Under the pieces are notes generated by a model. The model ran no database searches and was not told the origin of the DNA. It worked only from the letters and a program-made list of their open reading frames with translations. The translations under genes were made by a program, and so were the position numbers. A DNA stretch of 64,000 nt from IMG/VR virus record IMGVR_UViG_3300032038_000051, positions 12,740-76,739 of that record; one strand, given 5' to 3'. The stretch is from a virus. Lineage: Duplodnaviria > Heunggongvirae > Uroviricota > Caudoviricetes. How positions within the stretch are numbered: position 1 is the first letter of the stretch; every line of letters starts with the position of its first letter. Of this stretch, positions 1-64,000 are shown piece by piece.

Positions 1-96
1 TGGTTCAGCTCATACGACAGCTACCGCGACTTCTGCCTGAAGTCGCACGAGAGGAGGGCCGTGGACTGTGGCACGGAAGATAGCAAGCCTTGCTAG
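1..96 (+). CDS. C-terminal fragment of an upstream gene (partial, hypothetical)
   Basis: Open frame from the window edge to TAG at 94-96, co-directional with the downstream operon. Confidence 0.3.
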   Translation, partial: WFSSYDSYRDFCLKSHERRAVDCGTEDSKPC

Positions 97-138
97 CGTG
101 GCTGCGGTGGCGTTGGCGATAGTCACGTCGCCGCTCTG

Positions 139-420
139 GTGCGGGCTGCTGATGCTCGCGATGGCGGCGGGGGTGGGCTGATGGGCGAGGTACCGGACGA
201 CGCCGTGTTCGTGTTCGTCGAGTACGAGCAGGACGTCTGCAAGAGGCACCCGACCACCGGCGAGCCGATACGTCCCCCGCTGTGCCTGACCGCGCTCTGC
301 ACGCCCGAGTCGGTCGGCTGGGTGAGGTCGAGCCTCATCAAGCTCAACGAATCCCGCGGATGGCACGGGAGGATGGCCGAGATGCCGGTCATGGAGGGCA
401 AGGGAGGTGACGGGAAATAG
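139..420 (+). CDS. hypothetical small protein
   Basis: Six-frame ORF with GTG start (alternative ATG at 181), balanced composition, ends just before the rusA start. Confidence 0.35.
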   Translation: MRAADARDGGGGGLMGEVPDDAVFVFVEYEQDVCKRHPTTGEPIRPPLCLTALCTPESVGWVRSSLIKLNESRGWHGRMAEMPVMEGKGGDGK

Positions 421-434
421 TCATCCAATTCAGT

Positions 435-908
435 GTGCCCTTCGTAAGGCAGAAGGAGCGCCCGAGGTTCTCGGTGGGCAAGAGGGGGCGCGCGCACGCA
501 TACACGCCCAAGGGCACCGCCGACGCCGAGAGGGCGGTCCGCGAGGCGTACATGGGCGAGTGCGTACGCATGTTCGGCCACGTGGTCACCGCGCCCGAGA
601 GGGCCAAGGTCATGCTCGCCGCGACGTTCCGAACGGCCGCCCCGAAGTCCCGGCCGAGGTGGGTCCCGAGGTGGCTCTGGGACAGTGGCCTCGTGCCGTT
701 CGTGACCAAGCCTGACGTGGACAACCTGCTCAAGTTGGTGCAGGACGCGCTCAACCCATACAAGGACAGGGACGGCGACGTCGTCCTGGTCGCGTGGCAC
801 GACGACTCGCAGGTCGTCGAGACACATGCATACAAGCTCGACCGCGAGAGGGGCGGTCGGGATATAACGACCGTAACCGTTTTCTGGGAGGAAGAAGATG
901 AAGGCTAA
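435..908 (+). CDS. rusA: RusA-family Holliday junction resolvase
   Basis: About 157 aa; KPDVDNLLKLVQDALN core typical of RusA endodeoxyribonuclease; sits beside the exonuclease/RecT module. Confidence 0.75.
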   Translation: MPFVRQKERPRFSVGKRGRAHAYTPKGTADAERAVREAYMGECVRMFGHVVTAPERAKVMLAATFRTAAPKSRPRWVPRWLWDSGLVPFVTKPDVDNLLKLVQDALNPYKDRDGDVVLVAWHDDSQVVETHAYKLDRERGGRDITTVTVFWEEEDEG

Positions 909-1227
909 AGAGGCAATGAGACTGCTCATGGACGCCGGCAAAGAGGCTTTTGCCTCGGCGGTACAAGACGACGAGAGCACCTTCGAGAAGATGTATCTCA
1001 TCGGCTTTGGCAACGCGCTCTCCATGACGCTGGACGTGATGATGTGCGGATTCGCCGACGGCAAGTCGGCGGACGACATGGCGAAGATCCTGCGCGACGC
1101 CGCAAAGGGCGCGACGCTCGCGGTCATGCTCAGCGACCCGTCCGTGCTGGCGAAGATACTCGATGTCGCCGCACGCGAGGCCGGCGAGAAGTCGGAAGAG
1201 AAAGAGGGGGACGCGAGTGAAGGCTAA
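898..1227 (+). CDS. hypothetical protein (MKAKEA... family)
   Basis: ORF overlapping the rusA stop; N-terminus MKAKEAMRLL resembles the next gene. Confidence 0.55.
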   Translation: MKAKEAMRLLMDAGKEAFASAVQDDESTFEKMYLIGFGNALSMTLDVMMCGFADGKSADDMAKILRDAAKGATLAVMLSDPSVLAKILDVAAREAGEKSEEKEGDASEG

Positions 1228-1528
1228 GGAGGCCATCCGCACGCTCGCCGAGGCGAGCGAGAAGATGCAGAGGATGCTCGACCCGCACGATAGCGGTGCC
1301 GTCATGTACGTCGCCGGCGTCAGCTTCGCCGCGGAATGGCTGCGCGAGGCGACCTCCGACGACGCGGAGGAGGTTAGCCCAGACGAGCTCGCCGAGGGCG
1401 TGATGGGGACGGTGCAGGCGTGCGCGCCGCTCGTCGGCATCATCGACGCCCTCGCGGCGCTCGACGGCAAGAAGCTCGGCAAGGACGACTTGGCTAAGCT
1501 CGCCAGCACGCTCAAGGACATGGCATGA
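1217..1528 (+). CDS. hypothetical protein, tandem paralog of 898..1227
   Basis: GTG start giving VKAKEAIRTL..., similar N-terminus and acidic C-terminus to the upstream gene. Confidence 0.5.
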   Translation: MKAKEAIRTLAEASEKMQRMLDPHDSGAVMYVAGVSFAAEWLREATSDDAEEVSPDELAEGVMGTVQACAPLVGIIDALAALDGKKLGKDDLAKLASTLKDMA

Positions 1529-2451
1529 GCCTGAAGAACGAGGGCGTGAACTTCACGACCGTGAGGTTCAAGGGCACCGAGCAGGAGGTCAACGACCAGT
1601 GGCTCCGGTTCCGTGGCGAGGGCATAGGCGGCTCCGAGGTCGCCGGCATCCTCGGCATGTCGGCATGGGCCACGCCGATAACGATATGGCTCGAGAAGAC
1701 CGGGCGCGCCGAGCACCAGGACATCTCCGGCAACGAGCGCGTCGAGTGGGGCGTGCGGCTCGAGCCGACCATCAGGGCGAAGTTCCGCGAGAGCCACCCG
1801 ACTTTCAAGGTTATCGAGCCGAGGGCCACGCTGGTGTCGATCGCCCGCCCGTGGGCGCATGCGTCGCTCGACGGCATGGTGTACGACCCCGACATGGGCT
1901 GGGGCGTGCTCGAGGTCAAGACCGCTGGCAGCCGCGACGGATGGTTCGACGGCGACGAGGAGACGGTCCCGACCTACTACCTGACGCAGGCGGTCCACTA
2001 CATGAGCGTCACCGGGTTCAGGTACGTGCGCTTCGCGGTGCTGATATCCGGCTCCACGTACATCGAGCGCACGGTCCTCTGGGACGACGAGGACGTGGCG
2101 CTGGTGGTCGACGCGGTCGACTCCTTCTGGAACGACAACGTGCTGAGGGACGTGATGCCGGACATGGTGACCGCGAGCCCCGGCGACTCCAAGGCGATGC
2201 ACAGGCTGTACGTCCACTCGGACGAGGACATGGACGAGGAGCACGAGGCCGAGGCCGAGGAGCTCATGTCGGAGTACCTGGCCGCATCCGAGGCCGAGAA
2301 GGCGGCGAAGGAGCGCAAGGCGGTCGCGTCGACGTCGCTGAAGCGGCTCATCGGGGGGCACAGGGGCATCGTCGGCTGCGACCACGTCGCGACGTGGTCC
2401 AGGAGCGAGAAGCGCGACGGAGGCGTGAGGGTGAAGCGCAAGGTCGCGTAG
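1525..2451 (+). CDS. YqaJ-like phage exonuclease (lambda-Exo / PD-(D/E)XK family)
   Basis: GIGGSEVAGILG motif characteristic of the YqaJ viral recombinase domain; directly upstream of RecT. Confidence 0.8.
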   Translation: MSLKNEGVNFTTVRFKGTEQEVNDQWLRFRGEGIGGSEVAGILGMSAWATPITIWLEKTGRAEHQDISGNERVEWGVRLEPTIRAKFRESHPTFKVIEPRATLVSIARPWAHASLDGMVYDPDMGWGVLEVKTAGSRDGWFDGDEETVPTYYLTQAVHYMSVTGFRYVRFAVLISGSTYIERTVLWDDEDVALVVDAVDSFWNDNVLRDVMPDMVTASPGDSKAMHRLYVHSDEDMDEEHEAEAEELMSEYLAASEAEKAAKERKAVASTSLKRLIGGHRGIVGCDHVATWSRSEKRDGGVRVKRKVA

Positions 2452-2590
2452 ACCAATTGGCATGGTTTGGCAGGCATGGCACGGTCCGGCGGGGCATGGC
2501 GTGGCTTGTCCAGGCACGTCGAGGCAAGTCGCGGACGCAGGTTCATCTGGCGCGGGACACTTCCGCGCCTTTCGTTTAGGAGGAAGCAAC

Positions 2591-3778
2591 ATGGGACAGC
2601 TTGCAAGAAAGACCAGGGAAACTCAGGTCCAGCGGCAGCAGGCGAGGCCGCAGGACGGCATAGCGGCGATGCTCAGGGACAGGTGGCCGCAGATACAGGC
2701 GGTGATGCCGCGCCACATGAGCAGCGAGCGGCTCTTCCAGCTCGCGGTGTCCTCGATCAACCACACGCCGCAGCTCCTCGAGGCCACGCCCGAGACGATA
2801 CTCGCTTGCGTGATGAAGTGCTCCGCGCTCGGCCTCGAGCCGTCGGCGGTCGACGGTCTCGGGAGGGCCTACATCCTCCCATACCGCAACCGCAAGGCGG
2901 GCATAGTCGAGGCGCAATTCATTTTAGGTTATAAAGGCATGCTCGAGCTGTGCAGGAACTCCGGCGAGCTGAGGAGCATCGAGGCGAGGGTCGTGCACGA
3001 GGGGGACGTGTTCGAGTTCGAGTACGGCCTCAACGAGACGCTGCGGCACGTCCCGTGCGCCAACGGCGGGAAAATGACGCACGTCTACTGCGTGGCGAAG
3101 TTCAAGGACGGCGGGCATTACATCGACGTTATGACGAAGGACGAGGTGGACGCGATACGCAAGCGCTCCAAGGCGTCGCAGAGCGGCCCGTGGGAGACCG
3201 ATTACGAGGCGATGGCGCGAAAGACCGTCATCCGCCGCGCGTTCCCGTACCTGCCGGTGTCCGTCGAGGCGCAGGAGGCTGCCGCGTCCGACGAGACGAC
3301 CCCCGACTACGGCGGCGTGCTCAACCCGGTCATCGAGGTCGCCGACGCCGTCGTGACAGACGCCGCGCCCGAGCAGCCCGCCGGTCCGACCGACGAGGAG
3401 AAGGCCGAGCTCCGCAAGCTCACCATCGGATGCGTCGCGGTGGGCGTCGCGGAGCAGGACGCCAAGAGGCAGCTCTTCGCCCTATGGCGCGAGGGTGGCA
3501 TGGACGCCGCGCGCTCCTACGTGCAGGGCCTCGCAGACGATGCTGCCGTCGATTCGCTCGTCGAGAGGTGCGTGGCGTCAGGCTACGACCGCGACGACAC
3601 CAAGACGTGGCTCCTCGGCATCCGCTCCGCGCAGGGCATGGACGCCGCGAGGTCCGAGGCCGAGCGCATCATCGCCGAGGCAGCGGCCAACGCCGAGGCC
3701 AGCGGCGTCGACGCGGAGACGGGTGAGGTCGTGGACGCGGTCGTCGGCGACCTCGCGAGCGAAGACATCGCTTTTTAG
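2591..3778 (+). CDS. recT: RecT-family single-strand annealing recombinase
   Basis: GYKGMLELCRNSGE and VMTKDEVDAIRKRS signatures of RecT; GGAGG RBS before ATG 2591; paired with the exonuclease. Confidence 0.85.
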   Translation: MGQLARKTRETQVQRQQARPQDGIAAMLRDRWPQIQAVMPRHMSSERLFQLAVSSINHTPQLLEATPETILACVMKCSALGLEPSAVDGLGRAYILPYRNRKAGIVEAQFILGYKGMLELCRNSGELRSIEARVVHEGDVFEFEYGLNETLRHVPCANGGKMTHVYCVAKFKDGGHYIDVMTKDEVDAIRKRSKASQSGPWETDYEAMARKTVIRRAFPYLPVSVEAQEAAASDETTPDYGGVLNPVIEVADAVVTDAAPEQPAGPTDEEKAELRKLTIGCVAVGVAEQDAKRQLFALWREGGMDAARSYVQGLADDAAVDSLVERCVASGYDRDDTKTWLLGIRSAQGMDAARSEAERIIAEAAANAEASGVDAETGEVVDAVVGDLASEDIAF

Positions 3779-3787
3779 GAGGGTGAC

Positions 3788-3967
3788 ATGAGGTACAAGG
3801 ACGCTGTCGACCTCGTCGGCGCGACGGTCGGTGTCGAGCTCGACGGCACGCTGCTCAACGGGACCATCACGGACGTCAAGCAGCTCCAGTCCGGCGCGGC
3901 GATGGCCCGCGTGTCGTGCGACGGCACGACCGTCTGGGTCGACATGGACGTGGTCGCCCATGGATAG
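3788..3967 (+). CDS. hypothetical small protein (59 aa)
   Basis: ATG after AGGAGGG RBS; stop overlaps the next start. Confidence 0.4.
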   Translation: MRYKDAVDLVGATVGVELDGTLLNGTITDVKQLQSGAAMARVSCDGTTVWVDMDVVAHG

Positions 3968-4361
3968 GCTGAGTGAGGACAGGGCGAGGATAATCGCCAA
4001 CGCGATCGAGAGCGACGGCTTCGCCGTCGGCTCCGTCCCATGGCTCGAGGAGCACCACGTCGAGGCGGACGAGTTCGCCTCATTCCTCGAGTACCCTGTG
4101 CGTCTCGCGCAGATGTACGACTGGAAGGAGCGAAACCTCGGCGTGGGCGGCGTGGGCGTCCAGCTGACGTTCGTCAAGCACACAGGCAAGGTCGGTTCCG
4201 GCGAGGAGACGTGGACGGTGCACGCGCCCGTCTCCGACACCACGAAGATCCTCATGGTCGCCGAGCACGGAGTGGTCGACGCGCAGCTCTTCCCGACGCA
4301 GCTCCCGCTCGACATCGACGGTTGCGTGACGGTCGACGTCGCGACGGGCGAGGTGGTCTAG
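3960..4361 (+). CDS. hypothetical protein
   Basis: ORF translationally coupled to its neighbours. Confidence 0.55.
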   Translation: MDRLSEDRARIIANAIESDGFAVGSVPWLEEHHVEADEFASFLEYPVRLAQMYDWKERNLGVGGVGVQLTFVKHTGKVGSGEETWTVHAPVSDTTKILMVAEHGVVDAQLFPTQLPLDIDGCVTVDVATGEVV

Positions 4362-4664
4362 GTGAGTGCGAAGACGCTGATAGCCGCCGCCGGCAGGGCC
4401 AGTGGCAAGACGACGCGCCTGATACAGCTCGCCAGGTCTTTCGACGCCACGATACTCACGACTGACGCGGGTCGTGCCGCCTACGTGCGCGAATCGGCCC
4501 GAGGTCTCGGGGCGAACGTCAGGGTCATGCCGTTCGCCGAGTACGTCTCGTCGGATGGGATCGACAAGACGGGCCACGTCGTAATCGACGACGCCGACGA
4601 CGTCCTCGAGGCGCTGATCGGCCACGGGGTGTCGGCCATCACCCTCAACGGGGCCATGCTCTGA
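4362..4664 (+). CDS. small P-loop (Walker A) protein
   Basis: GRASGKTT Walker A and VVIDDADD Walker B-like segments in a 100 aa product. Confidence 0.45.
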   Translation: MSAKTLIAAAGRASGKTTRLIQLARSFDATILTTDAGRAAYVRESARGLGANVRVMPFAEYVSSDGIDKTGHVVIDDADDVLEALIGHGVSAITLNGAML

Positions 4665-5005
4665 TGGACGGGCTGCTCATCTACCAGCAGCTGCTCGAAG
4701 CCGAGGAGGCGCAGGAGTTCTACACGGAACTCCTGCACTGGACCGACTCGGCGCTCCCGATGGCGGAGAACGTATACCAGAGGGGCAAGCACGACATCGA
4801 GCTGGAGCTGCGCGGGAAGCACGGGGCGACCACCGCGCGCGACATCGTGAGGGGCGACGAGAGGGTCGCCCACGCCAGGATGCTGCGCGACAGGCTCTCG
4901 TGCATGCGGCAGACGGCTAACAAGGAGCTCGCGCGGCTCACGTCGCTGCACCTCAGGCTGAGGGACGACATGAACCGCGAGTACAGCAGACCAAGCAACA
5001 GATAG
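4664..5005 (+). CDS. hypothetical protein
   Basis: ORF with TGATG overlap to the previous gene. Confidence 0.5.
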   Translation: MDGLLIYQQLLEAEEAQEFYTELLHWTDSALPMAENVYQRGKHDIELELRGKHGATTARDIVRGDERVAHARMLRDRLSCMRQTANKELARLTSLHLRLRDDMNREYSRPSNR

Positions 5006-5022
5006 ATAAGGAGAACACAGGC

Positions 5023-5448
5023 ATGAACATGGTGGGCCTGACGGGCAACCTGACGCGCGATCCCGTGATGAGTACGACCCCCGGAGGCACAGAGGTCCTC
5101 TCGTTCGGCGTCGCGTTCAACGATCGAAAGAAGAACTCGCAGACGGGCGAGTGGGAGGACGTGCCGAACTTCATCGACTGCGTGCTGTTCGGCAGCCGGG
5201 CGAACTTCCTCTCCACGGCACTCCACAAGGGCAGCAAGGTCGCCATCTCCGGCAAGCTGAAGTACAGCAGCTGGGAGCGCGACGGCGTGAAGCGCAGCAA
5301 GATCGAGATCGTCGCCGATGACGTGACGTTCATGTCGGCGCGTCAGGACGGGCAGCAGGCACCGCAGCAGCACCAGCCGACGCAGCCGACGCCCGCCCCC
5401 CGACCGGCCGCGACGACCGACGTCTATGACGAGGACATTCCGTTCTAA
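5023..5448 (+). CDS. ssb: single-stranded DNA-binding protein
   Basis: OB-fold N-terminus (MNMVGLTGNLTRDP...), Gln/Pro-rich linker and acidic C-terminal tail DEDIPF. Confidence 0.9.
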   Translation: MNMVGLTGNLTRDPVMSTTPGGTEVLSFGVAFNDRKKNSQTGEWEDVPNFIDCVLFGSRANFLSTALHKGSKVAISGKLKYSSWERDGVKRSKIEIVADDVTFMSARQDGQQAPQQHQPTQPTPAPRPAATTDVYDEDIPF

Positions 5449-5461
5449 GGAAGATGAAGAC

Positions 5462-5698
5462 ATGACATACGAACAGGCGAAGGAGCACGTCATCATCCTG
5501 CGCTACGACGAGACAGCAGACGACGACGGCAAGGTCATCGTGCGGGACCTCGGCCCCATGCGCAACGGCCACAAGTTCCGGATCGAGTCCAACCCGATCG
5601 GCATGACCGTCGGCATGGTCGCGCTGGTGTGCGACGGCGGCGGGCTTCCGTTCGGCTACGACGCCCAAGGAAACACCTTCACAGTCTGGACGGACTAG
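5462..5698 (+). CDS. hypothetical protein
   Basis: ATG after AAGGAAGA RBS. Confidence 0.45.
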   Translation: MTYEQAKEHVIILRYDETADDDGKVIVRDLGPMRNGHKFRIESNPIGMTVGMVALVCDGGGLPFGYDAQGNTFTVWTD

Positions 5699-5701
5699 CA
5701 C

Positions 5702-6391
5702 ATGCCGCGCCTTCACGTTTCCGGGGGCGGGTTCACGATCGTCCCCAACGAGATTGCGCGCAGCAAGGACATGACGAGCGCGGCCAAGGGTCGGCTCGTG
5801 GAGCTGATGTCCATGTCGGACGGATGGAGGTTCAACAAGGCGTACTTCTACAAGTCATCGAAGGACGGGAAGGACGCGACGAACCGCCAGCTCCGCGAGC
5901 TCGAGGAGCTGGGATACCTGCACATAGCGCCCGCGAAGGGGCTTGACGGAAGGTTCACGCCGGGGGACTGGTACCTGTACCTCTCTCCCGACGAGAACCC
6001 GTTCTTTCACGCGGAGCCAATCGAGGAGAAGGGGCAAGAGCAGATGACGCTTGACCTGCTGGGAACCAAGGAGACGGCCAAGGCCGACCATACGGAAGAG
6101 ATCGTGACGCGCGTCCTGGAGCACCTCAACGAGAGGGCCGGCAAGTCGCTCAGCACCAAGGCGGAGGGCAACCGCAAGCACGCCAGGGCGAGGCTGAGGG
6201 AGGGCTACACGGAGGCCGACCTCACCAAGGTCGTGGACGTCAAGTGCAGGGAGTGGGGCAGGACCGACATGGCGAGGTACATCCGCCCGCAGACCCTGTT
6301 CAGCGCCGAGCACTTCGACGTCTACCTGCACCAAGACGACGGTAGAAAGAGGGACGACGATGGCGGATGGTCGGACGCGAACGGCTGGTGA
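5702..6391 (+). CDS. phage replisome organizer (DnaD-like; conserved phage C-terminal domain)
   Basis: C-terminal ARARLREGYTEADLTKVVDVKCREW...YIRPQTLFSAEHFDVYLHQ matches the conserved phage replication-protein C-terminal domain; N-terminal wHTH. Confidence 0.75.
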   Translation: MPRLHVSGGGFTIVPNEIARSKDMTSAAKGRLVELMSMSDGWRFNKAYFYKSSKDGKDATNRQLRELEELGYLHIAPAKGLDGRFTPGDWYLYLSPDENPFFHAEPIEEKGQEQMTLDLLGTKETAKADHTEEIVTRVLEHLNERAGKSLSTKAEGNRKHARARLREGYTEADLTKVVDVKCREWGRTDMARYIRPQTLFSAEHFDVYLHQDDGRKRDDDGGWSDANGW

Positions 6392-7151
6392 GACATGCCA
6401 GTTCTGCGGGAGGTTGCTCCCCATGGTCAGGCACCAGCTCCCCGGCTTCAGGCCGATCCTCGTCCACGGGCAGTGCGACTGCCCGCAGGCGGTGGCCGAG
6501 GCCGAGGCCGAGAGACGCAAGGCCGAGCAGGAGGCGCGCGCCGAGAAGTTCCGCGCCGCGTGGAGGGCGTCCGGCATCCCCGCCGCGTTCTCCCACGTGG
6601 AGGCGGACTTCTCGATGGTGCCGGTCCTCGACGCCAACAGGGCGGTCTACCTCACGGGCAAGACGGGCCGCGGAAAGTCGTGGCGGGCCGCCCAGTACGT
6701 CAAGGGGTACCTCATCAGGCACACGGTGACGAAGAGGGTCGGGCCGGGGTCGATGACGTTCTGCGACAGGCAGGCCCGGTTCCTCGCCGCTGACGCCGTG
6801 CAGTCGCTCATCCGGTCCACGTATGGTAGGTGGAGCCAGTCCGAGGAGGACCTCTTCCGCCAGTGGACCGAGGTCGACCTGCTGCTGTTCGACGACGTCG
6901 GCAAGGGTGTGTCCGACGAGAGGAACGCCGAGACGACGTTCCGTATCCTGCGGACGCGCATGGACAACGAGAAGGCGACGGTCATCACGTCGCAGTACAC
7001 CACGGCGGACCTCGCCGACGCCCTGCGGGGACGCGACGAGACCCTCGACGCCATCAGGTCGAGGCTGCGCGGGTGGTGCGAGGGGGTCGTGCTCGACGGC
7101 CCCGACAGAAGGCTTGAACGGAGCGGCCCCGCGCAGGGACCGCAGTCATAA
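6360..7151 (+). CDS. DnaC/IstB-like AAA+ helicase-loader ATPase
   Basis: Walker A (LTGKTGRGKS), Walker B (LLLFDDVG), N-terminal Cys cluster; follows the replisome organizer. Confidence 0.7.
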   Translation: MADGRTRTAGETCQFCGRLLPMVRHQLPGFRPILVHGQCDCPQAVAEAEAERRKAEQEARAEKFRAAWRASGIPAAFSHVEADFSMVPVLDANRAVYLTGKTGRGKSWRAAQYVKGYLIRHTVTKRVGPGSMTFCDRQARFLAADAVQSLIRSTYGRWSQSEEDLFRQWTEVDLLLFDDVGKGVSDERNAETTFRILRTRMDNEKATVITSQYTTADLADALRGRDETLDAIRSRLRGWCEGVVLDGPDRRLERSGPAQGPQS

Positions 7152-7160
7152 GGGGGATGT

Positions 7161-7772
7161 GTGGAGTACTTGAGCATGTTACTGGATGGAGACTATTACG
7201 CGAGCATCGGCGTCGAAGACGGCACGACCGAGCGCGTGGTCGCCGAGACGAAGCGCGAAGGAGCGCACCTGGCCGTGCGGGGCATGGCGACGATCGCGGC
7301 CGCGCTCCTGGCCGTGCCTTACGGCCCGCGCCCGACGAAGGTGATCCTCAACGACCCGGCGACGGTCGTCCTGTGGGCAGACGGCACGAAGACCGTGTCC
7401 AAGGCGCGCGGCGGTGACGACGGCGACACGTTCCTCCCGACCGTGGGCGTCGCGGCGTGCGCGTTCAAGAAGGTGATGGGCAGGCACGCGAGGCTCGACG
7501 ACTTCGAGGTCCTCGTCAGGGACGTCGCGCGGCGCTACGTGACCTGCGGCCCGCACGAGCTGCGATCGGACGCAATGGCTATCCGGTTGGCGTACGCGAC
7601 GCGCAACGACATGACCGTCAGGGAGCTCGCCCCGACCAAGCTGAAGGTGCTTGACACCTGCGGGTGGGACGACGACACGTGGCTGTCCGTCGCCGACTTC
7701 CTCCTGACGCTCTGCGAAGCGCGCGAGCTGCCGCGCGGCGACGAGGTCTTCTGGCGGGAGGGCATGAGATGA
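7161..7772 (+). CDS. hypothetical protein
   Basis: ORF in the operon. Confidence 0.5.
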   Translation: MEYLSMLLDGDYYASIGVEDGTTERVVAETKREGAHLAVRGMATIAAALLAVPYGPRPTKVILNDPATVVLWADGTKTVSKARGGDDGDTFLPTVGVAACAFKKVMGRHARLDDFEVLVRDVARRYVTCGPHELRSDAMAIRLAYATRNDMTVRELAPTKLKVLDTCGWDDDTWLSVADFLLTLCEARELPRGDEVFWREGMR

Positions 7773-8131
7773 GCTTCAGCGTGAGTGGGATGAACTGCTA
7801 CCTGTCCGGCGCGATGACCGGGGTCGAACATTTCAACGCCCCAGAGTTCGCGAGGGGCCGCGCGATACTGCACGAGGCGGGAGCGAGGGAGATATTCGAC
7901 CCCACGCAGAAGTGGTTCCACACCAACAAGGAGAAGGAATACACGCACGAGCAGTGGATGGCGATCGACCTGCGCGAGCTGCTCAGGCGCGGGAGCACCG
8001 AGGGTTCCATGTTCTACGCGGTCCTGGTGCAGCTCCCCGGATGGGAGGAGTCGGAGGGCGCGCGCGTAGAGGCCGTCGTCGCGGAGGCGTGCGGTATGAC
8101 CGTCATATCGATCGACGAGGTGACGACGTGA
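7769..8131 (+). CDS. DUF4406-like protein (nucleoside 2-deoxyribosyltransferase-like fold)
   Basis: N-terminal MNCYLSGAMTG resembles the DUF4406 start (MKIYIAGPMTG-type). Confidence 0.5.
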   Translation: MSFSVSGMNCYLSGAMTGVEHFNAPEFARGRAILHEAGAREIFDPTQKWFHTNKEKEYTHEQWMAIDLRELLRRGSTEGSMFYAVLVQLPGWEESEGARVEAVVAEACGMTVISIDEVTT

Positions 8132-8433
8132 GCGTGGCGCTCGAGCGAATCGACATGTTCGCGGAGTCCGAGCCGCGCATCTGCGTGTGGTGCCGGAACT
8201 GCGGCATCGTCGTGTGCGACGGCCTGTGGGGCTACGTGTGCCTCGCGGCGTCCAACTCGCGCACCCTCAACAAGAGGGCGAAGGGCGTCATACAGCCCTT
8301 CCCCGTGAACACGGACAACACGAGGAGCGGCATCCAGTGCGTGAACCCCGACGAGGTGCACGACTGCTTCGTCCCGACGAGGCTTACGGACAAGAGGATA
8401 AGGCTCATGGACGCATTGGGGCTGATGCCATGA
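8128..8433 (+). CDS. hypothetical Cys-rich protein
   Basis: GTG start overlapping the previous stop; CVWCRNCGIVVCDG Cys cluster. Confidence 0.4.
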   Translation: MSVALERIDMFAESEPRICVWCRNCGIVVCDGLWGYVCLAASNSRTLNKRAKGVIQPFPVNTDNTRSGIQCVNPDEVHDCFVPTRLTDKRIRLMDALGLMP

Positions 8434-8627
8434 CATTCGGAGACAACTTCAAAAGGCTCCTCGCCGACCGTGGCGAGAGCCAGACGTCGTTCGCGAAGAG
8501 GATAGGCGTGCACCAATCCCAGATGTCGAACTGGGTGCGCGGGGCCAACTCGCCCACCCTGCAGACGCTGCGGAAGGTCAAGGCCGCGCTCGGCTGCACA
8601 TGGGACGAGCTGCTGGGGGCCGACTGA
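8430..8627 (+). CDS. XRE-family HTH transcriptional regulator (controller-protein-like, 65 aa)
   Basis: FAKRIGVHQSQMSNWVRGANSPTLQTLRKVKAALGCTWDELL is a typical Cro/C1-type HTH. Confidence 0.7.
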   Translation: MTFGDNFKRLLADRGESQTSFAKRIGVHQSQMSNWVRGANSPTLQTLRKVKAALGCTWDELLGAD

Positions 8628-9076
8628 TGCCGACGGCGTCGCAGCTCCAGGGCCTGTCGTACGACTGGGCGCACCTCTTCGGCATGCCGAACATAGGCGC
8701 CGAGTATGACGACTACGAGGCGGGCACGTACCGCCTGCTAGACGGCGAGCCGTGCGCCATGTGCCACGGCCTCGCCACCAACGTCCACCACCTCGTGCCG
8801 CGCTCGGTCAGGAAGACGTTCTTCATAGGCGGCACGATGCTCAGATCCCCGCTCTTCGCCCTGTGCGGGAGCGGAACCACCGGGTGCCACGACGGGTTCC
8901 ACGGAGGCGCCAGGTACAAGGCGCGCTGGGTATGGGACGACCCGGCCACGGAGGGCAGGTGGTGGTCCGGCGAGCTGCTCGGGCTGTACGGGCCGCACTC
9001 GGACGGGCTGTTCGGGCTCGGCGAGTACGTCGTGACCGACAGGCTCGCCGACACGGAGATACACATGAGGGCATGA
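8627..9076 (+). CDS. HNH-motif nuclease
   Basis: CAMCHG...NVHHLVPRS...CGSGTTGCHDGFHGG His/Cys arrangement of the HNH fold; TGATG coupling to the XRE gene. Confidence 0.6.
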   Translation: MPTASQLQGLSYDWAHLFGMPNIGAEYDDYEAGTYRLLDGEPCAMCHGLATNVHHLVPRSVRKTFFIGGTMLRSPLFALCGSGTTGCHDGFHGGARYKARWVWDDPATEGRWWSGELLGLYGPHSDGLFGLGEYVVTDRLADTEIHMRA

Positions 9077-9387
9077 CGGGCCTGATGGCCCGAGGAAGGA
9101 GGGCGCGCATGGCGACGGCGCGTCTCATAGAGGAGGAGGTGCCTCCCATCGGGTACGGCGAACCGCTGTATAAGCGGTACGTGCCTGTGGTGAGGCAGTT
9201 CTACGACTCCGGGATGAAGTCGGCACGGGTCGAGATCGAGGACGGGAGCGACGATCCGAAGGCGCTCGCCGGCAGGCTCCATAACGCGATATCGAGCCTC
9301 GGCCTCACGGGCGAGGTGAAGGTATCGAAGCGCGGGGACGCGACGTACCTGAGAAGGGTGAAGGGTGTGAACTCAGGTGCGCTATGA
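9073..9387 (+). CDS. hypothetical protein
   Basis: ORF between the HNH and methyltransferase genes, overlapping both. Confidence 0.4.
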   Translation: MTGLMARGRRARMATARLIEEEVPPIGYGEPLYKRYVPVVRQFYDSGMKSARVEIEDGSDDPKALAGRLHNAISSLGLTGEVKVSKRGDATYLRRVKGVNSGAL

Positions 9388-10591
9388 GATTCACAACGGG
9401 GAGTGCGCCGAGGTCATGGCGTCCATGGAGCCGGAGTCGGTAGACGCAATCGTGACAGACGCGCCTTACGGCCTGTCGTTTATGGGCGCAAAGTGGGACA
9501 GCTTCGGAGGCTCGACCGGCAATCAGACCGTGAGCGAGCGGCAGGCCGAGGGAAAGAGATACGCCGACGAGAACAAGGGCGCTCCAAGATACGGAAACTC
9601 CCATGGCAAGAAGGTCACGCAAGGCGAGATGGTCGCGTTCCAAGAAGCAATGACGCCGATATTCGAGGAGGCTCTCAGGGTTGCGAAGCCCGGCGCTCAC
9701 CTCCTCTGCTTCGGAGGCACGAGGACGTTCCACCGCATGGCGTGCGCCATAGAGGATGCTGGCTGGGAGATTCGCGATTGCATCATGTGGACATATGGGT
9801 CGGGCATGCCGCACGGACAGCGTGTCGAGAGGCTCATGGAGGGGCGGTACCCAGACGAGGTCGCTGAGTGGTCCGGGTGGAACACGGCGTTAAAGCCGGC
9901 ATGGGAGCCTGTTCTGGTGGCCCGCAGTCCGCTTGACGGGACCGTCGCGCACAACGTCGCCACTTATGGCACGGGCGCGATCAACATCGGCGCATGCAGG
10001 ATACCGACGGAGTCACATGACCCATCGCGTGACGGGGAGGCCACCAAGGACACACGGTACACCGACAGGGGTGCGACCAACTTCGCGGCGAAGCCGGGCC
10101 CGAGGGGCGGGGACCCAAGGGGTCGATTCCCTGCCAACCTGGTCCATGACGGCAGCGACGAGGTGCTTGCGTGCTTCCCGGACTCAGACGGGCAGATAGC
10201 CGACCGTGGGGCCATGTCGAAGTCGTCAGTCAATTGTTATGGCGACTATGGCGCGGACTCGGCGTTCGTCAAAAGAGGCGACTCCGGCAGTGCTGCTCGG
10301 TTCTTCTACTGCGCCAAGGCGAGCAAGAAGGACCGCAATCGCGGTGGCGTGAACAACAATCATCCATCGGTCAAACCCAACGACCTCATGCGATGGTTGG
10401 TCCGCCTCGTATGTCGTCCGGGAGGGGTCGTGCTCGACCCGTTCATGGGAAGCGGCTCAACCGGCGTCGCGTGCATGGACGAGGGGATGGACTTCGTCGG
10501 CATAGAGCTCGACCCGCACTACTGCGAGATAGCCGAGAAGAGGATGGCGGCGGCCAACGCCGAGACCGGGCAAATGGAGCTTGCGCTATGA
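9377..10591 (+). CDS. DNA methyltransferase (N6-adenine or N4-cytosine, beta class)
   Basis: Motif IV-like TDAPYG near the N-terminus and motif I VLDPFMGSGSTGVAC near the C-terminus. Confidence 0.8.
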   Translation: MRYEIHNGECAEVMASMEPESVDAIVTDAPYGLSFMGAKWDSFGGSTGNQTVSERQAEGKRYADENKGAPRYGNSHGKKVTQGEMVAFQEAMTPIFEEALRVAKPGAHLLCFGGTRTFHRMACAIEDAGWEIRDCIMWTYGSGMPHGQRVERLMEGRYPDEVAEWSGWNTALKPAWEPVLVARSPLDGTVAHNVATYGTGAINIGACRIPTESHDPSRDGEATKDTRYTDRGATNFAAKPGPRGGDPRGRFPANLVHDGSDEVLACFPDSDGQIADRGAMSKSSVNCYGDYGADSAFVKRGDSGSAARFFYCAKASKKDRNRGGVNNNHPSVKPNDLMRWLVRLVCRPGGVVLDPFMGSGSTGVACMDEGMDFVGIELDPHYCEIAEKRMAAANAETGQMELAL

Positions 10592-10782
10592 GCAGGGCAA
10601 CGTACGCGCTCTACAAGGGCGACAGGCTTCTCGGCGTGGGCACGCTTCAGGAGCTCGCGGAGCGCCGCGGCGTGAAGCCCGAGACCATCTACTACTACAG
10701 CATGCCGGCATATCGGCGGCGCGGCAAGGCGAACGGCAACAGGCTGGTGGCCGTGAGGGTCGCCGAGGGGAGCATGGCATGA
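10588..10782 (+). CDS. hypothetical small protein
   Basis: ATGA-coupled small ORF between two methyltransferase genes. Confidence 0.4.
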   Translation: MSRATYALYKGDRLLGVGTLQELAERRGVKPETIYYYSMPAYRRRGKANGNRLVAVRVAEGSMA

Positions 10783-11257
10783 GCAACTTCTACGAGCACG
10801 GAAAGGCCGCGATGACGTCCGAAAGGGACGACTGGGAGACGCCGCAGCGGCTATTCGACGAGCTGGACGCGATCCACCACTTCACGCTGGACCCGTTCTC
10901 GAACGGCGCAAACGCGAAGTGCGCCGAGTTCTTCACCAAGGAGACCGACGCGCTCGAACAGGACTGGGGGGGGGTCGCTTCTTTGCGAACCCGCCATACG
11001 GTCGCAGGATGGCGGACTTCGTCCGCAAGTGCGCGGAGGAGTCGGCACGCGCCAGCGGCGTGCTCCTCGTCCCCGCGAGGACGGACACCGCGTGGTTCTG
11101 GGACTGGGTCGTCCCGTACGCGAGCGTCAGGTTCCTTCGCGGCAGGCTCAAGTTCGAGGTCGGCGGGGTGCCGGGGCAGTCTGCGCCGTTCCCGTCGATG
11201 CTCGCGTTCTACGGCCTCGACGACCCCTTGGCGGTGAGGATACCGTGCGCATCCTAG
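10779..11257 (+). pseudogene. Dam-family (phage N6-adenine) DNA methyltransferase, frameshifted at a G9 tract (10966..10974)
   Basis: N-part MSNFYEHGKAAMTSERDDWETPQRLFDELDAIHHFTLDPFSNGANAKCAEFFTKE...DWGG in one frame; FANPPYGRRMADFVRK...LLVPARTDTAWFWDWV...RFLRGRLKF continues in another frame after GGGGGGGGG; both parts together match the phage Dam family. Confidence 0.75.
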
Positions 11258-11913
11258 TGGCGTGCGAGGAGTCCGGCACCGTCACGCAGGCGTTCAGGAG
11301 GAGGTGGGGCGACGCCCACCAGATATACTCCTGCGACCTGCTCCCCACGAGCGGCAGGCTGCCGCAGAGGCACATACAGGCCGACGTCCTCGAGCTGCTC
11401 AAGATGGACTGGGACATGGTGCTGGCGTTCCCGCCCTGCACGCACCTGGCCGTGTCCGGCGCGCTCCACTTCGACGAGAAGAAGCGCGACGGCAGGCAGC
11501 AGCGGGCGATAGGGTTCTTCCTGGCGTTCACGGCGCTCGACCACGTGCCGCACGTGTGCATAGAGAACCCGGTCGGCATCATGAGCAAGCTGTACCGCAA
11601 GCCCGACCAGTTCATACAGCCGTACCAGTTCGGCCACCCCGAGACCAAGAAGACGTGCCTGTGGCTCAAGGGCCTACCGCCGCTCGAGCCGACCAAGGAC
11701 CTCGAGGCGGAGGTCATGGCGATGGACCGCAAGGACAGGCAGGCGATCATGAAGCTCTCACCCAGCGCCGAGCGCGGGAGGATACGGAGCAAGACGTACG
11801 ACGGCATCGCGAGGGCGATGGCCGACCAGTGGGGAGACGAGGAGAGGCTCGTCCCCGCGCAAATGGAAATTGACGTGACGGACATGGGCGGCGCAAGCCG
11901 TCCTTCTTATTAG
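11245..11913 (+). CDS. DNA (cytosine-5)-methyltransferase-like protein (atypical)
   Basis: AFPPCTHLAVSGA (PC motif IV-like) and IENPVG (ENV motif VI-like); no Gly-rich motif I; GTG start overlapping the Dam gene. Confidence 0.5.
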   Translation: MRILVACEESGTVTQAFRRRWGDAHQIYSCDLLPTSGRLPQRHIQADVLELLKMDWDMVLAFPPCTHLAVSGALHFDEKKRDGRQQRAIGFFLAFTALDHVPHVCIENPVGIMSKLYRKPDQFIQPYQFGHPETKKTCLWLKGLPPLEPTKDLEAEVMAMDRKDRQAIMKLSPSAERGRIRSKTYDGIARAMADQWGDEERLVPAQMEIDVTDMGGASRPSY

Positions 11914-12044
11914 GGAGGCGTCCGATGGAGGCGTTCTTCGCAGGGGTCGTCGTCGGCGCCTTGGTCGCGGTCGTCGCGACCGCGCTGTGCGTGGCGTCAG
12001 GCAGGACCGACGAGGATATGAGCCACAGAGAGTAGGAGGGAAAG

Positions 12045-12326
12045 ATGGAAAAGGTTTTCGAGAACGAGGTTATGTCCGTATCCGTCGACGAGACGGTGGG
12101 CGGCTGCAAGGTGAGGGTGCTCACGAAGGAGGGGTTCTCCCTGTCGGGCGTGCGCTCGACGGGCAACGACGCCACGGTCGACGTCGCCGGAAAGGTCGTC
12201 CCGAGGCCGTTTCGCAGGTACATGATCGGCGGGAAGCTCGTCAAGGTCGTGGCCGTGCGTGACCCCGACGACTCCGGCGTCGTGACGGTGCTGTCCGACA
12301 CCGGCGAATGGGTGAGGTGGGAGTAG
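12045..12326 (+). CDS. hypothetical protein
   Basis: ORF with AGGAGGGAAAG RBS. Confidence 0.55.
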   Translation: MEKVFENEVMSVSVDETVGGCKVRVLTKEGFSLSGVRSTGNDATVDVAGKVVPRPFRRYMIGGKLVKVVAVRDPDDSGVVTVLSDTGEWVRWE

Positions 12327-13432
12327 TGCGGTTCGACATCTCCCAGACGTCGCTCGCGCGGGCCATGGCGACGGTCGGCAAGGGCGTCTCGTCGTCGGCG
12401 ACAACGTCGGTCTACGGCGGCGTCCGCATCGAGGCGCGAGACGGCGAGGTCGAGTTCCGGACCACGGACGGGCGAGTGTCCGTCTCCCACGTCGCGCCCG
12501 CGAACGTCGAGGGGCAGGGCGCCACGGTCCTCTCGTGGCACGTCCTCGATCGCGTGGTCAAGGGCATGCCCGACCGCGCCGTCGGCTTCGAGCTCGACGG
12601 GCAGAAGATGTCCGTGAGGTGCGGGAAGTCGAGGTGGAGCCTCAACGCCCTGGCCGACGGCGGGTTCCCGGACTTCCCGGAGTTCGACGTCAGGGCGTCG
12701 GTCACGCTGCCGAGGGCCACGCTCGCAGACATGGCGGGGCGCACGTGCGCGGCGGCGTCCCGCGACAGGAGCGAGTCCAACCAGGCCCTGCTCGGCATCC
12801 TGCTGACCGTCGGCGACGGGAGGCTGTCGCTCTCCGCGACCGACCGCAACCGCGCGACGGTATGCGAGACCTCGGTGCCGTGCAAGGACGAGACGTCGGT
12901 CATCATACCCGCGGACGCGCTGAGGAGCGCCCTGTCGATACCGTCGGACGCCCCGGACGTCGCCATACGCGTCGGCGACCGGCACGTCTCGCTCCGCATG
13001 GGCGGCTCGACGCTGGTGACGCCGAGGATAGTCTGGAACTACCCCAACCTCGCGCTGCTGTTCCCCAAGGGGAGCACCACCCGCATCAGGGTCGACGCCG
13101 GCGCGCTGTGCGACGCGCTCAAGAGGGTGTCCGCCGTCGCCGGCCTCGAGCGCAGGGTGACGCTCGTGGCCGAGGAGTCGCTCGCGCCGAGCATGACGCT
13201 GAGGTCGCGCTCCGTGGACGCGGGCAACTCCGTCGAGACGCTCGACGTCCAGTCGGTCGAGGGCGAGCGTCTGGAGATACACCTCAACCACGCGTACCTC
13301 AACGACGCGGCGGCGACCGTGGACGGCGAGGCGTGGCTCCTCGCCGAGGGCCCGCTGAAGCCGTTCGTCGTCAAGTCCGACGGCGACGTCTCGCAGACCT
13401 GGCTGATCATGCCGATGAGACCGGAGGCGTAG
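12308..13432 (+). CDS. dnaN: DNA polymerase III beta subunit (sliding clamp)
   Basis: About 370 aa; N-terminal SQTSLARAMATVGKG...GGVRIEARDGEVEF and C-terminal GPLKPFVVKSDGD...LIMPMR typical of DnaN. Confidence 0.8.
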   Translation: MGEVGVVRFDISQTSLARAMATVGKGVSSSATTSVYGGVRIEARDGEVEFRTTDGRVSVSHVAPANVEGQGATVLSWHVLDRVVKGMPDRAVGFELDGQKMSVRCGKSRWSLNALADGGFPDFPEFDVRASVTLPRATLADMAGRTCAAASRDRSESNQALLGILLTVGDGRLSLSATDRNRATVCETSVPCKDETSVIIPADALRSALSIPSDAPDVAIRVGDRHVSLRMGGSTLVTPRIVWNYPNLALLFPKGSTTRIRVDAGALCDALKRVSAVAGLERRVTLVAEESLAPSMTLRSRSVDAGNSVETLDVQSVEGERLEIHLNHAYLNDAAATVDGEAWLLAEGPLKPFVVKSDGDVSQTWLIMPMRPEA

Positions 13433-13434
13433 CG

Positions 13435-13731
13435 ATGGGTGACATGATTCCCTTGGCCGCGGCATGCGCGATCGTGGGAGCGATGGTCGGCGCCCTCCTC
13501 GCGCTCGCCTTCGCCGGACCGAGGGCAAAGGACGGATGGGCGGTCGGCAGGAGCGTGTGGATGCGCGTGACGAACGGCGGGCCGTGGGTCAGGCACGTCG
13601 TCATCGGGTCGTGGAGGGGGTCGCTGTGCGTGTGCGACGCGGCGATCTCCGGCACCGACTCGTTCCCGCGGAACGCCCGCTGGGTGGACGCGCGCGACGT
13701 CAGGCGCGAGGTGAGATGGGAGAGGCCATGA
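13435..13731 (+). CDS. hypothetical membrane protein
   Basis: N-terminal hydrophobic helix MIPLAAACAIVGAMVGALLALAFAG. Confidence 0.45.
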   Translation: MGDMIPLAAACAIVGAMVGALLALAFAGPRAKDGWAVGRSVWMRVTNGGPWVRHVVIGSWRGSLCVCDAAISGTDSFPRNARWVDARDVRREVRWERP

Positions 13732-13898
13732 ACAGGCACATGAGGGAGAAGACCAAGATGCAGCTCGACTTCGAGCGGGACTGCCGCAGGGCCGCGTTGC
13801 TCGAGGCCGTGAAGTTCGCGGCGATCTTCGCGGCCGTGATAGTCGCCTACCTCGCCGTCGTGTACCTGTGCGGCGCGACGATTGCGGTGCCGCAATGA
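13728..13898 (+). CDS. small membrane protein
   Basis: ATGA-coupled; C-terminal transmembrane helix. Confidence 0.35.
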   Translation: MNRHMREKTKMQLDFERDCRRAALLEAVKFAAIFAAVIVAYLAVVYLCGATIAVPQ

Positions 13899-14203
13899 CG
13901 GAAGAGCAGCTGGGCGAGCTCGTCGCCATGTGGCAGGACGGCGTTAAGGCCAAGGACATAGCGTCCGAGCTCGGAGTCACGAGGAGCGCGGTCTACTACC
14001 ATGCGTCCATGCACAGGGACCTCTGCGAGCGTCGCGGAAGCGGGAGGCATCGCATCGAGGTGACTCCCAGGATACGACGCATCGCCCTCCTTGCCGAGAG
14101 CACCTCGATCGCAGAGACCGCACGGCACTACGGGCTGTCGAAAAGGACCGTCGGAAGGTACATGGACCGCTACCGGGAGCACAGGGAGGAGAGGCATGGG
14201 TGA
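13895..14203 (+). CDS. HTH DNA-binding protein (two sigma-70 region 4 / resolvase-like HTHs)
   Basis: KAKDIASELGVTRSAVYYH and IAETARHYGLSKRTVGRY HTH segments. Confidence 0.5.
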   Translation: MTEEQLGELVAMWQDGVKAKDIASELGVTRSAVYYHASMHRDLCERRGSGRHRIEVTPRIRRIALLAESTSIAETARHYGLSKRTVGRYMDRYREHREERHG

Positions 14204-14489
14204 CGCGATATACGTGCCGTGCGACTGCGGATGCTGCGTGATCGAGGTGAGCAGGCACGACTGGGGCGACGGCGACGTCAACTACAACCTCGCCGTCCTC
14301 GACGGCAGGTACGACCACGAGGCCAACGGACTCCTCAACAGGGTCAGGCGCGCCGCGATGGCGCTGTTCGGCAGGAGGGTCTGCTTCAACGACGTGTACA
14401 TGACAGAGGAGGCGTTCGACGACCTGCTGTCGCGCATGGCTGGACTCCGGCACGGCGGGCACTTCGAGAAGACGTCCGACGGCGCCTAA
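14196..14489 (+). CDS. hypothetical Cys-rich protein
   Basis: ORF; PCDCGCC cluster. Confidence 0.45.
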   Translation: MGDAIYVPCDCGCCVIEVSRHDWGDGDVNYNLAVLDGRYDHEANGLLNRVRRAAMALFGRRVCFNDVYMTEEAFDDLLSRMAGLRHGGHFEKTSDGA

Positions 14490-14517
14490 GACGGACTTTC
14501 GAGAACGGAGACGAAGA

Positions 14518-14727
14518 ATGACGCAAGAAGAGCTCGACGCCAGGTTCGATTACCACCCGCCGAAGGGCTGCCAGCCCGCCAAGTACAGCCTCATCAGGGA
14601 CGAGGCCAAGGATTTTGCAAGAAAGGTAGACGCCTTTTGCCCGGAAGGCCGCGAGAAGTCGCTGGCCCTCACGAACATCGAGCAGGCGGTCATGTGGGCC
14701 AACGCCGCGATAGCAAGGAACGAGTAA
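14518..14727 (+). CDS. hypothetical protein
   Basis: ORF with RBS. Confidence 0.5.
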   Translation: MTQEELDARFDYHPPKGCQPAKYSLIRDEAKDFARKVDAFCPEGREKSLALTNIEQAVMWANAAIARNE

Positions 14728-14737
14728 GGAGAACCAA

Positions 14738-15301
14738 ATGAAGACGATGTATCCGACAATCCCCACCGTGCTTGGCGAAGGCGCGTCCATGCCGACCTAC
14801 GCGCACGAGGGCGACGCGGGACTCGACCTCTGCGCGACGGAGGACGTCGCGCTGTGCCCCGGCGAGTACAGGATGATTGGCAGCGGCGTGAGCATGGCGA
14901 TTCCCGAGGGTTTCGTCGGGCTGGTCGTGCCAAGAAGCGGGTTGGGCTGCAAAGGGCTGGTGATGAAGCACGACCTCGGTGTGATCGACTCGGGGTACCG
15001 CGGCGAGATAAAGGTGCCGCTGTACAACAACAACCCGCAGCTCGTCATTGCGGAGAGATACCCGAAGGCCAAGGCCCGGTTCCCGAGGGCGTACAAATGG
15101 CTGTGCGACAGGATGGGCGGCGAGCCGTTCAGCCTGGTCCCCAACGAGGAGGTCATATTCGTCCGCAAGGGCGACCGCGTCGCACAGTTGCTCATCGTCC
15201 CTGTCGCTCAGGCGACGTTCGTCCAGGTTGACACGCTCGACGAGACGGAGCGCGGAGACGGTTCCTTTGGGTCAAGCGGAGTGCAAAGCAGGAGGCTTTA
15301 A
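14738..15301 (+). CDS. dut: dUTP diphosphatase (trimeric dUTPase) with an internal insertion
   Basis: All five dUTPase motifs present (AGLDL, PRSGLG, GVIDSGYRGEI, GDRVAQL, RGDGSFGSSG), plus ~25-30 extra residues between motifs III and IV. Confidence 0.85.
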   Translation: MKTMYPTIPTVLGEGASMPTYAHEGDAGLDLCATEDVALCPGEYRMIGSGVSMAIPEGFVGLVVPRSGLGCKGLVMKHDLGVIDSGYRGEIKVPLYNNNPQLVIAERYPKAKARFPRAYKWLCDRMGGEPFSLVPNEEVIFVRKGDRVAQLLIVPVAQATFVQVDTLDETERGDGSFGSSGVQSRRL

Positions 15302-15383
15302 CAATGACTCGAAATAAAGCTGGAAAAGGCCCATTTGAAAACCAATTGCCTGCAAAGCCAATCGGAAGCTCCGGGGTGAGGCT

Positions 15384-15893
15384 GTGATGACGTACGACCA
15401 GATCGACGAGGCGTCCGACCTCTGGAAGCAGGGCGTCAGCGCCAAGAGAATATCTCAGACCGTCGGCTGCGACGTTGACGAGCTGTGCTACGTGGCGCAG
15501 AGTGACCGCGACCGCTTCCCGCTCCGCAGGGGCCGCCTCAGCCAGGACGCCGTCGAGCTGATTCGGGAGATGCGTGACGCCGGCATGACGATCAGGGCCA
15601 TCGCCGACAAGGTTGGCACCACCACGACGACGGTTTGCCGAAGGCTCAACGAGACACGACGGGACGACTGCGGAAACGCCCCGATCGACCGCCTCAGAAG
15701 CATGCTCGACGACGTCGGCGCTAGGTACTCGACGATCGGCAAGACCCTGTCCGTGAAGCACGACGGCCTCACGTGGCACGTGCGGTCACGGAGCACTGAC
15801 GGAGGACTGCATGTCGAGTGCATATCGGCGATGGAGCCGGAGCGTGCGCTCATGGCGATGGGGCTGCTCGACGGGACGGGAGGTGCGGAATGA
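15384..15893 (+). CDS. HTH domain protein
   Basis: Two HTH-like segments (VSAKRISQTVGCDVDEL; MTIRAIADKVGTTTTTVCRRL). Confidence 0.5.
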   Translation: MMTYDQIDEASDLWKQGVSAKRISQTVGCDVDELCYVAQSDRDRFPLRRGRLSQDAVELIREMRDAGMTIRAIADKVGTTTTTVCRRLNETRRDDCGNAPIDRLRSMLDDVGARYSTIGKTLSVKHDGLTWHVRSRSTDGGLHVECISAMEPERALMAMGLLDGTGGAE

Positions 15894-16055
15894 AGGACCT
15901 GTTGGTCGCGATATTCGGGATCGTTCTCGTCTTCGCCTTCGTCCTGCTCGTCGTCATGTCGCTCCTGAACTTCGGCACGGTGGCCGGGTGCCACTGCGCG
16001 CTGCTGGCGCTGGTCATGCTGGGCATATGCTCCATACGTCTATAGGGAGCCGGCC

Positions 16056-16253
16056 ATGAACCTCGACAGGACGCTCAAGTACCTGCGCCGCGTTGCGCTC
16101 GTCGGCGCGCTCGTCGCATCCGCGGCCTCGCTCGTCAAGGTAGCGCTGCATGACGTCGAGTCGGCCCAGATCTACATGCTGGTCGCCGTGAACGCCTACC
16201 TCATCAGCCAGATGCTCGATGCCAATGCGCTGCGGCGCGACGGGGGGAGATGA
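16056..16253 (+). CDS. hypothetical small membrane protein
   Basis: Hydrophobic ORF. Confidence 0.4.
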   Translation: MNLDRTLKYLRRVALVGALVASAASLVKVALHDVESAQIYMLVAVNAYLISQMLDANALRRDGGR

Positions 16254-16257
16254 GTCC

Positions 16258-16656
16258 ATGGACGGAAAGGACACCGTCAGCGGCCTGCTCGAAAAGCGTG
16301 GCGTCAGATGGTGGTCAGAAAACGACCTCGCCGCGCGCTTTGAGGGCACGTGCTGGGAGTCCGGCGGCCTGACGTGGGGATACGTCTCGAACGGCTGCCT
16401 CTCCCATCTTGCGGCATGCGAGAGCGACGTGACGCCGGAGCAGGCGGTCGTCGCGACGGTCGGCGCGAGAACGTGCAAGGACTTGGGTGGCACGGACGCG
16501 AACGGCAGTCCCGTGTTCAACTGCTCCGAGTGCGGGTGCGTGCTCTCGCTGTATGACGCTGAGGGCGCGAACACCCTGTGCACGAGCTTCATATTCGACT
16601 ACCCGCGCTTCTGCCCGGAATGCGGCGCGAGAGTCGAGGATGGTGAGGGCGTATGA
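16258..16656 (+). CDS. zinc-ribbon protein
   Basis: NCSECG...FCPECGARVEDGEGV C-terminal ribbon. Confidence 0.5.
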   Translation: MDGKDTVSGLLEKRGVRWWSENDLAARFEGTCWESGGLTWGYVSNGCLSHLAACESDVTPEQAVVATVGARTCKDLGGTDANGSPVFNCSECGCVLSLYDAEGANTLCTSFIFDYPRFCPECGARVEDGEGV

Positions 16657-16832
16657 GCTGCGTGTGGACCGACGAGCAGCGCAAGCGGCTCGTCGAGTGC
16701 GCGTTCCACATGACGCAAATCACCGAACACAACTTCACGGAATGCACATACGAGCTCCGCAGCCTCAAGAAGAGGATCGAGAGGGGCGAGGTCAACGACG
16801 ACGGCACCACGAGGCCGAAGCGACGAAAGTGA
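16653..16832 (+). CDS. hypothetical small protein (59 aa)
   Basis: ATGA-coupled ORF. Confidence 0.35.
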   Translation: MSCVWTDEQRKRLVECAFHMTQITEHNFTECTYELRSLKKRIERGEVNDDGTTRPKRRK

Positions 16833-16843
16833 GCGTGTGGACG

Positions 16844-17002
16844 ATGGTACTGTTTGTGATCCTGGAAATGGCGACGTGCGCCATTGACATGTACTGCCTG
16901 GCGAACTACCTCGCGGAAGACGTCGGCTGGATGTCCTTTCTGTGGCTCGTCGCCGCATGCATGCTGACCGCATTGATGCTAGTTATGCGCAACTGCTGGT
17001 AA
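16844..17002 (+). CDS. small hydrophobic peptide
   Basis: Two predicted TM segments. Confidence 0.3.
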   Translation: MVLFVILEMATCAIDMYCLANYLAEDVGWMSFLWLVAACMLTALMLVMRNCW

Positions 17003-17018
17003 AGAAGGGTGATGTGAT

Positions 17019-17384
17019 ATGAGCAAGACAGAGTTCCAAGTACTCGATACGATTCACCCCAAGAACATCTACCCACTCATCAACATCACGCCCGTGCTAT
17101 GGCATCGCGGCGACTTCTGCGGCATCGATCGCATAGAAGTCCGCTGGCCCGACGAGCTGCGACTGTTCTACGACGAGCAGTCCTTCGAGCAGATGAAGGC
17201 CAGGCTCGAGGAGCACGGGGGCGCGTCCTCGTACGAGGATGGCTACTCGGACGGCTTCGACAAGGGGGAGGAGGCCGTCGTCCAGCAGATTGACGCCATC
17301 ATCGACGAGCACTGGTCGAGCGACGAGGCGGTGAAGAGCATACGCCGTTGGATCGCCGACTTCTGGAAGGAGCGCGAATCATGA
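17019..17384 (+). CDS. hypothetical protein
   Basis: ORF with RBS. Confidence 0.55.
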   Translation: MSKTEFQVLDTIHPKNIYPLINITPVLWHRGDFCGIDRIEVRWPDELRLFYDEQSFEQMKARLEEHGGASSYEDGYSDGFDKGEEAVVQQIDAIIDEHWSSDEAVKSIRRWIADFWKERES

Positions 17385-17815
17385 GCGAAGAGACGAACGG
17401 GAGCGGGAGGTATTGCGCCGAATCCCAGAGGGTCGGGAATGCCCTGCTTGAGTACCGCGACAACCCGCCATGCAACGAAGTGGGTGGAACGCTTTGCGGA
17501 CAATGGTACGTGCCCGGTGACGTCATGGCGATAATCATGGAGCCGAAGACCGTCTTCACGACGGCGGACTACCTCACGCGCCTCGCCCACCTGATGGGGG
17601 TGGACGACGGAGCGGGCACGGAACTCAAGCCCTGCCCGTTCTGCGGAAGCGATGCCGAGATGGACACCTTGATGATAGAGCCTTGCTGGTGGACTGCGGA
17701 AGTCCGTTGCAAGGGAATACGCGAAAACAAGTGCTCGGCGCTCATGGTATGCGGAGGAGACACCGAGAAGGAGGCGGTCGAGGCCGTCACGAAGGCTTGG
17801 AACAGACGGGCTTAG
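17381..17815 (+). CDS. Lar-family restriction-alleviation-like protein (C-terminal Lar domain)
   Basis: C-terminal LKPCPFCGSD...C..C...EAVEAVTKAWNRRA matches the Lar family zinc-ribbon/WNRR signature. Confidence 0.55.
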   Translation: MSEETNGSGRYCAESQRVGNALLEYRDNPPCNEVGGTLCGQWYVPGDVMAIIMEPKTVFTTADYLTRLAHLMGVDDGAGTELKPCPFCGSDAEMDTLMIEPCWWTAEVRCKGIRENKCSALMVCGGDTEKEAVEAVTKAWNRRA

Positions 17816-17830
17816 AAAGGTGTGTGAGCG

Positions 17831-18094
17831 ATGACGAACGGCAAGTACTACGTCGAACCCCAATACTGGGGGCATTGGCCCAAGACGCTGGTCGTGCACC
17901 ACAAGGCGTCCGGCGGAGTCGACGAGACGCGCAAGTACGCCCATGTCGGCTCGTGCGAGGTGACGCGCAACCATCCCGACACAAGCTGCTTCATGTGGCA
18001 ATGCTCCGAGTGCGGCGAGCACTTCAGCACGTGCCAGCAGCCCAAGCACTGTCCGTCGTGTGGGCGGGCGGTGTCGCGCGTGGAGGAACGTTGA
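17831..18094 (+). CDS. zinc-ribbon protein
   Basis: CSECGEHF...HCPSCGRAV. Confidence 0.5.
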   Translation: MTNGKYYVEPQYWGHWPKTLVVHHKASGGVDETRKYAHVGSCEVTRNHPDTSCFMWQCSECGEHFSTCQQPKHCPSCGRAVSRVEER

Positions 18095-18135
18095 GGCGAC
18101 CGCAGGCTCGGACGGACGCTGACGGAGGGAGAGGA

Positions 18136-18828
18136 ATGAGCAAGGACGACTACCCGGAGCCGACGACGGTCCGGGATTTGTGGCTTATGGGCGAGACGTG
18201 CGGGAAGTACCGCAACTGCGTCGAGTACGAGCGCGCCGATGGGGTGCCCGACAACGGCATCGACTACCGCGAGGGCATGGTGGTGTGCCACACGATGAGG
18301 GTCCTGCCCGACGCGTACGCCGACACCGTCGAGGTCGTCGTGCAGAGGGTCGAGGTCGACCACACGTACCCCGACGGCTCCTACTGCCCGCGCGAGGTGA
18401 CGCTGTGGAGGAGGACGTACGGCGGCATCAAGGGGTTCCGCGAGTCGCCGTTCTGGGGCCTGACGTTGGCGTCGTGGGGCACCGCGCGGGCGTCGTGGGA
18501 CACGCGCAAGCTCGACGACCATGACGTCGGCTTCGACGGCGACCGTGGCGGCCTATGGCTCCACTACCTCAAGCACCGCACGGACTGGCTCGGGAACGAC
18601 AAGCTCAGCGGCGAGATAGGGTCGCTCTGCTTCTCGGCACGGCAGGACGGGAGCGTGGCTCTGGCGATCGACGGCAACGAGGTGTTCGACGGCCTCGTGC
18701 AGGACCTGGCGACGGCGCTCGAGGAGTACTTGGAGATGAAGGAGAAGCTGGAAACGCTAAAGGAGCACGGGGTCGACCTCGACGAGGGGACCCTGTCCAT
18801 AAGGCTGTGGGGCGACGGCGATGAGTAG
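18136..18828 (+). CDS. hypothetical protein (230 aa)
   Basis: ORF with GAGGGAGAGG RBS. Confidence 0.55.
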   Translation: MSKDDYPEPTTVRDLWLMGETCGKYRNCVEYERADGVPDNGIDYREGMVVCHTMRVLPDAYADTVEVVVQRVEVDHTYPDGSYCPREVTLWRRTYGGIKGFRESPFWGLTLASWGTARASWDTRKLDDHDVGFDGDRGGLWLHYLKHRTDWLGNDKLSGEIGSLCFSARQDGSVALAIDGNEVFDGLVQDLATALEEYLEMKEKLETLKEHGVDLDEGTLSIRLWGDGDE

Positions 18829-19048
18829 CGGCGCGAGCGTGTCCAGGATGGTGCGCGAGTACCTCGCGAGGAACGGCTACGACGGGCTGTGCAACGCCGT
18901 CGCCGAGTGCGGGTGCACCCTGGACGACCTCTTCCCGTGCTCGGGGCCCAACGTCAAGGAGTGCCGCGCGGCCCACAAGTCCGACTGCATGACGTACGTG
19001 GGAGAGGGCCTCTGCGGCCCCGACCACGCCGAAGGAGATGGTGACTAA
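18821..19048 (+). CDS. hypothetical Cys-rich protein
   Basis: ORF. Confidence 0.45.
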   Translation: MSSGASVSRMVREYLARNGYDGLCNAVAECGCTLDDLFPCSGPNVKECRAAHKSDCMTYVGEGLCGPDHAEGDGD

Positions 19049-19220
19049 TGAATCCACCGATGATGTCGTACTCGACGATGCTGAGCCTAATGAGCATCAT
19101 GCGCGGGGGCGGGACGACGCCCGTTGACTACGCCCGTACGCACAGGAGCAAGAAGCACAAGGCGCGGCGAGGGCACCGGAACCGAAGGCACTACATAAGG
19201 TCGATGGGGAGCCGGTAGCG

Positions 19221-19547
19221 ATGGGCGACATGGCGAACTGCCCGAATTGCGGGGCAGTCGTCCATGACTGCGTCTGCGAGTATTGCGGCACGGTCTTTCC
19301 GAGCTCATTGAGCAGCTTTTGTGGCAAGCCGTGCGTATTGGTCACGATACGCGACGGCAACCTGTTCGCCATGGCCCTTGATGTTCATGCCATAGAGCGA
19401 AACCCACAGACGGATTACTTCACGGACAACATGGAACTCATATGCGTCAACCGTTCGAACGAGGTGACCGTGACGGGGACGTTGGGTGACACGCAGGCGT
19501 TGTTTCGCATCGCGCACGACATAAAGAAACGTTTGGAGGATGCATGA
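19221..19547 (+). CDS. zinc-ribbon protein
   Basis: CPNCG...CEYCG N-terminal ribbon. Confidence 0.5.
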   Translation: MGDMANCPNCGAVVHDCVCEYCGTVFPSSLSSFCGKPCVLVTIRDGNLFAMALDVHAIERNPQTDYFTDNMELICVNRSNEVTVTGTLGDTQALFRIAHDIKKRLEDA

Positions 19548-19646
19548 GCGAACAAACGGCAACCTACCGTCTCCGCGGGCTGTGCTACGCGGACGCCATG
19601 ACAATCGAGGAGTGCATCGGGGCTTACTTCTCAGGGAGGAAGAGGA

Positions 19647-19874
19647 ATGGATAGGGAACCCGCGCTAAAGTCCTGCCCATTCTGCAAAAGCATCGCGGAG
19701 TACGTGATGAACAGCCCGAAGGGTCACCCAACGAGGTGGGCGGCGGCATGCTCGAACACCAGCAACGTGGCAAGAGACGATGGCGACGTCATGTGCAGAT
19801 GCAGGACGCCGTTCGTGAGGAGCAAAGAGCATGCGGCGCAAATCTGGAACAGGAGGGCAGGGGATGAAGGCTAA
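19647..19874 (+). CDS. Lar-family restriction-alleviation protein
   Basis: 75 aa; SCPFCKS...C.C...EHAAQIWNRRA Lar family signature. Confidence 0.6.
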   Translation: MDREPALKSCPFCKSIAEYVMNSPKGHPTRWAAACSNTSNVARDDGDVMCRCRTPFVRSKEHAAQIWNRRAGDEG

Positions 19875-20256
19875 GGAAGAGCAGTTCCCGTTCATACCGG
19901 AGGTGCGCCTTTTCCACGACAAGAAGAAGTGCAGGCGGTTTATGAGGAAGCACTTCGACGGTGAGCGGGAGTTCATGGGCGACGAATTCGCCCAGACGTG
20001 GTACGAGCGCGGCGTGGCCGTGATCCTGTTCCCGTTCGACCGCGATTGGCACGGCGACGCGGCGCTGCTGTGCCACGAGGCGTATCACGCAATCATGCGG
20101 CACTTCGAGTACCTCGGCGAGGACGCGCCGGGAGAGGAGTTCGTCGCCTACGGCATCCAGTCGATAAGCAAGTCCCTGTTCGAGGCCCATGAGAAGTGGA
20201 AGGCGAAGAGGAGAAGGACGAATCTGAGAGGGAGGAAATACCAACATGCTGATTAA
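19864..20256 (+). CDS. small HExxH-motif protein (putative metallopeptidase-like)
   Basis: LLCHEAYHAIM contains an HExxH zinc-binding motif. Confidence 0.45.
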   Translation: MKAKEEQFPFIPEVRLFHDKKKCRRFMRKHFDGEREFMGDEFAQTWYERGVAVILFPFDRDWHGDAALLCHEAYHAIMRHFEYLGEDAPGEEFVAYGIQSISKSLFEAHEKWKAKRRRTNLRGRKYQHAD

Positions 20257-20677
20257 AGTATACGAAGATGGTATCGGCAACTGTCTCGGATTGTTGCACG
20301 TCAACCTCTCGCACGTGACGACGGTATACAAGATTCGCAAGAACGTTAACAGCGAATACACCTACCACGTTCGACTTGACGACGGCAGGGATTACGCCAC
20401 GTGCGAGAGCTGTTACGACCGTATCACACAATGGATGGCTGACCAAGAGGACGCGCGCGACCTCATGCACGCCGTGGCGGTGGGCGCGGGGACGTGTGAG
20501 GTTGAGGTAATTGACACGGGCAACGAGGCCGCATATGAGCACTACGAGTACATCATGCACTGCAAGCACTGCAACCACGAATACGGTTACGTCCAGTACG
20601 ACGAAGACGGCGACACTTGGATGGACGAGCCACCGAACTTCTGCCCAAACTGCGGTGCGAAAGCGTTGAGCGAATGA
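20246..20677 (+). CDS. hypothetical protein with C-terminal zinc ribbon; low-GC gene
   Basis: Visibly lower GC than its neighbours; CKHCNHEYG...FCPNCGAKALSE. Confidence 0.55.
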   Translation: MLIKVYEDGIGNCLGLLHVNLSHVTTVYKIRKNVNSEYTYHVRLDDGRDYATCESCYDRITQWMADQEDARDLMHAVAVGAGTCEVEVIDTGNEAAYEHYEYIMHCKHCNHEYGYVQYDEDGDTWMDEPPNFCPNCGAKALSE

Positions 20678-20910
20678 GCGCAGAGAAGCGCTATCGCTGC
20701 ATAAAGGAGTTCAGCGTTCCCCTTTGCGATGATGACGGTTGCGCCGTCGAGAGTGGCGAGACGATGCCCGTAGAAGTCGGTGAGACGTTCTATCGAAGCG
20801 ACGTGACTTGGATGAATGACGTGCGTCTTGAAGGCGTTGGCGATACCTATGTATGGCTGGAAGTCAGCGAGGAAACGTTCAGAGAGCACTTTGAGGAGGA
20901 AGCCGAATGA
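20674..20910 (+). CDS. hypothetical protein
   Basis: ATGA-coupled ORF. Confidence 0.45.
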   Translation: MSAEKRYRCIKEFSVPLCDDDGCAVESGETMPVEVGETFYRSDVTWMNDVRLEGVGDTYVWLEVSEETFREHFEEEAE

Positions 20911-21125
20911 CCATCTGGGAGACGCTGTTCGGCACGCCGGAACGCACGGCCAAAACGCTTGGCTACGTCGACCAAATCGACGCCTGTGACTTCATGGCAA
21001 GCGTGCGCGAAGCGAAGATCCCGCCTGAAAGGTGCGAAGGATGCCTGTTCGACTATGACCACTATGGCTGCGGGCGGACTGACATGACGCTTGTCGAGTG
21101 GCTGAATCAGGAGATGGGCGAATGA
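20907..21125 (+). CDS. hypothetical protein
   Basis: ORF. Confidence 0.5.
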   Translation: MTIWETLFGTPERTAKTLGYVDQIDACDFMASVREAKIPPERCEGCLFDYDHYGCGRTDMTLVEWLNQEMGE

Positions 21126-21394
21126 CCGAATACGTAGGGTACAAAGACCAGATCGGCGAGGGCCTGTACAACATGGGCCTGACAGAAGAGCGAATCATCA
21201 GGTGCCGCGACTGCCAGTTCGGCCACCAGCACGACTGCAAGCGGTACCCGAAGGACAAGAAGTACATGGGCAAGTGGTACTGCATCGTGTGGGGAGACGG
21301 CATGCAGGGCGAGTGGACGCGTGAGGACGGCTTCTGCCATCGCGGAAAGCCGAGGATGGGAGAGTTGGTTCGGGACGCGAAGGGAGCTTGCTAG
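21122..21394 (+). CDS. hypothetical Cys/His-rich protein
   Basis: ORF. Confidence 0.5.
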   Translation: MTEYVGYKDQIGEGLYNMGLTEERIIRCRDCQFGHQHDCKRYPKDKKYMGKWYCIVWGDGMQGEWTREDGFCHRGKPRMGELVRDAKGAC

Positions 21395-21397
21395 CCA

Positions 21398-21670
21398 ATG
21401 AGCAAGTACGTAATAGAAATAGACGACGGCGACCTCGTCGACGGGTGTGCCCACTGCCCGCTCAACTACGACTACCAATATTGCGTCGCATACCATGGCG
21501 ACTGGTCGGAGGAGCCTGTGTCCAACTCCTCGTTTGAGGGTTGTAAGGAAGGGCGTCCGAAGAATTGCCCGCTGGTACCGCTAAAGACCACGACCAGGGA
21601 CGGAAAGGGCAAGACGAAGTTATGGCCGCTGGGTACCTCTTTGCGAATGCTGTGGATACGCGATAGGTGA
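21398..21670 (+). CDS. zinc-ribbon protein, possibly frameshifted (an alternate-frame tail ends at 21722)
   Basis: CAHCP...C N-terminus; a +1 frame continues as CECCGYAIGDRRYNFCPRCGAEIVGE and ends at a TAG that overlaps the next ATG. Confidence 0.4.
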   Translation: MSKYVIEIDDGDLVDGCAHCPLNYDYQYCVAYHGDWSEEPVSNSSFEGCKEGRPKNCPLVPLKTTTRDGKGKTKLWPLGTSLRMLWIRDR

Positions 21671-21722
21671 CAGGAGATACAACTTCTGCCCCAGATGTGG
21701 CGCGGAGATAGTGGGGGAATAG

Positions 21723-22022
21723 ATGGCTGACGTAATGACCGAAATACTGGCTAGGGTATACGTCCTCTTGGCGTGCCACATGCTCGGGGACTACGCTCTG
21801 CAAAACGACTACATAGCGAAGACGAAGGGAAGCAACCCGTGGCACATGGTCGCCCATTGCGTGCTGTACGCCGTGCCGTTCGCGGTCGTGTTCGGCATCG
21901 ACTGGCGCGTTGGGTGGCTGCTGCTGTCGCACATCATAATCGACGAGCTGAAGGTGCACGGCAAGATCGACTACAAGTCCGACCAGGTGCTGCGCCTGTT
22001 CTTTGCGTTGCTCTATTTTTAG
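21723..22022 (+). CDS. DUF3307-like membrane protein
   Basis: HMLGDYALQ...HMVAHCVLY His-containing TM pattern of DUF3307. Confidence 0.5.
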   Translation: MADVMTEILARVYVLLACHMLGDYALQNDYIAKTKGSNPWHMVAHCVLYAVPFAVVFGIDWRVGWLLLSHIIIDELKVHGKIDYKSDQVLRLFFALLYF

Positions 22023-22102
22023 GGCGAAAAACCTAATTATGACATTTGAAAGTAAATGACTATGAAGATTTGTGACAGTGGAGCACACATGCGAGGTGGG
22101 CA
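22023..22102 (+). promoter_or_regulatory. AT-rich intergenic patch, candidate promoter
   Basis: Sharp local GC drop with TTGAAA / TATGAA-like hexamers upstream of the gene starting at 22103. Confidence 0.3.
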
Positions 22103-22330
22103 ATGAGCCTCATAAAGAGTGGCTCCATGACCTGTGAGTACTGCCACCCGAACGAGGCCGGGAGCCTGAAGTGGCTGCGGGACGAACCCGACAACTGGGC
22201 ATGGCTTGAGGAGTCGAGCGACGAGTGGGGCATCGTGGTTGGCGGCAGCGCGCGATGCTGCGGAACCGATTGCACGTCCGAGCTGTACGTGAAGATAAAG
22301 TGCTGTCCGATGTGCGGAAGGGAGCTGTAA
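22103..22330 (+). CDS. zinc-ribbon protein
   Basis: CEYCHP...CCGTDC...CCPMCGREL. Confidence 0.5.
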   Translation: MSLIKSGSMTCEYCHPNEAGSLKWLRDEPDNWAWLEESSDEWGIVVGGSARCCGTDCTSELYVKIKCCPMCGREL

Positions 22331-22334
22331 GGCT

Positions 22335-22691
22335 ATGTGGAGAGAGCAATCCGAGTGGGAAGAAATCATCAAGACGGCCATCGAGAAGATCGAGCGTGGT
22401 GAAGAGCTCGAAGAAGAGGAGCTTAGGGCGCTCGCCTGCGAGGTCGAATACGCGGATCTGGATGAGATCGAGCATGTGACGGAAATCGAAGGCGAAGACC
22501 ATAGGTGGCAGCGGGAGGTAAGCACCGTCATAAAGGCGCATGGACGATACTGGCGCATTGACTGGATGCGCGCGCTCACAGAGACGTCAGAGGACGAATT
22601 CTGGGACCAGCCTGTGGAGGTAAGGCCAGTAACGCGAACCATACCGGCCCGTGAGGTCGTAGAGTACGAGGCCATATGCGATTCCGAGTAA
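22335..22691 (+). CDS. hypothetical acidic protein
   Basis: ORF. Confidence 0.5.
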   Translation: MWREQSEWEEIIKTAIEKIERGEELEEEELRALACEVEYADLDEIEHVTEIEGEDHRWQREVSTVIKAHGRYWRIDWMRALTETSEDEFWDQPVEVRPVTRTIPAREVVEYEAICDSE

Positions 22692-23068
22692 CCAACATCA
22701 AGCCCGGTTACTGTGAGGTGTGGGCGAACGAGCGCGACGGCGAACGGTATAAGCACTTGGCCGTCGTCCTTCGTGACGAAAGCTCGAACGGCAGGGGCAA
22801 GAGCTGGCACTGGTCTGCAAAACCCGACGAGCCGCCGTTCTACATGCCGTATCGCACCAACGAGTTCGACACACGCCGAGAGTGTGTCAACCACTGCATG
22901 AAGACGGCGCTCGAACGGCTTGTCAAGCGTGCCATCAATCAGCAGCCCGATGAAAGCCGACATTGGCACAGCCCGAGAAACGATGCTTGGTGCACGGTCA
23001 CGGCAAGCAGCCTATTCACGCAAGACGAGCTGAGAGCGATTAAAAAAGAGTTGGTTACCTTCCAGTAA
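22676..23068 (+). CDS. hypothetical protein
   Basis: ORF. Confidence 0.45.
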   Translation: MRFRVTNIKPGYCEVWANERDGERYKHLAVVLRDESSNGRGKSWHWSAKPDEPPFYMPYRTNEFDTRRECVNHCMKTALERLVKRAINQQPDESRHWHSPRNDAWCTVTASSLFTQDELRAIKKELVTFQ

Positions 23069-23085
23069 GGAATTGAGGAGAAGCA

Positions 23086-23421
23086 ATGAGCAAGGCAATG
23101 CAAGCGCTAAAGAACTTTCTCACTGTCTCCCCGAGCGTCGTGTACCCCGACGAGGTTCTGGAGCTTTTGGGGCCAGTGGAGCGTGAAAACGCAAGGCTGC
23201 GGGAGATAGTGAGGGACATGCATAGGGCGTTCTTCAGGCTTGACATTGACCATTGCCAAGCATGCCCACGGGACACCATTAACGGACCGTGCACGAAATA
23301 CCTTGTTGGAGGAAGCGACGAATGCGATTTCGAAGAGGAAATGCGCGAGCTTGGAATCGAGGCAAAAAATGACGCTGGACGAGGCCATAGAGCACGCCAA
23401 AGAGGTAGCGAGGACGTGTGA
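23086..23421 (+). CDS. MRELGI-tail coiled-coil family member 1
   Basis: VERENARLREIV motif and C-terminal MRELGIEAKND. Confidence 0.5.
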   Translation: MSKAMQALKNFLTVSPSVVYPDEVLELLGPVERENARLREIVRDMHRAFFRLDIDHCQACPRDTINGPCTKYLVGGSDECDFEEEMRELGIEAKNDAGRGHRARQRGSEDV

Positions 23422-23728
23422 CGACAAATCTTGCTCCGCCGAGCACGCGCAACTCGCGGAATGGCTGTCATTGCTCAAGGTCTATACGGACACACATATG
23501 GCGGAGGAAGTGCAACGTTCCCGCCACGAGATGCACGGGTGGCAGCTTGAGTGGAAGCGCGAGAAGGAGCGCAGGGAAGAGTTGGAGTCCGAGAACGCAA
23601 GGTTGCGTGAGCTATGTAAAAATCTGTACGACTTTGTATGGTTCGAGGCTCCGACGATCACGGAGCTTAACTTCGCGGTGAACATGGAAGAACTCGGAAT
23701 CGAGATCAAAAATGAAGATGAAGGCTGA
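23369..23728 (+). CDS. MRELGI-tail coiled-coil family member 2
   Basis: ESENARLRELCKNLYDF and C-terminal MEELGIEIKNEDEG; start sits in a CAAAAAATGA junction inside the previous gene's tail. Confidence 0.5.
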   Translation: MTLDEAIEHAKEVARTCDDKSCSAEHAQLAEWLSLLKVYTDTHMAEEVQRSRHEMHGWQLEWKREKERREELESENARLRELCKNLYDFVWFEAPTITELNFAVNMEELGIEIKNEDEG

Positions 23729-24167
23729 GGACGGCAAGCTGTACGCCGAGATTACGCTGCGTGATGTGGTCGAGAAGAACGACGTGAGCGACATGCCGAT
23801 ACTTGCGGAGGTCAAACGGCTGTACGCCGAGAACGACAAGCTGCGAGAGCAGATTCACTGGCTTGAGCGGGGCGACGTCATGCATGTGCTGACTGACCAA
23901 GAGTACATCGACCAGTGCGAGCGCGAGCGTCTGATGCAGGTGAGCATCGACGCGCTTGATACGGAGAACAACAAGCTACGGGAGCTTTTTAGCAAGGTGT
24001 ATGGCTACTACGTGAGCGGCACGCTGACGCCATGTGACTTCTGCGACAAATACTGCTGCGAGGGAGACGCGCCGACAACATGCAAGTCCGACGAGTACGA
24101 CCTAGACGGGGTCGTGGTCGAGGAGGTCGAGCGCCGCATGCGCGAGTTGGGGATTGGGGTGAGCTAG
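23712..24167 (+). CDS. MRELGI-tail coiled-coil family member 3
   Basis: NDKLREQIHWLERGD and ENNKLRELFSKVYGYY repeats; C-terminal MRELGIGVS; Cys cluster CDFCDKYCCEGD. Confidence 0.55.
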   Translation: MKMKAEDGKLYAEITLRDVVEKNDVSDMPILAEVKRLYAENDKLREQIHWLERGDVMHVLTDQEYIDQCERERLMQVSIDALDTENNKLRELFSKVYGYYVSGTLTPCDFCDKYCCEGDAPTTCKSDEYDLDGVVVEEVERRMRELGIGVS

Positions 24168-24569
24168 ATGAATGAAAACGAACGGATAGTGTGCGAGTTT
24201 CTACGCAAAATTGCGCCGCCGCGCGAGTGGGAATACCTTGGCGAAGTCGAGCACTACTGGATTAGCCAACTTTGTGACGAGCTGAACAAGCAGCTCAAGA
24301 CCGAGAACGCCAAGCTGCGGGAGGAGCTTGCCAAATGGGAGCGGCTTGCCGCTGGCATTGACCTGCCCGAGTATCCCGTGACGCAATTCATACCGAAGGA
24401 CTTGGAACGCGAAAACTCAAAGCTGCGGGAACTTGTGGCGGACATGTTGGTGTGCGTAAGCGAGGGGGACTGGGACTGCTCAGACTGCCCTCGATACGCC
24501 AGATGCGACGAGGGCGTAAGTGAGTTCATTGACCGCGCACGCGAACTGGGAGTTGGGGCGGACGTATGA
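24168..24569 (+). CDS. MRELGI-tail coiled-coil family member 4
   Basis: ENAKLREELAKWERL and ENSKLRELVADMLVCV; C-terminal ARELGVGADV; CSDCPRYARCDEG. Confidence 0.55.
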   Translation: MNENERIVCEFLRKIAPPREWEYLGEVEHYWISQLCDELNKQLKTENAKLREELAKWERLAAGIDLPEYPVTQFIPKDLERENSKLRELVADMLVCVSEGDWDCSDCPRYARCDEGVSEFIDRARELGVGADV

Positions 24570-25159
24570 GCGAGCTGTACGAACTAAGGCCCGCGTGCGA
24601 GGGCATGAGCAGGTCGGAGATTACCGACCTGTTGGACAGGGAGCTCGTCCGTCTCAGGCTTACCAAGAAGAACGCTTATGGCTACTGGGCGCACGAGGTA
24701 TGGCTTGACCGGTACAAGGAGAAGGGCGAGGCCAAGAGGGTGGACTTCGTGGATTTCGTGCCGAAGGGCGGGCCGATGTACAGCGACGGCCCGCACGTCG
24801 AGCATGGGACGTTCACTTTCTACGAGGTCAAGTCATGCATGGCAGACCTCAAGAGCGGCCACGGGCTTACCTTCGAGGGTGACGAGAACTTCCTCGTCAT
24901 GCCAGTGGAGTTGTACGAGCCATACCTAAAGGAGAGCATGAAGGACGAGCACCTTCGCCAGAGTACGCGATACGCGCGATGCCTTCTTTACGGCACCGGG
25001 AGGAGCGGCAAACCGACGTTCTGGGAGCAGCCTAAGAAGCTTGAAAACGACTGGTACTGCCGCAAGAGAAGCGCGTCAGAGCTGCTCTTCTGCCTGATGC
25101 GCGCGATGATAGCCAACAGCGACCACTCAAGCGTTGAGCACCCAGTGAAAAGGATGTAG
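24566..25159 (+). CDS. putative PD-(D/E)XK nuclease (MmcB-like)
   Basis: RVDFVDFVP (Asp) ... FTFYEVKSC (E-x-K) arrangement. Confidence 0.4.
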   Translation: MSELYELRPACEGMSRSEITDLLDRELVRLRLTKKNAYGYWAHEVWLDRYKEKGEAKRVDFVDFVPKGGPMYSDGPHVEHGTFTFYEVKSCMADLKSGHGLTFEGDENFLVMPVELYEPYLKESMKDEHLRQSTRYARCLLYGTGRSGKPTFWEQPKKLENDWYCRKRSASELLFCLMRAMIANSDHSSVEHPVKRM

Positions 25160-25331
25160 GCATGTGCAGCAAAGACCCAGATCGAAGGTGCGACGGCAGA
25201 TTCAGTAGGTCGTCGGACCTGTCTTCGGGGGTGGTCCCGCTTTACTACTGTCCGTCGGTGAACCGCTCCATCTATATGGAGAGGGGCGCGATGTTCTGTC
25301 CCCTTTGCGGTGGAAGAATCGAGGCGTCAGA

Positions 25332-25754
25332 ATGAGGCCGTCAATAACCGGGGAACTGCGCGAATGCGCGTCACGCCTTGAGCGCGGCGGCATGGATCGC
25401 GGTGTCATAGACGCGCTGCGAAGCATCGCGGACAACATCGACCTCGAGCACTCGAGGCGCATGGACCAACAGGCATGCGACATACGCGAGGCGACATGCA
25501 AGTATTTCGGAGGCGTGGTCAATGACTACCGCCACGGAATCAAGAGGACTGGCGCGCGAAAGGGGAACGCGGAGCTTCGGAAGAGCCTGAGTGGCATGGT
25601 CGTTGGCACATATGCCGAGCTGTGCACGGAGAGGGACAGGACGCAATGCAGGAAGTGCTCCATGCGCGGTGAGTCCGACGACGATTGCGAGCCTGCAAGA
25701 GCCATGAGACTGCTTGGCATCGACATGTATGGGGAAGAGGTTCGGTATGACTGA
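25332..25754 (+). CDS. hypothetical protein (paralog of 27698..28003)
   Basis: C-terminal TQCRKCSMRGESDDDCEPARAMRLLGIDMYGEEVRYD parallels ETCTRCSMNNADHNGCLVTVAMRSLGIDEHGKDVTYE. Confidence 0.5.
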   Translation: MRPSITGELRECASRLERGGMDRGVIDALRSIADNIDLEHSRRMDQQACDIREATCKYFGGVVNDYRHGIKRTGARKGNAELRKSLSGMVVGTYAELCTERDRTQCRKCSMRGESDDDCEPARAMRLLGIDMYGEEVRYD

Positions 25755-26139
25755 CAGTCAAGATACGACCACGATAACCGTGCGCACGTTTCTCATCGGA
25801 ACGGACAAGGAAGCGGCACTCAAATCGCTGGAGGAGGCTTCTGAGGTCTACGGATCATGGCAGGATTGGGAAGCATGCGCCCCATACGCCCCGCCAGACC
25901 CGTGTCGCGAGGCCGGCTATCCGCAGCAATATGAGTGTGACCGCAAGGGGGAGTGCGACACGCTCTGCATTCGGACTCCGGTGAATTGCGGCTCCAGAAT
26001 CCTCGCCGACGAGATAGCAGATTGCATACAGGCGTGCTGCAACCTCGCGGCGCGCTACCACATCGACCTGCAAGCGGCCATGGACCGCTGCTACGAGCGC
26101 AACCGCGCAAGAGGGAGGATTCAAGATGGCGAGGAATAA
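25747..26139 (+). CDS. protein with MazG-like C-terminal helical segment
   Basis: IADCIQACCNLAARYHIDLQAAMDRCYERNRARG resembles the MazG/NTP-pyrophosphohydrolase helical pair; weak. Confidence 0.35.
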   Translation: MTDSQDTTTITVRTFLIGTDKEAALKSLEEASEVYGSWQDWEACAPYAPPDPCREAGYPQQYECDRKGECDTLCIRTPVNCGSRILADEIADCIQACCNLAARYHIDLQAAMDRCYERNRARGRIQDGEE

Positions 26140-26353
26140 GACTTACACGTGCGACCGCTGCGGCGCGCAGTTCGACGAAACGGACGGGTTCTCGCTTAGG
26201 CTCTACCACAAGTCACATGCACGTCGCGAATGGCACAAGTACGAAGCCGCGACTCTCGACTTCGACCTGTGCGAAAGCTGCGCGGGTGCCATAGCGGACG
26301 GAGTGAGGGACGTGGCTATGCACCGTGCGGCGGAGAAAGAGGTGACGGCATGA
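26126..26353 (+). CDS. zinc-ribbon protein
   Basis: CDRCGAQF...CESCAGAI. Confidence 0.45.
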   Translation: MARNKTYTCDRCGAQFDETDGFSLRLYHKSHARREWHKYEAATLDFDLCESCAGAIADGVRDVAMHRAAEKEVTA

Positions 26354-26604
26354 TAACGGAATGGAACATGATGCGCGACTCGGAGCCGCAACCCGGCGAG
26401 GGGAGGTTCCTGGTCATGGGCGTGAAGGGCGGCCTCTACATCGCCAAGGAGTACATGGACGACAGCGCCATCTGCGCCATCTTCGGTCGCTGCTTCCGCA
26501 CCTACAACGGGAACTACGTCGAGGCGGACAAGGTCGTGGCGTGGGCGGAGGTGCCGACGCTGGACGAGCTCATGTCCACGCGAGAACGGGGAGGTAAACG
26601 ATGA
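26350..26604 (+). CDS. hypothetical protein
   Basis: ATGA-coupled ORF. Confidence 0.45.
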   Translation: MITEWNMMRDSEPQPGEGRFLVMGVKGGLYIAKEYMDDSAICAIFGRCFRTYNGNYVEADKVVAWAEVPTLDELMSTRERGGKR

Positions 26605-26837
26605 ACAGAAACGCGAACACGTTGGCGTCCGTCGCCGACGACATATTCCACATGAACGGCGGGATCATGTCGCAGGAAGACTACTACCGCCTGTACGGCC
26701 TGGCCTCCGACATAGACACGGTCGAGGACGAGCGCCTGAGACTGCTCGAGCTGGCCGGCGAGATGTACGAGGACCAGGTGCCGGACGAGGAGCGGTGGAG
26801 GTACCGCGACCGGCTGCGCGAGCTGGGGGCGATCTGA
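26601..26837 (+). CDS. hypothetical protein
   Basis: ORF. Confidence 0.5.
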   Translation: MNRNANTLASVADDIFHMNGGIMSQEDYYRLYGLASDIDTVEDERLRLLELAGEMYEDQVPDEERWRYRDRLRELGAI

Positions 26838-27448
26838 TGGGCGCGAATGCCGAAAACCCACCGTCACACCCGCTCGTGTCGTACGCTGAGTACCTCGACT
26901 GGAACCGGGCGGAATGCGACGACGTCGCCCGCAGGCTGAAGGAAATCGCCGCCGAGATAGACGCGAGGGTCATCGAGACCAATGGACGGTACAGGGACCT
27001 GCTCGCCAAGGCGCTCGGATGCATAGACGTGATCGCAAAGCATGGGCAGACCCTGTCGTGCGGAGCGTGCCACGAGTGGTACGGCAAGTGCCCGCTTAGG
27101 GACGGGGCGTCCGAACTCGGTGTGACGGACGCGAAGCAACCACCGGTCGATGACGACCGAGGGCTGGCGGAGGAGTGCGCCGAGCTAAGGCACATGCTCC
27201 GCGAGGCGCATGACGCCTACGACAGGCTGCTGCACACAAACCGCATGACGGTCGACGAGGACGCCAGGATCAGGAACGAGCTCTCCGGCTTGAGGGTCGA
27301 GAGGGACAGGCTGGTCGAGCTCGCCTTGGACATGCGCGACGCCCTCGGCGGGGTCGACGAGCCACCGGACTTCGACCGACCGTGGCTGGGCGGCTTCGAC
27401 GAGCGCATGCGCGATCTGGGGATACTGGAGAAGGGAGACGGTCGATGA
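26837..27448 (+). CDS. MRELGI-tail family member 5 (distant)
   Basis: ECAELRHMLREAHDAYDRL and C-terminal FDERMRDLGILEKGDGR; CGACHEWYGKCP cluster. Confidence 0.5.
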   Translation: MGANAENPPSHPLVSYAEYLDWNRAECDDVARRLKEIAAEIDARVIETNGRYRDLLAKALGCIDVIAKHGQTLSCGACHEWYGKCPLRDGASELGVTDAKQPPVDDDRGLAEECAELRHMLREAHDAYDRLLHTNRMTVDEDARIRNELSGLRVERDRLVELALDMRDALGGVDEPPDFDRPWLGGFDERMRDLGILEKGDGR

Positions 27449-27684
27449 TTCATTCGATCGCAATGAAGGTGGTGGTCGTGTGCGCCGCCGTGTACGTCGC
27501 GTCGTTCACGACGATAAAGCTCATAGGCAGCGGCATCGACGCCGGGGAGCTCATGAGCATGCTGCTGGACCACAGGCGCTGCTATGAGCACCCGTGGTTC
27601 ATGATCGCATCGGTGGTCTCATGCTGCTCTCCAAGGTCGTGGGCGTCGTGTCGCTGCTTGTCATGGCCGTGGCGTGGGCGATAG
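27445..27684 (+). CDS. hypothetical membrane protein (frame uncertain)
   Basis: N-terminal TM helix; an alternate frame gives a cleaner TM tail (MLLSKVVGVVSLLVMAVAWAIGA). Confidence 0.3.
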   Translation: MIHSIAMKVVVVCAAVYVASFTTIKLIGSGIDAGELMSMLLDHRRCYEHPWFMIASVVSCCSPRSWASCRCLSWPWRGR

Positions 27685-27697
27685 GGGCGTGACGGGC

Positions 27698-28003
27698 ATG
27701 GACGTGCAGGACCGGCTCTGGACGACCTCCTGGACACTCCATATGCGCGCCTCCGCCGACCTTGACGACGAGCTGGCCGAGTGCGCCAACGCGGTCGATG
27801 TCGCCGCTGGCGAGATGGACATGATCGCAGGCTTCCTCAGGAGACTCACCGTCGGTGTCTTCGCGGAGGTATGCGCCGATGCCGACCACGAGACATGCAC
27901 CAGGTGCTCGATGAACAACGCCGACCACAACGGCTGCCTCGTGACCGTCGCCATGAGATCCCTCGGGATCGACGAGCACGGAAAGGACGTGACGTACGAA
28001 TGA
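27698..28003 (+). CDS. hypothetical protein (paralog of 25332..25754)
   Basis: Shared C-terminal C.RCSM...AMR.LGID..G..V.Y tail. Confidence 0.5.
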   Translation: MDVQDRLWTTSWTLHMRASADLDDELAECANAVDVAAGEMDMIAGFLRRLTVGVFAEVCADADHETCTRCSMNNADHNGCLVTVAMRSLGIDEHGKDVTYE

Positions 28004-28335
28004 GGACTTCGCAGGAGGATGGGCTGCTGCACAAGTACAGGCCGCTCCCCGAGGACGGTCCGCGCCACAAGAAGAGGACGAGGAAGGCCCACGTGAGGAG
28101 CGACCACAAGCACGCGTACGAGACGGTGTGCGTCGACTCGGGCGACTGGGTGTACGCGTGCGGCGAGCGGTACCACGTCTACCACACGGCGACGAGGTGC
28201 TCCGTGTGCGGAAGGATAGGGGACGTTACGATGCGCGACCTGCGCGAGGTTCCCGAGGACATGCCGCTTTACGAGGTCGACGGCATCAACGACCTGCTCG
28301 CAAAGACCCTGCCCGACGAGAGGAGGGCGTCATGA
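28000..28335 (+). CDS. zinc-ribbon protein
   Basis: CVDSGDWVYACGERYH...RCSVCGRIG. Confidence 0.5.
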   Translation: MRTSQEDGLLHKYRPLPEDGPRHKKRTRKAHVRSDHKHAYETVCVDSGDWVYACGERYHVYHTATRCSVCGRIGDVTMRDLREVPEDMPLYEVDGINDLLAKTLPDERRAS

Positions 28336-28994
28336 GCACGGGCTATGCCAGCCAGCTAACCAAGAAGTCGTTCCTTGCGGGCGCCCTGATATCGGTCGGG
28401 GCGCTCTTCTCGTTGGCGGCGAGGGAGTACGGGCCGGTGGTGCAGGGACTCTGCTTCGGCGTCGGCCTCACCGGAGTCATGTGGACCCAGTCGAGCCTGT
28501 TCACCGGCAGGGTGCTTGACTCGGGTGCGGTCATGCGCGCGGAGCCCGGCCACGAGCGGGCGACGGCGCTCGACAGGCTCGTCGGCGAGCTTACCGTCGC
28601 GTGGGCGCTCAACCTGCTTGGCGCCGTGGTCGTCGCCCTTCATGCGAGAGCGATGCACTTCGACGCGTCCGCCGTCGCGACGGCCAAGGCGGCGATGCCG
28701 TGGCGCGAGCTGGTCATACGCGCCATCTTCTGCAACGTCATGGTATGTCTGGCCGTGTTCGCGAACCGCCGCGCCAACGGATCGCCATTGGCGGCGCCCG
28801 TCATATGCGCGCTGCCGGTCGCCTGCTTCGTCGCGTGCGGGTTCGAGCACTGCGTGGCCGACATGCTGTACATGCCGCTCGGCTTTATGCAGGGGGCCGT
28901 CACCCCAATGGACTGCGTCCGCGTCATCGGACTCGCGACAGTCGGCAACGTCATGGGCGGAGTCGCGTTCGCATGGCTCGCGGAGGCGCGCTGA
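28332..28994 (+). CDS. formate/nitrite transporter (FNT) family channel protein, short form (~220 aa)
   Basis: SSLFTGR (FNT signature-1-like LFTG), IFCNVMVCLAV (signature 2 [GA]xxCN[LIVMFYW]2VC[LV]A), ACGFEHCVADMLYMP (FEH-IANM region); six hydrophobic segments. Confidence 0.7.
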   Translation: MSTGYASQLTKKSFLAGALISVGALFSLAAREYGPVVQGLCFGVGLTGVMWTQSSLFTGRVLDSGAVMRAEPGHERATALDRLVGELTVAWALNLLGAVVVALHARAMHFDASAVATAKAAMPWRELVIRAIFCNVMVCLAVFANRRANGSPLAAPVICALPVACFVACGFEHCVADMLYMPLGFMQGAVTPMDCVRVIGLATVGNVMGGVAFAWLAEAR

Positions 28995-29215
28995 TGGCCG
29001 CGCACGACTTCGAGACGCACAGGTGCGGCGGCTCCCTCGATGCGCGCTGCTCGATACGGAGATACGGACAGGACGGCTCCAAGCTGTTCCAGAGGTTCCG
29101 CAGGGACGGGGAGTGGCACCTGTACCGACAATACGTCGACTTTGACTACGACTACACGGGCTTGGACGAGGTTGCGAGGATATCCCACTGCCCGTGGTGC
29201 GGGAAGGAGCTTTGA
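28994..29215 (+). CDS. zinc-ribbon protein
   Basis: C-terminal HCPWCGKEL. Confidence 0.45.
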   Translation: MAAHDFETHRCGGSLDARCSIRRYGQDGSKLFQRFRRDGEWHLYRQYVDFDYDYTGLDEVARISHCPWCGKEL

Positions 29216-29216
29216 C

Positions 29217-29474
29217 ATGGCGTGCGAGTACTGCGACCAAGAGCACTTGGAGCCCATCGCCGTCTGCGCCAGCGAGGGCTGGTCGATGACCCTCGTCAAC
29301 GACGAGGGGCGCGGGTGCTGGGAACTTGTCCACGAGAGGCTCACGCCTCCATACGGCTGCGTCGTCGAGAGCCGCGCGCGCGTACGCAACTGCCCGATGT
29401 GCGGCAGGGCGCTTCCGTCGTCGTGCGACGACGGCACCCCTCCCGACGGTCACGCGGGAGGTGACATGACGTGA
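29217..29474 (+). CDS. zinc-ribbon protein
   Basis: CEYCDQ...NCPMCGRALP. Confidence 0.45.
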   Translation: MACEYCDQEHLEPIAVCASEGWSMTLVNDEGRGCWELVHERLTPPYGCVVESRARVRNCPMCGRALPSSCDDGTPPDGHAGGDMT

Positions 29475-29689
29475 GCGACTTCTACCTATGCGACCTGTGC
29501 ATGGGGAACCTGAGCGACCCGGCATGGGGGCGCCAAGAGTATCAGGCGTACCGGCACGACGAGTGCGAGTGCGACTGGCACGGACGCACGAAGAAGGTGA
29601 CGGCGCACGACGACGGCGGGGGAGGGCCGCACGTGTCGTGCAGGCTGTTCGTGCCGCGGACAGAGACGCTGACGGGAACGGAGCATTGA
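29471..29689 (+). CDS. hypothetical Cys-rich protein
   Basis: GTG start; CDLCMG...CECDWHG. Confidence 0.4.
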   Translation: MSDFYLCDLCMGNLSDPAWGRQEYQAYRHDECECDWHGRTKKVTAHDDGGGGPHVSCRLFVPRTETLTGTEH

Positions 29690-30006
29690 TGGAAGACTTC
29701 TTTCAGGAAATCTTGGTGTATTCGGCCGGCGTGAGGAGACGGGCGCTGATCGTCATAACCGTGTTGCTCGCGCTCCTCACGCTCGTCGCCGCGTACTTCA
29801 CGAGCGGGGTCGTGTCAGAGCAGGACGCGATCGGAGCCAACGCGCACGAGTTCGAGTCGGACAATGCGTGGGACACGTTCGACACGGTGACCGACATGGG
29901 CACCGGCGTCACGTACGTGGTTTGGACCAACGGGCACGGCAGCGGCATGGCGCCGCTGCTCGACAGGAACGGGAGGCCGGTGATTTCGGAGGTGGTTGGC
30001 GAATGA
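29689..30006 (+). CDS. membrane-anchored hypothetical protein
   Basis: N-terminal TM helix RRALIVITVLLALLTLVAAYF. Confidence 0.45.
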   Translation: MEDFFQEILVYSAGVRRRALIVITVLLALLTLVAAYFTSGVVSEQDAIGANAHEFESDNAWDTFDTVTDMGTGVTYVVWTNGHGSGMAPLLDRNGRPVISEVVGE

Positions 30007-30869
30007 ACAAGGACGAGAGGGCGCGCATGACCGAGTACCACAGGGGCTGGACCGACGGGCGAGCTGCGCGCACCGCCGACGAGTGGTCGCTCGACATGGA
30101 GCGCAAGGCGGTCTCACACAGGCTTCGCGGCGTCACCTTGCCGGAGGACGCCGACAGCTACGGGAATCTCAGCGCGATATGTGGCGCCATCTTCCACGCG
30201 AAGTACGGATGGACGCGCGGGGCGTGCGACGCGCTGCGCGAAAGGCTCGTGCACCTGCTCGTCGGCGATCGTGCGGACGTGCAGCCGGACGAGGCGACCG
30301 AGTTCGCGGACCGACTCAGGGAGTGCGCGGAGCACGGCGAGGACGTGACGCTCTTCGGCGTCGACTACACGCCGTCCAGCCGCGCGTCCGAGGAGTCGGA
30401 GCGGCTTGCGAGCTACGTCCTCGACATAGCGGACCACCTCGGAGTGGAGGCGGGCGACCACGATGGCCCCGCCGACGCGTACGCGAAGGTGGTCGAGAGC
30501 CTCCAGGACTACAACCCGCTCGACGACACCGCGGAGGCGGTCGCCGAGTACCACAAACAGCTCAGGAGGTGGATGGGCGAGGCGAAGAACCTCGCCGACG
30601 CGCTGAGGCAAAGGGTCGACGCGAGGCCCGCCAGCGTGGTGCCGGACGGGTACACGGAGCTTCCGAAGGTCAGCAACGGGCACGTGCACATGGGAGACAC
30701 CATCGAGTGGGACAGTCCGTCGGGCACGTGCGTGCTCGGGCCGATAGACCGCATCTCCCTGCAAGCCTACGGCACGAGCGTATTTTCGATGAGTTCCCCC
30801 AGCGGACGGTACATAACGGGCGACGAGAGGGTCGTGCGGCACAACGAGAAGGACGGAGAGCACGCATGA
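30003..30869 (+). CDS. hypothetical protein (288 aa)
   Basis: ATGA-coupled ORF. Confidence 0.55.
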   Translation: MNKDERARMTEYHRGWTDGRAARTADEWSLDMERKAVSHRLRGVTLPEDADSYGNLSAICGAIFHAKYGWTRGACDALRERLVHLLVGDRADVQPDEATEFADRLRECAEHGEDVTLFGVDYTPSSRASEESERLASYVLDIADHLGVEAGDHDGPADAYAKVVESLQDYNPLDDTAEAVAEYHKQLRRWMGEAKNLADALRQRVDARPASVVPDGYTELPKVSNGHVHMGDTIEWDSPSGTCVLGPIDRISLQAYGTSVFSMSSPSGRYITGDERVVRHNEKDGEHA

Positions 30870-31618
30870 GAGACAACATCGAGTTCATAGGCCAGTCCGT
30901 CGAGTACGTCGGCGGCTACGGCGGGGACGACACCATCGAGAGCGCCGCGAGGACGTGCACCCAGACGGTCGGGAGGAAGTCTGCGTCCGACTTCGTCAGG
31001 GGCCTCGTCAGGAGAGGACACATGTCCCCCACCGAGTTCGGTTTCGCCGACTTCCTCATCGAGGTCGACCGGGCCATCCAGCAGGAGCTCACGAGGCACA
31101 GACACTTCTCGTTCAACATCGAGAGCACCCGTTGGATTAACTACCTGAAAAAGCCGGTGCGCTTCGTCACGAAGCCCGCGAAGGGATGGGACGTGCCCGA
31201 CGAGGCGGTCGAGCTGCTCGAGCGGTGGTGCGAGCTGTCCGTGCTGGTGTACGAGGCGCTGCTCGCACTGCACGCCGACAGGGACTACGCCAGGAAGGCG
31301 TGGCCGCTCGCGCTGGCGTCCAACGTGAGGATGGCCGGCAACAGCCGCGCGTGGTTCGAGATGATCGCCAAGCGGATAGTCGGGGCCGCGCACCCGGAGG
31401 CGCGCGAGGTGGCGGTCGAGTGCGCTCGGGAGCTTGGAGGGCGGTTCGTCGGGCTGTTCTCGGCGAAGGCCGGCGGAAGATACAGGCCGAGGCAGCATAC
31501 CGCCAGGCCGCAGGGGTCGAACCACACCGTCGTGTCCGCGAACGTCGAGCTGTGGGACGACGACCCGCCGGCGTCGATCGAGCTCGGAAGCCACACGTAC
31601 ACCATCGAGTCCGCGTAG
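30866..31618 (+). CDS. thyX: flavin-dependent thymidylate synthase ThyX
   Basis: ThyX motif RHRHFSFNIES (RHR-x7-S), ~250 aa, FAD-binding N-terminal region. Confidence 0.85.
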   Translation: MRDNIEFIGQSVEYVGGYGGDDTIESAARTCTQTVGRKSASDFVRGLVRRGHMSPTEFGFADFLIEVDRAIQQELTRHRHFSFNIESTRWINYLKKPVRFVTKPAKGWDVPDEAVELLERWCELSVLVYEALLALHADRDYARKAWPLALASNVRMAGNSRAWFEMIAKRIVGAAHPEAREVAVECARELGGRFVGLFSAKAGGRYRPRQHTARPQGSNHTVVSANVELWDDDPPASIELGSHTYTIESA

Positions 31619-31691
31619 TGCGGTCGCGAGACAAGCAAGCCGTTTCAACGGGCCGTCCGCAGTGGGCGGCCCTCGTTCTTGGGAGGACGAG

Positions 31692-32624
31692 ATGTTCCAA
31701 CTTGTAATAGCCGTGATCCTGCTCCTCGTTGCGCTGGCGGCGCCGTCCGTCGTGAGGAGCTACAACAGGGAGTACAAGGCCGACGCGAGCGCGAGGCCGT
31801 TCGTGGTCGGCGCGCTGGCCTTAGCTGCGGTGGCGGTCGCCACGGCGTGCGTGTACGGGCAGGACGCAGGCGAGGTCATCGTCAGGATAAACCTCGGCGG
31901 GTCTCTTGCCGGCTATACGGAAGAGGCCGGCTTCCACGTCAAGGCCCCGTGGCAGAGCACGGTGAGCTACGACGTCCGAAACAATTTAATAAACTTGTAT
32001 CGCGACGCCGAGTACTCGTACGACGGCGGAGCCGCGGAAGGTGCGTGCGTGACCGTCAACGACAGAGGAGGGGCGTCGGCCGACATCGACCTCCAGGTGG
32101 TGTACTCGCTCGACGGGGCCTCAGCCCTCAAGCTCTACGAGGACTACGGCACGCAAGAAAAATTTACGTCCGACGTAATCCTCAACGCCGTGCGCGCGAC
32201 GGCACGCGAGGTGGCCGGAGCGTATGACACGATAACATTGCTCACCAACAGAGGGGAGTTCACCAAGGGGATCCGCGACGCGCTCACCTCGCGGTGGGCC
32301 GAGCTCGGGCTGAACGTCGAGCAGGTGTCCGTTCAGGACGTCCGCTACCCCGAGTCCATCAAGGACCGCTACGCCGAGGCGCAGGCAGCCGAGGTCGCCA
32401 AGGCCAAGGCGCTGAACGAGCAGGAGACCGCCCGCGTGACTGCCGAGACGAAGAAGATTAACGCGCAGGGCGAGGCCGACGCCAACCGAATCCTCACCGA
32501 GTCCCTCACTCCCGAGGTCATTCAGCAGCACTACATCGACACGCTCGGGGAGATAGGCAACAAGGGCAACATGGTCGTGGTTCCGCAGGGCTCGACGCCC
32601 ATGGTGCAGGTCGGTGAAAAATAA
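31692..32624 (+). CDS. SPFH/band-7 (stomatin/prohibitin/HflKC-like) membrane protein
   Basis: N-terminal TM anchor, SPFH core (QVSVQDVRYPESIKDRYAEAQAAEVAKA...) and C-terminal coiled-coil. Confidence 0.75.
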   Translation: MFQLVIAVILLLVALAAPSVVRSYNREYKADASARPFVVGALALAAVAVATACVYGQDAGEVIVRINLGGSLAGYTEEAGFHVKAPWQSTVSYDVRNNLINLYRDAEYSYDGGAAEGACVTVNDRGGASADIDLQVVYSLDGASALKLYEDYGTQEKFTSDVILNAVRATAREVAGAYDTITLLTNRGEFTKGIRDALTSRWAELGLNVEQVSVQDVRYPESIKDRYAEAQAAEVAKAKALNEQETARVTAETKKINAQGEADANRILTESLTPEVIQQHYIDTLGEIGNKGNMVVVPQGSTPMVQVGEK

Positions 32625-32864
32625 ATGACGAATGAGCACGAGTACAGGGTCCTGCACGGGAAGCTGGTCGACCACTGCGGCACGCTGTGCCTCGGCGACA
32701 TAGACGTGTGGGACAAGCGGTACGACACGCTCGAGGCCGCGCACTACGAGCTCATGACGATGGGGTGCGACTCGGTGGGCGAGTGGGCGTGCTGGCCGTT
32801 CGCCGAGGGCTTCGAGCCCGAGCTCGCATACCTCCACGCCGACGACTTCTACGCCGTCATCTAG
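32625..32864 (+). CDS. hypothetical protein
   Basis: ORF abutting the SPFH stop. Confidence 0.5.
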   Translation: MTNEHEYRVLHGKLVDHCGTLCLGDIDVWDKRYDTLEAAHYELMTMGCDSVGEWACWPFAEGFEPELAYLHADDFYAVI

Positions 32865-33122
32865 GAGACCCCGGCGGGCGGTCGAGGCCGCCCGCCATCG
32901 GAGGGAGGCAACGAATGGCACACGGAAGGGCATGCGTATCGACGCCCGAGGACTTCGTCCGCAGGGACACGACGTCGATGCCACGCGCCGACAACCCGGA
33001 GGACCGCATGCGTGCCCGCGTGACGCGCGGAGGGGCCGCGTCGCGCGAGATTCCCGAAGGCGCGGACAATCAGCCCGAGTCGGTACTCGATGGCCGCAGA
33101 CGCCGCGAGAACGCGCCGGACG

Positions 33123-33419
33123 ATGACGGTGGCTACGTTGGCCGAGAGGTCGTGCGCCCACATGCGTGACGACGTGTTCCTCAAGGACGCGAGCTACATA
33201 TTCTCGAGCACCCTGTGCGACATGATGGACGAGTACGGGATGATGGCGGACGGCTCCGACAGGGAGTTCAACCGCGAGACCATACGCATGTGCACGGAGG
33301 AGTTCGGCCCTGCGCTCGACGAGCTCATCGCATGGGTCGAGGAGCGCAGCGCCGCCGACGTGACGCGCATGCTGGTGAGGTCGCGGCTCGCGCGCGGCGG
33401 CACGCCATGGAGGAGGTGA
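33123..33419 (+). CDS. hypothetical protein (boundaries uncertain)
   Basis: ORF in a stretch where several GC-frame ORFs overlap. Confidence 0.3.
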   Translation: MTVATLAERSCAHMRDDVFLKDASYIFSSTLCDMMDEYGMMADGSDREFNRETIRMCTEEFGPALDELIAWVEERSAADVTRMLVRSRLARGGTPWRR

Positions 33420-33527
33420 CGGCATGCACGTGCCACATTACGAGCCGACGCCAGTCAACGACGACGATTGGGCGTTCGGCATCTTCTACTCGAAGGCCAT
33501 ACGCAAGGCGATTGAGAGGTGGGGCTG

Positions 33528-34001
33528 ATGGCATGGGATGACGACAGGCCGTACGCGCCGTTCTACCTTGGAGAGGGCTCCAAGCCCAACCCAGACAGGA
33601 CGCGCCTTGAGCGGCTCGAGTACGAGAGACGGACCGGCGACATGGTCGAGCACGTCGACACGAACCCCGGCAAGGACGACATAGACGCGATGTACGCAGG
33701 CGCGCACGTGCCGGCATGGACGTACGACAGGTGGCGCGACTACGAGACCGACTACGCGTTCAGGCCGTTCAGGGAGGTTCGCCTCAAGCTGAGGCTCGCG
33801 GGCTTCTCGCCGCGCAGGAGCGCCGGCACGTTCATGTTCGAGGACGAGCATGGCCGCGCGTACCCGATGACGGCGGGCGAGTTCAACCGCCTGTGCGAGG
33901 ACGGCGTGCTGTCGTCCGAGATCGACGGCTTCTGGAGCGCCGTGAAGCGCGGACGGACGTACGGGGTGACGCTCGTGCGGCTGGCGGGGGAGGAGCCATG
34001 A
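33528..34001 (+). CDS. hypothetical protein
   Basis: ORF. Confidence 0.5.
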   Translation: MAWDDDRPYAPFYLGEGSKPNPDRTRLERLEYERRTGDMVEHVDTNPGKDDIDAMYAGAHVPAWTYDRWRDYETDYAFRPFREVRLKLRLAGFSPRRSAGTFMFEDEHGRAYPMTAGEFNRLCEDGVLSSEIDGFWSAVKRGRTYGVTLVRLAGEEP

Positions 34002-34459
34002 GGAACGCGGGGAACGCGGGCGTCGACTGGGAGATGGTCAGATGCGTCCTCGAAAAGTGCAGGCGGCCACAGGACGTCACCGACGGTCGCGAGTGCGTCA
34101 GCACGCAGGACGTCTTCTTTGACGCCCACAATGAGGTATTGCGTCGTCGCCTCATATGGGACGAGGACGAGCACAAGGCGTTCCAAGCGTCGTATTGCTA
34201 CGCCATCGACAAGGACCTCGTGGTGCTCGGAGGGTATCCGCCCCACCAACAGGTCTGGGGCCTGACCCACAAGGGCCGGGACCTGCTGTCCGTGCTGGAG
34301 AGCGACGGCGTGCTGCGGGAGGCGCTGTCGGCGGCGCGCGAGGGCGGCCTGTCGCTCACGGCGGACGCATTGATCGAGGCCGGCAGCCGCATCATGGCGG
34401 GGCGGATACTCGACGCAATCGCGAATAGGGGCAAGACGTCGAAGCATTTGGAGGCATGA
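33998..34459 (+). CDS. hypothetical protein
   Basis: ATGA-coupled ORF. Confidence 0.5.
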   Translation: MRNAGNAGVDWEMVRCVLEKCRRPQDVTDGRECVSTQDVFFDAHNEVLRRRLIWDEDEHKAFQASYCYAIDKDLVVLGGYPPHQQVWGLTHKGRDLLSVLESDGVLREALSAAREGGLSLTADALIEAGSRIMAGRILDAIANRGKTSKHLEA

Positions 34460-34463
34460 CCAG

Positions 34464-34778
34464 ATGACCAAGTACGTGGTCGACCTGCCCGACGACGTGA
34501 CGTGCGCGACATGCCCCATGGCGGACGCGGTGGGAGAGGACGTGGCCGTGTGCGCGCAAGGCGGAGGGTACGTCGCCACATGCATCGACCTCAGGCCAAC
34601 GTCCTGCCCCCTGCGTCGAGTCTCCGACTACACGCGCCCGCTTGAGTCGAAGATCACGTCGCAGCGCACCGCGATAGCGAGGCTCACCAAGCGCGAGGCG
34701 GTCTACAGGCGCGTCATGGCTAGCAAGGACGCGCAGATACTCGACCTCCTGAACAAGGTCGAGGGACGCGCCGAGTGA
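34464..34778 (+). CDS. hypothetical Cys-rich protein
   Basis: CATCP...CAQGGGYVATC...CPL. Confidence 0.5.
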   Translation: MTKYVVDLPDDVTCATCPMADAVGEDVAVCAQGGGYVATCIDLRPTSCPLRRVSDYTRPLESKITSQRTAIARLTKREAVYRRVMASKDAQILDLLNKVEGRAE

Positions 34779-34851
34779 CGGCGCGGAGCACATGAACTGT
34801 CAACGAGGGGACGGCAATCTGGCCGCCCCCTTTTTGTTGGAGGGAGAAAGA

Positions 34852-35988
34852 ATGAACGAGAACCGCAAGATGGCGACCGTGCGCAAGGTCGCCGGGACCA
34901 TGCCCATCGAGGGCGCCGACCGCATCGAGCGCGTCATGGTCGACGGGTGGGTGGTCATCGACCGCAAGGACGAGTGGCATGAGGGCGACCTCTGCGTCTA
35001 CCTCGAGCCCGACACCTTCGTCAGCAAGGACGTCGAGCCGCTGTCGTACCTCATGGCGAGGGGCACCAAGCGCATGGAGCACGACGGCGTGGAGTGCGAG
35101 GGGCATGTCCTGCGCACCATCCGGCTGCGCGGGGTCTACAGCGCCGGCCTCATTGCCAAGCCGTCCGACTTCTTCATGTCGCCGGACGAGGTTCGTGCGG
35201 CATACGAGAGCGGCGAGGCGCTCGACGAGCGCATCGGCGTCTGGGAGTATCAGAGGCAGGTCAAGTGCCCCGATGGCACCACGAGACAGGTCTCCAACCC
35301 CTACGACCAGAGCGTCGCGCCAGTCACAGACGCCCAGCGCATCCAGAACTGCGCCGACGTCTGGGACGCGCTCAAGAAGGTCGACGCGTACGCCACGGTC
35401 AAGGTCGACGGCATGAGCATGACCACGGTGCTCGACCCCCGCACCAACAGGTTGCGGCTCTTCTCGCACCACAGGGAGCTCGGCTACTCCGACGAGCCCG
35501 CCGACTCCGGCGCGTCCGACGCCACGAGGGGGCAGCGCTCCTACGACGCCGCCAAGGCGCAGGGCATCGTCGACTTCTGCCTCGGCCATCCGGGGATCAC
35601 GGTGCAGTACGAGCTGACGGGGCCAAAGATCCAGCGCGGCATCACCGGCGGGTTCAGGTGCCACGTGTTCGCCGTGTGGGACATGGCGAAGATGCGCAAG
35701 ATCCCCTACGACGAGATCGTCGAGAGCGGCTGGGACGCCATCGTGGCGTCGCACGTGAGGGTGCTCGACATGAGGGCGTCCGACTACGACACCGTGGCGG
35801 ACGCGCTGATGGCCGTCGACAAGCTGAGCGGGAACGTGGTCAAGGGCAAGCCCGACGAGGGCGTGGTCTTCCACGTGACCGGCCAAGGCTCCGCCGACGA
35901 GTACGAGTGGGCGCGCGTCAGGAACAAGCTGGGCCCGAACGCCGAGTTCAAGGTCGTGTCCCAGCGATACCTGTCGAAGGAGAAGTAG
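34852..35988 (+). CDS. ATP-dependent RNA ligase, DRB0094-like family
   Basis: N-terminal MATVRKVAGTMPIEGADRIERVMVDGWVVIDRKDEWHEGDLCVYLEPDTFV resembles the DRB0094-family start (..HPNADKLE..GW..VVKKGEF..GDL.VY.E.D); nucleotidyltransferase motif I VKVDGMSMT (KxDG). Confidence 0.7.
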   Translation: MNENRKMATVRKVAGTMPIEGADRIERVMVDGWVVIDRKDEWHEGDLCVYLEPDTFVSKDVEPLSYLMARGTKRMEHDGVECEGHVLRTIRLRGVYSAGLIAKPSDFFMSPDEVRAAYESGEALDERIGVWEYQRQVKCPDGTTRQVSNPYDQSVAPVTDAQRIQNCADVWDALKKVDAYATVKVDGMSMTTVLDPRTNRLRLFSHHRELGYSDEPADSGASDATRGQRSYDAAKAQGIVDFCLGHPGITVQYELTGPKIQRGITGGFRCHVFAVWDMAKMRKIPYDEIVESGWDAIVASHVRVLDMRASDYDTVADALMAVDKLSGNVVKGKPDEGVVFHVTGQGSADEYEWARVRNKLGPNAEFKVVSQRYLSKEK

Positions 35989-35990
35989 GC

Positions 35991-36623
35991 ATGGAACGCA
36001 GCTTCGAGGACGCGTTCTTCTGGTCGCTCAAGTACGACGGCTGGGACATGCACGCCGACGCCATGTACGAGTACCTGAGGGACCCGGCGAACAGGGATGA
36101 GTTCGGCAACGTGTGCTTCCCGCATGGCGCGAGCGCGTGCGTCACATACGACGACGTCGAGCGCGACAACCCGAACAGCATCCTGTGGATGTGCCTGGTG
36201 CAGATGTTCGGCGACTGCGGCGCGAGCCCGAGGTACGGCTGGATTCTCCACCCGGACGAGGCATGCGCGTGGCTGCGCAGGAGGCAGCGGGCCACGTACC
36301 ACTGCGGCCAGACGTTGCTCGACGACGGCGGCATGGTCTGGTCGCAGACCGACGAGGACATACGCGACGCCGTCGTCGCATGGGAAAGCACACGCACCGC
36401 CGCGTTCGAGAGGAGCGTCTGGGACGAGATCCACGCCGTCTTCGAGCGGGCGCAGGACAGATGGATCGCCGCATGCGAGGAGGAAAACCACGGCAGGCTG
36501 AGCGACGCGCAGTACGCCGCGTGCCTGAGGGCCTACGCGAGGTCAGTTGGCGACGCGATCCTGCGCGTCTCAATGGGGCTCGATTCGATGGTCGCGCCCC
36601 CCGACGGGACGGCGAAGCGATGA
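35991..36623 (+). CDS. hypothetical protein (210 aa)
   Basis: ORF directly after the RNA ligase. Confidence 0.55.
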   Translation: MERSFEDAFFWSLKYDGWDMHADAMYEYLRDPANRDEFGNVCFPHGASACVTYDDVERDNPNSILWMCLVQMFGDCGASPRYGWILHPDEACAWLRRRQRATYHCGQTLLDDGGMVWSQTDEDIRDAVVAWESTRTAAFERSVWDEIHAVFERAQDRWIAACEEENHGRLSDAQYAACLRAYARSVGDAILRVSMGLDSMVAPPDGTAKR

Positions 36624-36988
36624 GCGCCACTGGACTAGAGGGTCTGCTGCGAGACTTCGCGGCGGCCCTCCTCGGCCGCACGTCGTACTACGACACGGAT
36701 GAGACCGATGTGACGATAGCCGAGTTCATGCCCGAGTTCCTGACGACGCTCAAGCCCGACGGCTCGACCGGCTTCGAATGGCATCTGATGGCCGAGGACG
36801 TCCCGCCGGAGGGCAAGGGCGACTACGTCATCCTTGGCAAGCGCGGCGGTAAATACTACGCGAGCAGCTACAACACGTGGGCCAATGGGGCGGGCTACTT
36901 CTTTGTGCCAAACAACAGAGATTCCTACAAGTACGCGGAGGCAGTGAAGGCATGGGCGGTCATACCGCCACTGGAAGGAAGGGACTGA
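36620..36988 (+). CDS. hypothetical protein
   Basis: ATGA-coupled ORF. Confidence 0.5.
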   Translation: MSATGLEGLLRDFAAALLGRTSYYDTDETDVTIAEFMPEFLTTLKPDGSTGFEWHLMAEDVPPEGKGDYVILGKRGGKYYASSYNTWANGAGYFFVPNNRDSYKYAEAVKAWAVIPPLEGRD

Positions 36989-37068
36989 CGCTAACCCCGT
37001 GAAGCGGGGTCGTGTGCGAAGAGGGACGAGGAGGCGTCAGGCGCGATGAGGTTGTTCTGAAAGGAGAC

Positions 37069-37659
37069 ATGATGCCAGACGACCTGATACCGCTGTACAG
37101 CGACGGCGTTCCGTTCGTCGCGCTGCGCAGCGACACGATGGGCGATCGCATGGGACGCCGGCCGACGCGCAAGGTCGATGTGCCCAAGCCGCTGTGGACG
37201 ATGACGGCGCGGCGTCCACCAACGGAAATGATGCGGTGCCCGTACTGCGGCATGGCGTATGACGGGGCCAAGCACGAAAACTGCCCGCACTGCCTCGCGC
37301 CCAGGACGGTGGAGGAGGGGCCGTGCGACATCCCGAAGCCAACGGCCCCTCCCCCGTACGGGCTGGTGTCCAACAACGAGTGCAGGAGGCTCGGCTTCAC
37401 GAAGCTGGCGACGGACGACGCCTCGTCGCCAGACCATAAGACCTTCGGCGACCTGAATGACAGGCGCGACGCCGGACGCGCGATGGTCGCAAGCCGCGTC
37501 CTATGGGCGTGCACGGCGGTGTCCGCGCTCGCGTTCTTCATGTTGCCGGAGATCAGACCGCTGGCGGCGCTGCTCATGTTCGCGCAGCTCGCCGCGATAT
37601 CGGCATTCGACCGACGGAAGGGGAAGGCATGGACTACGAGACGTTCAAGGACCTCGTAG
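37069..37659 (+). CDS. zinc-ribbon protein with C-terminal TM segment
   Basis: RCPYCGMAY...CPHCLAP ribbon; hydrophobic C-terminus. Confidence 0.5.
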   Translation: MMPDDLIPLYSDGVPFVALRSDTMGDRMGRRPTRKVDVPKPLWTMTARRPPTEMMRCPYCGMAYDGAKHENCPHCLAPRTVEEGPCDIPKPTAPPPYGLVSNNECRRLGFTKLATDDASSPDHKTFGDLNDRRDAGRAMVASRVLWACTAVSALAFFMLPEIRPLAALLMFAQLAAISAFDRRKGKAWTTRRSRTS

Positions 37660-37835
37660 AGGTCACAGCCTCGCCGGAGATGAGGGCCATGCACGTGAAC
37701 GTCGTCATCAGCGTGAGGATGAACCAGACCGACCTGTGCAGGCCGGAGAACGTCGACGATATGACCGAGCGACTCACGAGGCGCTTGTACAAGCGGTTCT
37801 GCGAGAGGCTCGGCATCGAACCGGAGGAGGAGTGA
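37629..37835 (+). CDS. hypothetical protein
   Basis: ORF with RBS. Confidence 0.45.
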   Translation: MDYETFKDLVEVTASPEMRAMHVNVVISVRMNQTDLCRPENVDDMTERLTRRLYKRFCERLGIEPEEE

Positions 37836-38179
37836 TGAAGACACTGAAGGCGCCCGAGAGCGTCGTGTACGACTACGTCGCATCCTACGCGAGGGCGAAC
37901 GGCAGGGGGCCGACGTACAGGGAGATTGCGCACGCCCTCTCGGTGGGCACGACGACCATCAAGAAGAGGATAGACGCGCTGTCCGCGCAGGGCCTCGTCG
38001 AGCTGCCGAGGTGCGGCCCGAGGACGGGCGTGATGCCGTCCCCGAGGCCGTCGCACCCGGTCGAGACGGGCGTCGTCGACGGATGCCGCTCCATGCGGTG
38101 CGACGCGTGCGGCGGCGAGTACGTGATGGGCGCGTCGAGGTACCTGCTGTGCCCGATGTGCGGCACGCAGATAGCATGA
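37835..38179 (+). CDS. LexA-type winged-HTH DNA-binding protein with C-terminal zinc ribbon
   Basis: YDYVASYARANGRGPTYREIAHALSVGTTTIKKRIDALSAQGLVE resembles the LexA N-terminal DNA-binding domain; CDACGG...CPMCG. Confidence 0.55.
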   Translation: MKTLKAPESVVYDYVASYARANGRGPTYREIAHALSVGTTTIKKRIDALSAQGLVELPRCGPRTGVMPSPRPSHPVETGVVDGCRSMRCDACGGEYVMGASRYLLCPMCGTQIA

Positions 38180-38221
38180 CGATTGGAGGAGCATCATGGT
38201 TTCCAGGGACGGTGACGCCCG

Positions 38222-38539
38222 ATGAGCGGGAGGGCTGCGCCCCAGACCCCGAAGCGCGTGTCGGCGGCGAGGAGCAGGCGCGCGAGGAGGCGCCGCAGGG
38301 CGAAGGAGCGCGACGCCGAGCGACGCAGGCAGGTCATCGCGCGGTACGGGCAGGAGGCGTACAGCTCATGCGCCAAGAAGAGGCGATACGCGTCCGAGAC
38401 CGCCGCGAGCATGGCCGCGGCGCACTGCGAGCACGAGCGCGGCGAGCCGCTGAGGTACTACAAGTGCAGGTACTGCGGAGGGTACCACCTCACGCACACG
38501 GCGAAGGGAGAATGGGGTGCCGATGGCCAAGGACGCTAG
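38222..38539 (+). CDS. basic zinc-binding hypothetical protein
   Basis: Arg-rich N-terminus; HCEHE...CRYCGGYH. Confidence 0.4.
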   Translation: MSGRAAPQTPKRVSAARSRRARRRRRAKERDAERRRQVIARYGQEAYSSCAKKRRYASETAASMAAAHCEHERGEPLRYYKCRYCGGYHLTHTAKGEWGADGQGR

Positions 38540-38735
38540 GGAAGGATACGCAGACGGGAGGCTCAAGGTGATGGCGTGGCGCATGAACATGGGCGGCATT
38601 GATAGGTCCGAGATATGCAGGATGCTGGACCGCCCCATGCCGACCGTGAACAACTGGGTGTCGGAGGTCGACTCCGCCGTGCGGGCCGTCCTAAACGCCA
38701 TAGCGAGCGGCACCGTGAGGGGCTGGTCGAAATGA
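38523..38735 (+). CDS. small HTH protein
   Basis: ICRMLDRPMPTVNNWVSE HTH-like segment. Confidence 0.4.
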   Translation: MAKDAREGYADGRLKVMAWRMNMGGIDRSEICRMLDRPMPTVNNWVSEVDSAVRAVLNAIASGTVRGWSK

Positions 38736-39223
38736 GGCCGTCCGACGTGTTCGAGTGCGCGCGTGAGTCCGCCATCAGGATTCACGAGATAGACGACGAG
38801 TTGGAGACGCTGAGGAGCAGGGTCGGGGGGCAGGGGACGGGCTTCGGCACGTCGATCTCCCACAGCACGGTGCTCGACCCGACGCGCAGCCTCGACGACC
38901 TGATGGAGAGGGAGCCCGTGCTGGAGGCGGAGCGGGCGGAGTGCTCCGGCGACGTGGAGGACGCATGGGTGCTCATAACCGGCCTCGAGGCCGGCGGCAA
39001 GCGCGACTACGCCGACATGCTCGCTAGGTTCTACGTCTACGCTCACGACGAGGAGAAGGTGGCGACCGACACCGTCATGGTCATGGCCGCGATGAGGGGC
39101 GACGACGTGCCGCTCGAGCGGGCCGTGCGCATGTGCGGCGCCATGAGGAGAGGGGCACTGCGATACTGCGACAGGGTCGGTATCGCCAAGCTGAGAGGAG
39201 ACGCGCTATGCCACTCAAGGTGA
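38732..39223 (+). CDS. hypothetical protein
   Basis: ATGA-coupled ORF. Confidence 0.5.
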   Translation: MRPSDVFECARESAIRIHEIDDELETLRSRVGGQGTGFGTSISHSTVLDPTRSLDDLMEREPVLEAERAECSGDVEDAWVLITGLEAGGKRDYADMLARFYVYAHDEEKVATDTVMVMAAMRGDDVPLERAVRMCGAMRRGALRYCDRVGIAKLRGDALCHSR

Positions 39224-39837
39224 TAGACGGCGGGACGCCGAAGGATGCGGGCGGCAGGTACGGGAAGGTCGCCATACTAGCGACCGGCGACGCGTTCGGC
39301 GCCGTCACGTCGTACCGGGAGGCCGTCGAAAGGCTGGGCCGCGGCGAGTCGTTCCTGACGACGCAGGTCGCGCTCCTGGCGCACCCGGCGATAAAGAGGT
39401 ACGGCCTCGTGGAGATACACGGCGACACCGGCGTCGTCCGCCTGCGCAGGGACGGCGGCCTCTACGTGGTCGAGCCGAGGCAGAAGATCCAGGTGAGGGC
39501 GTCGAGGAACCTGCTCTCCCTCTGGACGTCCGGCGCGCTGGTCGGCGACGGCACGCACCCGTACGAGACGCAGTGGCCCCCGACGAGACTGATGGGCACG
39601 ATGGCCGAGACCGAGGTGATGGTGCGCAGGTTCTTCGACTCCCAGAGGGCCCTCATGAGGGGCGGTGGCGACGGGTCGAAGGCCGACCTCGTCGAGAGGG
39701 TCGTGTACCAGACCGAGCTCCGCATCCTCGACGCCGTCGCCCCGCAGAGGGCGAGGCCGGAGCTCGCCGCAGACGTCGCCTTCATGGACGCCGAGCGGAA
39801 GTACGCCCACGCCGTGCTTGGCGACGCAACCAAATAA
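39208..39837 (+). CDS. hypothetical protein
   Basis: ORF. Confidence 0.5.
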   Translation: MPLKVIDGGTPKDAGGRYGKVAILATGDAFGAVTSYREAVERLGRGESFLTTQVALLAHPAIKRYGLVEIHGDTGVVRLRRDGGLYVVEPRQKIQVRASRNLLSLWTSGALVGDGTHPYETQWPPTRLMGTMAETEVMVRRFFDSQRALMRGGGDGSKADLVERVVYQTELRILDAVAPQRARPELAADVAFMDAERKYAHAVLGDATK

Positions 39838-39935
39838 ACATAAACCATTTATATCGAAACGAACCCTAGAACGCCACCTCAGCTGGGGTACAATTGCATG
39901 ACGACACGCACGTTAACCCACGGGAGGGGCGAAAG
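39838..39935 (+). promoter_or_regulatory. AT-rich intergenic patch, candidate promoter
   Basis: GC drop (aaacataaaccatttatatcgaaacg) upstream of the gene at 39936. Confidence 0.3.
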
Positions 39936-40316
39936 GTGATTCTCAAGTGCAAGGAGACCTTCGAGGGCGGGATACGCCACCGCGAGACCATCGAGTACGG
40001 CGAGCTGTACATGAAGTCGAGCTACTTCCAGACCCACGGCGGGTACGAGTACGTAGACATGTGCAGGTTGAGGGAGGACGGCACGCTCGACCACGCGATT
40101 CCGGTGCCGATAGACAGGCTCGCCGACTGCTTCGACACGGTCCCGCTGTTCGAGTGGGAGGTCGAGAAGCCTGAGCCGGAACCAGAACCCGAGCCCGTAG
40201 AGCCCGACCCGGAGCCGGTCGAGCCGGACCCGGAGGAGCCGGAGCCTGGTGGCGGCGAGGACGGCGGAAGTACAGCTGAAAATGAAAACACCACAGAAAA
40301 TATGCAGAATGGCTAG
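39936..40316 (+). CDS. hypothetical protein with PEPEPEP low-complexity repeat
   Basis: GTG start after GGGAGGGG RBS; PEPEPEPEPVEPDPEPVEPDPEEPEP tract. Confidence 0.5.
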   Translation: MILKCKETFEGGIRHRETIEYGELYMKSSYFQTHGGYEYVDMCRLREDGTLDHAIPVPIDRLADCFDTVPLFEWEVEKPEPEPEPEPVEPDPEPVEPDPEEPEPGGGEDGGSTAENENTTENMQNG

Positions 40317-40407
40317 GTATTTCTGCTAGAATATGCATTGCGCCGGTGCCAAACACAGACCAAGCCCCACCGGCGCGCCCGTTCTTCACCGTCACGAAGG
40401 GACACGC

Positions 40408-40893
40408 ATGCCTGAAACCGATTTGCGAGCGCCGTGGGTAAACAAGGCCAAGGAAGTCGCCGGCCTTTTCGAGTACGACGACGAGGTCGAGGTCGAGTAC
40501 GAAGAGGAAGGCCCGACCGTCGTGCTCAATGTGGACAACCCCATCAAGGCAGAGTACTTGGGCAGGTGCATGCCCGAGGCGTACACCTTCGGCAACGTCG
40601 AGCTCGGCGTGAAGATCGTCCCGAGCAACGACGAGCCGACCATTGGGCAGATCATAAAGGCCGCGTTCATCGGCAACCCCGTGCTGTCCGACGTCGTGGT
40701 CGACCCGGAGCACGCCGCCGAGTACGCGCTCTTCCTTCCCGAGGTCTTCCAGTACGATTCCGACGACATCTCGTCCGCGTACGGCATTGCCACCAAGACG
40801 TACGAGGACGTCGCGAAGGGGGTTCTCGCCGTAGAGGCGGGGACGTTCATCTGCAGCGACGTGCTCGAGGAAGTCTTCGTCCCGCTCGACTAG
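40408..40893 (+). CDS. hypothetical acidic protein
   Basis: ORF; last CDS before the tRNA cluster. Confidence 0.55.
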   Translation: MPETDLRAPWVNKAKEVAGLFEYDDEVEVEYEEEGPTVVLNVDNPIKAEYLGRCMPEAYTFGNVELGVKIVPSNDEPTIGQIIKAAFIGNPVLSDVVVDPEHAAEYALFLPEVFQYDSDDISSAYGIATKTYEDVAKGVLAVEAGTFICSDVLEEVFVPLD

Positions 40894-40977
40894 CGTCGGG
40901 CTCCCGCCGACAGGGGCGGTGGCTTCGCAGGGCCCGAAATCTGCGTGTCGGGGAGCCTGTCCGACCCCCGACGGCAT

Positions 40978-41052
40978 CGCGGGGTAGAGTAACGGTCACT
41001 CGGCAGCCTCATGAGCTGCTACATGCCGGTTCGAGTCCGGCCCCCGCGACCA
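40978..41052 (+). tRNA. tRNA-Met (anticodon CAT), elongator-type or Ile2-like
   Basis: Cloverleaf folded by hand: acceptor CGCGGGG/CCCCGCG, D stem GAGT/ACTC, anticodon stem GCAGC/GCTGC with loop CTCATGA, T arm GCCGG-TTCGAGT-CCGGC, encoded CCA; C1-G72 paired; G at position 37 is unusual. Confidence 0.7.
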
Positions 41053-41053
41053 A

Positions 41054-41129
41054 GCCCGAGTAGCTCAGCTGGCAGAGCGGCTGCCTAGTAAGCAGCGGGT
41101 CACGGGTTCGATTCCTGTCTCGGGCTCCA
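41054..41129 (+). tRNA. tRNA-Thr (anticodon AGT)
   Basis: Acceptor GCCCGAG/CTCGGGC, D stem GCTC/GAGC, anticodon stem GCTGC/GCAGC with loop CTAGTAA, T arm ACGGG-TTCGATT-CCTGT, encoded CCA. Confidence 0.65.
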
Positions 41130-41143
41130 TGTCACACCCGTAC

Positions 41144-41231
41144 GGAGGCGTGGCAGAGCGGCAATGCAGCTCCCCGCTAAGGAGTACACGTCCGCCGACG
41201 TGCGTAGGTTCGATCCCTACCGCCTCCGCCA
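41144..41231 (+). tRNA. tRNA-Ser (anticodon GCT), type II with long variable arm
   Basis: Acceptor GGAGGCG/CGCCTCC, 3-bp D stem, anticodon stem GCTCC/GGAGT with loop CCGCTAA (C at position 33), long variable arm ACACGTCCGCCGACGTGCGT, T arm AGG(T)TCGATCC, encoded CCA. Confidence 0.65.
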
Positions 41232-41236
41232 TGAAC

Positions 41237-41310
41237 AGGCCCTTGATGTAACGGCAGCATGACGGTCTCCAAAACCGTCCGTGGGGGTTCGAGTCCCTCA
41301 GGGCCTGCCA
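41237..41310 (+). tRNA. tRNA-Trp (anticodon CCA)
   Basis: Acceptor AGGCCCT/AGGGCCT, anticodon stem ACGGT/ACCGT with loop CTCCAAA, T arm GGGGG-TTCGAGT-CCCTC, encoded CCA. Confidence 0.7.
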
Positions 41311-41450
41311 TCTTTCTCACCACACCATCAGCATCGCTGCGCCTCGTCTCCATGGCGGAGAATGGCTTCGGAACGCTGATCGACGAGATAGAGCTGGTCG
41401 AGCTGTAGGCGTACGGAATGGCGGACCGCCCACCTTATTTGGAGGATGAG

Positions 41451-42149
41451 ATGGCATACGTGATCCACGACTGTGACGACTGTCCGCTTGACTGCGTGGG
41501 CGAGCGCGAGTGGTGCCCGATGAGGCGGTTCTTCATTGGCAAGCCCGTCGTGTTCATCGCGTACAAGGAGTACTGCGACGACTACCTCGACACGCATGAG
41601 AGCGACGCCCGCGCGTTCGACAGCTTCGACGACGCCAAGAGGTTCATCGAGAAGCAGCGGATGGTGGCGGTCGAGGTCCCGCCCCAGAGCTACGTGCGCA
41701 GTGACAAGCTCATGACGATGCTGTGGTACGACCACGACTCGGAGGTGTTCGAGGACGCGCATGAGCCGGTGTACATTCCGTTCGCCGACGGTTCGCGCGA
41801 AATGCTCGACCCGCCCGACGAGTTCGACCCAGAGATCGCGAGGTGCGTGGCGAGCGGCATGGACGCACGTCAGGCGTACACCTCGAACATCCTCTCGCCG
41901 CACGCGAAGTACTTCCACTATGACCGCATGGTCAGGTGGTACAGGCGCTCCGACGTGACCGACACGGCGGTCGCGACGTTCAGTCTGGTCGGCGACCCGT
42001 ACGTCGGCGACGGACGCGAGCTCGGAAGGCGCGTGATATGGCACGCGTACCCGTATGTCATCGACAGGTGGGGCGAGCGCGCGGAGGTGCGATGGCCGAG
42101 GTTCTGGTGGTCCATATCGGTCGTCGAGTTCGGAGAAAAACTTACTTGA
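41451..42149 (+). CDS. hypothetical protein (232 aa)
   Basis: ATG after GGAGGATGAG RBS; N-terminal CDDCPLDC cluster. Confidence 0.55.
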   Translation: MAYVIHDCDDCPLDCVGEREWCPMRRFFIGKPVVFIAYKEYCDDYLDTHESDARAFDSFDDAKRFIEKQRMVAVEVPPQSYVRSDKLMTMLWYDHDSEVFEDAHEPVYIPFADGSREMLDPPDEFDPEIARCVASGMDARQAYTSNILSPHAKYFHYDRMVRWYRRSDVTDTAVATFSLVGDPYVGDGRELGRRVIWHAYPYVIDRWGERAEVRWPRFWWSISVVEFGEKLT

Positions 42150-42291
42150 TTTGGCCCCATGACGCCCGGATGGGCCGCGAGACGCGGCTCGGGGGCGAGT
42201 TTCGGGGCATGGAGACGGCCCGACCGGGCCAAAGACGGTGCCGAGACGCCCCAAATCGGGCTCTCAAGGCGAAAACGCGCTCATTAAGCGC

Positions 42292-42350
42292 GAAAAAGGC
42301 CCCTCCGACGTCAAATCGACGCCCCGGAGGGGCCTTGTGGGTGATTTTCC
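42292..42350 (+). terminator. hairpin terminator candidate
   Basis: GGCCCCTCCG...CGGAGGGGCC 10-bp stem followed by TTGTGGGTGATTTT. Confidence 0.45.
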
Positions 42351-42497
42351 AGGCAAAAACGCGTCGAGACGCTGGTTTGGAGGCAGAAATGGCCGACAAG
42401 GAGGCCCTCCTCGCCGTCGTGAGGGCCGAGTTGGGCGTCAGGTACCGCTCAATCAACTACGGGGACGCGATTGGCACACTTCATGAGGGGGATTGGC

Positions 42498-42737
42498 ATG
42501 GAAACACCAAGGGAGACGTTCAAAAAGCAGACGGAGGACGCGCTGGGCATGTGCGCGACGTACTTGGAGGCCAACAAGGGCAGGCTGGCGGACCAGCTGT
42601 GCGCGATGCCGTCCAAGGGATGGTCCATCGAGTTCCGTGCGGGCGACGACGGCATCTTCCCGTACGTCGAGGTCCTACTGAGGCAGCAGAACGTGGACAT
42701 GATCAACGCCTACATGTCGGCGGGACTGCCCGCCTGA
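42498..42737 (+). CDS. hypothetical protein (79 aa)
   Basis: Balanced composition; an upstream ORF in another frame (from ATG 42389, good RBS) could fuse to it via a frameshift. Confidence 0.4.
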   Translation: METPRETFKKQTEDALGMCATYLEANKGRLADQLCAMPSKGWSIEFRAGDDGIFPYVEVLLRQQNVDMINAYMSAGLPA

Positions 42738-42851
42738 GTCATTCTGACACCCGGCGTGCGCGTTTGCGGGTGTTTGGACGTCCGTGGCGTGAAAACGGCT
42801 ACAATCTATGCGAGAGCGGCCCAGACGGGCACTTGACGGGAGGATGGGCGC

Positions 42852-43487
42852 ATGGCGTTCGAGGATTTCAAGAGAAACGTGGCGGTGGAACATGAAAGGA
42901 CGTTCGACGAGTTCACGAATCAGTACGTCGAGCACGCGAGGGCCACGTACACGATGCGTGCGGGGGCCAAGGCACGCGTGAGCGGCCACGTGTACGACCT
43001 CGACGGCTCGGTGGGAGTCATGAGGGACATGCTCGAGCGGAACGCGCTCGAGCTCCTTTGGAACGGCGTCCGAGAGCAGTGCGACGCCCCCGCGGCCAAG
43101 GCGACGCGGTACGACGACGCCGTGGGGACGATCAAGCGCATGGCGGAGTCCGTGATGGCCGTGTCGTACAGGTACCCGTGGGTCATCAGCCGGAACATGT
43201 ACGAGGACTACGTCGACGCGCTCCGCTGCGTCGGGCTCATAGGCGACGACGAGCGCCTGAGGCTGATCCTCGGGTACCACAATCTGATTCTCGGGTACGA
43301 CGCGTCCGCGAGGCTCCCCGACGTGGCCTTGGACGACTTGGGCCGCGTCGACTGGAAGGCGAACGGGTGGCCCGAGCCGACTCCGTTCTTCTGGGAAGTC
43401 GACACGTCGATGATGCCCGAGCCGGTGCGCGACTACTGGGAGGAGACGTCTCGGGGCGCGGAGGAGGCGTACTCCAACCAGCCATGA
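42852..43487 (+). CDS. hypothetical protein (211 aa)
   Basis: ORF with GGAGGATGGG RBS; last rightward gene. Confidence 0.6.
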   Translation: MAFEDFKRNVAVEHERTFDEFTNQYVEHARATYTMRAGAKARVSGHVYDLDGSVGVMRDMLERNALELLWNGVREQCDAPAAKATRYDDAVGTIKRMAESVMAVSYRYPWVISRNMYEDYVDALRCVGLIGDDERLRLILGYHNLILGYDASARLPDVALDDLGRVDWKANGWPEPTPFFWEVDTSMMPEPVRDYWEETSRGAEEAYSNQP

Positions 43488-43544
43488 GCACGAACGTTGG
43501 TGACGCGTACCTTTCCGGCATCTAGCAAAACTCGTATGCAAAGC

Positions 43545-43591
43545 AAAAAGCCCCCACGCTCCCGATGATGGGAACGTGGGGGCTTTTTTCA
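43545..43591. terminator. bidirectional rho-independent terminator at the strand switch
   Basis: AAAAAGCCCCCACG...CGTGGGGGCTTTTTT: 9-bp GC stem with an A-tract on one side and a T-tract on the other; convergent genes on either side. Confidence 0.7.
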
Positions 43592-43613
43592 TGCCGGTCT
43601 CGTCGCTGTTATC

Positions 43614-43877
43614 CTATGCCGCCTTCCTCGCGGCGTGACGGAGCGTGCCGTGCAGGAAGTCGTACATAGCCTCGGTCGTCGTATGCCCCGGCTTGGCGGG
43701 GTCGAACGTGACGATGCTGACGATCACGTCGTCATTCTTGCCCACGAGCGGGAGGGCGGCGCATATTGCGTCCGACAATCTGTCGAAACGACCGATGCGC
43801 TTGGCTTCCCACTCCTCGTGAGGGCACCAAAAGCCCTCGATGCGTGCGTTCTGCACATCGACTATAAACGCTATCAT
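43614..43877 (-). CDS. hypothetical protein
   Basis: ORF; first leftward-block gene after the terminator. Confidence 0.5.
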   Translation of the reverse strand: MIAFIVDVQNARIEGFWCPHEEWEAKRIGRFDRLSDAICAALPLVGKNDDVIVSIVTFDPAKPGHTTTEAMYDFLHGTLRHAARKAA

Positions 43878-43907
43878 TGCTTCCCCTTTCGGTCGCTAGT
43901 ATTTTTC

Positions 43908-44930
43908 TCATTTTCGCGACGCCTCGTGCGTGACGGTTACCGCGTCGGTGCCGCCGTTCACGAAGGTGGGCATCACCCACCTCAGGACGAGCTCTCGCTT
44001 CTCCGGCTCGGAGCGCGGCCCGGTCCAGTAGTGGTGCCAGTGGGCGGCCCGGACGTGCGGCCTTACGGTCCTGTCTCCCTCCGTGCCGCCTTCGCCGACG
44101 TACCTGACCTTGGCGGCCCCTATCGCCCTCCCGACGCGCCTGCCGACCGCGTGGATGGTGGACTCGCAGCGCCCCTTGCGCCTCGACTTGCCCGACGGGC
44201 GGTACTCCACCTCCTGGTCGCTGTTGTCGGCGACCACGTACAGCAGGTGGCTCAGCACCTGGTTGTAGTGCTCGCGCAGCATGCGCTCGTAGTCCCTCGC
44301 GAACGTCACGTAGGCGTCGCGCGACCCGTTCACGCGCCTCGCCTCCGCCAGGTCGAACTCCATCGCCTCCGATATGACCTCGCCGAGCGTGTCGACGTCG
44401 AGGTTTATGGACATGACGCTCCTCGGCTGCCCGTCAACGAGCTGCATGATCGACACGCATTCGGCCCCGTCCTCGAACGCCAGGGCCTCGGCCCTTATCG
44501 TGCGGTCCGTCCACGCGAAGAACCCGCTGGTCATGGCGACGCTGCCGTCGCTCATGCTCATGGGCATCCGAGCCTCCACGAACAGGCACGGGTACGGCAG
44601 CCTCCTGAGCATCCCGACTGGCATCGAGTCGGGGAAGCTCGTCTTGAGCAGCTCGCTCGTGAGCGCCTTATCGAACCTGTACACGTGCCTCGACGACTGC
44701 CAGTTCGCCCAGAGGGACACGTCCTCGCAGAGCAGGTACGTCGGGTCGTTCGATATGCGCCACGCCCTCTCCGCGTCGCTGATCCTCCCGTTCACCTCGA
44801 CCGACCTCGCCTCTATGGCCTCCTGGCTGAACGAGAAGCACGGCCCCGTCACGCGCGCGAGCTGCGGATGCGCCTTGAGCAGCTCGCTGACGTGCCTGTC
44901 GGCCACCGTGGCCGGTCGCCTATGACTCAT
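43908..44930 (-). CDS. hypothetical protein (340 aa) with His-rich C-terminal motif
   Basis: Long ORF with balanced composition; RPHVRAAHWHHYWTG segment is a possible HxH/Tyr metal-binding motif; no family confidently recognised. Confidence 0.55.
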   Translation of the reverse strand: MSHRRPATVADRHVSELLKAHPQLARVTGPCFSFSQEAIEARSVEVNGRISDAERAWRISNDPTYLLCEDVSLWANWQSSRHVYRFDKALTSELLKTSFPDSMPVGMLRRLPYPCLFVEARMPMSMSDGSVAMTSGFFAWTDRTIRAEALAFEDGAECVSIMQLVDGQPRSVMSINLDVDTLGEVISEAMEFDLAEARRVNGSRDAYVTFARDYERMLREHYNQVLSHLLYVVADNSDQEVEYRPSGKSRRKGRCESTIHAVGRRVGRAIGAAKVRYVGEGGTEGDRTVRPHVRAAHWHHYWTGPRSEPEKRELVLRWVMPTFVNGGTDAVTVTHEASRK

Positions 44931-45378
44931 CCCCGAGCCTCCTCTCCACCGACCTCGCGTACACCATCTGCCCCCTCGGGAGCCTGACGCCGTCGAGCTT
45001 GCCCTCCTTCAGCAGGGCGTACACCCTCTGCGTGGACACGCCGAGCGCGCCAGCCGCGTCCCTGACCGTCATGGTGCGGAAGTCGCCCTTCTGCATCCAC
45101 TCCAGGACGTACGGCCCCTGCTTCACGACCGGTATGTTGTCGGTCGTGCAGTCGTTGGCGTCTATGTCCGCCCCGAGGGCCGCTATCATGTCACCCACCA
45201 CCGGCTTTGACAGCAGGCCGTGCTCGGCCGCAAGCCTCGTGAGCTCGACCATCCCGCGCCCCGGCGTGAGCTGGTAGTCTCCGACCCTTGCGTCGTTCAA
45301 CCTTATGCCCACGTTTCGCAGCTCGTTCACCAGGTAGTGGTTGTACCTGGCGAGCGCCCTTATCGTGTCATCTCGCAT
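44920..45378 (-). CDS. DNA-binding protein with excisionase/MerR-type HTH
   Basis: C-terminal MTVRDAAGALGVSTQRVYALLKEGKLDGVRLPRGQMVYARSVERRL; start placed at ATG 45378 with GGGAGGA RBS, because the upstream ATG at 45444 lies inside the repeat array. Confidence 0.55.
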   Translation of the reverse strand: MRDDTIRALARYNHYLVNELRNVGIRLNDARVGDYQLTPGRGMVELTRLAAEHGLLSKPVVGDMIAALGADIDANDCTTDNIPVVKQGPYVLEWMQKGDFRTMTVRDAAGALGVSTQRVYALLKEGKLDGVRLPRGQMVYARSVERRLGDES

Positions 45379-45405
45379 GCGTCCTCCCAACAAACGATGA
45401 GTTAC

Positions 45406-45455
45406 TTGCAATGCAATTGTACTCTGGTTGCAATAGGGTTGCAAGAGGGTTGCAA
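45406..45455 (-). promoter_or_regulatory. array of palindromic TTGCAA hexamers with 11-bp phasing (operator/iteron-like)
   Basis: TTGCAA at 45406, 45428, 45439 and 45450 (cttgcaatgcaattg ... ggttgcaatagg gttgcaagagg gttgcaaatga) immediately upstream of the HTH gene start. Confidence 0.5.
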
Positions 45456-45658
45456 ATGAACTGACGGCATGGCAAAACTCGTTCCAGACGGGGCTAGAGA
45501 AAGACGGACCCCTCGGCGCGGATGCACGCGAGGGGTCACACCCCGCTTACGCGGGGAACAGTCGCCTCCCGAAAAGCGTACGATACTGCTTAACGGGTCA
45601 TTCCCGCCTCGGCGGGCAATGGCGATGCCTGCATTATGCCCCGACGTCGAGCCAACGT

Positions 45659-46264
45659 TTACGACTCTTCGGCGAGCGGCGCGTCAGCGAGGTATCCCGC
45701 CGCGACGACGTTCGACACCACCCTCTCCATCCATTCTTCCCATCCGTCTCTCCCGAGCCTGTCGAACTCCGCGATCGTGTCGGCGACGTATGGCCCGTTG
45801 CCTCGCATGTCCTCGGACGGGTACCACACGACCGAGTTTGGCATGCTCGCCACGAGGTCGCGCAACCGGTCGTCGGGCACGGCCGAGCACACGAACAGCA
45901 CGTCGCTGACGTCGATGTCGAACTCCCTTATCAAGTTGATGTAGTCGTGCCCGTCCCTTCGCACGTGCTTGCCGTTCTCTGGCAGCGCGCATCGCCTCGG
46001 CTTGCCCAACCCGCGCTCGGGGTACGCGGCGTCGTACCTGTCGACGCACAGGTACTCGTCGAAGCCCTCGAACAACCATCCCTGCACGCCGACGAAGCCC
46101 CCGACGTCCACGACGGCCATGCCCTTGGGCCACGTCGCGGCGACGGCCTGATAAAAGCGCTCGAAACACAGGTGGTCCGGCCCGATTTCGGCGCTGGCGG
46201 ACCTCATCACGGCGTCAAGCTCGCCCTTAGGCACCCTGAGAAACAACGGAGTCGGAAATCTCAT
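45659..46264 (-). CDS. hypothetical protein, possible SAM-methyltransferase-like fold
   Basis: VVDVGGFVGVQG resembles SAM-binding motif I; GGAGG RBS. Confidence 0.45.
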   Translation of the reverse strand: MRFPTPLFLRVPKGELDAVMRSASAEIGPDHLCFERFYQAVAATWPKGMAVVDVGGFVGVQGWLFEGFDEYLCVDRYDAAYPERGLGKPRRCALPENGKHVRRDGHDYINLIREFDIDVSDVLFVCSAVPDDRLRDLVASMPNSVVWYPSEDMRGNGPYVADTIAEFDRLGRDGWEEWMERVVSNVVAAGYLADAPLAEES

Positions 46265-46293
46265 GCCATAACCTCCAAAATTCGCTTGCGATG

Positions 46294-46806
46294 TCAGAAA
46301 AGGGCCATCTGGGAGCCGTCTGGACGCACTCCAGGCTCGACTACGTCCATTCTGCGGCCGTTTTTCTCACCGAACGCCCTCTTGGACGCATTTTCGAGCC
46401 TCGCGGCCTCAGAAACGGCCTCCGGGCGTCCATTTGCGGCCTCCGACGTGCCGTCGTGCCCGTTTTTCGCGTCCGTTGGGCCGTCTTGCGACGAAATCTC
46501 GCGCAAGAGCGCCTCCAAGGCCGACTTTTCGCCCTGCAAGGCCCAAAACTCGTCCTCCGGGACCACGTAGAGGTCGTTTTGCGCCGGCGAGGCGAAAACG
46601 CGGTCCGCAAGGCCGAAAACGAGCCGGTTTCCGGCCCTGTAGACGGGCTTCGGCGAGTACTGGTCCGACGAGTGCCTCCCGACGGGCATCTGGCCGCTCC
46701 CGGAGCCCCTCACGCACGCCCAGAACGATAATCCGGTGTCGACGGGCGTCACGTCAGCCTTTGAGACGTCGAACCGCTCGTACGTGACGTCCGCGCGTCC
46801 GCTCAA
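46294..46806 (-). CDS. hypothetical protein
   Basis: ORF with TTG start, coupled to the upstream gene. Confidence 0.4.
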   Translation of the reverse strand: MSGRADVTYERFDVSKADVTPVDTGLSFWACVRGSGSGQMPVGRHSSDQYSPKPVYRAGNRLVFGLADRVFASPAQNDLYVVPEDEFWALQGEKSALEALLREISSQDGPTDAKNGHDGTSEAANGRPEAVSEAARLENASKRAFGEKNGRRMDVVEPGVRPDGSQMALF

Positions 46807-47000
46807 CGCCCCTCACCGTCCCCGACGACCTTCCATCTGTTCGAGAAGCGCCACATCTCGTCGTTGGCTACTTTGAACGTGTTTTTCTTGCGCCTCCTCA
46901 CGATGTGGCCGTGGGAGTCGCGTATCGTGAGCACGAAGCCGCTTCGGAGCCTCATTATCTCGGCACTGAAGCCATCCCCGACGTAGCTCGTAGTCCTCAT
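46803..47000 (-). CDS. hypothetical small protein
   Basis: ORF. Confidence 0.45.
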   Translation of the reverse strand: MRTTSYVGDGFSAEIMRLRSGFVLTIRDSHGHIVRRRKKNTFKVANDEMWRFSNRWKVVGDGEGR

Positions 47001-47191
47001 GCCGCCTCGCCTCCCTGTTCCCTCACAATCCTGGCGATCGCCGCCCTCAGCGTCCTCGTGGACGCCAGATGCTCGATGTGGGCCATCAGATAGGCTTCAC
47101 CACCCCCGTCCACGTATGCGTCGAACGCCTGCTGCGCCAGCATGGCGTTCCGGGTCGCCATGTCGTTCAGAATCTCCGTCTCCCTGCTCAT
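46997..47191 (-). CDS. hypothetical small protein
   Basis: ORF. Confidence 0.5.
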   Translation of the reverse strand: MSRETEILNDMATRNAMLAQQAFDAYVDGGGEAYLMAHIEHLASTRTLRAAIARIVREQGGEAA

Positions 47192-47200
47192 CTTTCCCTC

Positions 47201-47266
47201 CTAGTGGCGGACGAAGCCGCCCGCGAACAACGTCAACAGAATCAGCGCCGTGACTGCCACTTCCAT
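47201..47266 (-). CDS. 21-aa hydrophobic micro-peptide
   Basis: MEVAVTALILLTLFAGGFVRH preceded by GGAGGTGA RBS. Confidence 0.35.
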   Translation of the reverse strand: MEVAVTALILLTLFAGGFVRH

Positions 47267-47273
47267 CGCCGCG

Positions 47274-47591
47274 TCACCTCCCACGGGCCGTCACGAGCGC
47301 CACGGGGTAGCTCATGTCGTCTGCGGAGCCGAAGTCGACCTCTGGCATGCACTCAAGAAGCGCGTACGGCCTCGACGCGCCATTCCCGTCGCAGTCCTCG
47401 TCGTCCACGACCGAGACGGCCAGGAAGTCGTCGTCCGAACCAGACCACTCGTCCCTGATGTAGTCGAGAACCTCGTCCGTGGCGCCGGGGTTCATCCAGA
47501 GCAGCGCCTCCTCCAACTTGTCTTCCGGCACGTGCCTCACGACCGCGTACGCCGCCGTGTCTATTACTGCCATCAATCCGTCGCCCATCAT
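47274..47591 (-). CDS. hypothetical strongly acidic protein
   Basis: GAGGAGGAG RBS; Asp/Glu-rich. Confidence 0.55.
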   Translation of the reverse strand: MMGDGLMAVIDTAAYAVVRHVPEDKLEEALLWMNPGATDEVLDYIRDEWSGSDDDFLAVSVVDDEDCDGNGASRPYALLECMPEVDFGSADDMSYPVALVTARGR

Positions 47592-47709
47592 GTCTCCTCC
47601 TCAAAAAAAGGGGCCGCCCGGATGCTCGGACGGTCCCAATCGACCTTTATCTTCCTGCGAATGCGAACGAGCCGCCCGGTTGCGTCGTCGTGCGGCTCGG
47701 CCTGGCCGA

Positions 47710-48315
47710 TTACCTCGTCGGGCACATCCTGCGTGCCTGGCGGTAGTTCTCCATCGCGCAGCGCATGGCGTGCGTCTGCTCCACGGAGAGCAGCGCATCT
47801 CCTGGCGTGCGTGTCGAAAGGCCCTCGATGTGGGCCGCGTTGAGTTCCTCCTGCTCGTTTCTCAACGCCGACATCACGTTCTTGCTCCCGTTTCTCGCTT
47901 TCCAATACTGCTTTGCGCCACGCGTTGGCGGAACCATGTTGGGAACCGTGTCCCACGCATGGGCCTTGACCTTCTTCCATTCGGGAAGAATTCCGCTGAC
48001 AATCTCCTCGCGGACGGCCCTTGCGTCGTCGTACCGCATCCTCGACACGTCGAACTCCGCCTCGTTTCCGTCGCTGTCGTACTCGTTCGTGCTCCACCCG
48101 TCGTCGTCACGGAACGCCGTGACTGACGGCTCGTCCCAGTCGAAGTCGTCGGCGGCGTACACAGTGATTTGTGTTACGTCGTCGCCTATCGAGAAGGTGC
48201 TTAGATTGTCCAGAATGTATGCCATCAGCTCGCGTGCGCTAACTGCGTCGAACGTTCCATAATCCCCGTCAAGGTCGTCTGCGTTGACACGAGAAATTAT
48301 GCTAAAGCTCTTCAT
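47710..48315 (-). CDS. hypothetical acidic protein (201 aa)
   Basis: AGAGGTAAGGA RBS. Confidence 0.55.
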   Translation of the reverse strand: MKSFSIISRVNADDLDGDYGTFDAVSARELMAYILDNLSTFSIGDDVTQITVYAADDFDWDEPSVTAFRDDDGWSTNEYDSDGNEAEFDVSRMRYDDARAVREEIVSGILPEWKKVKAHAWDTVPNMVPPTRGAKQYWKARNGSKNVMSALRNEQEELNAAHIEGLSTRTPGDALLSVEQTHAMRCAMENYRQARRMCPTR

Positions 48316-48338
48316 TTCCTTACCTCTTTCTCTGTTTT

Positions 48339-49037
48339 TTATTCTGCCAGATAGTTCTCTATGCTTGCGAGCCGCCCGCGCAGCTCCTCCCGCTCGTCGT
48401 GCCTCAGTCTTGAGAGCGACGGCTTGATCTCCAATATCGCCGCCTGCTCCAGGTCGGCGAGCAGGCTATCCTCGTCCAGCGCGTGACCTGTCGCGCTCAC
48501 GAACGCACTGTCGAACAGCCAGTTGATCTTCATCTCGAGCAACCTTGTTTGCGCGTCTGCCCGTGCCTTCTCGTGAGCTTTGCGTGCGAGGGCGTCTTGT
48601 CGTTTCATGGTTGCGGCCTTGGCCTTCGGGGTCAGCAGCCGCAGTGCGTTGTCGACCTCGTTTCCCTTTGCGGCGTTGCAGCGCTTGCACATTGTCTGGA
48701 AGTTATCCAGACTGTCTTTTCCGCCACGACTGACGGGGATAATGTGATCCTTCGTCATTAGCACTTGGTCGTCCGAGAACAGCTCAAAGTGCCTGCGCTT
48801 CGACTTGTCGTCACCTACCAACACGAAGTGCGTGCCGACTCTGCCGCACTTGGTACACGTGAATCCCTTCTGGAAGAAGGTCTTATATCGCATGGAGTGG
48901 ACGTAGACTTGGAACCCGTCCACGTCAACCGAAAGCTTCTTCTCCCCACGAGGGATGGTCGGTGTCATAGCAGCGTGCTCGCCGATGATTGCGAGTACCT
49001 CGTCCGGTGTGTACTCCTTCTCTTCCATGACTTCCAT
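48339..49037 (-). CDS. HNH endonuclease
   Basis: CTKCGRVG...LMTKDHIIPVSRGGKDSLDNFQTMCKRCNAAKGN is a canonical HNH motif. Confidence 0.8.
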   Translation of the reverse strand: MEVMEEKEYTPDEVLAIIGEHAAMTPTIPRGEKKLSVDVDGFQVYVHSMRYKTFFQKGFTCTKCGRVGTHFVLVGDDKSKRRHFELFSDDQVLMTKDHIIPVSRGGKDSLDNFQTMCKRCNAAKGNEVDNALRLLTPKAKAATMKRQDALARKAHEKARADAQTRLLEMKINWLFDSAFVSATGHALDEDSLLADLEQAAILEIKPSLSRLRHDEREELRGRLASIENYLAE

Positions 49038-49046
49038 TCATCGCTC

Positions 49047-49244
49047 CTAAACCTTGTACCTGAGGTCGACGGGTACCTCGGTGCCGTCAACCTCGTCCAA
49101 CCGTATTGTAAACCTTCCCTCCTTATGGAATGCCTCGTGCGCCTTTCGACACAGCTTCTCGAGGTCGCCATCCCTCATGGAGAACGTGACCTCGAGAAGC
49201 TTTCCGTCCCAGTTCGTCGCCTTCGCCTGGTGTACTCCCATCAT
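49047..49244 (-). CDS. hypothetical small protein
   Basis: ORF. Confidence 0.5.
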   Translation of the reverse strand: MMGVHQAKATNWDGKLLEVTFSMRDGDLEKLCRKAHEAFHKEGRFTIRLDEVDGTEVPVDLRYKV

Positions 49245-49246
49245 CT

Positions 49247-49858
49247 CTAGAGTTTGATGCCGAACCTGGCTGCGACGCTTCTCAAGGCGCCGTCCTTGTA
49301 GTTGTACGCCTTGTCGATCTGCTTCCTCAGTTCCTCCTCTAACAGCTCCCTCGTCAGGTCGAACTTACCGTTCCAGCAGTTGTCCCTGCCGGTCGACACG
49401 ACCACTACCTCTGCGAGGGCGTCCGTGATGGGCTTCCAGTGGTAAGTGACGAAGTGCCCGAGCTTATCGGCGCAGTCGTAGTAGCTTATGCTCGACACCA
49501 TTGCCTTGTCGCCGAGTACATCGCTAGGCCCTTCGTCCGTGCTTCCCTCGCATGGGACGCACTCGTGCCCCGTCAGCATCCTCAGGAATCGGCGGCGCCA
49601 CTCGTCGTCCTGCTCGTGTTCGACGAGCTCTCGCTGAACCATTATTTTCTGGTTCAGGAGCGGCGTGCTCTTCGGCTCATCGTCCTCGAACCAAACGCCG
49701 AGGCCACCAAATCCCTCTGTCTCGTCGTCTATGAACCCGACGTTTTCGCTGCAGTCGTCGAGTTTGTCAGAATACACACATGCTGTGACGTTCTGCTTCA
49801 TGTCGAACCCGCCGTCATTGAGTCGGTTCAATTCGTCGAGCATCTCTTCGTAGGTCAT
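49247..49858 (-). CDS. hypothetical acidic protein
   Basis: ORF; GGGAGGCAA RBS. Confidence 0.55.
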   Translation of the reverse strand: MTYEEMLDELNRLNDGGFDMKQNVTACVYSDKLDDCSENVGFIDDETEGFGGLGVWFEDDEPKSTPLLNQKIMVQRELVEHEQDDEWRRRFLRMLTGHECVPCEGSTDEGPSDVLGDKAMVSSISYYDCADKLGHFVTYHWKPITDALAEVVVVSTGRDNCWNGKFDLTRELLEEELRKQIDKAYNYKDGALRSVAARFGIKL

Positions 49859-49878
49859 CTTTGCCTCCCAAGTCTAAC

Positions 49879-49892
49879 GCACCCGCAGGTGC
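49879..49892. promoter_or_regulatory. start-associated GC hairpin GCACC-CGCA-GGTGC
   Basis: Member of the recurring GGGCACC(N3-5)GGTGCCC palindrome family placed just upstream of the RBS of leftward genes. Confidence 0.45.
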
Positions 49893-49947
49893 TGCCAATG
49901 CCCAGCAGGGGAGGCTCTCCCGAGGAAGAGCCCCATACTGACGGGCA

Positions 49948-50628
49948 TTACTCGCCCGGGTTCTCCGTCCAGTCAGACGCCGTGGACACCGCCCACAGCA
50001 CGGGCATGGCGTCATTGCCGCTCTCCTCGCCGAACACCATCGACGAGTGCTCGTAGTCGGCGAGCAGGTCGGTCGTCCACGACTCGTCCGCCCCGTACGT
50101 GAGTGCCAAATACTCGATGTGGTCGGCGAGCGTGTCGCTGTCGAGCGGAATCACGTCGACCGACCGCTCTCCGTTGCTCCACTCGTTGTACTCGACCACC
50201 ATGCCGAGCGTGGGGGAGTAGACCGCCCCGCTTGATACGAGCATGTCGAAGAACTTCTCCGCACGGGCGCGCAGCACCTCGTTGCCCTCGTGAGACGCAA
50301 CTACATCGTCGCGAACAGCCTTCAAATCCGTCATTTCCAATCCCCCCTCTAGCAAGTGATCGAAACCTGAGTGCCAGTCGTCGATGCACTTATTCGTGAA
50401 TGCTTTCATCGCTTCGCGCAGAACCTCGACGAGCTGGTCCTGGTAGCCTTCCCTTTCCATGAAGTCCTCGAACCTTGAAAAGACGCCGCCCTTGCAGCTT
50501 CGGTCGGCTGCCTTCTCTGCCACGTTTTCGAGGAACTTGTCCCACCTGATAGCGTCGCTGCACTCAACGAGCGCGTCGACAAAGTCGAACGTGTCTACCA
50601 CGTGCTCGAACACGTTCCTTTCCGTCAT
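49948..50628 (-). CDS. hypothetical acidic protein (226 aa)
   Basis: ORF; AAGGAGGAAG RBS. Confidence 0.55.
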   Translation of the reverse strand: MTERNVFEHVVDTFDFVDALVECSDAIRWDKFLENVAEKAADRSCKGGVFSRFEDFMEREGYQDQLVEVLREAMKAFTNKCIDDWHSGFDHLLEGGLEMTDLKAVRDDVVASHEGNEVLRARAEKFFDMLVSSGAVYSPTLGMVVEYNEWSNGERSVDVIPLDSDTLADHIEYLALTYGADESWTTDLLADYEHSSMVFGEESGNDAMPVLWAVSTASDWTENPGE

Positions 50629-50647
50629 AACTTCCTCCTTATGAATT

Positions 50648-50665
50648 GGGCACCTGCAGGTGCCC
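50648..50665. promoter_or_regulatory. start-associated GC hairpin GGGCACCTGCAGGTGCCC (perfect palindrome)
   Basis: 18-bp perfect inverted repeat about 18 nt upstream of the start codon at 50628. Confidence 0.5.
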
Positions 50666-50670
50666 GTCCC

Positions 50671-50910
50671 TTATTGTGCCTTGCGAGAAAACCTGCGGAC
50701 CTGCTCGTCAATCTCATCTCTACTTGCGCAGACAGTCGACGAGAGCCTGCGAACCCTCTCGGCGACCGCTTCTTTCTTGACGCAGGCGATCTCGTCGTAC
50801 GCCTTTTCGATCCTGCTGTCATTCGCCCAAAGCAACGTTCCGAGCGCATGCAGCGCGTAGTTGAGCTGGTGCAGCAGATTGTCAAGCTCGTTTTCGCTCA
50901 GTCGATCCAT
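50671..50910 (-). CDS. hypothetical protein
   Basis: ORF; TTAAGGAGG RBS. Confidence 0.5.
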   Translation of the reverse strand: MDRLSENELDNLLHQLNYALHALGTLLWANDSRIEKAYDEIACVKKEAVAERVRRLSSTVCASRDEIDEQVRRFSRKAQ

Positions 50911-50928
50911 GATGCCTCCTTAAACCAA

Positions 50929-50946
50929 GGGCACCCGCAGGTGCCC
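50929..50946. promoter_or_regulatory. start-associated GC hairpin GGGCACCCGCAGGTGCCC
   Basis: Hairpin followed (on the - strand) by TTGGTTTAAGGAGG and ATG 50910. Confidence 0.5.
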
Positions 50947-50957
50947 TAATCCGTTCC

Positions 50958-51434
50958 TTACCAAGATGCCATGTATGAGAAGTACACATCCGGCGGGGTC
51001 TCGTCGAGCAATTCCTCAATCACACGCGCCGTGCGTCTCACCTCCCACAAATAAAGCCAATCGTATGACTGGCTCCCGAACCAATACCCGCTCATTACTG
51101 GAAGAAGTCTCTCGGCGAGGCTCGTGTCTGCCAGGGCCTCACGCTTGACGGGGACACTTACGTACTCCCCATCCGCCACTCCGTCTCGGAAGTCGTCGAC
51201 TAGCACGGTCTCCGACTCGCCTATCTCCTTGCACACTGCCCCGAGGCTGGCGAGCTGCGTCCTGCTGACGTCGTACCACACGCCGTTCTCGCACTCACCG
51301 TTGCACACGTTGCGGACGAACCAGCCGTGGATCTGGTTCGCCTTTCCCCACTCGAGGGCGTAATCGTAGCAGGTGAACGGGCCGTCATCGTCGACTCCGT
51401 CCCACGCGGTTTCAAGGTACATGTCAAGTCCCAT
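50958..51434 (-). CDS. hypothetical protein
   Basis: ORF. Confidence 0.5.
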   Translation of the reverse strand: MGLDMYLETAWDGVDDDGPFTCYDYALEWGKANQIHGWFVRNVCNGECENGVWYDVSRTQLASLGAVCKEIGESETVLVDDFRDGVADGEYVSVPVKREALADTSLAERLLPVMSGYWFGSQSYDWLYLWEVRRTARVIEELLDETPPDVYFSYMASW

Positions 51435-51447
51435 TACCACTCTCCGT

Positions 51448-51753
51448 TCACTCGTACCAGTAGCTGTTCTCGCTGACCTCAATCTCGTGGTGCCACCGTA
51501 CGTCCTCGTCGACTCCGTCGTAGACCAGCGCGTGCATCTCTGCCTCGCCTTGGCCGTCGTGAGTCTGCCCGACCACTGCGAGCTGCAATATCTTGCCGTC
51601 GTCCGTATGGAACTCGACGAACACCTCCGAGTAGTTGTCCGTGTCGCTGCCGACGTAGGCGACGACCTTGCCGCCCACGGCGTCGACGCTTATGGCCGGC
51701 ATACTGATACCAGCCTTCTTTATTCCGTTCTCGTGGATCTCTATGCCATTCAT
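51448..51753 (-). CDS. hypothetical acidic protein
   Basis: ORF. Confidence 0.5.
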   Translation of the reverse strand: MNGIEIHENGIKKAGISMPAISVDAVGGKVVAYVGSDTDNYSEVFVEFHTDDGKILQLAVVGQTHDGQGEAEMHALVYDGVDEDVRWHHEIEVSENSYWYE

Positions 51754-51813
51754 GTCTGTTCCTCCTCCATGTTCTCGTACTCGTACCTGCTTGCCAGCAA
51801 TTGGTTGGGCGGT

Positions 51814-52077
51814 TCACACCCATGTGACGCCGAGGTTTTCCTTCACCCACTCCCATGCGGTTCGCGTGCGGTCGAAACCCCAGAAATCAGGCTCGCTAGG
51901 CAGCTCGAACAGGTGGCGCATGTCTTGATAGATGTGGACGACGCATTGGCCGTCGGGGTCTAGGTCGGAAAGCATGTTCAGTTCTCCGACCCGCGCCAAG
52001 CTCCCGTCGTCAAGCTCCGAGTAGATGACGGTGTGCCCCGTAGCGCTGTTGATGTTCCTCATTGGAACTATTCTCAT
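51814..52077 (-). CDS. hypothetical protein
   Basis: ORF with internal start chosen (MRIVPMRNINS). Confidence 0.45.
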   Translation of the reverse strand: MRIVPMRNINSATGHTVIYSELDDGSLARVGELNMLSDLDPDGQCVVHIYQDMRHLFELPSEPDFWGFDRTRTAWEWVKENLGVTWV

Positions 52078-52081
52078 GCCC

Positions 52082-52381
52082 CTACTCCTCTCCGAAGTTC
52101 TCGTCCTCGTACCTGCTTGCCAGCAGCGAACCGAGCAGGTACCCGAATCCGTCGTTCCATGCCGTGTCATAGGAGTCCTGCATACTTATCACCCACGCCA
52201 TGAGGTCGGTGATCTCGCTGTCTCCAAGCGCGAGATAGTCCATCGCGTCTGCAGAAGCCCTGTCCCAGCACGAGTTCTCGTCATAGAACTCGTGCTCATA
52301 CCAGAGTGCAACGTCCTCACGCTCAAGGATTGTTTTGTATATCTCGTTGGCGACTTCCTCGCCGTGCCTTGCGTCAAACAT
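52082..52381 (-). CDS. hypothetical acidic protein
   Basis: ORF. Confidence 0.5.
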   Translation of the reverse strand: MFDARHGEEVANEIYKTILEREDVALWYEHEFYDENSCWDRASADAMDYLALGDSEITDLMAWVISMQDSYDTAWNDGFGYLLGSLLASRYEDENFGEE

Positions 52382-52391
52382 GTTGGTCTCC

Positions 52392-52946
52392 TTATCCGCG
52401 CAGCTCTACGCCGTACTCATTCAGTACCCTTGCCGCTATATAGCGGTCATATGAGGGATAGTCGCTGATCCTGAAGTAGAACGGTCCGTCCCATTCGTTG
52501 ACGAGGCCGAGCGACACCGCGGCTTCGAACACCTCGTCCCCGTAGTTACAGGCCCCGTCCGCGAACCCGTCCCCACTAGGCGGAAGCTCATCGAGGGAGA
52601 ACGTGTCAAGTGCGAGCTCGCAGTCGAACACCTCATCCCTGACGTAGTTCGCGTAGTCTCTCACCCAAACTTGGAGCTCGGTGCTTGACTCGACTCTCAC
52701 TCTTGTAGGACTCACGACGTTGCTTGCCATGTTCGCTGCGATAATTCGCGATATGGCCTCGGAGATTTCGTTCTCCGACTCCTCTATGACGTGGGCGATG
52801 ACGTCTGGTGTCAGGTTATGTGCGTGGTACTCGCTTGCGATGTAGCCGCCGTCTATGTCGATGTGGTAGGTCGGGAAGTATCCCTTCTTGCCATTGTCGT
52901 TGGTGTATCCTGCCAAGGTAGCGTACTCCTCTAGCTTAAATTCCAT
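52392..52946 (-). CDS. hypothetical acidic protein (184 aa)
   Basis: ORF. Confidence 0.55.
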   Translation of the reverse strand: MEFKLEEYATLAGYTNDNGKKGYFPTYHIDIDGGYIASEYHAHNLTPDVIAHVIEESENEISEAISRIIAANMASNVVSPTRVRVESSTELQVWVRDYANYVRDEVFDCELALDTFSLDELPPSGDGFADGACNYGDEVFEAAVSLGLVNEWDGPFYFRISDYPSYDRYIAARVLNEYGVELRG

Positions 52947-52996
52947 GCTTGTCTCCTTTCGTTAGACAATCGCCCAGCGGGGGATGCTCTGTCCTC

Positions 52997-53221
52997 CTAG
53001 ACGTTCTCTACTTCTCTTATGACCCAGTGGACGTCGTCTATGAACGCCTCGCGCTCGTAGACGTTGGACTCTGCATGCCATCCGCAGCCGAGCAGGCGGC
53101 AACGCTCTTCCTCGAGCTGGGCCAGCATGTCACGACGCGCCGCATCGAAGGTCTCGAAGCAGCGCGTCCCGTCGTTGTCGAAGCGTCCGTAGCGGACGCA
53201 TATCACCACGTAGCCGTTCAT
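52997..53221 (-). CDS. hypothetical protein
   Basis: ORF. Confidence 0.5.
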   Translation of the reverse strand: MNGYVVICVRYGRFDNDGTRCFETFDAARRDMLAQLEEERCRLLGCGWHAESNVYEREAFIDDVHWVIREVENV

Positions 53222-53649
53222 GGCTCCCTCGCAATGACCTTGTTCTTTCCGAGCAGCTTGTCAATCTCCCGCATCGCAATGCTCAGGTCTATGCCGTCCT
53301 CGTACAGATCGTGTGCGAGCTCTGCGATGGTTCCGCAGTCGTAGCCGTCGTCGGCGATGCGCCATACGCCGTCCGTATGGTACTCGTCCTCCATGCACTC
53401 GTTCGTGCTGTGGTATCCCGTGTAGAGGGCATCGCCGAACTGGAATCCGTAGACGGTGTCCTCCTGATAGTGGTTGCCGAGCTCGTAGAACCCGATGAGG
53501 CAGCCGATGCAGCCAGCCTCGTAGTCAACGTCGTCATCGTCCGTCTCCCTGATCGAAAAGATGATCTCGCCGTCATAGTAGAGGCCGCCGTCGCACTGGC
53601 CGGCGGTCTTTGGGTCGTACTTCGTGGGCTTCCAGTCGAAGTTATGCAT
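53218..53649 (-). CDS. hypothetical highly acidic protein (143 aa)
   Basis: ORF; ETDDDDVDYE... Asp/Glu/Tyr-rich. Confidence 0.55.
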   Translation of the reverse strand: MHNFDWKPTKYDPKTAGQCDGGLYYDGEIIFSIRETDDDDVDYEAGCIGCLIGFYELGNHYQEDTVYGFQFGDALYTGYHSTNECMEDEYHTDGVWRIADDGYDCGTIAELAHDLYEDGIDLSIAMREIDKLLGKNKVIAREP

Positions 53650-53651
53650 AC

Positions 53652-54008
53652 CTACTCCTCATGTCCGATGCTAATACCCGTTTCGCTCAGCGAGCATGGC
53701 TCCCACACCTTGACTGTTTGTTCACAGGTCACTTTCCCGTCCTTTATGTCCACCGTGACCTCGTTGAAGTCCTCATCCTCGAAGCGATACCACGCATGGA
53801 GGACAAGCCCCTTAACCTCGTCAAGAGGCATGCCGAACAGCTCTACGAGGTCTTCCAAGATGTGCTCCGCATAGCCCCCGTCTCCTTCGTACTCGATTTC
53901 GTAATGGTCGTCTTCGTCCTGCACGAGTTTGTAGTCCCGGCTCTCCGGGTTTATTTTTGTGTCCTTCGGGAAGCTCGCACCGTAGCTCCAACTGCTCCAC
54001 ACGCTCAT
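53652..54008 (-). CDS. hypothetical acidic protein
   Basis: ORF; AAAGGAG RBS. Confidence 0.55.
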   Translation of the reverse strand: MSVWSSWSYGASFPKDTKINPESRDYKLVQDEDDHYEIEYEGDGGYAEHILEDLVELFGMPLDEVKGLVLHAWYRFEDEDFNEVTVDIKDGKVTCEQTVKVWEPCSLSETGISIGHEE

Positions 54009-54073
54009 TGCCGTGCTCCTTTCTCGTTAGCCAAATGCCAGGCATGTAGGGCACCACATGGGTGCCTCTTCTC

Positions 54074-54352
54074 TTAGTAGACGAACGTCTTGCTATCTTC
54101 GCTGTCGAAGATGAGGTACTTCTCGTAGTACCTCCAGTCGCATCCGTCTCCGTCGACCAGCACGCCCTGGTCTTCGCTGACCTTGACGGTGAATGCCCCT
54201 TTGTCTGCGCCGTACTCGATCGCCCAGTCGCTCCGGTGGGTGCCGATGAGCTCGACCATGGCTTCGTACGCCTCTTGTTGGGTCTCGAACACGCCCTTGA
54301 GCGTGCTTTGCAGGGATTCGCCGTCCCCGCTGTTGCAGATAAGAACAAACAT
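54074..54352 (-). CDS. hypothetical protein
   Basis: Internal start MFVLICNSGD chosen; the upstream part of the ORF looks like a GC-frame artefact. Confidence 0.45.
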   Translation of the reverse strand: MFVLICNSGDGESLQSTLKGVFETQQEAYEAMVELIGTHRSDWAIEYGADKGAFTVKVSEDQGVLVDGDGCDWRYYEKYLIFDSEDSKTFVY

Positions 54353-54354
54353 CG

Positions 54355-54597
54355 TTACTCCTCCGTTATGTCCCACTCGCGATCCGGCACCTCGCACTCT
54401 ATTGGAGTACCCTCGGGCGGTACGAGCCTTAACGCACCCTCCCAGACTCCATCGGGAACTCCTCCGTCTGGAAGCACTTGATACGGCTCTCCGAGAAGGA
54501 CGTCGTGAGCCTTGTCCCACGCGGCATCCTCGTCTGCCGCCTCTACCTCGAACGTGTACACCGCTGTCTCGTAGCACTTGACCTTGTACTTCGCCAT
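54355..54597 (-). CDS. hypothetical small acidic protein (MAKYK...)
   Basis: ORF; possible paralog of 54600..54842. Confidence 0.5.
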   Translation of the reverse strand: MAKYKVKCYETAVYTFEVEAADEDAAWDKAHDVLLGEPYQVLPDGGVPDGVWEGALRLVPPEGTPIECEVPDREWDITEE

Positions 54598-54599
54598 GT

Positions 54600-54842
54600 C
54601 TACACCTCCTCGTTGTCGGCAAGCTCGTCCTCAGGCGCGATGCCTTCTACTTCTGTCTTTATGTACTTGGCTCTGTATCCCTCGTAGTCGTTGTCGAACG
54701 AGTCGATGAGGTCCTCCCGCCACTCGTCGTTGTACTTGAGTTCCTCCGCTATGCGCAGCGCGTCCTCCTCTGACTCCGCTGCGATAACCCTTCCCGCCGT
54801 GAGGGTCACGTCGTACGAAACGTAAAACTTCTTCTTCGCCAT
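54600..54842 (-). CDS. hypothetical small acidic protein (MAKKK...)
   Basis: ORF; N-terminus resembles the adjacent gene. Confidence 0.5.
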   Translation of the reverse strand: MAKKKFYVSYDVTLTAGRVIAAESEEDALRIAEELKYNDEWREDLIDSFDNDYEGYRAKYIKTEVEGIAPEDELADNEEV

Positions 54843-54914
54843 GCCTGTCTCCCTTCGTTGGCCCCAGTGCCAATCAGCCCGCAGGCTCGTCTCCAAGCCT
54901 GCGGACGGGTGACG

Positions 54915-55388
54915 CTATTGGTAGGCGTATTCCTCACCTTCTACCCAATGGAAGTTCGGCATGTCCTTCAAGTCCTCGCAGGACTTCGGCTGTAGCCCGT
55001 CCCAGTCGTTCGGGAAGTACTCCATGTCCCCCTCGGTGGTGACGAACACCGAGATGTCCATGTCGAATAGGTCCATGTGCAGGTTGTACAGAGTCCCGTC
55101 CTCAGCATGTCCGAGGACGGTGATCCCGGGCATGTCCTCGTAGTCCCACAGCGCCCCGGCCATCGGGTCGTAGTCGTAGACCCGCTCGACGCTGAGGCCC
55201 AGATACACCTCCCAACCCCAGGTGCCGCCCGTGCACTCGCCGCGGCTGAGTTCCTCGACGAGCCCGTCGATGGCCTCCTCGACCTCTTCCGGGGCCTCGG
55301 GGAAGAGCGCCTCGAAGGTCTCGTGGCTAACGTCGGTCGTCATGAGGACTTCCCCGGTTATGTTGTCCGTTATCTTGTAAGCGACCAT
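54915..55388 (-). CDS. hypothetical acidic protein
   Basis: ATG after TTAAGGAGGAAAAA RBS. Confidence 0.55.
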   Translation of the reverse strand: MVAYKITDNITGEVLMTTDVSHETFEALFPEAPEEVEEAIDGLVEELSRGECTGGTWGWEVYLGLSVERVYDYDPMAGALWDYEDMPGITVLGHAEDGTLYNLHMDLFDMDISVFVTTEGDMEYFPNDWDGLQPKSCEDLKDMPNFHWVEGEEYAYQ

Positions 55389-55422
55389 TTTTTCCTCCTT
55401 AACAAACAGGGCACCTTCGGTG

Positions 55423-56280
55423 CTATACCGCCTTCGCCATCCACATTTCGTAGATGGCGCCGTAGTCAACGCCGCTCATCATTGCAAGATGCTCGAACAT
55501 CCGCTCCCTCACGAGCGAGTCCCCGACTCCCATCACCTCGTACACGTCGCATCCGCTTGCCAGTCGGTCGTAGAGCTGCTTGAAGGTGACGTCCGCATTG
55601 AGCTCGAAGCCCAGAGGGTCGGTCGGATACTCGCTCAGGTACCAGTCCCGGATGTGGGTGAGCTTGCGGAACTCGTCGTCATCTGCCGCCAGAAGCTCGC
55701 AGTCCAGCGGGTTGACCAGCTTCGTCGCGACCCTGGCTCGCAGCTCGTGGCACCGCCACTGACGCTTTCCCGGCTTCTTTGTTAGTTTCACGGTGCATCC
55801 CGCAAGGCTCATGCCGCCGCAGGTGACGCCGCTGTCCTCTGGTATGTGCCACAGCACCGACTCGCCGGGGGAGACGTTCTTGAACGCGGTGGGCGAGTCC
55901 TTGATGCGCAGGTTCTCGCGGCAAGCCTCGCGCCATGCCTTGGCATGCCCATCGCTGTCGTATTCGTCCGTGCAGGGGCACACCTCGTCGGCGAGGTCGA
56001 GGATTGCCTTCGGGCAGCCCTTCTCGTACGGGCTGCAGGTGTCGGTCATGTCCTTGTACCTGAACTCGTCGGCTCCCCTCGCAACGTGGATCAGGCTCAC
56101 GACCAGCCACGCCCTGCCGTCCCTCTCTCTGACGACGCCGTACCAGACGCCGCCCGACATAGTTGATTTGATGACCGTCGAGCCCCACGACTCGAACTCG
56201 CGGTCCATCGTCTTCTTTTTGTTGACACTACCGTTCTTGTTGAACTCGCAGTAGTGCAGGTCCATTCCCGTCCAGCCCAT
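55423..56280 (-). CDS. hypothetical protein (~285 aa)
   Basis: Start at MGWTG; Cys-containing. Confidence 0.5.
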   Translation of the reverse strand: MGWTGMDLHYCEFNKNGSVNKKKTMDREFESWGSTVIKSTMSGGVWYGVVRERDGRAWLVVSLIHVARGADEFRYKDMTDTCSPYEKGCPKAILDLADEVCPCTDEYDSDGHAKAWREACRENLRIKDSPTAFKNVSPGESVLWHIPEDSGVTCGGMSLAGCTVKLTKKPGKRQWRCHELRARVATKLVNPLDCELLAADDDEFRKLTHIRDWYLSEYPTDPLGFELNADVTFKQLYDRLASGCDVYEVMGVGDSLVRERMFEHLAMMSGVDYGAIYEMWMAKAV

Positions 56281-56282
56281 CT

Positions 56283-56786
56283 CTATGCCGCCTTTCTCGG
56301 GTCTCCGCTTGCCAATGCCTTCTGGTAGTGCTCGTTCGCCATACGAATCGCCTCGTCCCCCGTCTTGTCGGTGGGGAACACGTAGGTCTTGTTCTCGAAC
56401 TTGAACCCCGCCGCCAGGTACGCTTCGTGCCTGTGGAGCGCGTACCACACGAGCTCCTCCAAGTACTCGATGCCCAGCGTCTCTCCGATCGCGCACAGCT
56501 CCTTCCAGTTGCGGCGCGGGCGCTCGTCCCCGACGTACTCGGAGTTGTGAAGCTCGTTGACGTGACAACCGTTCCAGTCCAGCTCGTCGTCGAGCTGGAA
56601 CCACATCGCCACGTACGGCCGCTTGTCCCCCTCGTCGGGACGGCTGAAGTCGGCTGGTGCCCAGTAGAGCCTAGCCTCGGTGTGATACCCGCACACCTCG
56701 CCGACGAACCGCAGCCCGTCGGCCTTCGGTGTCTCGTTGGTGCGGTAGTGGGACCAGATCCCAACGCCTTGCTTTTTCGTTGCCAT
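56283..56786 (-). CDS. hypothetical protein
   Basis: ORF; AAAGGGAG RBS preceded by a GC hairpin. Confidence 0.55.
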   Translation of the reverse strand: MATKKQGVGIWSHYRTNETPKADGLRFVGEVCGYHTEARLYWAPADFSRPDEGDKRPYVAMWFQLDDELDWNGCHVNELHNSEYVGDERPRRNWKELCAIGETLGIEYLEELVWYALHRHEAYLAAGFKFENKTYVFPTDKTGDEAIRMANEHYQKALASGDPRKAA

Positions 56787-56797
56787 TTCTGCTCCCT

Positions 56798-57055
56798 TTA
56801 ACCAAGGACGGCACCCGCCTTGCGGATGCCGTTCCTCTCCCTTATTTCGTTCAGGCCGAGCAGGCCAATCCTTCGGCCCGCCCGGCTAACTTCGACCACG
56901 AGCGCCCCGTGGTCGCGGGCGGCTACTGTTTTGATGATCCTCGCGGCCTCCCTCAGCGTGCTTGCGGACGCCACCGCTCGGCAGCGTCCGTACTTCCCCT
57001 TGCTCACCAGCTCGTAGTGGGCGGGCGACGGTTGCGAGTTGTCGAGAATTTCCAT
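56798..57055 (-). CDS. hypothetical protein
   Basis: ORF. Confidence 0.45.
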   Translation of the reverse strand: MEILDNSQPSPAHYELVSKGKYGRCRAVASASTLREAARIIKTVAARDHGALVVEVSRAGRRIGLLGLNEIRERNGIRKAGAVLG

Positions 57056-57283
57056 TTAGATCACCTCGATTATCATGTGTGGTCCAATGTGGCCCGTTCG
57101 CCTCGGGTACACCACGTACCCGTCCTTCACTTGGCAGCTCCGTCGTACGACGTATCCGCGGGCCCGGAGCTCGTCGGCGAGTTCCTTGCGGTCACAACCG
57201 AGGAACATCTCCATAACGCCGCCGATGATGCACTCGCCTCGCTGCTTGACGATGTTGTCGACCTGCTTGATCGCGTTGTCCAT
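57056..57283 (-). CDS. hypothetical protein
   Basis: Internal start MDNAIKQ. Confidence 0.45.
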   Translation of the reverse strand: MDNAIKQVDNIVKQRGECIIGGVMEMFLGCDRKELADELRARGYVVRRSCQVKDGYVVYPRRTGHIGPHMIIEVI

Positions 57284-57297
57284 CTGCCCATCCTTTC

Positions 57298-57516
57298 CTA
57301 TGCCCTCCAATGGGGCACTTCCTTCTCGATGCCGTTGTGCTCGCAGAACCACGGCAACGGCACGGAGTTCGTGACCACACCGTTCCGTATCCCGAGCACT
57401 TGGAACACGCTCGGGTCTTTGGCACCCAACAGAAACTTCGCCGTTCGCTTGACCAGTTCGGCGTCGCCGGTCGGACGGAGCCATAAGGTCTCGCCGTCAG
57501 TGATTGCGTACTTCAT
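57298..57516 (-). CDS. hypothetical protein
   Basis: Start MKYAITDG after GAAAGGAGAG RBS. Confidence 0.5.
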   Translation of the reverse strand: MKYAITDGETLWLRPTGDAELVKRTAKFLLGAKDPSVFQVLGIRNGVVTNSVPLPWFCEHNGIEKEVPHWRA

Positions 57517-57586
57517 GACTCTCCTTTCTCTCGGGCAAGTACCCGTCTTGGAAGGCTGGGGGATTCCCAGCCCTCGGGGTCGGGCG

Positions 57587-57820
57587 CTAGGCCGACATGA
57601 CCGCCATGAACTCGTGCTTGCGTTCACGGAGGATCGCCCTCATGGCGTCGTCGCTCTCGGCCTCCGCCATCTCGTTCACGATGTCGAACAGTGCGTCACG
57701 CGCCTCGTCGTCGTCGCGGTCGTTGTATGCGTCCAGAAGGTCGTGACCGTCCGGACCCGCGAACACCTCAAGGTCGAACAACTCGTTCGCCCTTGCATAT
57801 GGTGTGTCCCAATAGCTCAT
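57587..57820 (-). CDS. hypothetical highly acidic protein (77 aa)
   Basis: ORF. Confidence 0.5.
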   Translation of the reverse strand: MSYWDTPYARANELFDLEVFAGPDGHDLLDAYNDRDDDEARDALFDIVNEMAEAESDDAMRAILRERKHEFMAVMSA

Positions 57821-57896
57821 TGGTTCTCCTTTCTAGTAGTCGTAGTCCCGGTTCGTGCTGCGGATAGCCTCGAGGACCTCGTCATGTCGCCACCCC

Positions 57897-58514
57897 TTAC
57901 TCGTCTGCCCAATACGTCCATGTGCGAACCTTGCTCAACCCGTACCGCTTGAGGTACGTCCTGAGCCGCTTGCAGAATTTCATCTGCTCCTCGAAGCAGA
58001 TCCGATACAGCTCGGTGAGGTCATCAATGGTCAGTTCCTCGTCGGTCTTCCTCCCGTAGGTGTTCCACCTGTCGACCCACACGACGTTGCCCATGCGGCA
58101 GTCGTCGTCCTGCGACGTGTACCTAACTCGGTTGAGGTACGGAGTCAGGCTGTGCCACGACTCGTCTAGGCTGTCCTCGGCCATGAGGCCGTCGATGAGC
58201 CGCATGATCTCGTATGCGTCCGTGCCCTCGACGTTCCTCCTTACGAAATAGTCCTCGTGCGTCGCCGCGTAGTCGGCCATCCTCCGTGCGTCGTCAGACT
58301 CGTCGAAGTAGACGCTGCTCCTGTATCCGAAGCAGAAGTTCTTCTCGATGTCCGGTTTGTCCAGTGTCACCAACGCGCCCCTGACGAACACGTAGGCGCT
58401 CGTCTTCTTCATGCAGAAGTCGACCATCTCTTGGTCGATGCTCCCGTCGCGCCTTCGCCACGCCTTGCGGAACTCGTCGGTCAGCATGGCCTTGTCTTGC
58501 TTCGTGAGATTCAT
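57897..58514 (-). CDS. hypothetical protein (205 aa)
   Basis: ORF. Confidence 0.55.
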   Translation of the reverse strand: MNLTKQDKAMLTDEFRKAWRRRDGSIDQEMVDFCMKKTSAYVFVRGALVTLDKPDIEKNFCFGYRSSVYFDESDDARRMADYAATHEDYFVRRNVEGTDAYEIMRLIDGLMAEDSLDESWHSLTPYLNRVRYTSQDDDCRMGNVVWVDRWNTYGRKTDEELTIDDLTELYRICFEEQMKFCKRLRTYLKRYGLSKVRTWTYWADE

Positions 58515-58569
58515 TCGATACCTCCCCAGTCATATCGAATCGTCAGTCTTTGTGCCGTTTGCTCCTTAC

Positions 58570-58881
58570 TTAATGCGGGATGCAGTGCTCCGTATCCCAG
58601 TCGGTCCAATACTGGCTCATGCTCGGCTTCCCCAGCTCGTGCGGGTCGCCTCCGTCCATCAGGAAGTCGAAGGCCGCGTTGGCCTCTGCTTCCGTCTTGT
58701 AGTCGTAGTTGATGCGCGCTCTCTCGCCACCCCTCAGAAAGTGGCTTTGACGCGGGTTTGCTTGGAGAGTTGCGTACAACGCCACCGTGTAGTAGGTGAT
58801 GCCGGGGTAGACCTTCGTCCAGTCCTCCACTTGGACTCGTCCCAACCGGCACTCTCCCTTGCGGGTTATGGTGTGTGCCAT
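58570..58881 (-). CDS. hypothetical protein
   Basis: ORF. Confidence 0.5.
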   Translation of the reverse strand: MAHTITRKGECRLGRVQVEDWTKVYPGITYYTVALYATLQANPRQSHFLRGGERARINYDYKTEAEANAAFDFLMDGGDPHELGKPSMSQYWTDWDTEHCIPH

Positions 58882-58891
58882 CGTTACTTCC

Positions 58892-59230
58892 CTAGTACCA
58901 GAGCAGTTCGACTGCGTGATTCCCGCGCTCGTCTATCAACACCGGGTACAGCCCCGGGTACTCCCACTTGAGGCCGTACGCCACAAGCTCGTTGTCAAGC
59001 TTCTTGCCGAGGGCGGCAAGCAGCTCTCCCTCGCGCCCGTGATGCTCCCACTGCCACTTGCTGTAGTGGCCGGAGCCGTTGGCGCGCATCTCACCCCAAC
59101 GGAAGTACCGTTTGCAGTAGCGGACGCACCGGTTGTACATGTGCTTGGCGGCGAACTCGTCGCCGTCCTTGCGTGACGCGAGAGCGCGGATCTGATGCTC
59201 ACGGCACGTCTTGATTTCGTTGAATGTCAT
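58892..59230 (-). CDS. hypothetical protein
   Basis: Start MTFNEIK. Confidence 0.5.
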   Translation of the reverse strand: MTFNEIKTCREHQIRALASRKDGDEFAAKHMYNRCVRYCKRYFRWGEMRANGSGHYSKWQWEHHGREGELLAALGKKLDNELVAYGLKWEYPGLYPVLIDERGNHAVELLWY

Positions 59231-59679
59231 TTCGTATCCCTCCTGAAATACTCGTCGCCCACGACCTTTCGGGGCTCGCATGCCATGAACCTTCGGTGTA
59301 TCTCGTCTAGGATTCGATGGAGGTTCTCGTCCGTAGCCTCGAGAAGCCAGTCGAAGTCGATGACCGGGCGCACCGTCTGGTGCCCGTTCCTGTCGGGCCT
59401 CCCTCGGTACGTCATCTCCTGCGGGTTATAGGCCCCGAAGCAGTTTCCCTTGGTGTCGTAGACGTAGGTGTCGATGTGCCACCACGTTCTGAAGCTTCCA
59501 TCGACTCGTCCGTTGCGCTTCCAGATGTAGCCTAGGCTGTGGCTGTGCTTGAAGTCCATCTCGCAGGTGTGGATGTCCACGAGCATGGCCTCGCCACGCT
59601 CGTTGGTGTCGGTGCAGTCTAGCCACATGTGCGTGGCGTCGCTGCGATATTCCTTGTGAAGCTTGAACTTGTCGTGCAT
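59227..59679 (-). CDS. hypothetical protein
   Basis: Start MHDKFKLH; ATGA-coupled. Confidence 0.5.
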   Translation of the reverse strand: MHDKFKLHKEYRSDATHMWLDCTDTNERGEAMLVDIHTCEMDFKHSHSLGYIWKRNGRVDGSFRTWWHIDTYVYDTKGNCFGAYNPQEMTYRGRPDRNGHQTVRPVIDFDWLLEATDENLHRILDEIHRRFMACEPRKVVGDEYFRRDTK

Positions 59680-59690
59680 GGTTCTCCTCC

Positions 59691-60155
59691 CTAGATCCTG
59701 TTGTGAATCCACGTGGACTCGTCGTAGTAGTCCACGGTCGCGCTGTAGTAACGGGTCTCGCCGTCTACGTAGGCCCTCGCGTATTGCGTGGTGTATACGC
59801 TGTGGTCGAACTCGCTCATGCAGAATTCGTTCACCCTGCAGCGGTGCTTCTCGCAGGTGCGGTCCACCCACTTGAGCGGCGGGAGGACGTTGAGCATCTC
59901 ATTGAACGTCTCCTCGTCCACCTCGATGACGCCTCGGGCCAGCGTGAACTGGCGATCTAGTGCTTCGAACTCCTTGAGCGTCATGATCTCGCAGCCATCT
60001 TCCGGATGGTGCTCCTGCGCCTTCCGCAGGATCTCCTCGGCTGTCTCGCCCTCACTCTCGTAGTCGTACACCACGGGCATGGAGATGCGGCGTCCGTCGT
60101 GGGAGATGTACTCCCAGCGGTAGGCCACCATCTTGGTGTCGTCGGTCAGTTTCAT
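59691..60155 (-). CDS. hypothetical protein
   Basis: Start MKLTDD after AAAAAGGAGAAGAA RBS. Confidence 0.5.
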   Translation of the reverse strand: MKLTDDTKMVAYRWEYISHDGRRISMPVVYDYESEGETAEEILRKAQEHHPEDGCEIMTLKEFEALDRQFTLARGVIEVDEETFNEMLNVLPPLKWVDRTCEKHRCRVNEFCMSEFDHSVYTTQYARAYVDGETRYYSATVDYYDESTWIHNRI

Positions 60156-60221
60156 TTCTTCTCCTTTTTCGTAGGCCAGTACCCTCATAGCCCGCGCCCC
60201 GCAGGACGCCGGCCTGAAGAT

Positions 60222-60262
60222 GCTGAATATTCATAAAGCTGAAACTCGTAGGATAAAAAATA
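60222..60262 (-). promoter_or_regulatory. AT-rich patch, candidate promoter for the leftward transcript
   Basis: gaatattcataaagctgaaactcgtaggataaaaaatatatg in a GC-rich background. Confidence 0.35.
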
Positions 60263-60268
60263 TATGTG

Positions 60269-60415
60269 TCAGTCAACCACGCGCCCAGTGGGAACGACGA
60301 CCACGAACTCACCCTCGTTCATATAGTCGCTTATGATCTCGCATGCCTTCTGGTACGTACTCGCAAAGACCCAGCCATGCCAGCCGTCCGGCTTGATGTA
60401 CTTGTATTCGTTCAT
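60269..60415 (-). CDS. hypothetical small protein (48 aa)
   Basis: MNEYKYIKPDGWHGW...; ATGA-coupled to the upstream gene. Confidence 0.45.
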   Translation of the reverse strand: MNEYKYIKPDGWHGWVFASTYQKACEIISDYMNEGEFVVVVPTGRVVD

Positions 60416-60717
60416 TTGAATGTCACCTCAATTCCATGTTTCCTGAAGAACTCGGTCACGCACTTGCGATACGCCCCGCGTGGCCCATCGATCTCGTGAA
60501 CCTTCTTGTACGCCTCGGAGACGTTGAAGCCCTCGTCCGTGACGTAGAGTGCCGTCTTCTCGCCGTCGAAGTGCGCGAGAAGCTCGCCCCATTTCCTGCC
60601 GTCGCTGTTGAGCGTCACCCCGGTGTACAGGCGGGTCCGCTCGTCGACCCAATCGGGCTTGCGGAGGCCGCGCCAGTTAGACGCGACGGTGAACTCGTGC
60701 AGGACGATCGTTATCAT
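60412..60717 (-). CDS. hypothetical protein
   Basis: Start MITIVLHEF after GGAGGG RBS. Confidence 0.5.
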   Translation of the reverse strand: MITIVLHEFTVASNWRGLRKPDWVDERTRLYTGVTLNSDGRKWGELLAHFDGEKTALYVTDEGFNVSEAYKKVHEIDGPRGAYRKCVTEFFRKHGIEVTFK

Positions 60718-61136
60718 TTCGCCCTCCTTCCGAAGGCTCGCTTGGCCTTCCTGAGATTCCCCGCCGCCGTCTTGACGGTCGGGAACTTCTGGAACTGGTA
60801 GTAAACCCTGCACGTCGGGCAGTATGCATCCACGAACAGGTACATCGTGTTCATGATGCCGTCGTACTCGACATCGCTTCCGCAGAACGGGCAATGCTCG
60901 CCGTCAGTGTCGGCGCGCTCGTTCCAGCGCTCGATTGTCTCCGACAGCTTAGGCCCTCCGATCCGGTGCTTACCCGCGGGCGGGTAGAACGTGAACTCGG
61001 TCTTACATCCGTTGCAGTACACATGATCGTAGGAATAAGGACCACCGGCCCTCCACTCGGTGTCGGTCGAGCCGCAGAACGGGCACGTTCTCTGCTCGCC
61101 GCCGTCGCTCGTCACATACGAACTCTTCAACAACAT
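60714..61136 (-). CDS. Lar-family-like restriction-alleviation protein with two CPFCGS zinc ribbons
   Basis: TCPFCGSTDTEW...YCNGCKTEF...LSETIERWNERA then HCPFCGSDVEYDG...YCPTCRVYY. Confidence 0.5.
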   Translation of the reverse strand: MLLKSSYVTSDGGEQRTCPFCGSTDTEWRAGGPYSYDHVYCNGCKTEFTFYPPAGKHRIGGPKLSETIERWNERADTDGEHCPFCGSDVEYDGIMNTMYLFVDAYCPTCRVYYQFQKFPTVKTAAGNLRKAKRAFGRRAK

Positions 61137-61219
61137 TTGAGCCTCCAAATCGTCACCAGCACCGCCGCGCAGAACGCGACGAGCGGCGCTATCAGAATCG
61201 TTATGAACTCGGGAACCAT
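61127..61219 (-). CDS. 30-aa hydrophobic micro-peptide
   Basis: MVPEFITILIAPLVAFCAAVLVTIWRLKCC; TGATG-coupled on both sides. Confidence 0.35.
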   Translation of the reverse strand: MVPEFITILIAPLVAFCAAVLVTIWRLKCC

Positions 61220-61302
61220 CACAGCCACCCCTTCTTGCAGAGCGCCGCGATGACCACTCCCACCGCCACGTATAGCGGTAAACATTGCGTGAGCCAATAC
61301 AT
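61219..61302 (-). CDS. 27-aa hydrophobic micro-peptide
   Basis: MYWLTQCLPLYVAVGVVIAALCKKGWL after GAAGGAGAAACG RBS. Confidence 0.35.
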   Translation of the reverse strand: MYWLTQCLPLYVAVGVVIAALCKKGWL

Positions 61303-61415
61303 CGTTTCTCCTTCTTTTGCGGCTCGTACGGAATCCCTCACCTACGCCCACCCTGGCCGCGAACGGCTAGGCGACTTACGCCGGGATGGGGTCGGATTGT
61401 CGGGCGTGGATTTTT

Positions 61416-61661
61416 TCACACGTAGTTGTTGCATCCGAACTCGCGGCGGAGCACCTCCCAGAGGCTGCACTCGTCGTCGGAATAGGTGCCGTCCGGAACG
61501 ACGCCCTCATGGGCAAGCATCGCGATGTGCTCCACCTGCTCGAAGGTGAACTTGCAGACGCGGAAGCGCGACTCGTGGATCGCCTGCTTGTGCTCGCGGT
61601 GCTGCGCGCGCTTGCGCTCGGCGAACTTGACGCGCGGGTCGTGGATCATCTCCCTGAACAT
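61416..61661 (-). CDS. hypothetical protein
   Basis: Start MFREMIHD after GGAGG RBS. Confidence 0.5.
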   Translation of the reverse strand: MFREMIHDPRVKFAERKRAQHREHKQAIHESRFRVCKFTFEQVEHIAMLAHEGVVPDGTYSDDECSLWEVLRREFGCNNYV

Positions 61662-61669
61662 GACGCCTC

Positions 61670-61768
61670 CTACTCGTTGTCCCAGTCGAGGGACACGGGC
61701 GCGGCCTCGATGGCCGCCAGTTCCTCGAGCGTCGGCTCGAAGTCGTAAATCTCGTCGTACGTGGTCAT
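61670..61768 (-). CDS. 32-aa acidic peptide
   Basis: MTTYDEIYDFEPTLEELAAIEAAPVSLDWDNE after TTAAAGGAGGAAAG RBS. Confidence 0.4.
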   Translation of the reverse strand: MTTYDEIYDFEPTLEELAAIEAAPVSLDWDNE

Positions 61769-61859
61769 TTTTCTTTCCTCCTTTAACTAGGTTGTTCCGG
61801 GCTCGTTTGCCCAGCGGTGAACGCGCGGCAACCCGTGCGCTCGTCGGCGGGTAAGCGAA

Positions 61860-61877
61860 GGGCCTCCGAAGAGGCCC
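61860..61877 (-). terminator. hairpin GGGCCTC-cgaa-GAGGCCC downstream of the secreted-protein gene
   Basis: 7-bp GC stem with tetraloop; weak T-run. Confidence 0.35.
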
Positions 61878-61888
61878 AGACTCGTTAA

Positions 61889-62290
61889 TCACTTGACATA
61901 CTTGACGCGTGCTCCCGTGGCTCGTAGCCACTCGAAGACGCCCCGGTTCGTGGCTCGTACATCGACGTGCCACAATCGCTCGTCCTCGCAGGTGTCCAAG
62001 ACGGCTCGCAGGTTCACGCGGCGCACCTGCTTTGGTATTGCGCCGCCCCAGATCGCACGGACACGGTACGTGCGGCCGCGGTACTTTATGGCTTTGGGAA
62101 TCGTCACGGCCTTACGGGTCGCGACTCGTTTGACCGCCGCCGCTCGTAGCCGAGGTGCGACGGCGTACGTGATGCCGTCAACCTTGTAAGCGTCGGTGAA
62201 GTCTCGCGGCGCCGCGTGCGCCGTGGACGGGAGAACCGCCGCGAGTGCGACGGCAACCGTAAAGAGAATGGCAAAAACTCGTTTGTGCAT
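61889..62290 (-). CDS. secreted/exported hypothetical protein
   Basis: N-terminal signal peptide MHKRVFAILFTVAVALAAVLPSTAHAAP; basic mature part. Confidence 0.55.
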   Translation of the reverse strand: MHKRVFAILFTVAVALAAVLPSTAHAAPRDFTDAYKVDGITYAVAPRLRAAAVKRVATRKAVTIPKAIKYRGRTYRVRAIWGGAIPKQVRRVNLRAVLDTCEDERLWHVDVRATNRGVFEWLRATGARVKYVK

Positions 62291-62358
62291 GATGGCCTCC
62301 TAGCTCGTATGGCGTGCGGGCGCACGTCGCAGGCCCGGCCGCATGGGTCGGGCACACG

Positions 62359-62604
62359 TCATGCGCCCCACAGCTCGTGAGGCTCCACGTCCCAGTAGAT
62401 CCAGCCGTCTGGATCGTCTGGGTTTCCAACGCACCCGCCGTTATGGTCGACGTACGTGTGGGGGTCGTCTGCAGCGTCGGGATTGTCCTCTATCGCGGCG
62501 TCGTACCGCGAGAACATCAATTTGATTGCGTCCGCCTTCTCGGCGAACACGCCGACGGTGTTAGAGCCGTACGGCTCCGTTTCGACGAGAACGTATGCTT
62601 TCAC
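62359..62604 (-). CDS. hypothetical acidic protein
   Basis: ORF. Confidence 0.5.
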   Translation of the reverse strand: MKAYVLVETEPYGSNTVGVFAEKADAIKLMFSRYDAAIEDNPDAADDPHTYVDHNGGCVGNPDDPDGWIYWDVEPHELWGA

Positions 62605-62738
62605 ATGAACCTCCCTTCAAGCCGTTGTTCCCCTAGCTCGTTTGTTACCCTACGAAAAAGGCACCCATGCAATGCACAGGCGCCCTTTACGTAAGGGGGA
62701 CGGCGCGGAGGCCGTCCCTGGATTTTTGGTGTGCTCGT

Positions 62739-63023
62739 TTACTTGTTGTCGCCGGGTGGGATCAAAAACTCGTACCCGTCCGACCTGTCCCTCAAAATCA
62801 GGTCGTACCCTAGCGCGTCGGCGACATTCGCAAGTACGTCGCTTCTTGGACTCGATTTCGTGCGGTTGATCATGGTGCCGACGTACGATGCCTTTTGCCC
62901 CATCATGACGCTCGTGTGCGCCGCCGTGGTACCAGCTCGTTTTATCATATTGCGTATGATGGCGCCCTCATTCATCTTCACTCCCAACTCGTTGCGTGAG
63001 ACACCATCATATCTTATACTCAT
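62739..63023 (-). CDS. XRE-family HTH transcriptional regulator (candidate repressor)
   Basis: IKRAGTTAAHTSVMMGQKASYVGTMINRTKSSPRSDVLANVADALGYDLIL HTH; lower GC than its neighbours; faces the palindrome-rich region. Confidence 0.55.
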   Translation of the reverse strand: MSIRYDGVSRNELGVKMNEGAIIRNMIKRAGTTAAHTSVMMGQKASYVGTMINRTKSSPRSDVLANVADALGYDLILRDRSDGYEFLIPPGDNK

Positions 63024-63059
63024 CCTGTTGTCCCTACTGTCCTTTGAAAATCGTATTCC

Positions 63060-63245
63060 CTAACCGGCGGTCGCGGCGTACCACACCATGAGCGCATGGA
63101 CTGTCTTCCCGTCGCGCTCGACGCAGTACGCCATGTACTCATCGTCTGGGAAGTCATGCACGAATAAATCCTCGTCCATATCCCGCAACGCGACGAACAA
63201 GTCTATGAGACGCGCGATAACCTCAAGCTTCTTATTCCTTGGCAT
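63060..63245 (-). CDS. hypothetical small protein
   Basis: ORF. Confidence 0.4.
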   Translation of the reverse strand: MPRNKKLEVIARLIDLFVALRDMDEDLFVHDFPDDEYMAYCVERDGKTVHALMVWYAATAG

Positions 63246-63520
63246 CGTTCCTCCTTCAACGGCCTATCCTACACACGAAACGCCTCGCAGCTCGTGCGCC
63301 TGGCGTACCTTGTGTAAGATGCTGCATTCGTGCAGCTCGTACGTTCCCTCACGCGGCGAAACGAACCCGCACGACTTCTCGCCTTCACACGGGCTCGTTT
63401 CGCTTGTCGCGCAAGTGCGCGCTCTTCCTAATGGCGGAGTCTTCGCGCGCTCTGACTGTTCTTGCATCCTCGCGGATGCGGTCGGGCATTGATTCCGGTG
63501 GGAGTCGCCCACCTTGTAAC
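63246..63520. promoter_or_regulatory. palindrome-rich control region (candidate operators/promoters for the leftward early transcript)
   Basis: GCTGCATTCGTGCAGC, CGCGCAAGTGCGCG, GGTGGGAGTCGCCCACC inverted repeats upstream of the XRE gene. Confidence 0.35.
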
Positions 63521-64000
63521 GGCCTAGGATTTGTTTCCCGCAGCCGTCCCCTTCGCAGCTTTTGACCGGAGCCGCGCCGCCGTCGTCTTTTGGACGATAT
63601 ACTCAGGCACCCGCGCAACGCGCGGATGTGCAGGCCATTGGTGGCTACTGCAATACCTCTCGCAAGTATCGCGTCGTGTGCGCGTAGTGCATGACTGCGC
63701 CACAGTAACGGCTAGCCTTTTGGATCCTAATAGGCATCGGCATTCCAGTATGCGCCCGGAACGCTTATCCTCGGGTGATTTCACGCATGGTGGTATTCCC
63801 CGATTGTTTCTAGTGTGAATTGCTTTGGCGACCCCGCGGCACGCACGCCACGTTACAACGAGGTACGCTAGCGCGTTCCACGTTGTAGGCCGTCGCTGGT
63901 CACACCTTGCGGGTCTAGGAAGTTCCCTTATCGCCAATTTTGGGCGCGTCTGCGAATACAGACGCAGTGACTGTGCACACACCCATAATGACGCCTCGGT

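Follow-up and report, generated by a model that had tools for sequence, protein, structure and literature searches.

Few anti-restriction genes of phages are as common as those for orphan methyltransferases. In bacteria, methylases can be phase-variable: in the Type III mod genes of Haemophilus, Neisseria and Helicobacter, and in the Type IIG gene cj0031 of Campylobacter jejuni, which carries a poly-G tract, slippage on a repeat inside the ORF turns methylation ON or OFF. Contingency loci have been described in phages too, in T2 agt and T4 rIIA (Gomez, Barrick and Waters, bioRxiv 2025, PMC12633550), and poly-G switching of receptor-binding proteins has been reported for Campylobacter Fletchervirus phages (Sorensen 2021, as cited in PMC12633550). 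The terms 'methyltransferase' and 'Dam' are absent from the text of PMC12633550, which names a methylase only when citing Liu 2004; according to that citation, Liu 2004 noted that Bordetella phage BPP-1 has a methylase gene with a poly-G tract, and the preprint adds that these tracts were not studied further. The adenine methylase gene of this phage, bpm, has a G8 tract, the sole run of at least 8 nt in that genome. PamA, a small Dam-like enzyme of an S. aureus prophage, methylates GATC and changes virulence (Ulrich 2025, PMC12435837), and no switching is reported for it in that study. In the searchable full-text literature, which is incomplete, we found no description of a conserved poly-G switch in Dam genes of the PF05869 family.

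Here we analysed a 64,000-base stretch of DNA (the window) in which a gene of this family is interrupted by a run of nine G. The window comes from a phage genome, with genes for RecT, ThyX, an RNA ligase and a sliding clamp, HNH genes and four tRNAs. The features in and around the interrupted gene are as follows.

9377-10591, plus strand: beta-class N6/N4 DNA methyltransferase (PF01555 N6_N4_Mtase, E 8e-33), first gene of the island
10588-10782, plus strand: 64-aa gene, phrog_803 'host nuclease inhibitor' (E 4e-14), between the PF01555 methylase and Dam
10779-10965, plus strand: 5' part of Dam (PF05869), in the frame of the ATG at 10779; residues 1-62 and the first base of the Trp63 codon (TGG, 10965-10967)
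10966-10974, plus strand: run of nine G, proposed as a slipped-strand switch; takes in the final two bases of the Trp63 codon and the Gly codons that follow
10976-11257, plus strand: 3' part of Dam, in the -1 frame; RFFANPPYG (motif IV), the PARTDT motif and the remainder, with the stop at 11255-11257
11245-11913, plus strand: 222-aa putative C5-like methyltransferase, phrog_757 'DNA methyltransferase' (E 2e-61)
14518-14727: Acb2/Tad1 hairpin-domain gene

The segment GGGGGGGGG (window positions 10966-10974) consists of nine G with a T on either side. No other homopolymer in the 64,000-base window exceeds 7 nt, and the remaining G runs are at most 6 nt long (166 G4, 38 G5 and three G6). The ORF that starts from the ATG at 10779 reads MSNFYEHG...TDALEQDWGG and, past the run, continues in a junk frame until 11237. 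The -1 frame holds GGGRFFANPPYG...IPCAS and ends at the stop at 11255-11257; GGGRFFANPPYGRRMADFVRK...IPCAS is the reading of the Dam 3' part in that frame beyond the run. Addition of one G (G10) gives a single Dam protein of 159 aa and removal of two (G7) one of 158 aa, G10 and G7 being in frame and G9 out of frame. The original prediction had placed the break of a Dam-family gene exactly at this run and had either G10 or G7 rejoin the frame, and both claims proved accurate: once the frame is mended, the 159-aa G10 product scores 94.2 bits against PF05869 (E 9e-27; gathering cut-off 28.1). The frame-corrected protein also matches phrog_111 (E 1e-47) and scores 92.3 bits against the NCBIfam equivalog TIGR01712, slightly under its cut-off of 97.05; a PDB sequence search with the Dam profile returned nothing useful. 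It has NPPYG, corresponding to motif IV ((N/D)PPY), and the family-invariant residues W19, E20, T21, P22, D38, W63, P72-G75, R101, D103 and T104 are all present, W19-E20-T21-P22 and D38 within the 5' part. The window has no uninterrupted Dam ORF, the gene being split by G9; in the sister contig L002, which has G10, it is intact.

The homologue from staphylococcal phage phiSa2wa (L250) is 47% identical to the window Dam protein and, unlike it, lacks a G run, the site reading W-S-E. If the numbering of this homologue applies, the inactivating P65T substitution of PamA would fall on NPPY. By analogy with PamA, the window Dam would be expected to target GATC; the observed/expected ratio of GATC in the window is 0.77, close to that of other palindromes and uninformative.

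As in bacterial phasevarions, a simple-sequence repeat inside the ORF of the window Dam sets the reading frame. Unlike the enzymes of phasevarions, however, the window Dam is a 159-aa single-domain orphan of the PF05869 family, borne on a phage and without a Res partner or alleles of a target-recognition domain, and throughout a phage gene family its repeat occupies the same position, one that is conserved in the protein (W-G-G before NPPY). A phasevarion of Type III or Type I was considered and rejected, as the locus has no Mod or HsdM/HsdS architecture. No restriction gene was found among the neighbours of Dam, which are instead orphan methylases and a nuclease-inhibitor-like gene. The locus resembles those of Fletchervirus, T2 and T4 in that homopolymer slippage in a phage would give mixed progeny, a bet-hedge against host defence. 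Those loci concern receptor binding, a glucosyltransferase and rIIA and belong to single phage groups, whereas here the gene encodes a DNA methyltransferase and the tract is nucleotide-conserved across many unrelated phages and prophages. BPP-1 bpm, like the window Dam, is a phage adenine methylase gene with a poly-G tract; it differs in being PF01555-like, judged by its DPPY and FAGSG motifs alone, and in having the tract at MPGGVV before FAGSG. The slippage mechanism and poly-G phase variation of methylases in bacteria are known; what we class as new is the carrier, a whole family of orphan methylases of phages in which the tract has a fixed, selected position.

We consider it probable that the G run is a slipped-strand contingency locus for ON/OFF switching of an orphan phage Dam, of which the window carries the OFF allele. 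During DNA replication, the polymerase would slip on the G run, and one G would be gained or lost. A G10 (or G7) tract would give the full enzyme, of 159 aa for G10 (ON), and a G9 tract would shift the frame just ahead of the catalytic motif IV (NPPY) and give a truncated, inactive product (OFF). The phage population would then be a mix of methylating and non-methylating genomes. The likely benefit would be a hedge between two kinds of host, those with restriction enzymes that methylation blocks and those with methylation-dependent nucleases; in prophages, the hedge could concern what methylation of the host chromosome costs or how it affects regulation. Slippage as the mechanism, reversibility within a lineage and the selective benefit are the parts of this scheme that we infer.

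Near-identical contigs in other public assemblies were retrieved by exact-protein look-up. A protein scan of genome contigs yielded no close relatives, and a protein scan of metagenome contigs only relatives of at most 73% identity. Two contigs, L034 and L036, show 100% identity with the window along 6.9 kb and were left out as non-independent, and another, L043, begins downstream of the tract. The tract alleles of the other contigs were as follows.

L035 (JGI 3300037249), 99.3% identical to the window: G9
L037 (JGI 3300041736), 97.3% identical to the window: G9
L038 (Logan SRR16020822), 97.3% identical to the window: G9
L002 (Logan SRR19524270, 24.7 kb), about 95-97% identical to the window: G10, with an intact 159-aa Dam
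L039 (Logan SRR28037969), 96.9% identical to the window: G7TG3 (GAC GGG GGG GTG GGT), in frame without the family-invariant Trp
L040 (JGI 3300041729), about 95-96% identical to the window: TGTG9, with the Dam 3' end replaced

Among the strains of the window lineage, G9 is found in four, G10 in one and variant alleles in two. OFF dominates the lineage, with four strains against one clean ON, as would equally be expected if the gene were simply inactivated or were expressed by recoding. In L039 and L040, the odd substitutions within the run may have arisen as artefacts of sequencing around a long stretch of G.

The G9 assemblies L035, L037 and L038 come from other samples and are 0.7-2.7% diverged from the window. 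On the basis of SNPs, the contigs fall into three haplotype groups, made up of the window and L035, of L037, L039 and L040, and of L038, L002 and L043. G9 is present in all three of these groups, one of which also has G10 and another both aberrant alleles. Because G9 occurs in every haplotype group, the tract state has changed several times on a very small tree, and a one-off miscall is therefore very unlikely.

The surroundings of Dam look like a modification and anti-defence island that is mosaic in relatives. The claim that three methyltransferase genes lie back to back stands in part: a PF01555 gene comes first, Dam second and a putative third, identified by phrog_757 and C5 motifs, but the 64-aa gene at 10588-10782 (pN/pS 0.31) intervenes between the first two. 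The 9377-10591 methylase is a mobile cassette, missing from L037 and L040; in L002, an HNH gene and a 336-aa PF01555 gene stand in for it. The gene at 11245-11913 overlaps the Dam stop by 13 nt, and its translation shows PC and ENPVG (ENPxG) motifs of the C5-methylase type. The protein has no Pfam, NCBIfam or PDB sequence match, and a BLASTP comparison with the C5-like gene of L042 was not significant, yet both match phrog_757. Contigs L041 and L042, which have 213-aa versions of this downstream gene, were rejected as tract evidence, there being no Dam gene upstream. We take the Acb2/Tad1 hairpin-domain family, represented by the gene at 14518-14727, to be anti-CBASS/anti-Thoeris sponges. A megablast of the methylase island against 50,697 phage records gave no match, and tblastn with the beta clamp against phage records found relatives of less than 27% identity only. 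The phage is a new one. Hints of its host come only from high GC and from a 55% Bifidobacterium homologue.

Selection on the gene was estimated as pN/pS (Nei-Gojobori) over six strains. The 5' half of Dam had a pN/pS of 0.08. For the 3' half, pN/pS was 0.33 in the Dam frame, or 0.26 among the G9 alleles alone, and 1.7-3.5 in the two other frames; the downstream gene (11245-11910) had a value of 0.18. A hand count of events in the 3' half gave about 9 synonymous and 7 mostly conservative non-synonymous changes, which are small numbers (~16). These data show that the 3' half was read in the Dam frame while strains that are now all G9 diverged. Since the 3' half is under purifying selection in this frame, an old pseudogene does not fit. 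The selection fits repeated ON/OFF switching, and it fits recoding.

The same tract is found across the Dam family. Across 48 aligned homologues, Trp63 never varies and Gly65 is conserved to at least 90%. Another lineage, with 67% amino-acid identity, carries the run at the same W-G-G codons, as G8 in an intact gene (L045), as G7 (L046) and as G6 (L007), and its 90% cluster comprises four full-length proteins and four C-terminal fragments. In the cultured Faecalibacterium phage FP_Lagaffe, the run at these codons is G7, one G short of frame, and in RefSeq only a C-terminal fragment of its Dam is annotated. Among the 80 best IMG/VR Dam loci, a set biased to intact genes, 21 have G7-G9 at the W-G-G site; tract-bearing genes thus make up about a quarter of these best matches, and occur in Clostridia, Bacteroidales and high-GC hosts. 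The W-G-G site accounts for 16 of the 19 G/C runs of at least 8 nt in the 261 kb of those 80 loci. After dereplication, the two Gly codons are GGG in 13/16 and 12/16 W-G-G genes, a strong excess over the 23% of GGG among the other Gly codons of these genes (binomial P about 1e-6 and 2e-5, with shared ancestry only roughly corrected). The contig GC of tract-bearing loci ranges from 29% to 61%, and because the GGG bias affects both Gly codons across this range, the homopolymer is kept at the nucleotide level beyond what the protein needs. The run persists among lineages at only 45-67% amino-acid identity.

We extended these observations with a tract scan for TGGGGGGG followed, 10-22 nt on, by AAYCCNCCNTAY, keeping genes in which both halves matched the Dam HMM in the frames set by Trp and by NPPY. 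The tract-bearing Dam genes were distributed as follows.

IMG/VR: 55 in frame, 32 one nt too long, 21 one nt too short
GTDB: 22 in frame, 11 one nt too long, 9 one nt too short

Out-of-frame genes make up 53/108 in IMG/VR and 20/42 in GTDB, with both directions represented. Switching had been expected to be unusual for a phage anti-restriction methylase; the arrangement seen here is, on the contrary, common in this gene family, about half of the tract-bearing copies being out of frame. The GTDB set includes apparent isolate genomes, chiefly of Clostridia and Bacteroidales (L254, L281, L291, L293, L296 and L300). One IMG/VR lineage is out of frame in all six of its members, and a related methylase group (DLDPCAP...NPPYS...) shows the same pattern of tract variation. 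Contigs with an identical downstream context differ in tract length, with G7, G8 and G9 in three contexts and G8 and G9 in one. In contig pairs that differ in tract length, the flanks have 0 mismatches in 2001 nt, 0 in 1098 nt and 2 in 2001 nt, the last pair being L293 and L296, apparently isolate genomes. No length variation was observed at 16 other homopolymers (6-7 nt) in the same flanks. The tract changes much faster than the surrounding sequence.

Several findings bear on whether G9 might itself be the working form. Recoding would let the G9 allele yield full-length Dam at a fixed low level, with either RNA polymerase slipping on the G run or ribosomes shifting to the -1 frame on G GGG GGG; the break would then tune dosage instead of turning the gene off. 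Long homopolymers are known sites of transcriptional slippage, and G GGG GGG formally matches the slippery X XXY YYZ, though trivially. G9 is the modal allele in the window lineage, an IMG/VR lineage is uniformly out of frame, and the 3' half of Dam is under purifying selection even among G9 alleles, all of which would be in keeping with recoding. However, tracts are out of frame in both directions (32 long and 21 short in IMG/VR, 11 and 9 in GTDB) and that of L007 is two nt short, so that one fixed ribosomal shift cannot serve all alleles; in addition, in-frame alleles form the largest class. There is no convincing stimulatory structure 5-9 nt downstream of the run, and the predicted RNA fold pairs the G run itself (z-score -2.3, in a 65% GC context). 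A programmed -1 ribosomal frameshift site was rejected as a candidate, its arrangement and shift direction not being conserved in relatives. According to PMC3711429, the well-studied cases of bacterial transcriptional slippage are on A or T runs, whereas the run here is of G. We regard recoding in place of switching as quite improbable; it may act beside DNA-level switching, as leakiness of the OFF state (for example, by transcriptional slippage).

Under non-adaptive decay, a dispensable accessory gene would only happen to contain a mutation-prone run of G, and G9 would be an ordinary loss of function preceding the loss of the gene itself, without any selection for switching. The over-use of GGG at exactly the two Gly positions, in contigs of 29-61% GC, is difficult to reconcile with this view: a synonymous change would remove a harmful weak spot. 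Retention of the run across lineages of 45-67% amino-acid identity also speaks against decay, and the pN/pS of about 0.3 past the break argues against long inactivity. Decay could account for an island that is mosaic and dispensable, its first methylase absent or replaced in relatives, and for L040, which is also without the Dam 3' end; the G8-G9 runs of related phages (L041 and L042), which lie in frame on Gly-rich motifs, indicate that coding needs can create such runs. On balance, we find decay unlikely. The chance that the true sequence is G10 and that G9 is a homopolymer miscall of sequencing or assembly appears very slight. Several platforms struggle with long G runs, the odd in-run substitutions of L039 and L040 suggest local read problems, and L034 and L036, being identical to the window over 6.9 kb, provide no independent confirmation. 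Against an artefact, G9 was recovered in three more assemblies, two from JGI and one from Logan, which differ in sample and pipeline and have diverged flanks that mark them as different strains; in each of two collections, about half of the Dam genes with a tract are out of frame, among them G7 tracts and apparent cultured isolates; and 0/16 other homopolymers in the same contigs vary.

Slipped-strand ON/OFF switching of Dam, as put forward in the original prediction, is supported by G9 in three more diverged assemblies, by the G10 sister, by selection on the 3' half and by length polymorphism across the family. The locus has the attributes of a contingency locus, namely a frame-setting repeat within the ORF, ON and OFF lengths in close relatives, fast tract change and a GGG codon bias. 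For the family as a whole, we lean towards the view that a large share of the Dam-family orphan methyltransferases of phages and prophages carry a selected, nucleotide-conserved poly-G contingency tract on Trp-Gly-Gly before NPPY. Populations and lysogens would then be standing mixtures of Dam-ON and Dam-OFF, a form of epigenetic bet-hedging against methylation-sensitive and methylation-dependent defences.

Prophage Dam-like enzymes are able to reprogramme their host, as PamA alters the virulence of S. aureus (PMC12435837). If prophage switches operate as proposed, the methylomes of gut lysogens may be heterogeneous through them. Many methylase annotations in phages and metagenomes that are labelled 'frameshifted' or 'fragment' would likewise be real alleles, not errors (cf. 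FP_Lagaffe in RefSeq). If the family does flip ON and OFF, host range and restriction escape would be properties of phage populations, not of phage genomes.

The poly-G tract that splits the window's Dam gene also interrupts a homologue in a cultured phage, Faecalibacterium phage FP_Lagaffe. This gene is broken by a G7 run at the same W-G-G codons, and one extra G in the run would place it in frame. RefSeq annotates only its C-terminal fragment, as gp54. The same tract lies ahead of NPPY in a second group of adenine methylases (DLDPCAP...W...NPPYSKPL...LLFNRCDS), where its length is G7, G8 or G9 among 16 related contigs (L135, L141, L144, L153, L163, L170, L171, L187, L190, L203, L219, L221, L241, L303, L319 and L346). 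G runs were also found in other modification-type genes of related phage contigs (L041 and L042) and of Bordetella phage BPP-1 (L247).

L044 1492-1967 (NC_047911.1 41026-41501): Dam homologue of FP_Lagaffe, G7 at L044 1661-1667
L041 4731-4739: G9 run, in frame, DNA-modification-type gene
L042 4016-4023: G8 run, in frame, DNA-modification-type gene
L247 29922-29929: G8 run in BPP-1 bpm, at MPGGVV

The genes carrying the L041 and L042 runs are a PAPS-reductase-like PP-loop gene (SGGGDS, phrog_424) and a C5-like methylase (ENPRGG, phrog_757) with a weak match to PF00145; they may be additional switchable genes or may simply encode Gly-rich motifs. In BPP-1, the bpm run is the sole G/C run of at least 8 nt in the 42.5 kb genome, and the adenine methylase that carries it looks PF01555-like, judged by its DPPY and FAGSG motifs.

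With the downstream context CAAACGGTCTTCTG, the tract is G9, one nucleotide too long, in all six IMG/VR contigs (L143, L145, L150, L157, L226 and L233), and this lineage appears to be fixed in the OFF frame. Two sister contigs of the window carry aberrant Dam alleles.

L039 297-346: Dam tract allele GGGGGGGTGGG, in frame, invariant Trp63 lost
L040 1131-1181 and onward: Dam tract allele TGTG9, 3' end of the gene replaced beyond window 11150

Either these alleles are real, being compensatory or decaying, or they are read errors beside a long G run.

Elsewhere in the window, GC skew and AT skew both change sign near 44 kb (about 44000), which suggests that gene orientation switches there. In two stretches, 20-26 kb and 48-64 kb, GC content drops from about 65% to 55-60%, a sign that these modules may differ in origin. 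A four-tRNA cluster was also identified.

Window 40978-41310, + strand: tRNAs Met-CAT, Thr-AGT, Ser-GCT and Trp-CCA
Window 10588-10782: 64-aa gene separating Dam from the first methylase, phrog_803 'host nuclease inhibitor' (E 4e-14)
Window 14518-14727: 69-aa protein, Acb2/Tad1 hairpin domain, PF24729 (E 3e-22)

The island's first methylase (window 9377-10591) behaves as a mobile cassette: sister contigs L037 and L040 lack it cleanly, with window 9360 joined to about 10600, and in sister contig L002 an HNH endonuclease gene and a 336-aa PF01555 methylase take its place. About 3 kb downstream of the island sits the Acb2/Tad1-domain gene, whose family comprises anti-CBASS/anti-Thoeris sponge proteins. 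The phrog_803 match of the 64-aa gene, whose pN/pS is 0.31, suggests that the methylase island is an anti-restriction cluster.

Follow-up and report, generated by a model that had tools for sequence, protein, structure and literature searches.

Eight co-oriented genes of one protein family were found between positions 23086 and 28003 of the window, i.e., the whole 64-kb stretch of DNA from an uncultivated phage that was analyzed. They are called cassettes 1 to 8 here. Unless another search is named, the E values given were obtained by comparing the 1048 open reading frames (ORFs) of the window with a profile of 88 homologues from outside it, from which sequences with 60% or more identity to the module of the gene at 24168 had been left out.

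Cassette 1, 23086..23421, plus strand: 111 aa; N-module, ENARLRE zipper, 4-Cys loop, MRELGI tail; E = 2e-18 (tail-only profile, 1e-5).
Cassette 2, 23369..23728, plus strand: 119 aa; phrog_33451 N-terminal domain (E = 5e-12 over residues 1-40), ENARLRE zipper, Cys-free loop, MEELGI tail; E = 2e-9.
Cassette 3, 23712..24167, plus strand: 151 aa; N-module, ENDKLRE, middle module, ENNKLRE, Cys-rich loop, MRELGI tail; E = 5e-18.
Cassette 4, 24168..24569, plus strand: 133 aa; N-module, ENAKLRE, linker (WERLAAGIDLPEYPVTQF.PKDLE), ENSKLRE, 4-Cys loop, ARELGV tail; E = 1e-33.
Cassette 5, 25332..25754, plus strand: variant C-module (NAELRKSL...C..C.M...C...AMRLLGIDMYGE); E = 7e-4.
Cassette 6, 26601..26837, plus strand: 78 aa; Cys-free C-module, end LRELGAI; tail-only profile E = 2.5e-3.
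Cassette 7, 26837..27448, plus strand: 203 aa; distant member without EN.KLRE, ERDRLVELALDM...FDERMRDLGI; E = 5e-3.
Cassette 8, 27674..28003, plus strand: 109 aa, start uncertain; variant C-module as in cassette 5, end AMRSLGIDEHG; E = 8e-4.

The original prediction had described five copies. All five were recovered as plus-strand ORFs of a genuine family where they had been placed (cassettes 1-4 and 7), but the motif, Cys, tail and junction details were partly wrong, and three members (25305/25332-25754, 26601-26837 and 27674-28003) had been overlooked. The start of cassette 2 at 23369 was backed by the phrog_33451 match from residue 1 and by a GAGG Shine-Dalgarno site. That of cassette 5 is likely to be the ATG at 25332, which forms an ATGA overlap, though the ORF opens with TTG at 25305. 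In cassette 1 the tail was followed by an atypical extension of 20 aa. The array belongs to a stretch of small genes of the early or accessory type, in which no internal promoter or terminator matches were found, and the best explanation of the region is that the eight cassettes, of an uncharacterized family, are transcribed together.

Four of the eight genes were strong matches to the outside profile (E from 1e-33 to 2e-9) and four were weak (7e-4 to 0.04), so that for half of the members the profile on its own is weak evidence; the ninth-ranked ORF reached only E = 2.2. The weak members were tied to the family by bridging homologues. Cassette 5 matched P0094, a protein with standard family modules (53% identity over 59 aa, E = 1e-18), and cassette 6 matched the C-module of P0047 (53% identity over 36 aa, E = 6e-11). 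Cassette 7, for which a single homologue is known (95% identity), was aligned with the family by hhalign at 85% probability (E = 6e-6), and cassette 8 matched the 25305 gene in BLASTP (E = 6e-12). Among the first four cassettes, the N-module of cassette 1 was 41% identical to L007 9127-9333, the C-module of cassette 2 resembled that of P0322, and cassettes 3 and 4 had 139 (all of partial coverage) and 187 homologues, respectively.

A similarity due only to generic coiled-coil composition or chance would fit the Pfam results, which consisted of sub-threshold coiled-coil matches (bZIP_2, Sas-6_C_CC, ZapB). Nevertheless, the eight genes were the sole matches to the profile, composition-preserving shuffles (200 per protein) gave at most 7.8 bits against 9.7-110.9 bits for the real proteins, and the Cys-loop and tail, which are not coiled coil, matched too. 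The similarity thus goes beyond that of a generic coiled coil.

The family is previously undescribed. No Pfam or informative PHROG assignment was obtained for it, and it was not found in deposited phage and plasmid records or, apart from one zipper-only IS match, in bacterial species genomes. It was seen only in viral and metagenomic contigs, with about 2,900 clusters at 50% identity in metagenomes. Related phages differed in copy number, with 1 to about 16 copies per 20 kb.

The motif EN.[KR]LRE occurred exactly six times in the six-frame translation of the 64 kb, always within the four consecutive genes at 23086-24569. The following 21-mers, recovered also as direct-repeat families D1 and D2, encode it.

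23185-23205, plus strand: ENARLRE.
23591-23611, plus strand: ENARLRE.
23829-23849, plus strand: EN.KLRE.
23964-23984, plus strand: EN.KLRE.
24303-24323, plus strand: EN.KLRE.
24411-24431, plus strand: EN.KLRE.

The gene at 26837-27448, to which the motif had also been ascribed, has only a degenerate ERDRLVEL. The predicted M(R/E)(E/D)LGI tail was present in the genes at 23086 and 23712 (MRELGI), 23369 (MEELGI) and 26837 (MRDLGI), but that at 24168 ends in ARELGV. Similarly, in the genes at 23086, 23712 and 24168 the Cys cluster is flanked by zipper and tail, but the Cys of the gene at 23369 are N-terminal and the cluster of that at 26837 is mid-protein.

From these elements a common C-terminal core was derived: a zipper-like, Asn-containing helix (..E-N-x-K-L-R-E-L-V-x-D-M..), a variable loop, often with four Cys, and a short helix with the tail (..D-R-M-R-E-L-G-I-E-V plus 2-4 residues). 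Among 252 homologues, the stretch from motif to tail measured 17-89 residues, the Cys count was bimodal (0-1 or 4-5), and 2-4 residues followed LGI in 87%. Interchangeable N-terminal and middle modules lie upstream of the core, each attached via a further EN.KLRE. In AlphaFold2 predictions, all of them monomer models, the C-terminal part formed an antiparallel helical hairpin whose tip is the loop; the model of cassette 4 was all-helical (pLDDT 80.6) and that of its C-module hairpin had a pTM of 0.64. The zipper and loop sequences suggest that the proteins may dimerize and that the loop Cys may bind Zn. Structure searches gave no analogue beyond a generic hairpin.

The zipper resembles those of bZIP proteins (PF00170, PF07716) and of IS3-family OrfA in its E-N-x-x-L-R-x-L-V heptads with Asn at the core; the matches in L004 and L006 had the nearly identical string DLERENARLRRLVADL. 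A bZIP-like role in binding DNA and regulating the transcription of phage or host would fit the Asn at position a, a signature of dimeric zippers, as well as the sub-threshold matches of 33 of 83 members to Pfam bZIP_2 (best E = 3.5e-6). However, the window proteins scored 15 bits against a gathering score of 22.3, the zipper extends over only about two heptads, the proteins are acidic, and no basic region precedes any zipper, the flanks being acidic or neutral. They also lack a helix-turn-helix and, unlike bZIP proteins and OrfA, carry a family-specific loop and tail after the zipper, and a regulator of this kind is highly improbable.

The second conserved element spans the gene junctions and was located as direct-repeat families D3 and D5.

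Tail/junction block, 23341..23371, plus strand: MRELGIE codons with GGAATCGAGG (Shine-Dalgarno) and the ATG of the next cassette.
Equivalent blocks, 23684-23714, 24138-24170, 24537-24568 and 26814-26839, plus strand.

The first three starts had been thought to overlap the preceding gene. This held for junctions 1 and 2, which have the form GGAATCGAG-NNN-AAAAATGA, are identical at 17 of 20 nt and give overlaps of 53 and 17 nt, but at junction 3 a TAG is directly followed by ATG. The tail codons ATC-GAG-GTN at the same time provide the following cassette with its Shine-Dalgarno site. Of 79 tails, 76 (96%, against a background of 37%) had GGA or GGG as the Gly codon, and the next start lay 16-18 nt downstream in 50 of 69 cases. 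The block shared an exact run of 24 nt with L054.

The gene at 24168-24569 proved to be a three-piece DNA mosaic, whose pieces match three separate phage contigs at 84-91% identity, with switches exactly at the EN.KLRE and tail codons.

Segment A, 24141..24323, plus strand: cassette 3 tail, junction and cassette 4 N-module to ENAKLRE; 90% nucleotide identity to L008 and L009, 91% to L002 (a 31% GC contig).
Segment B, 24304..24428, plus strand: linker module, ENAKLRE to ENSKLRE; 84% nucleotide identity, L010 and L011 only.
Segment C, 24411..24551, plus strand: C-module, ENSKLRE to tail; 90% nucleotide identity, L007 only.

Further signs of recombination at the motifs were observed. L009 and L008 were 98% identical from DENAKLRE on and unrelated upstream, the motif run at 24303 had 23 exact nt in common with L019, and motif blocks of 26-39 nt were 90-100% identical at more than 15 unrelated loci. 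Of the internal ends of high-scoring segment pairs (HSPs), 78% lay no more than 6 aa from a motif, as opposed to 33% of random positions, a comparison biased because all sequences were retrieved by motif-containing queries; in cassette 3 they concentrated at aa 30-40 and 92-104, adjoining its two motifs. An island of 46% GC was found within a 31% GC contig, and the regression of family GC on flank GC had a slope of 0.49, although a slope below 1 may partly stem from amino-acid constraints. Module swapping at the motif and tail DNA blocks drives the diversification of the family.

The comparison sequences were metagenome assemblies throughout, as are all known relatives, and chimeric assemblies could mimic such mosaics. 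However, a separately assembled ENA contig was 100% identical to window positions 24003-25101 (1099 nt), the exact common runs reach at most about 39 nt against a k of 141 (from the contig name k141_721704), and every chimera is an intact ORF on which purifying selection acts. Chance or coiled-coil-only similarity and assembly chimeras are therefore largely refuted, and such an origin is scarcely credible.

The array could also have been built in place by unequal crossing-over, i.e., tandem duplication, followed by rapid host-driven divergence. The tandem, co-oriented genes with common short direct repeats, the near-identity of junctions 1 and 2 and the wide differences in copy number agree with this, and a crossover between the motifs of neighboring cassettes would expand or contract the array. 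On the other hand, the paralogues within the window were only 27-50% identical, over short stretches, and no pair resembles a recent duplicate, while every module has far closer relatives in other contigs (84-91% nucleotide or 89% amino-acid identity) and the data point toward an interleaving of the window copies with those of other phages. Moreover, the dN/dS of orthologous modules was 0.11-0.36, which corresponds to purifying selection and not to values above 1. In-place duplication is thus unlikely, though it deserves some weight. The predicted diversifying family stands as a set of paralogues shaped by recombination in a phage accessory region, but neither recent local unequal crossing-over nor rapid diversification by point mutation agrees with these values. 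Since the modules are closest to other contigs, diversification proceeds mainly by exchange between genomes and not by duplication and divergence.

Such exchange operates at the blocks of about 21-39 nt (EN.KLRE and the tail/start junction), whose codon choice is conserved across otherwise unrelated phages and which serve as in-frame crossover points, so that whole modules or cassettes are swapped within and between phage genomes with the ORF always intact. Within the EN motif, Arg was CGG in 11 of 16 cases against a background of 13% and Leu was never CTC against 43%, counts which are not phylogenetically independent. This strong, position-specific bias, along with the tail Gly codons, the fixed spacing of the next start and the junction GGAAT[CT]GAGG ahead of cassette 1 and of the ATG at 25332, two places that do not encode a family tail, would also be expected if the motifs were kept only as DNA or RNA (ribosome-binding, recombination or regulatory), with passenger amino acids and no common fold or function. 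Nevertheless, the EN.KLRE sites are distant from all start codons, residues are fixed despite synonymous variants at each motif codon, the seven residues D-R-M-R-E-L-G upstream of the Shine-Dalgarno part are also conserved, both motifs are confident helices of one hairpin in the AlphaFold2 models, and the modules are under purifying selection. A role confined to nucleic acid is accordingly very doubtful.

Two genes of the same window are candidate enzymes for the motif exchange.

YqaJ-like exonuclease, 1525-2451, plus strand: Pfam YqaJ, E = 7e-28.
RecT annealing protein, 2462-3778, plus strand: Pfam RecT, E = 8e-49.

The link is circumstantial: the phage's own pair (1525..3778) may catalyze the short-homology exchanges. 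For recombinases of the RecT/Red-beta type the homologies may be short and diverged, and pairing needs a segment of at least 23-27 bp (De Paepe et al., 2014; PMC3945230), a length matched by the 23-39 nt blocks of the array. The array thus resembles the relaxed recombination of Rad52-like proteins (Red-beta/RecT/Erf), with its short, partly diverged homologies and its RecT and exonuclease. Nevertheless, in that study phages exchange with defective prophages through homologies on the scale of genes, whereas in the present family dedicated intragenic motifs are reused hundreds of times.

Other systems have comparable designs. In the T-even gp37/gp38 genes, conserved "His-box" motifs flank variable segments, and the multigene families and "gene accordions" of large eukaryotic DNA viruses, like the cassette-based antigenic variation of Borrelia vls and Neisseria pilS, yield variants by recombination at short conserved flanks. 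The array has tandem, co-oriented paralogues of variable copy number like these viral and bacterial systems, but every cassette is a complete gene, with no expression site opposed to silent cassettes as in vls and pilS, and exchange takes place mainly between genomes, in a bacteriophage. In the S. thermophilus phage antireceptor, collagen-like repeats are described around VR2 (Duplessis and Moineau, 2001, as cited in PMC5601072). As in such mosaic tail-fiber and receptor-binding genes, short in-frame motifs part variable segments and exchange there gives functional chimeras. Unlike virion adhesins, the array products are small, acidic and non-structural and are encoded in a region of accessory or early genes; a zipper heptad takes the place of Gly-X-Y or a His box as the motif, the cassettes are many and in tandem, and the second conserved block spans the gene junction and doubles as a ribosome-binding site.

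T7 Ocr, T7 Gp5.9, ArdA and the products of the SPO1 host-takeover module are small, acidic, helical early or accessory proteins, often dimers. The family proteins (about 80-200 aa, mostly acidic, median pI 4.74) resemble them in size, charge, helicity and gene region, and DNA-mimic or anti-restriction proteins would in addition fit two homologues, P0033 and P0133, fused to Lar (restriction alleviation)-like Zn ribbons, a DNA methylase elsewhere in the window and weak matches of 2 of 83 members to Pfam Phage_T7_Gp5_9 (best E = 0.0085). However, these matches were far below threshold, PDB searches gave no Ocr or ArdA match, and the net charge is only about -12 per 130 aa. Classic DNA mimics carry a much higher one. 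Ocr, Gp5.9 and ArdA are, furthermore, single genes with no sequence or fold match to the shuffled cassettes, and a large, diverse repertoire is unexpected for a generic mimic; this function is quite unlikely.

PADLOC gave no matches for the array proteins. A role in host interaction or anti-defense is possible and is consistent with their small size, acidity and accessory region and with the two Lar-like fusions. As a whole, it is likely that the eight cassettes form one family with module exchange at the motif codons, putatively catalyzed by YqaJ/RecT. Their products would be made early, dimerize through the zipper/hairpin core and use the swappable modules and tip loop to capture proteins of the host or of rival phages, which would thereby be blocked or redirected in host takeover or counter-defense. 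The array would then represent a repertoire of binding specificities.

BLASTP comparisons among the window proteins were marginal (the best pair of the four consecutive genes reached E 3e-5, and the 25305/27674 pair E 6e-12); therefore, a profile of the C-terminal module was made solely from 88 homologues outside the window and searched against all 1048 window ORFs. This C-module consists of a zipper helix with the motif EN.KLRE, a variable and often four-Cys loop, and a short helix with a RELGI tail. The top eight matches were exactly the eight tail-bearing genes:

23086-23421, + strand: cassette 1
23369-23728, + strand: cassette 2
23712-24167, + strand: cassette 3
24168-24569, + strand: cassette 4
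25305-25754, + strand: cassette 5, ORF listed from TTG 25305; likely start ATG 25332, which is preceded by GGAAGAATCGAGG and overlaps as ATGA with the end of the zinc-ribbon gene before it
26601-26837, + strand: cassette 6
26837-27448, + strand: cassette 7
27674-28003, + strand: cassette 8

Ordered by rank and not by position, the E-values of the eight genes with this outside profile were 1e-33, 2e-18, 5e-18, 2e-9, 7e-4, 8e-4, 5e-3 and 0.04, noise starting at E = 2.2, and composition-preserving shuffles (200 per protein) gave at most 7.8 bits against real scores of 9.7–110.9 bits. A profile limited to the final 16 residues, which excludes the coiled coil, still found five of the eight. The similarity among the copies hence went beyond coiled-coil composition. 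The five ORFs that the original prediction had grouped as tandem coiled-coil paralogs (cassettes 1 to 4 and 7) all exist; the three other members, 25305/25332-25754, 26601-26837 and 27674-28003, had been missed. Some of the shared traits ascribed to the five were corrected: the supposed fifth copy, 26837-27448, is without an EN.KLRE motif, gene 24168 ends in ARELGV and not in M(R/E)(E/D)LGI, and the loop of gene 23369 holds no Cys cluster.

When the whole window was translated in six frames, EN.[KR]LRE was found exactly six times, always in the four consecutive genes. The canonical EN.KLRE was thus carried by 4 of the 8 genes, with degenerate forms in the others (NAELRKS, EDERLRL, ERDRLVE, EMDMIAG), and it was missing from 12 of 349 homologues. 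A [ML]R[EDSL]LG[IVA]-type motif lay 1–20 residues before the stop in eight + strand genes (23086-28003), further matches to this expression in the window falling in non-coding frames only and far from a stop; likewise, a [RKH][ED]LG[IV]-type tail near the C-terminus was present in 8/8 genes, with no other in-gene instance in the window. The weakly scoring genes had further ties to the family. Two homologous proteins acted as bridges: P0094, in which standard modules of the family are combined with the C-module of 25305 (53% over 59 aa, E 1e-18), and P0047, which does so for 26601. Gene 26837 was aligned to the family C-module by hhalign (85% probability, E 6e-6) and is otherwise an orphan with one homologue, of 95% identity. 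At the N-terminal side, the first 40 residues of cassette 2 (23369-23488; MTLDEAIEHAKEVARTCDDKSCSAEHAQLAEWLSLLKVYT) matched phrog_33451 (E 5e-12), a small phage domain that is used there as an N-terminal module of the family. The N-modules homologous to that of cassette 5 start with MSITDELRE, and ATG 25332 is most likely the start of this gene.

The consensus of the C-module reads LERENAKLRELVrDm, followed by a variable stretch and fxDRMRELGIEVxx. Among 252 homologues, the last EN.KLR was separated from the tail by 17–89 residues (median 36.5), this stretch contained either 0-1 or 4-5 Cys, and 2–4 residues followed LGI in 87%. The stretches with 4-5 Cys suggest an optional insert resembling a zinc knuckle. 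AlphaFold2 modelled the full-length product of 24168 as all-helical (pLDDT 80.6) and its isolated 58-residue C-module as two helices, 2-24 and 38-51, flanking the Cys loop (pLDDT 81.7, pTM 0.64). The full-length model gave nothing below E = 1 in Foldseek searches of PDB and BFVD, the sole matches of a PDB sequence-profile search were coiled coils of the GCN4 or GpsB kind (E > 0.04), and no specifically similar solved or predicted viral structure was found in the PDB and BFVD searches. The median family protein is 128 aa long, and the median pI is 4.74; in the window, the pI is 4.4–5.2 for seven of the eight products and 8.7 for that of 25305. For bZIP proteins (PF00170/PF07716), the best window score was 15.0 bits against a cut-off of 22.3, with acidic or neutral residues upstream of the motifs. 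DNA binding of this type is unlikely because the proteins are acidic and have no basic region. A role as DNA mimics is possible but rather unlikely.

The extent of the family was then defined. Gene 24168 had 187 homologues and gene 23712 had 139, and when the profile was run against 1.84 billion cluster representatives, 2,870 clusters were retrieved at E ≤ 1e-3, of which 220 reached E ≤ 1e-10 and the weakest are perhaps generic coiled coils. Members were found in dozens of IMG/VR contigs, all relatives being metagenome assemblies, and a separately assembled ENA contig was 100% identical to window 24003-25101. In one homologue, P0170, two complete family units are fused in a single protein. No match was obtained when 50,697 phage records and the PLSDB plasmids were searched by tblastn with family proteins, nor by megablast of window 20-30 kb against the same number of deposited phage records. 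A scan of 185,579 species genomes gave nothing but one zipper-only IS3-like match, located at 9845-10123 of locus L004 (Microvirga pudoricolor), which is the sole bacterial-genome match; a viral counterpart lies at 2081-2392 of locus L006. Both proteins are of the IS3-like OrfA type. Their zipper, KDLERENARLRRLVADLSLEKQ, is almost identical to that of the family; they are without the tail and are therefore not family members. An IS3-family OrfA identity for the window proteins was discarded, as they gave no HTH_Tnp_1 match and only the zipper string is alike.

With respect to existing names, Pfam gave only sub-threshold zipper or coiled-coil models for the family, PHROGs only phrog_33451 and, in a neighbouring gene, phrog_2776, neither with an assigned function, and PADLOC no match. 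The source names of the homologues are automatic coiled-coil labels such as 'ZapB' or 'chromosome segregation ATPase', and the literature searched contained no mention of the motif strings and no description of such a family by keyword. ZapB (PF06005), the name given to P0042 by one source, had no window match at E < 0.1 and matched 6/83 homologues, in the zipper only and at a best E of only 2e-4. The T7 Gp5.9 RecBCD inhibitor model (PF25708) matched 2/83 homologues (best E 0.0085) and no window protein. The Lar restriction-alleviation domain (PF14354) was missing from all eight window proteins; Lar-like zinc-ribbon fusions were seen in P0033 (C-terminal, precomputed Pfam) and P0133 (N-terminal, by eye).

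The nucleotides encoding the tail were then considered together with the next start. Of the 79 tails collected over all loci, 61 had GGA and 15 had GGG as the Gly codon (GGR background 37%), and the next start lay 16–18 nt after the first base of this codon in 50 of 69 cases, a spacing that puts the GAGG of ATC-GAG-GTN (I-E-V) at Shine-Dalgarno (SD) distance. The element GGAAT[CT]GAGG also stands before cassette 1 and before ATG 25332, at neither of which a family tail is encoded. The codon bias, the start spacing and this shared element thus define a block of ~30 nt, comprising tail, SD and start, as a conserved inter-cassette junction. The modal junction is an ATGA shared by the stop and the next start. 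Two junctions in the window are each one nt shorter:

23359-23372, + strand: junction 1, GGAATCGAGGCAAAAAATGA
23702-23715, + strand: junction 2, GGAATCGAGATCAAAAATGA

Beyond LGI, the upstream ORFs therefore continue for another 20 and 8 residues. In junction 1, A_AAA_AAT makes up a slippery heptamer, as would suit programmed -1 frameshifting; the -1 frame meets TGA immediately, and this possibility was rejected. A modal ATGA overlap that is one nucleotide short is the simpler reading of junction 1. At junction 3, where an overlap had also been claimed, TAG is followed directly by ATG.

Homologues shared high identity over parts of their length only, and the same module was found with different neighbours. 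At the DNA level, gene 24168-24569 was a three-piece mosaic with respect to the outside loci:

24141-24323, + strand: segment A, previous gene's tail, junction and N-module; about 90% nt identity to L008/L009 and 91% to L002
24304-24428, + strand: segment B, linker module; L010/L011 only, 84% nt identity
24411-24551, + strand: segment C, C-module; L007 only, 90% nt identity

The switches in identity coincided exactly with the codons of ENAKLRE (24303-24323), of ENSKLRE (24411-24431) and of the tail, segment A starting inside the tail/SD/start block. Loci L009 and L008 were 98% identical over 935 nt from the DENAKLRE codons of one gene and unrelated upstream, an exchange more recent than the mosaic of 24168. 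In the first 120 homologues, 78% of the internal ends of high-identity HSPs lay ≤ 6 residues from a motif, versus 33% at random, in a sample that is biased by a retrieval favouring motif-bearing proteins and is not phylogenetically independent; in gene 23712 the HSP ends clustered beside its two motifs. Motif-coding blocks of 26–39 nt were 90–100% identical between L009 and >15 otherwise unrelated loci, and the window motifs had exact runs of 23-24 nt in common with other contigs. Codon counts, which like those of the HSP ends are not phylogenetically independent, gave CGG for the Arg of EN.KLRE in 11/16 (background 13%), CGC for the Arg of the tail in 11/17, and CTC never for the motif Leu (background 43%). 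The codon choice in the motifs is conserved beyond the residue requirement, with synonymous variants present at every motif position.

The window paralogues were too diverged to be aligned outside the motifs, so that the dN/dS analysis proposed among them was feasible solely on orthologous modules, where values of 0.11–0.36 were obtained. Together with the synonymous variants, these values indicated that the proteins are under purifying selection and that diversification proceeds by module replacement and not by point mutation. A diversity-generating retroelement target was rejected for this region: such a target would have a template/variable (TR/VR) repeat pair of about 100 nt with adenine-specific differences, 22500-28500 holds no long near-identical repeat pair, only short motif repeats, and the differences between relatives are whole-module replacements. 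An integron-type cassette array was likewise rejected, as the junctions have no inverted repeats such as attC and their direct repeats encode the tail and the SD site. We conclude that the family is real, that its proteins are modular and that the crossovers fall on the motif codons and never break the frame.

Copy number, for which a comparison among related phages had been suggested, ranged across loci from 1 family gene per 20 kb (L010) through about 7-10 (L005, L007) to about 13-16 (L008), the arrays of 1-16 members being always single-strand and co-oriented. Base composition also varied. The 86-kb viral contig represented by L002 and L040 (IMGVR_UViG_3300032038_006501) has 31% GC and contains, at L002 9677-10955, an island of 43–48% GC with three or four family genes, one N-module of which is 91% identical in nt to that of the 63% GC window. 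For 36 loci, the GC of the family was related to that of the flanks with a slope of 0.49 (r = 0.83), to which amino-acid constraints may contribute. The near-identical modules at 31% and 63% GC indicate exchange between phages of very different hosts, the hosts being judged different from the very different GC content of the phages that share them.

The window comes from an uncultivated phage whose genome is large and rich in GC (about 63%). Encoded on the + strand are a YqaJ-like exonuclease, RecT, an N6/N4 DNA methylase, a DnaN-like sliding clamp (12308-13432, three-domain, phage-encoded), an SPFH protein and an RNA ligase; at 40978-41310 lies a cluster of four tRNA genes (Met, Thr, Ser, Trp). 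The array lies within a long run of small + strand genes with a GC of 0.55–0.59, below that of its flanks. A promoter and terminator scan of the array stretch gave nothing above shuffle expectation, and Rfam had no match in window 20-30 kb. Between cassettes 4 and 5, the 197-aa gene 24566-25159 matched phrog_2776 (E 7e-7) and is 69% identical to L015 339-902, which also adjoins family genes; its D...E-x-K-like pattern (VDFVDF...YEVKS) suggests a PD-(D/E)xK nuclease fold. The ORF 16219-16656 belongs to a separate family (..LLDERGV.WW..TPEQAIAATLG..C..CG..FCP.CG.., with a C-terminal zinc ribbon) which was present in 17 fetched loci, including L010 9561-10004, L012, L014 and L018, often directly beside arrays, and whose N-terminal LDERGV.W resembles the tail RELGIEV. 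Small Cys-rich proteins with the look of zinc ribbons crowd the accessory region (20907-22330, 25162-25335, 25714-26353, 29040-29689); genes 22103 and 29040 have a C-terminal ..CPMCGR.L motif in common (E 8e-4), and gene 25714 has a weak MazG-like match, its homologues lying close to arrays in five further loci. L010, whose single family gene encodes P0029, also carries an AbiEii-domain protein and a 1408-aa Cas9, listed at 4398-5279 and 14945-19171, and may stem from a bacterium or a prophage and not from a lytic phage.

Regarding the mechanism, the phage's own YqaJ exonuclease and RecT would catalyse the exchanges at the motifs. On short and diverged homologies, recombinases of the RecT/Red-beta type exceed RecA in activity; the shortest segment that they pair is 23-27 bp, and intragenic exchanges of roughly 100 bp are common (PMC3945230). 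The repeated unequal recombination of the original prediction could be retained in the form of crossovers between the motifs of neighbouring cassettes, which would lengthen or shorten the array and give rise to chimeras; the window copies themselves are not recent duplicates. As to function, a tentative proposal is that the products are early, dimeric zipper or hairpin proteins whose swappable modules and tip loop bind, and thereby block or redirect, proteins of the host or of rival phages. This guess is based on their size, acidity, location, repertoire-like diversity, restriction to viral contigs and the two Lar-like zinc-ribbon fusions; the dimerisation, the zinc binding, the early expression and the role of RecT are what we infer. 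Further, and rather improbably, the array could be a self-shuffling combinatorial library, in which the EN.KLRE codons and the tail/SD/start junction are kept as dedicated in-frame crossover sites. RecT and YqaJ would then keep making chimeric binders as the array expands and contracts within one population, a recombination-based counter-defence repertoire common to phages of very different GC, hence of different hosts, and, if so, comparable to antigenic-variation cassettes. Mosaic tail-fibre genes are also exemplified by the T-even phages. The closest mechanistic parallel is found in mosaic tail-fibre/antireceptor genes, with variable parts flanked by conserved repeats as outlined in PMC5601072, and another in the mosaicism driven by Rad52-like recombinases (PMC3945230). 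Own to this family are the class of protein, the single zipper heptad used as a universal in-frame linker, the tandem cassettes and the dual-coded tail/SD junction.

With these results, a sizeable portion of viral dark matter is described for the first time and given a working anatomy, namely about 2,900 clusters at 50% identity without a Pfam family, an informative PHROG or literature. They also constitute an unusually clean natural case of phage evolution resembling exon shuffling, in which one reused zipper motif joins interchangeable modules and the crossover points of the exchange are visible at nucleotide resolution. Since the C-terminal peptide motif is at the same time the ribosome-binding site of the next gene, each cassette is a portable unit of expression. 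Should the products prove to be binders in counter-defence or host takeover, the family would offer a wealth of new inhibitors, and protein engineering would gain a natural scaffold-plus-linker system.

Follow-up and report, generated by a model that had tools for sequence, protein, structure and literature searches.

The locus and its gene neighbourhood

At positions 28332-28994 of the window, by which we mean the whole stretch of 64,000 nucleotides analysed here, lies an ATG-started open reading frame on the + strand that encodes a protein of 220 aa and ends in a TGA stop codon at 28992-28994 (included in the coordinates). [quoted passage not shown] A strong Shine-Dalgarno sequence, GAGGAGG (28320..28326, + strand), stands 5 nt 5' of the ATG. 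The gene is translationally coupled on both sides: its ATG overlaps the TGA of the upstream gene (28333-28335) as ATGA, which appears as a 4-nt overlap in the gene calls on the identical contig L001, and its stop codon overlaps the start of the next gene as TGATG. An N-terminus extended in frame upstream to a GTG at 28128 is Arg-rich and overlaps the upstream gene, and all homologues begin at the position of the ATG.

The window contains about 100 ORFs, mostly small, overlapping and co-oriented. Its genes include a YqaJ/RecE-like exonuclease, RecT, DnaD- and DnaC-like loaders, two DNA methylases, DnaN, ThyX, an RNA ligase, HNH and four tRNAs, the tRNAs being all that an Rfam search returned, and the whole has the look of the part of a large phage genome that serves replication and nucleotide metabolism. 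Of the about 100 window ORFs, 34 were scanned, and none of these gave a structural or lysis family, endolysin included. A preliminary description of this DNA had placed the gene among early genes, far from any lysis cassette. The siting in a replication and nucleotide-metabolism region holds, and the distance from a lysis cassette holds over those 34 ORFs.

The FNT gene belongs to an uninterrupted string of + strand genes whose last member is thyX (30866..31618, + strand), which encodes an FAD-dependent thymidylate synthase (Pfam Thy1, 108.8 bits; PHROG 85). Just 3' of thyX there is a terminator-like hairpin (31650..31672, + strand; a consensus match only), the sole intergenic + strand site of this kind downstream of the FNT gene, although the count of such sites is not above shuffled expectation. 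No sigma-70-like promoter was found in 24000-34000. Except for DUF6440 and ThyX, the ten ORFs flanking the FNT gene have no PHROG or Pfam match, and no functional partner was found among them. An SPFH/Band-7 gene downstream was considered as such a partner and dismissed, since it is not conserved beside the FNT gene in relatives. The GC and GC3 contents of the FNT gene match those of the neighbouring genes.

Family membership and predicted fold

The protein matches PF01226 with an E-value of 1.5e-37 and a score of 129.7 bits (gathering cutoff, 34.6) over residues 8-216 and profile positions 20-236 of 240. The assignment to the FNT family is therefore far above chance, the Pfam cutoff being exceeded almost four-fold; PF01226 corresponds to TCDB family 1.A.16, and the window protein passes this curated profile threshold. 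By contrast, the cutoffs of the narrower NCBIfam models are missed: 110 bits versus 232 for TIGR00790 (fnt), 81.5 versus 290 for FocA TIGR04060, 59 versus 293 for NirC, and 48 versus 440 for FocA NF008069. With scores so far under the cutoffs, the protein is no orthologue of FocA or NirC.

The AlphaFold monomer model (pLDDT 92.3, pTM 0.86) has helices at residues 3-29, 35-51, 57-69, 74-107, 113-121, 124-147, 154-169, 174-186 and 192-219. The modelled fold is aquaporin-like, with six transmembrane (TM) helices, of which TM2 and TM5 are each broken (at residues 52-56 and 170-173, respectively). When the model is compared with the PDB by Foldseek, the best 50 matches are all FNT channels, with TM-scores of 0.82-0.83 and an rmsd of about 3 A to the hydrosulfide channel HSC (3te1/3tdo), and with further matches to FocA, NirC, PfFNT and LciA. 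A sequence search of the PDB returns the same proteins (HSC, FocA, NirC, LciA and PfFNT), HSC being the best at an E-value of 3e-16. We therefore consider FNT fold and family membership to be practically certain. The preliminary description had proposed an FNT-family channel from its motifs, and both the Pfam score and the six-TM model with its broken TM2 and TM5 bear this out; the two outcomes that it had named as refuting, the lack of an FNT profile match and a wrong topology, did not occur.

Signature motifs and pore residues

The motifs on which the initial proposal relied can be placed on the FocA alignment, for which the FocA reference sequence was checked to be identical to that of 3kcu. 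The omega-loop L56-F57-T58-G59 (28497..28508, + strand) aligns with FocA L89-F90-T91, so that T58 corresponds to T91; it is invariant in 26 clade members, and residues 52-56 are non-helical between TM2a and TM2b in the model. The TM4 signature C134-N135-V-M-V138-C-L-A141 (28731..28754, + strand) places N135 at FocA N172 and V138 at V175. Both motifs are present as originally described. The central His region, described beforehand as resembling FEH-IANM, is also present, as F171-E172-H173-C-V-A176-D177-M178 (28842..28865, + strand), and it reads ADM rather than ANM. This segment comprises the S-loop and the start of TM5b, with H173, E172, A176 and D177 at FocA H209, E208, A212 and N213; its E, H, A, D and M are invariant in the clade, and residues 170-173 are non-helical in the model. 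Compared with the PROSITE FNT signatures, the protein mismatches signature 1 at 2 of 10 positions (W51 and Q53) and matches signature 2.

The vestibule lysine that attracts the anion is K119 (28686..28688, + strand), equivalent to FocA K156. The pore residues as a whole, written as window protein/FocA, are F42/F75, L46/L79, L56/L89, F57/F90, T58/T91, K119/K156, N135/N172, V138/V175, F166/F202, E172/E208, H173/H209, A176/A212 and N206/N262, and all of them are invariant in the 26 clade members at 46-62% identity. Thus both hydrophobic constrictions (FocA F75, F202 and A212; L79, L89 and V175) are retained along with the vestibule lysine. The roles of these residues have been described (PMC5525234, PMC9380403), and in FocA K156 is essential for translocation (PMC9380403).

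The asparagine positions are a different matter. Those at FocA N172 and N262 are kept, as N135 and N206, whereas N213 is replaced by D177 and N254 by V198 (28923..28925, + strand), a valine that is invariant in the clade. The N213 position is Asn in 87% of 165 aligned FNT sequences, and the FocA N213D variant shows near-native formate efflux and hypophosphite uptake (PMC9380403). We considered whether Asp177 marks an altered or disabled pore, and rejected this idea given the near-native N213D variant and the occurrence of ADM in at least 575 cellular homologues. N254 is a periplasm-facing Asn across the FocA, FdhC, NirC and HSC subfamilies, according to the conservation table of PMC5525234; cellular relatives retain Asn at this position, as does P0298, a phage relative of 229 aa. 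For the invariant N254V replacement, at the mouth on the periplasmic side, no precedent has been characterised except in YfdC-type proteins, and selectivity could therefore differ.

Residues that type the subfamilies give a mixed picture. The FocA-specific S92, T93, K100 and L167 are replaced by G59, R60, V67 and R130, and, measured against the subfamily table of Mukherjee et al. (PMC5525234), the positions S92, L167 and L37 are occupied by G, R and K, respectively, and N113 by a hydrophobic residue. As far as sequence typing goes, this pattern is NirC-gamma/HSC-like rather than FocA-like, and the substrate is not readable from it.

The N-terminal helix of about 25-37 residues that binds PflB and gates the pore in E. 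coli FocA is absent: the window protein starts some 37 residues after FocA in the alignment, and TM1 of the model runs from residue 3. Because the FocA-type gate is absent, we expect the channel to be constitutively conductive once made. In FocA itself, however, translocation of formate in both directions is lost on deletion or substitution of residues of the N-terminal helix (PMC12559229), so that reading the window protein as ungated assumes that short FNTs work without this helix. Only 38% of 22,242 FNTs align to FocA's N-terminal 30 residues (PMC12559229).

A clade on related phage-like contigs

The window protein belongs to a clade of at least 100 clusters, 204-246 aa in length; 104 clusters of 204-225 aa are 46-62% identical to it, below which identity drops to the 31-37% of cellular FNTs, the best cellular match being 37% identical. 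In a rough NJ tree the clade groups without any known cellular sequence, and clade-specific patterns found no member in 185,579 species-representative genomes, a result that speaks to the narrow clade only. Eight relatives were checked (P0066/L002, P0053, P0070, P0298, P0316, P0153, P0315 and the exact copy L001), and all of them come from phage-like contigs of 27-124 kb that are syntenic; so far, the clade is found only on related contigs of this kind. These contigs carry ThyX, dUTPase, a PHA02142 RNA ligase, DnaB, Lar, DUF6440, Ro60, Acb2/Tad1 and DarA_C. ThyX is located within 0.2-10 kb of the FNT gene in the relatives, but because of the synteny among related phages its nearness and that of dUTPase count as one observation, not several.

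The gene is intact and under purifying selection. Its dN/dS is 0.13-0.33 against three near-identical environmental variants, whose 2-8 substitutions spare every pore residue. When the 20 kb surrounding the gene were compared by megablast with 50,697 phage records, nothing matched, and there is thus no cultured relative to lend annotation. Several relatives come from ruminant-gut datasets, and one is deposited within a metagenome-assembled genome (MAG) labelled 'Atopobiaceae bacterium'. Judging by the record names and this one bin label, the large phage that carries the gene is probably from the ruminant gut and its host is probably a member of the Coriobacteriia/Atopobiaceae.

Proposed function and alternative explanations

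The explanation that we favour as a whole is that the gene encodes an FNT channel of a large phage, acting as an auxiliary metabolic gene (AMG) that opens an extra route for formate; on balance we think it probable. Its parts differ in strength. That the protein is a functional, selective channel is likely, and a metabolic role of the AMG type is reasonably likely. Formate as the main substrate is a plausible candidate rather than a probable one, with lactate, nitrite and HS- appearing less likely still. By analogy with the family, the protein would form a homopentamer in the host cytoplasmic membrane and, working by the FNT mechanism, conduct a small monovalent anion or the conjugate acid of one: the lysine would draw in the anion, protonation would follow near the Thr/His centre, and the acid would then pass the constrictions in neutral form. 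Co-expression with the replication and nucleotide-metabolism genes, and the action of the channel as an AMG giving formate an extra membrane route in a fermenting, high-GC anaerobic host, are among the least certain of these steps. Such a route may serve to vent fermentation acid so that glycolytic ATP production goes on; alternatively, it may let formate in from outside, to supply one-carbon units for the synthesis of purines and, through ThyX, of dTMP. A link of short FNTs to formate is seen in Finegoldia magna, whose 211-aa homologue lies between fdhD and moeA/mobAB.

The same channel might instead serve another anion, with nitrite, hydrosulfide or lactate being exported or admitted, for example in relief of HS- or nitrite stress or of a lactic-acid load in a rumen host. 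The nearest solved structure is the C. difficile hydrosulfide channel, the residues S92G, L167R and L37K and the hydrophobic one at N113 resemble NirC-gamma and HSC rather than FocA, and Atopobiaceae are lactate producers. On the other hand, FNT selectivity is broad and typing from a handful of residues is weak, formate-dehydrogenase maturation genes adjoin short cellular relatives, and in the window and seven relatives no nitrite reductase, sulfite reductase or lactate-metabolism gene was found nearby, whereas cyanophage focA adjoins nirA (PMC8115048). We consider a main substrate of this kind fairly unlikely. A different proposal, that the protein permeabilises the membrane as a non-canonical holin, a pinholin-like lysis timer or a depolarising late-killing device, gains something from the facts that a phage here encodes a protein crossing the membrane several times, that the 34 of about 100 window ORFs scanned include no canonical holin, and that an ungated FNT could in principle run down the pH gradient by cycling weak acid. 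However, the constriction residues and the Thr/His selectivity centre are all invariant, which argues for selective conduction rather than a lesion. Moreover, a holin would be shorter than about 150 aa, have 1-4 TM helices and adjoin an endolysin within a late lysis cassette, and here we find 220 aa, six TM helices and neighbours that are ORFans and ThyX, in a replication and nucleotide-metabolism block with no endolysin or structural genes around the FNT gene in eight contexts; short FNT homologues, besides, are ordinary cellular genes. We regard permeabilisation as quite improbable.

We give similarly little credence to a role in superinfection exclusion, abortive infection or anti-defence, in which the protein would alter membrane or ion status against other phages or host defence. 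An Acb2/Tad1-type anti-defence gene does directly follow the FNT gene in relatives L022-L024, and Lar restriction-alleviation homologues occur in the same gene strings, but the Acb2 adjacency is missing in the window and in L018, L020, L025 and L027, and PADLOC-DB has no match at E <= 0.01 for the FNT protein or five neighbours. FNTs are not known from any defence or exclusion system, and such a role would leave the conserved substrate-handling residues unexplained. Of the roles listed in the preliminary description (metabolic auxiliary gene, holin, abortive infection, exclusion), it is thus the selective-channel AMG that the evidence favours, the holin and defence readings having found no support. 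Finally, the assumption that the gene is phage cargo might itself be wrong, and we might be looking at a cellular FNT from a bacterial contig, at the product of a chimeric assembly, or at a decaying passenger gene. One relative was indeed binned in the Atopobiaceae MAG, and the INPHARED phage collection holds obvious host focA contamination. Yet the MAG contig is itself phage-like over the 20 kb read, and the gene and its order are shared by independent ENA, JGI, Logan and IMG/VR assemblies; the fit of GC and GC3, the purifying selection and the clade's absence from the representative genomes also speak against a cellular origin of this kind, which we consider very improbable.

Returning to the favoured AMG reading, we can extend it to a more specific scenario, which we offer as speculation and hold to be rather unlikely as a whole: a lineage of phages of ruminant and other gut anaerobes, with contigs of up to about 124 kb, may long have carried a gate-less, pared-down FNT and may rewire host formate traffic with it, for example by drawing in the abundant formate outside the cell to provide one-carbon units for purine and ThyX-dependent thymidylate synthesis.

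Implications

An active channel would mean that the flow of small fermentation anions is manipulated by phages that infect fermenting gut anaerobes. In the rumen, formate serves as a key currency for electrons and one-carbon units and feeds methanogens, and the phage AMGs described so far are mostly enzymes, not pores. Should formate import prove true, this would be a channel-type AMG through which the replication of phage DNA is tied to the transfer of formate between species in the rumen and, indirectly, to methanogenesis there. If other large phages (GC 26-49%) have indeed captured short FNTs independently, formate rewiring would be recurrent in anaerobic habitats. The clade is also a naturally minimised form of the FNT channel, at 204-225 aa, with no N-terminal gate and with short loops, and could serve structural and mechanistic study of gating and selectivity. 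In practical terms, the FNT gene is a marker for an undescribed group of large phages, likely on Coriobacteriia-like hosts, of which one contig is now binned in a bacterial MAG.

Comparison with known FNT proteins

Among proteins of solved structure, the closest is the C. difficile HSC/FNT3 (PDB 3TDO and variants), the best match by both sequence and structure. Its LFTG Thr, its vestibule Lys (K148) and its FEH His (H201) align with the window protein, and it too has a basic residue at the FocA L167 position. It is only 24-27% identical, however, and it differs in its length of 268 aa, in its N-terminal helix (K16), in reading ANM rather than ADM, and in the Asn that the family table gives at N254 for 89% of HSC members. 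HSC is linked to an asrABC sulfite reductase operon, and genes of the asrABC type are not present near the window FNT gene. E. coli FocA (3KCU, 9G49), at 29% identity, has the same aquaporin-like six-TM fold, and the constriction, Thr/His, Lys, Glu and Asn residues are conserved between the two. FocA has in addition about 37 N-terminal residues (the PflB-binding gate), long loops on the periplasmic side and a functional C-terminal tail, all absent from the window protein; its loops are longer, by 8 residues between TM1 and TM2, about 12 between TM3 and TM4 and about 22 between TM5 and TM6; and its specific residues S92, T93, K100, L167 and N113 are not shared.

In its length class, the window protein is like the short cellular FNTs with a FEHS(I/V)ADM S-loop, such as that of Finegoldia magna DSM 20470 (211 aa, locus L083), which scores 126 bits against PF01226 compared with 130. 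These proteins likewise lack the FocA-type N-terminal helix, have short loops and an Asp at FocA N213, and retain the pore Thr, His, Lys and Phe. They are only 27-36% identical to the window protein, however, fall outside the phage clade in the rough NJ tree, and occur in ordinary cellular contexts (fdhD-FNT-moeA-mobAB in Finegoldia, dxs and peptidase genes in Fibrobacter). Their lengths also bear on the initial remark that the protein is shorter than cellular FocA and NirC. Over the 80 loci kept, which are the best-matching bacterial FNTs with FEH..ADM, the median ORF length is 216 aa; short FNTs are thus common in bacteria. Given this and the 38% of FNTs that align to the N-terminus of FocA, we rejected the view that 220 aa represents a phage-specific truncation.

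The remark, made at the outset, that no description of FNT channels as phage cargo was known to its author must also be withdrawn. Cyanophage focA/nirC AMGs are known (Gazitua et al. 2020, PMC8115048; Fuchsman et al. 2023, PMC9983427), the window protein matches PHROG 36362, a viral 'Formate/nitrite transporter' is found in UniProt/BFVD, and JGI labels near-identical copies FocA. Phage-borne FNT channels are therefore already reported, and the present gene is a solid, moderately interesting auxiliary gene, not a new kind of thing. When we looked in the literature for FNTs of gut or rumen phages, we found only the cyanophage work. Matches from tblastn against phage records were mostly misleading, being Salmonella and E. 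coli focA in mislabelled or prophage-end records and fragmentary Listeria and Enterococcus 'phage' contigs; useful information came only from MT838410, MT835541 and phAss-1. The other viral FNTs (PHROG 36362, A0A8S5NWF3 of Siphoviridae sp. ctTnV63, the phAss-1 group and IMG/VR L003-L017) are short as well, at 183-226 aa, with Thr and His conserved, and lie on contigs of mostly 88-217 kb. They are 24-33% identical to the window protein, with GC contents of 26-49% versus about 64%, and since all of them resemble cellular short FNTs (up to 62%) more closely than they do the window clade, they appear to have been acquired separately.

The cyanophage genes are likewise FNT genes on tailed phages, and have been read as changing host anion transport during infection (PMC8115048, PMC9983427). 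With Prochlorococcus FocA the cyanophage copy shares 86% identity; it is full-length, has a charged C-terminal region, and sits in a nirA cassette with NtcA sites. The window protein, in contrast, reaches no more than 37% identity with any cellular FNT, and no gene for a partner enzyme appears in eight contexts, so that it does not fit the pattern of a host-derived, cyanophage-type focA AMG. It belongs instead to an old, phage-restricted clade, with a host phylum and a habitat other than those of the cyanophages.

A minimal FNT channel in a phage genome

The gene at positions 28332-28994 of the window is real and was rightly identified: it belongs to a new, minimal, phage-restricted branch of a known channel family, the formate/nitrite transporters (FNTs). 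The preliminary description, made from the sequence alone, placed an ORF of 220 amino acids at these positions, and we recover the same boundaries, from ATG 28332 to TGA 28992-28994 on the plus strand. A Shine-Dalgarno motif read in the sequence (GAGGAGG, plus strand) lies 5 nt 5' of the ATG; the start overlaps the stop of the preceding gene (ATGA), and the stop overlaps the start of the next (TGATG). Because homologues all begin at this ATG, we accept the 220-aa product. A longer in-frame version from GTG 28128, which is arginine-rich and overlaps the upstream gene, was rejected.

All three motifs that had suggested the family are present: LFTG (residues 56-59), CNVMVCLA (134-141) and FEHCVADM (171-178). 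The assignment had been made to depend on a significant family match and on six transmembrane helices with two of them broken. With Pfam PF01226 (Form_Nir_trans), whose gathering score is 34.6, the protein scores 129.7 bits, and the match spans almost the entire protein and almost the entire profile. It also matches the NCBIfam fnt, FocA, NirC and FocB models, yet far below their cutoffs; it is thus a member of the FNT family without being orthologous to any named transporter. Its top PDB sequence match is the C. difficile hydrosulfide channel HSC (E 3e-16), followed in order by V. cholerae FocA, NirC, LciA, FocA of Salmonella and E. coli, and PfFNT. An AlphaFold model built from an alignment of 26 clade members (pLDDT 92.3, pTM 0.86) predicts the six-helix topology with both broken helices, in the order TM1, TM2a|TM2b, TM3, a short helix, TM4, TM5a|TM5b and TM6, the breaks falling at residues 52-56 (omega-loop) and 170-173 (S-loop). 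When this model is compared with the PDB by Foldseek, all of the best 50 matches are FNT channels, with TM-scores up to 0.83.

Conservation of the pore

The FNT fold is intact, and the pore is complete, conserved and under selection. We mapped its residues onto E. coli FocA (sequence identical to PDB 3kcu), writing each as phage residue/FocA residue. The alignment places F42/F75, F166/F202 and A176/A212 at the central constriction; L46/L79, L56/L89 and V138/V175 at the cytoplasmic slit; F57/F90 and T58/T91 in the omega-loop; E172/E208 and H173/H209 in the S-loop; and K119/K156, N135/N172 and N206/N262 in the vestibule and structural network. Not one of these residues varies among the 26 aligned clade members, whose overall identity is just 46-62%. 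Compared with three near-identical environmental variants, the gene has a dN/dS of 0.13-0.33, and every substitution in those variants falls off the pore positions.

At the position of FocA N213 the window protein carries Asp (D177), invariant in the clade. This change appears benign, because FocA with N213D still exports formate and takes up hypophosphite at near-native levels (PMC9380403) and because at least 575 bacterial homologues have the FEH(S/C)(I/V)ADM variant. At the position of N254, which faces the periplasmic mouth, the clade invariantly has Val (V198). The FocA, FdhC, NirC and HSC subfamilies have Asn here in 73-100% of their members (PMC5525234), and so do cellular relatives and a 229-aa phage relative; judged from the alignment, V198 appears to be the sole unusual pore-facing feature. 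At the positions that discriminate subfamilies (S92 = G, L167 = R, L37 = K, N113 = hydrophobic/variable; PMC5525234), the pattern looks NirC-gamma/HSC-like rather than FocA-like, and the substrate is not callable from it.

Relative to FocA, the window protein lacks about 37 N-terminal residues and the C-terminal tail, and its TM1-TM2, TM3-TM4 and TM5-TM6 loops are shorter by 8, about 12 and about 22 residues, respectively. In FocA, the N-terminal helix binds PflB and gates the channel (PMC12559229). So minimal an FNT is of value to mechanistic work.

A phage-restricted clade

The clade to which the protein belongs is restricted to phages. A search of 5.8 billion proteins found 104 clusters whose members are 204-225 aa long and 46-62% identical; below them identity falls abruptly to 31-37%, in cellular FNTs of 268-291 aa, Parvibacter caecicola and Bifidobacterium sp. 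among them. When 1.84 billion representatives were searched with a profile, there were 5,509 FNT hits, with the clade ranked first and a continuum of 229-246-aa proteins after it. Peptide patterns specific to the clade had no match in any of 185,579 species-representative genomes. We read the genomic context of eight members, among them the 116-kb IMG/VR viral genome L002 and four distant relatives (P0298, at 43% identity, P0316, P0153 and P0315). All eight lie on phage-like contigs of 27-124 kb with a common repertoire of ThyX, dUTPase/dCTP deaminase, PHA02142 RNA ligase, DnaB, Lar, DUF6440, Ro60/TROVE, Acb2/Tad1 and DarA_C. In a rough neighbour-joining tree without support values, the clade and these four distant relatives cluster together in a group of 28 that takes in no known cellular sequence.

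One of the eight contigs, L022 (GCA_017533825.1, contig JAFWIE010000072.1), is binned in an 'Atopobiaceae bacterium' MAG, yet all of the 20 kb read is phage-like, and a 117-kb metagenome contig has the same genes. The MAG has thus probably taken in a phage genome during binning, which offers a useful but weak hint of the host. Names of records (STEW19, WILK20 and XIEF21, for example) seem to indicate ruminant-gut studies. Part of the finding's interest is how deeply and broadly the gene is conserved among these large gut or rumen phages, an undescribed group.

Several other genes stand out on the relatives' contigs. In L022-L024 an Acb2/Tad1-hairpin anti-defence gene (10699-10926) directly follows the FNT gene, and an IS200/IS605 TnpA+TnpB insertion (727-2365) adjoins thyX; L026 carries an OrfB/TnpB gene alone (1146-2303). 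A Ro60/TROVE protein is encoded near the RNA ligase in L022-L024 (4859-6316) and in L026 (11739-13235), which suggests an RNA-repair module.

Genomic context

The 64-kb window, part of a large phage, holds about 100 mostly small, tightly packed ORFs, on the plus strand to about 43.5 kb and on the minus strand thereafter. At 43500-44000 or so, where orientation flips, GC and AT skews change sign; transcription blocks converge at this site, which may also be a landmark of replication. Four tRNA genes (Met-CAT, Thr-AGT, Ser-GCT, Trp-CCA) are packed into 333 bp at 40978-41310 (plus strand), close to the end of the plus-strand block. GC content is 0.55-0.60 at 20000-26000 and 48000-64000, compared with 0.63-0.69 elsewhere; these blocks, made up of very short ORFan genes, may represent mosaic modules or more recent acquisitions.

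The FNT gene lies within a string of replication and nucleotide-metabolism genes. We find a YqaJ/RecE-like exonuclease (1525-2451), RecT (2462-3778), a DnaD-like initiator (5702-6391), a DnaC-like loader (6360-7151), two DNA methyltransferases (9377-10591 and 11029-11913), the DnaN sliding clamp (12308-13432), ThyX (30866-31618), a PHA02142-type RNA ligase (34792-35988) and an HNH endonuclease (48339-49037). The FNT gene itself sits inside an unbroken run of translationally coupled genes, and its ten nearest neighbours are ORFans save DUF6440 and ThyX. By consensus matching only, nothing resembling a sigma-70 promoter turned up between 24 and 34 kb, and the only intergenic terminator-like hairpin 3' of the gene is at 31650-31672 (plus strand), just past thyX.

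Directly 3' of the FNT gene (28994-29689, plus strand) are three successive small ORFs of 73, 85 and 72 aa, each with zinc-ribbon-like CxxC...CxxC motifs and without a match in Pfam, PHROG or PADLOC. Directly past the hairpin is a gene for a stomatin/prohibitin-like SPFH/Band-7 membrane protein (31692-32624, plus strand; PHROG 200, labelled 'lipoprotein'). Since it is not kept beside the FNT gene in relatives, we claim no link between it and the channel.

Proposed role

From what is known of the family, the protein would assemble as a pentamer in the host membrane and pass a monovalent anion or weak acid, attracted by the Lys and then protonated with assistance from Thr and His. Lacking an N-terminal gate of the FocA type, the channel may be ungated. 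The phage might benefit by adjusting the flux of formate or other fermentation anions in an anaerobic, fermenting host. Such flux could vent acid and sustain ATP yield; alternatively, formate uptake could supply one-carbon units for purine synthesis and ThyX-dependent dTMP synthesis. The proximity of ThyX and dUTPase to the FNT gene recurs in relatives and is compatible with formate uptake, but, being shared synteny, it is not independent evidence. This formate angle adds to the interest of the gene.

A holin, depolarising, exclusion or defence role, though possible, finds no positive support, and the pore selectivity residues are invariant. For a holin, moreover, the size and topology are wrong. 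Structural and lysis families are absent from the 34 of about 100 window ORFs that were scanned, no lysis neighbours were found, and the protein has no PADLOC match that would speak for defence. We favour adjusted anion flux.

Comparison with known phage and cellular FNTs

The preliminary description was aware of no FNT channels as phage cargo, but this category of gene, a phage FNT resembling an auxiliary metabolic gene (AMG), already has precedent. Cyanophage focA/nirC have been described as AMGs, and the cyanophage copy has 86% identity to Prochlorococcus FocA and adjoins nirA (PMC8115048, PMC9983427). PHROG 36362 matches the window protein, and BFVD holds a 191-aa 'Formate/nitrite transporter' of a human-gut siphovirus. 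Some entries of the INPHARED 'phage' collection are database contamination and could be mistaken for such cargo: AFYI01000003.1, AGRM01000003.1, ON470623.1, ON470599.1 and PV468777.1 are entire contigs of Salmonella and prophage records from E. coli, with host focA at their ends.

Nor is shortness peculiar to phages. Among the best 80 bacterial ADM-type homologues the median ORF is 216 aa, and the first 30 residues of FocA find an aligned counterpart in just 38% of 22,242 FNTs (PMC12559229). In Finegoldia magna DSM 20470 (locus L083, 5219-8805) a 211-aa cellular FNT lies between fdhD and moeA/mobAB (mobA-mobB), which suggests that this little-studied short class serves formate dehydrogenase in Gram-positive anaerobes; a Fibrobacter short FNT lies among housekeeping genes.

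In IMG/VR, at least 15 more viral contigs (L003-L017; mostly 88-217 kb, GC 26-49%) encode FNT homologues of 183-226 aa. These are unrelated large viral contigs, the alternative-code (TAG-recoded) phAss-1 group among them. All carry GFEHSIADM, in a sample biased by a scan pattern that itself selected the ADM motif. Their FNTs are nearer to bacterial short FNTs (up to 62% identity) than to the window clade, and FNT capture by large phages thus looks recurrent.
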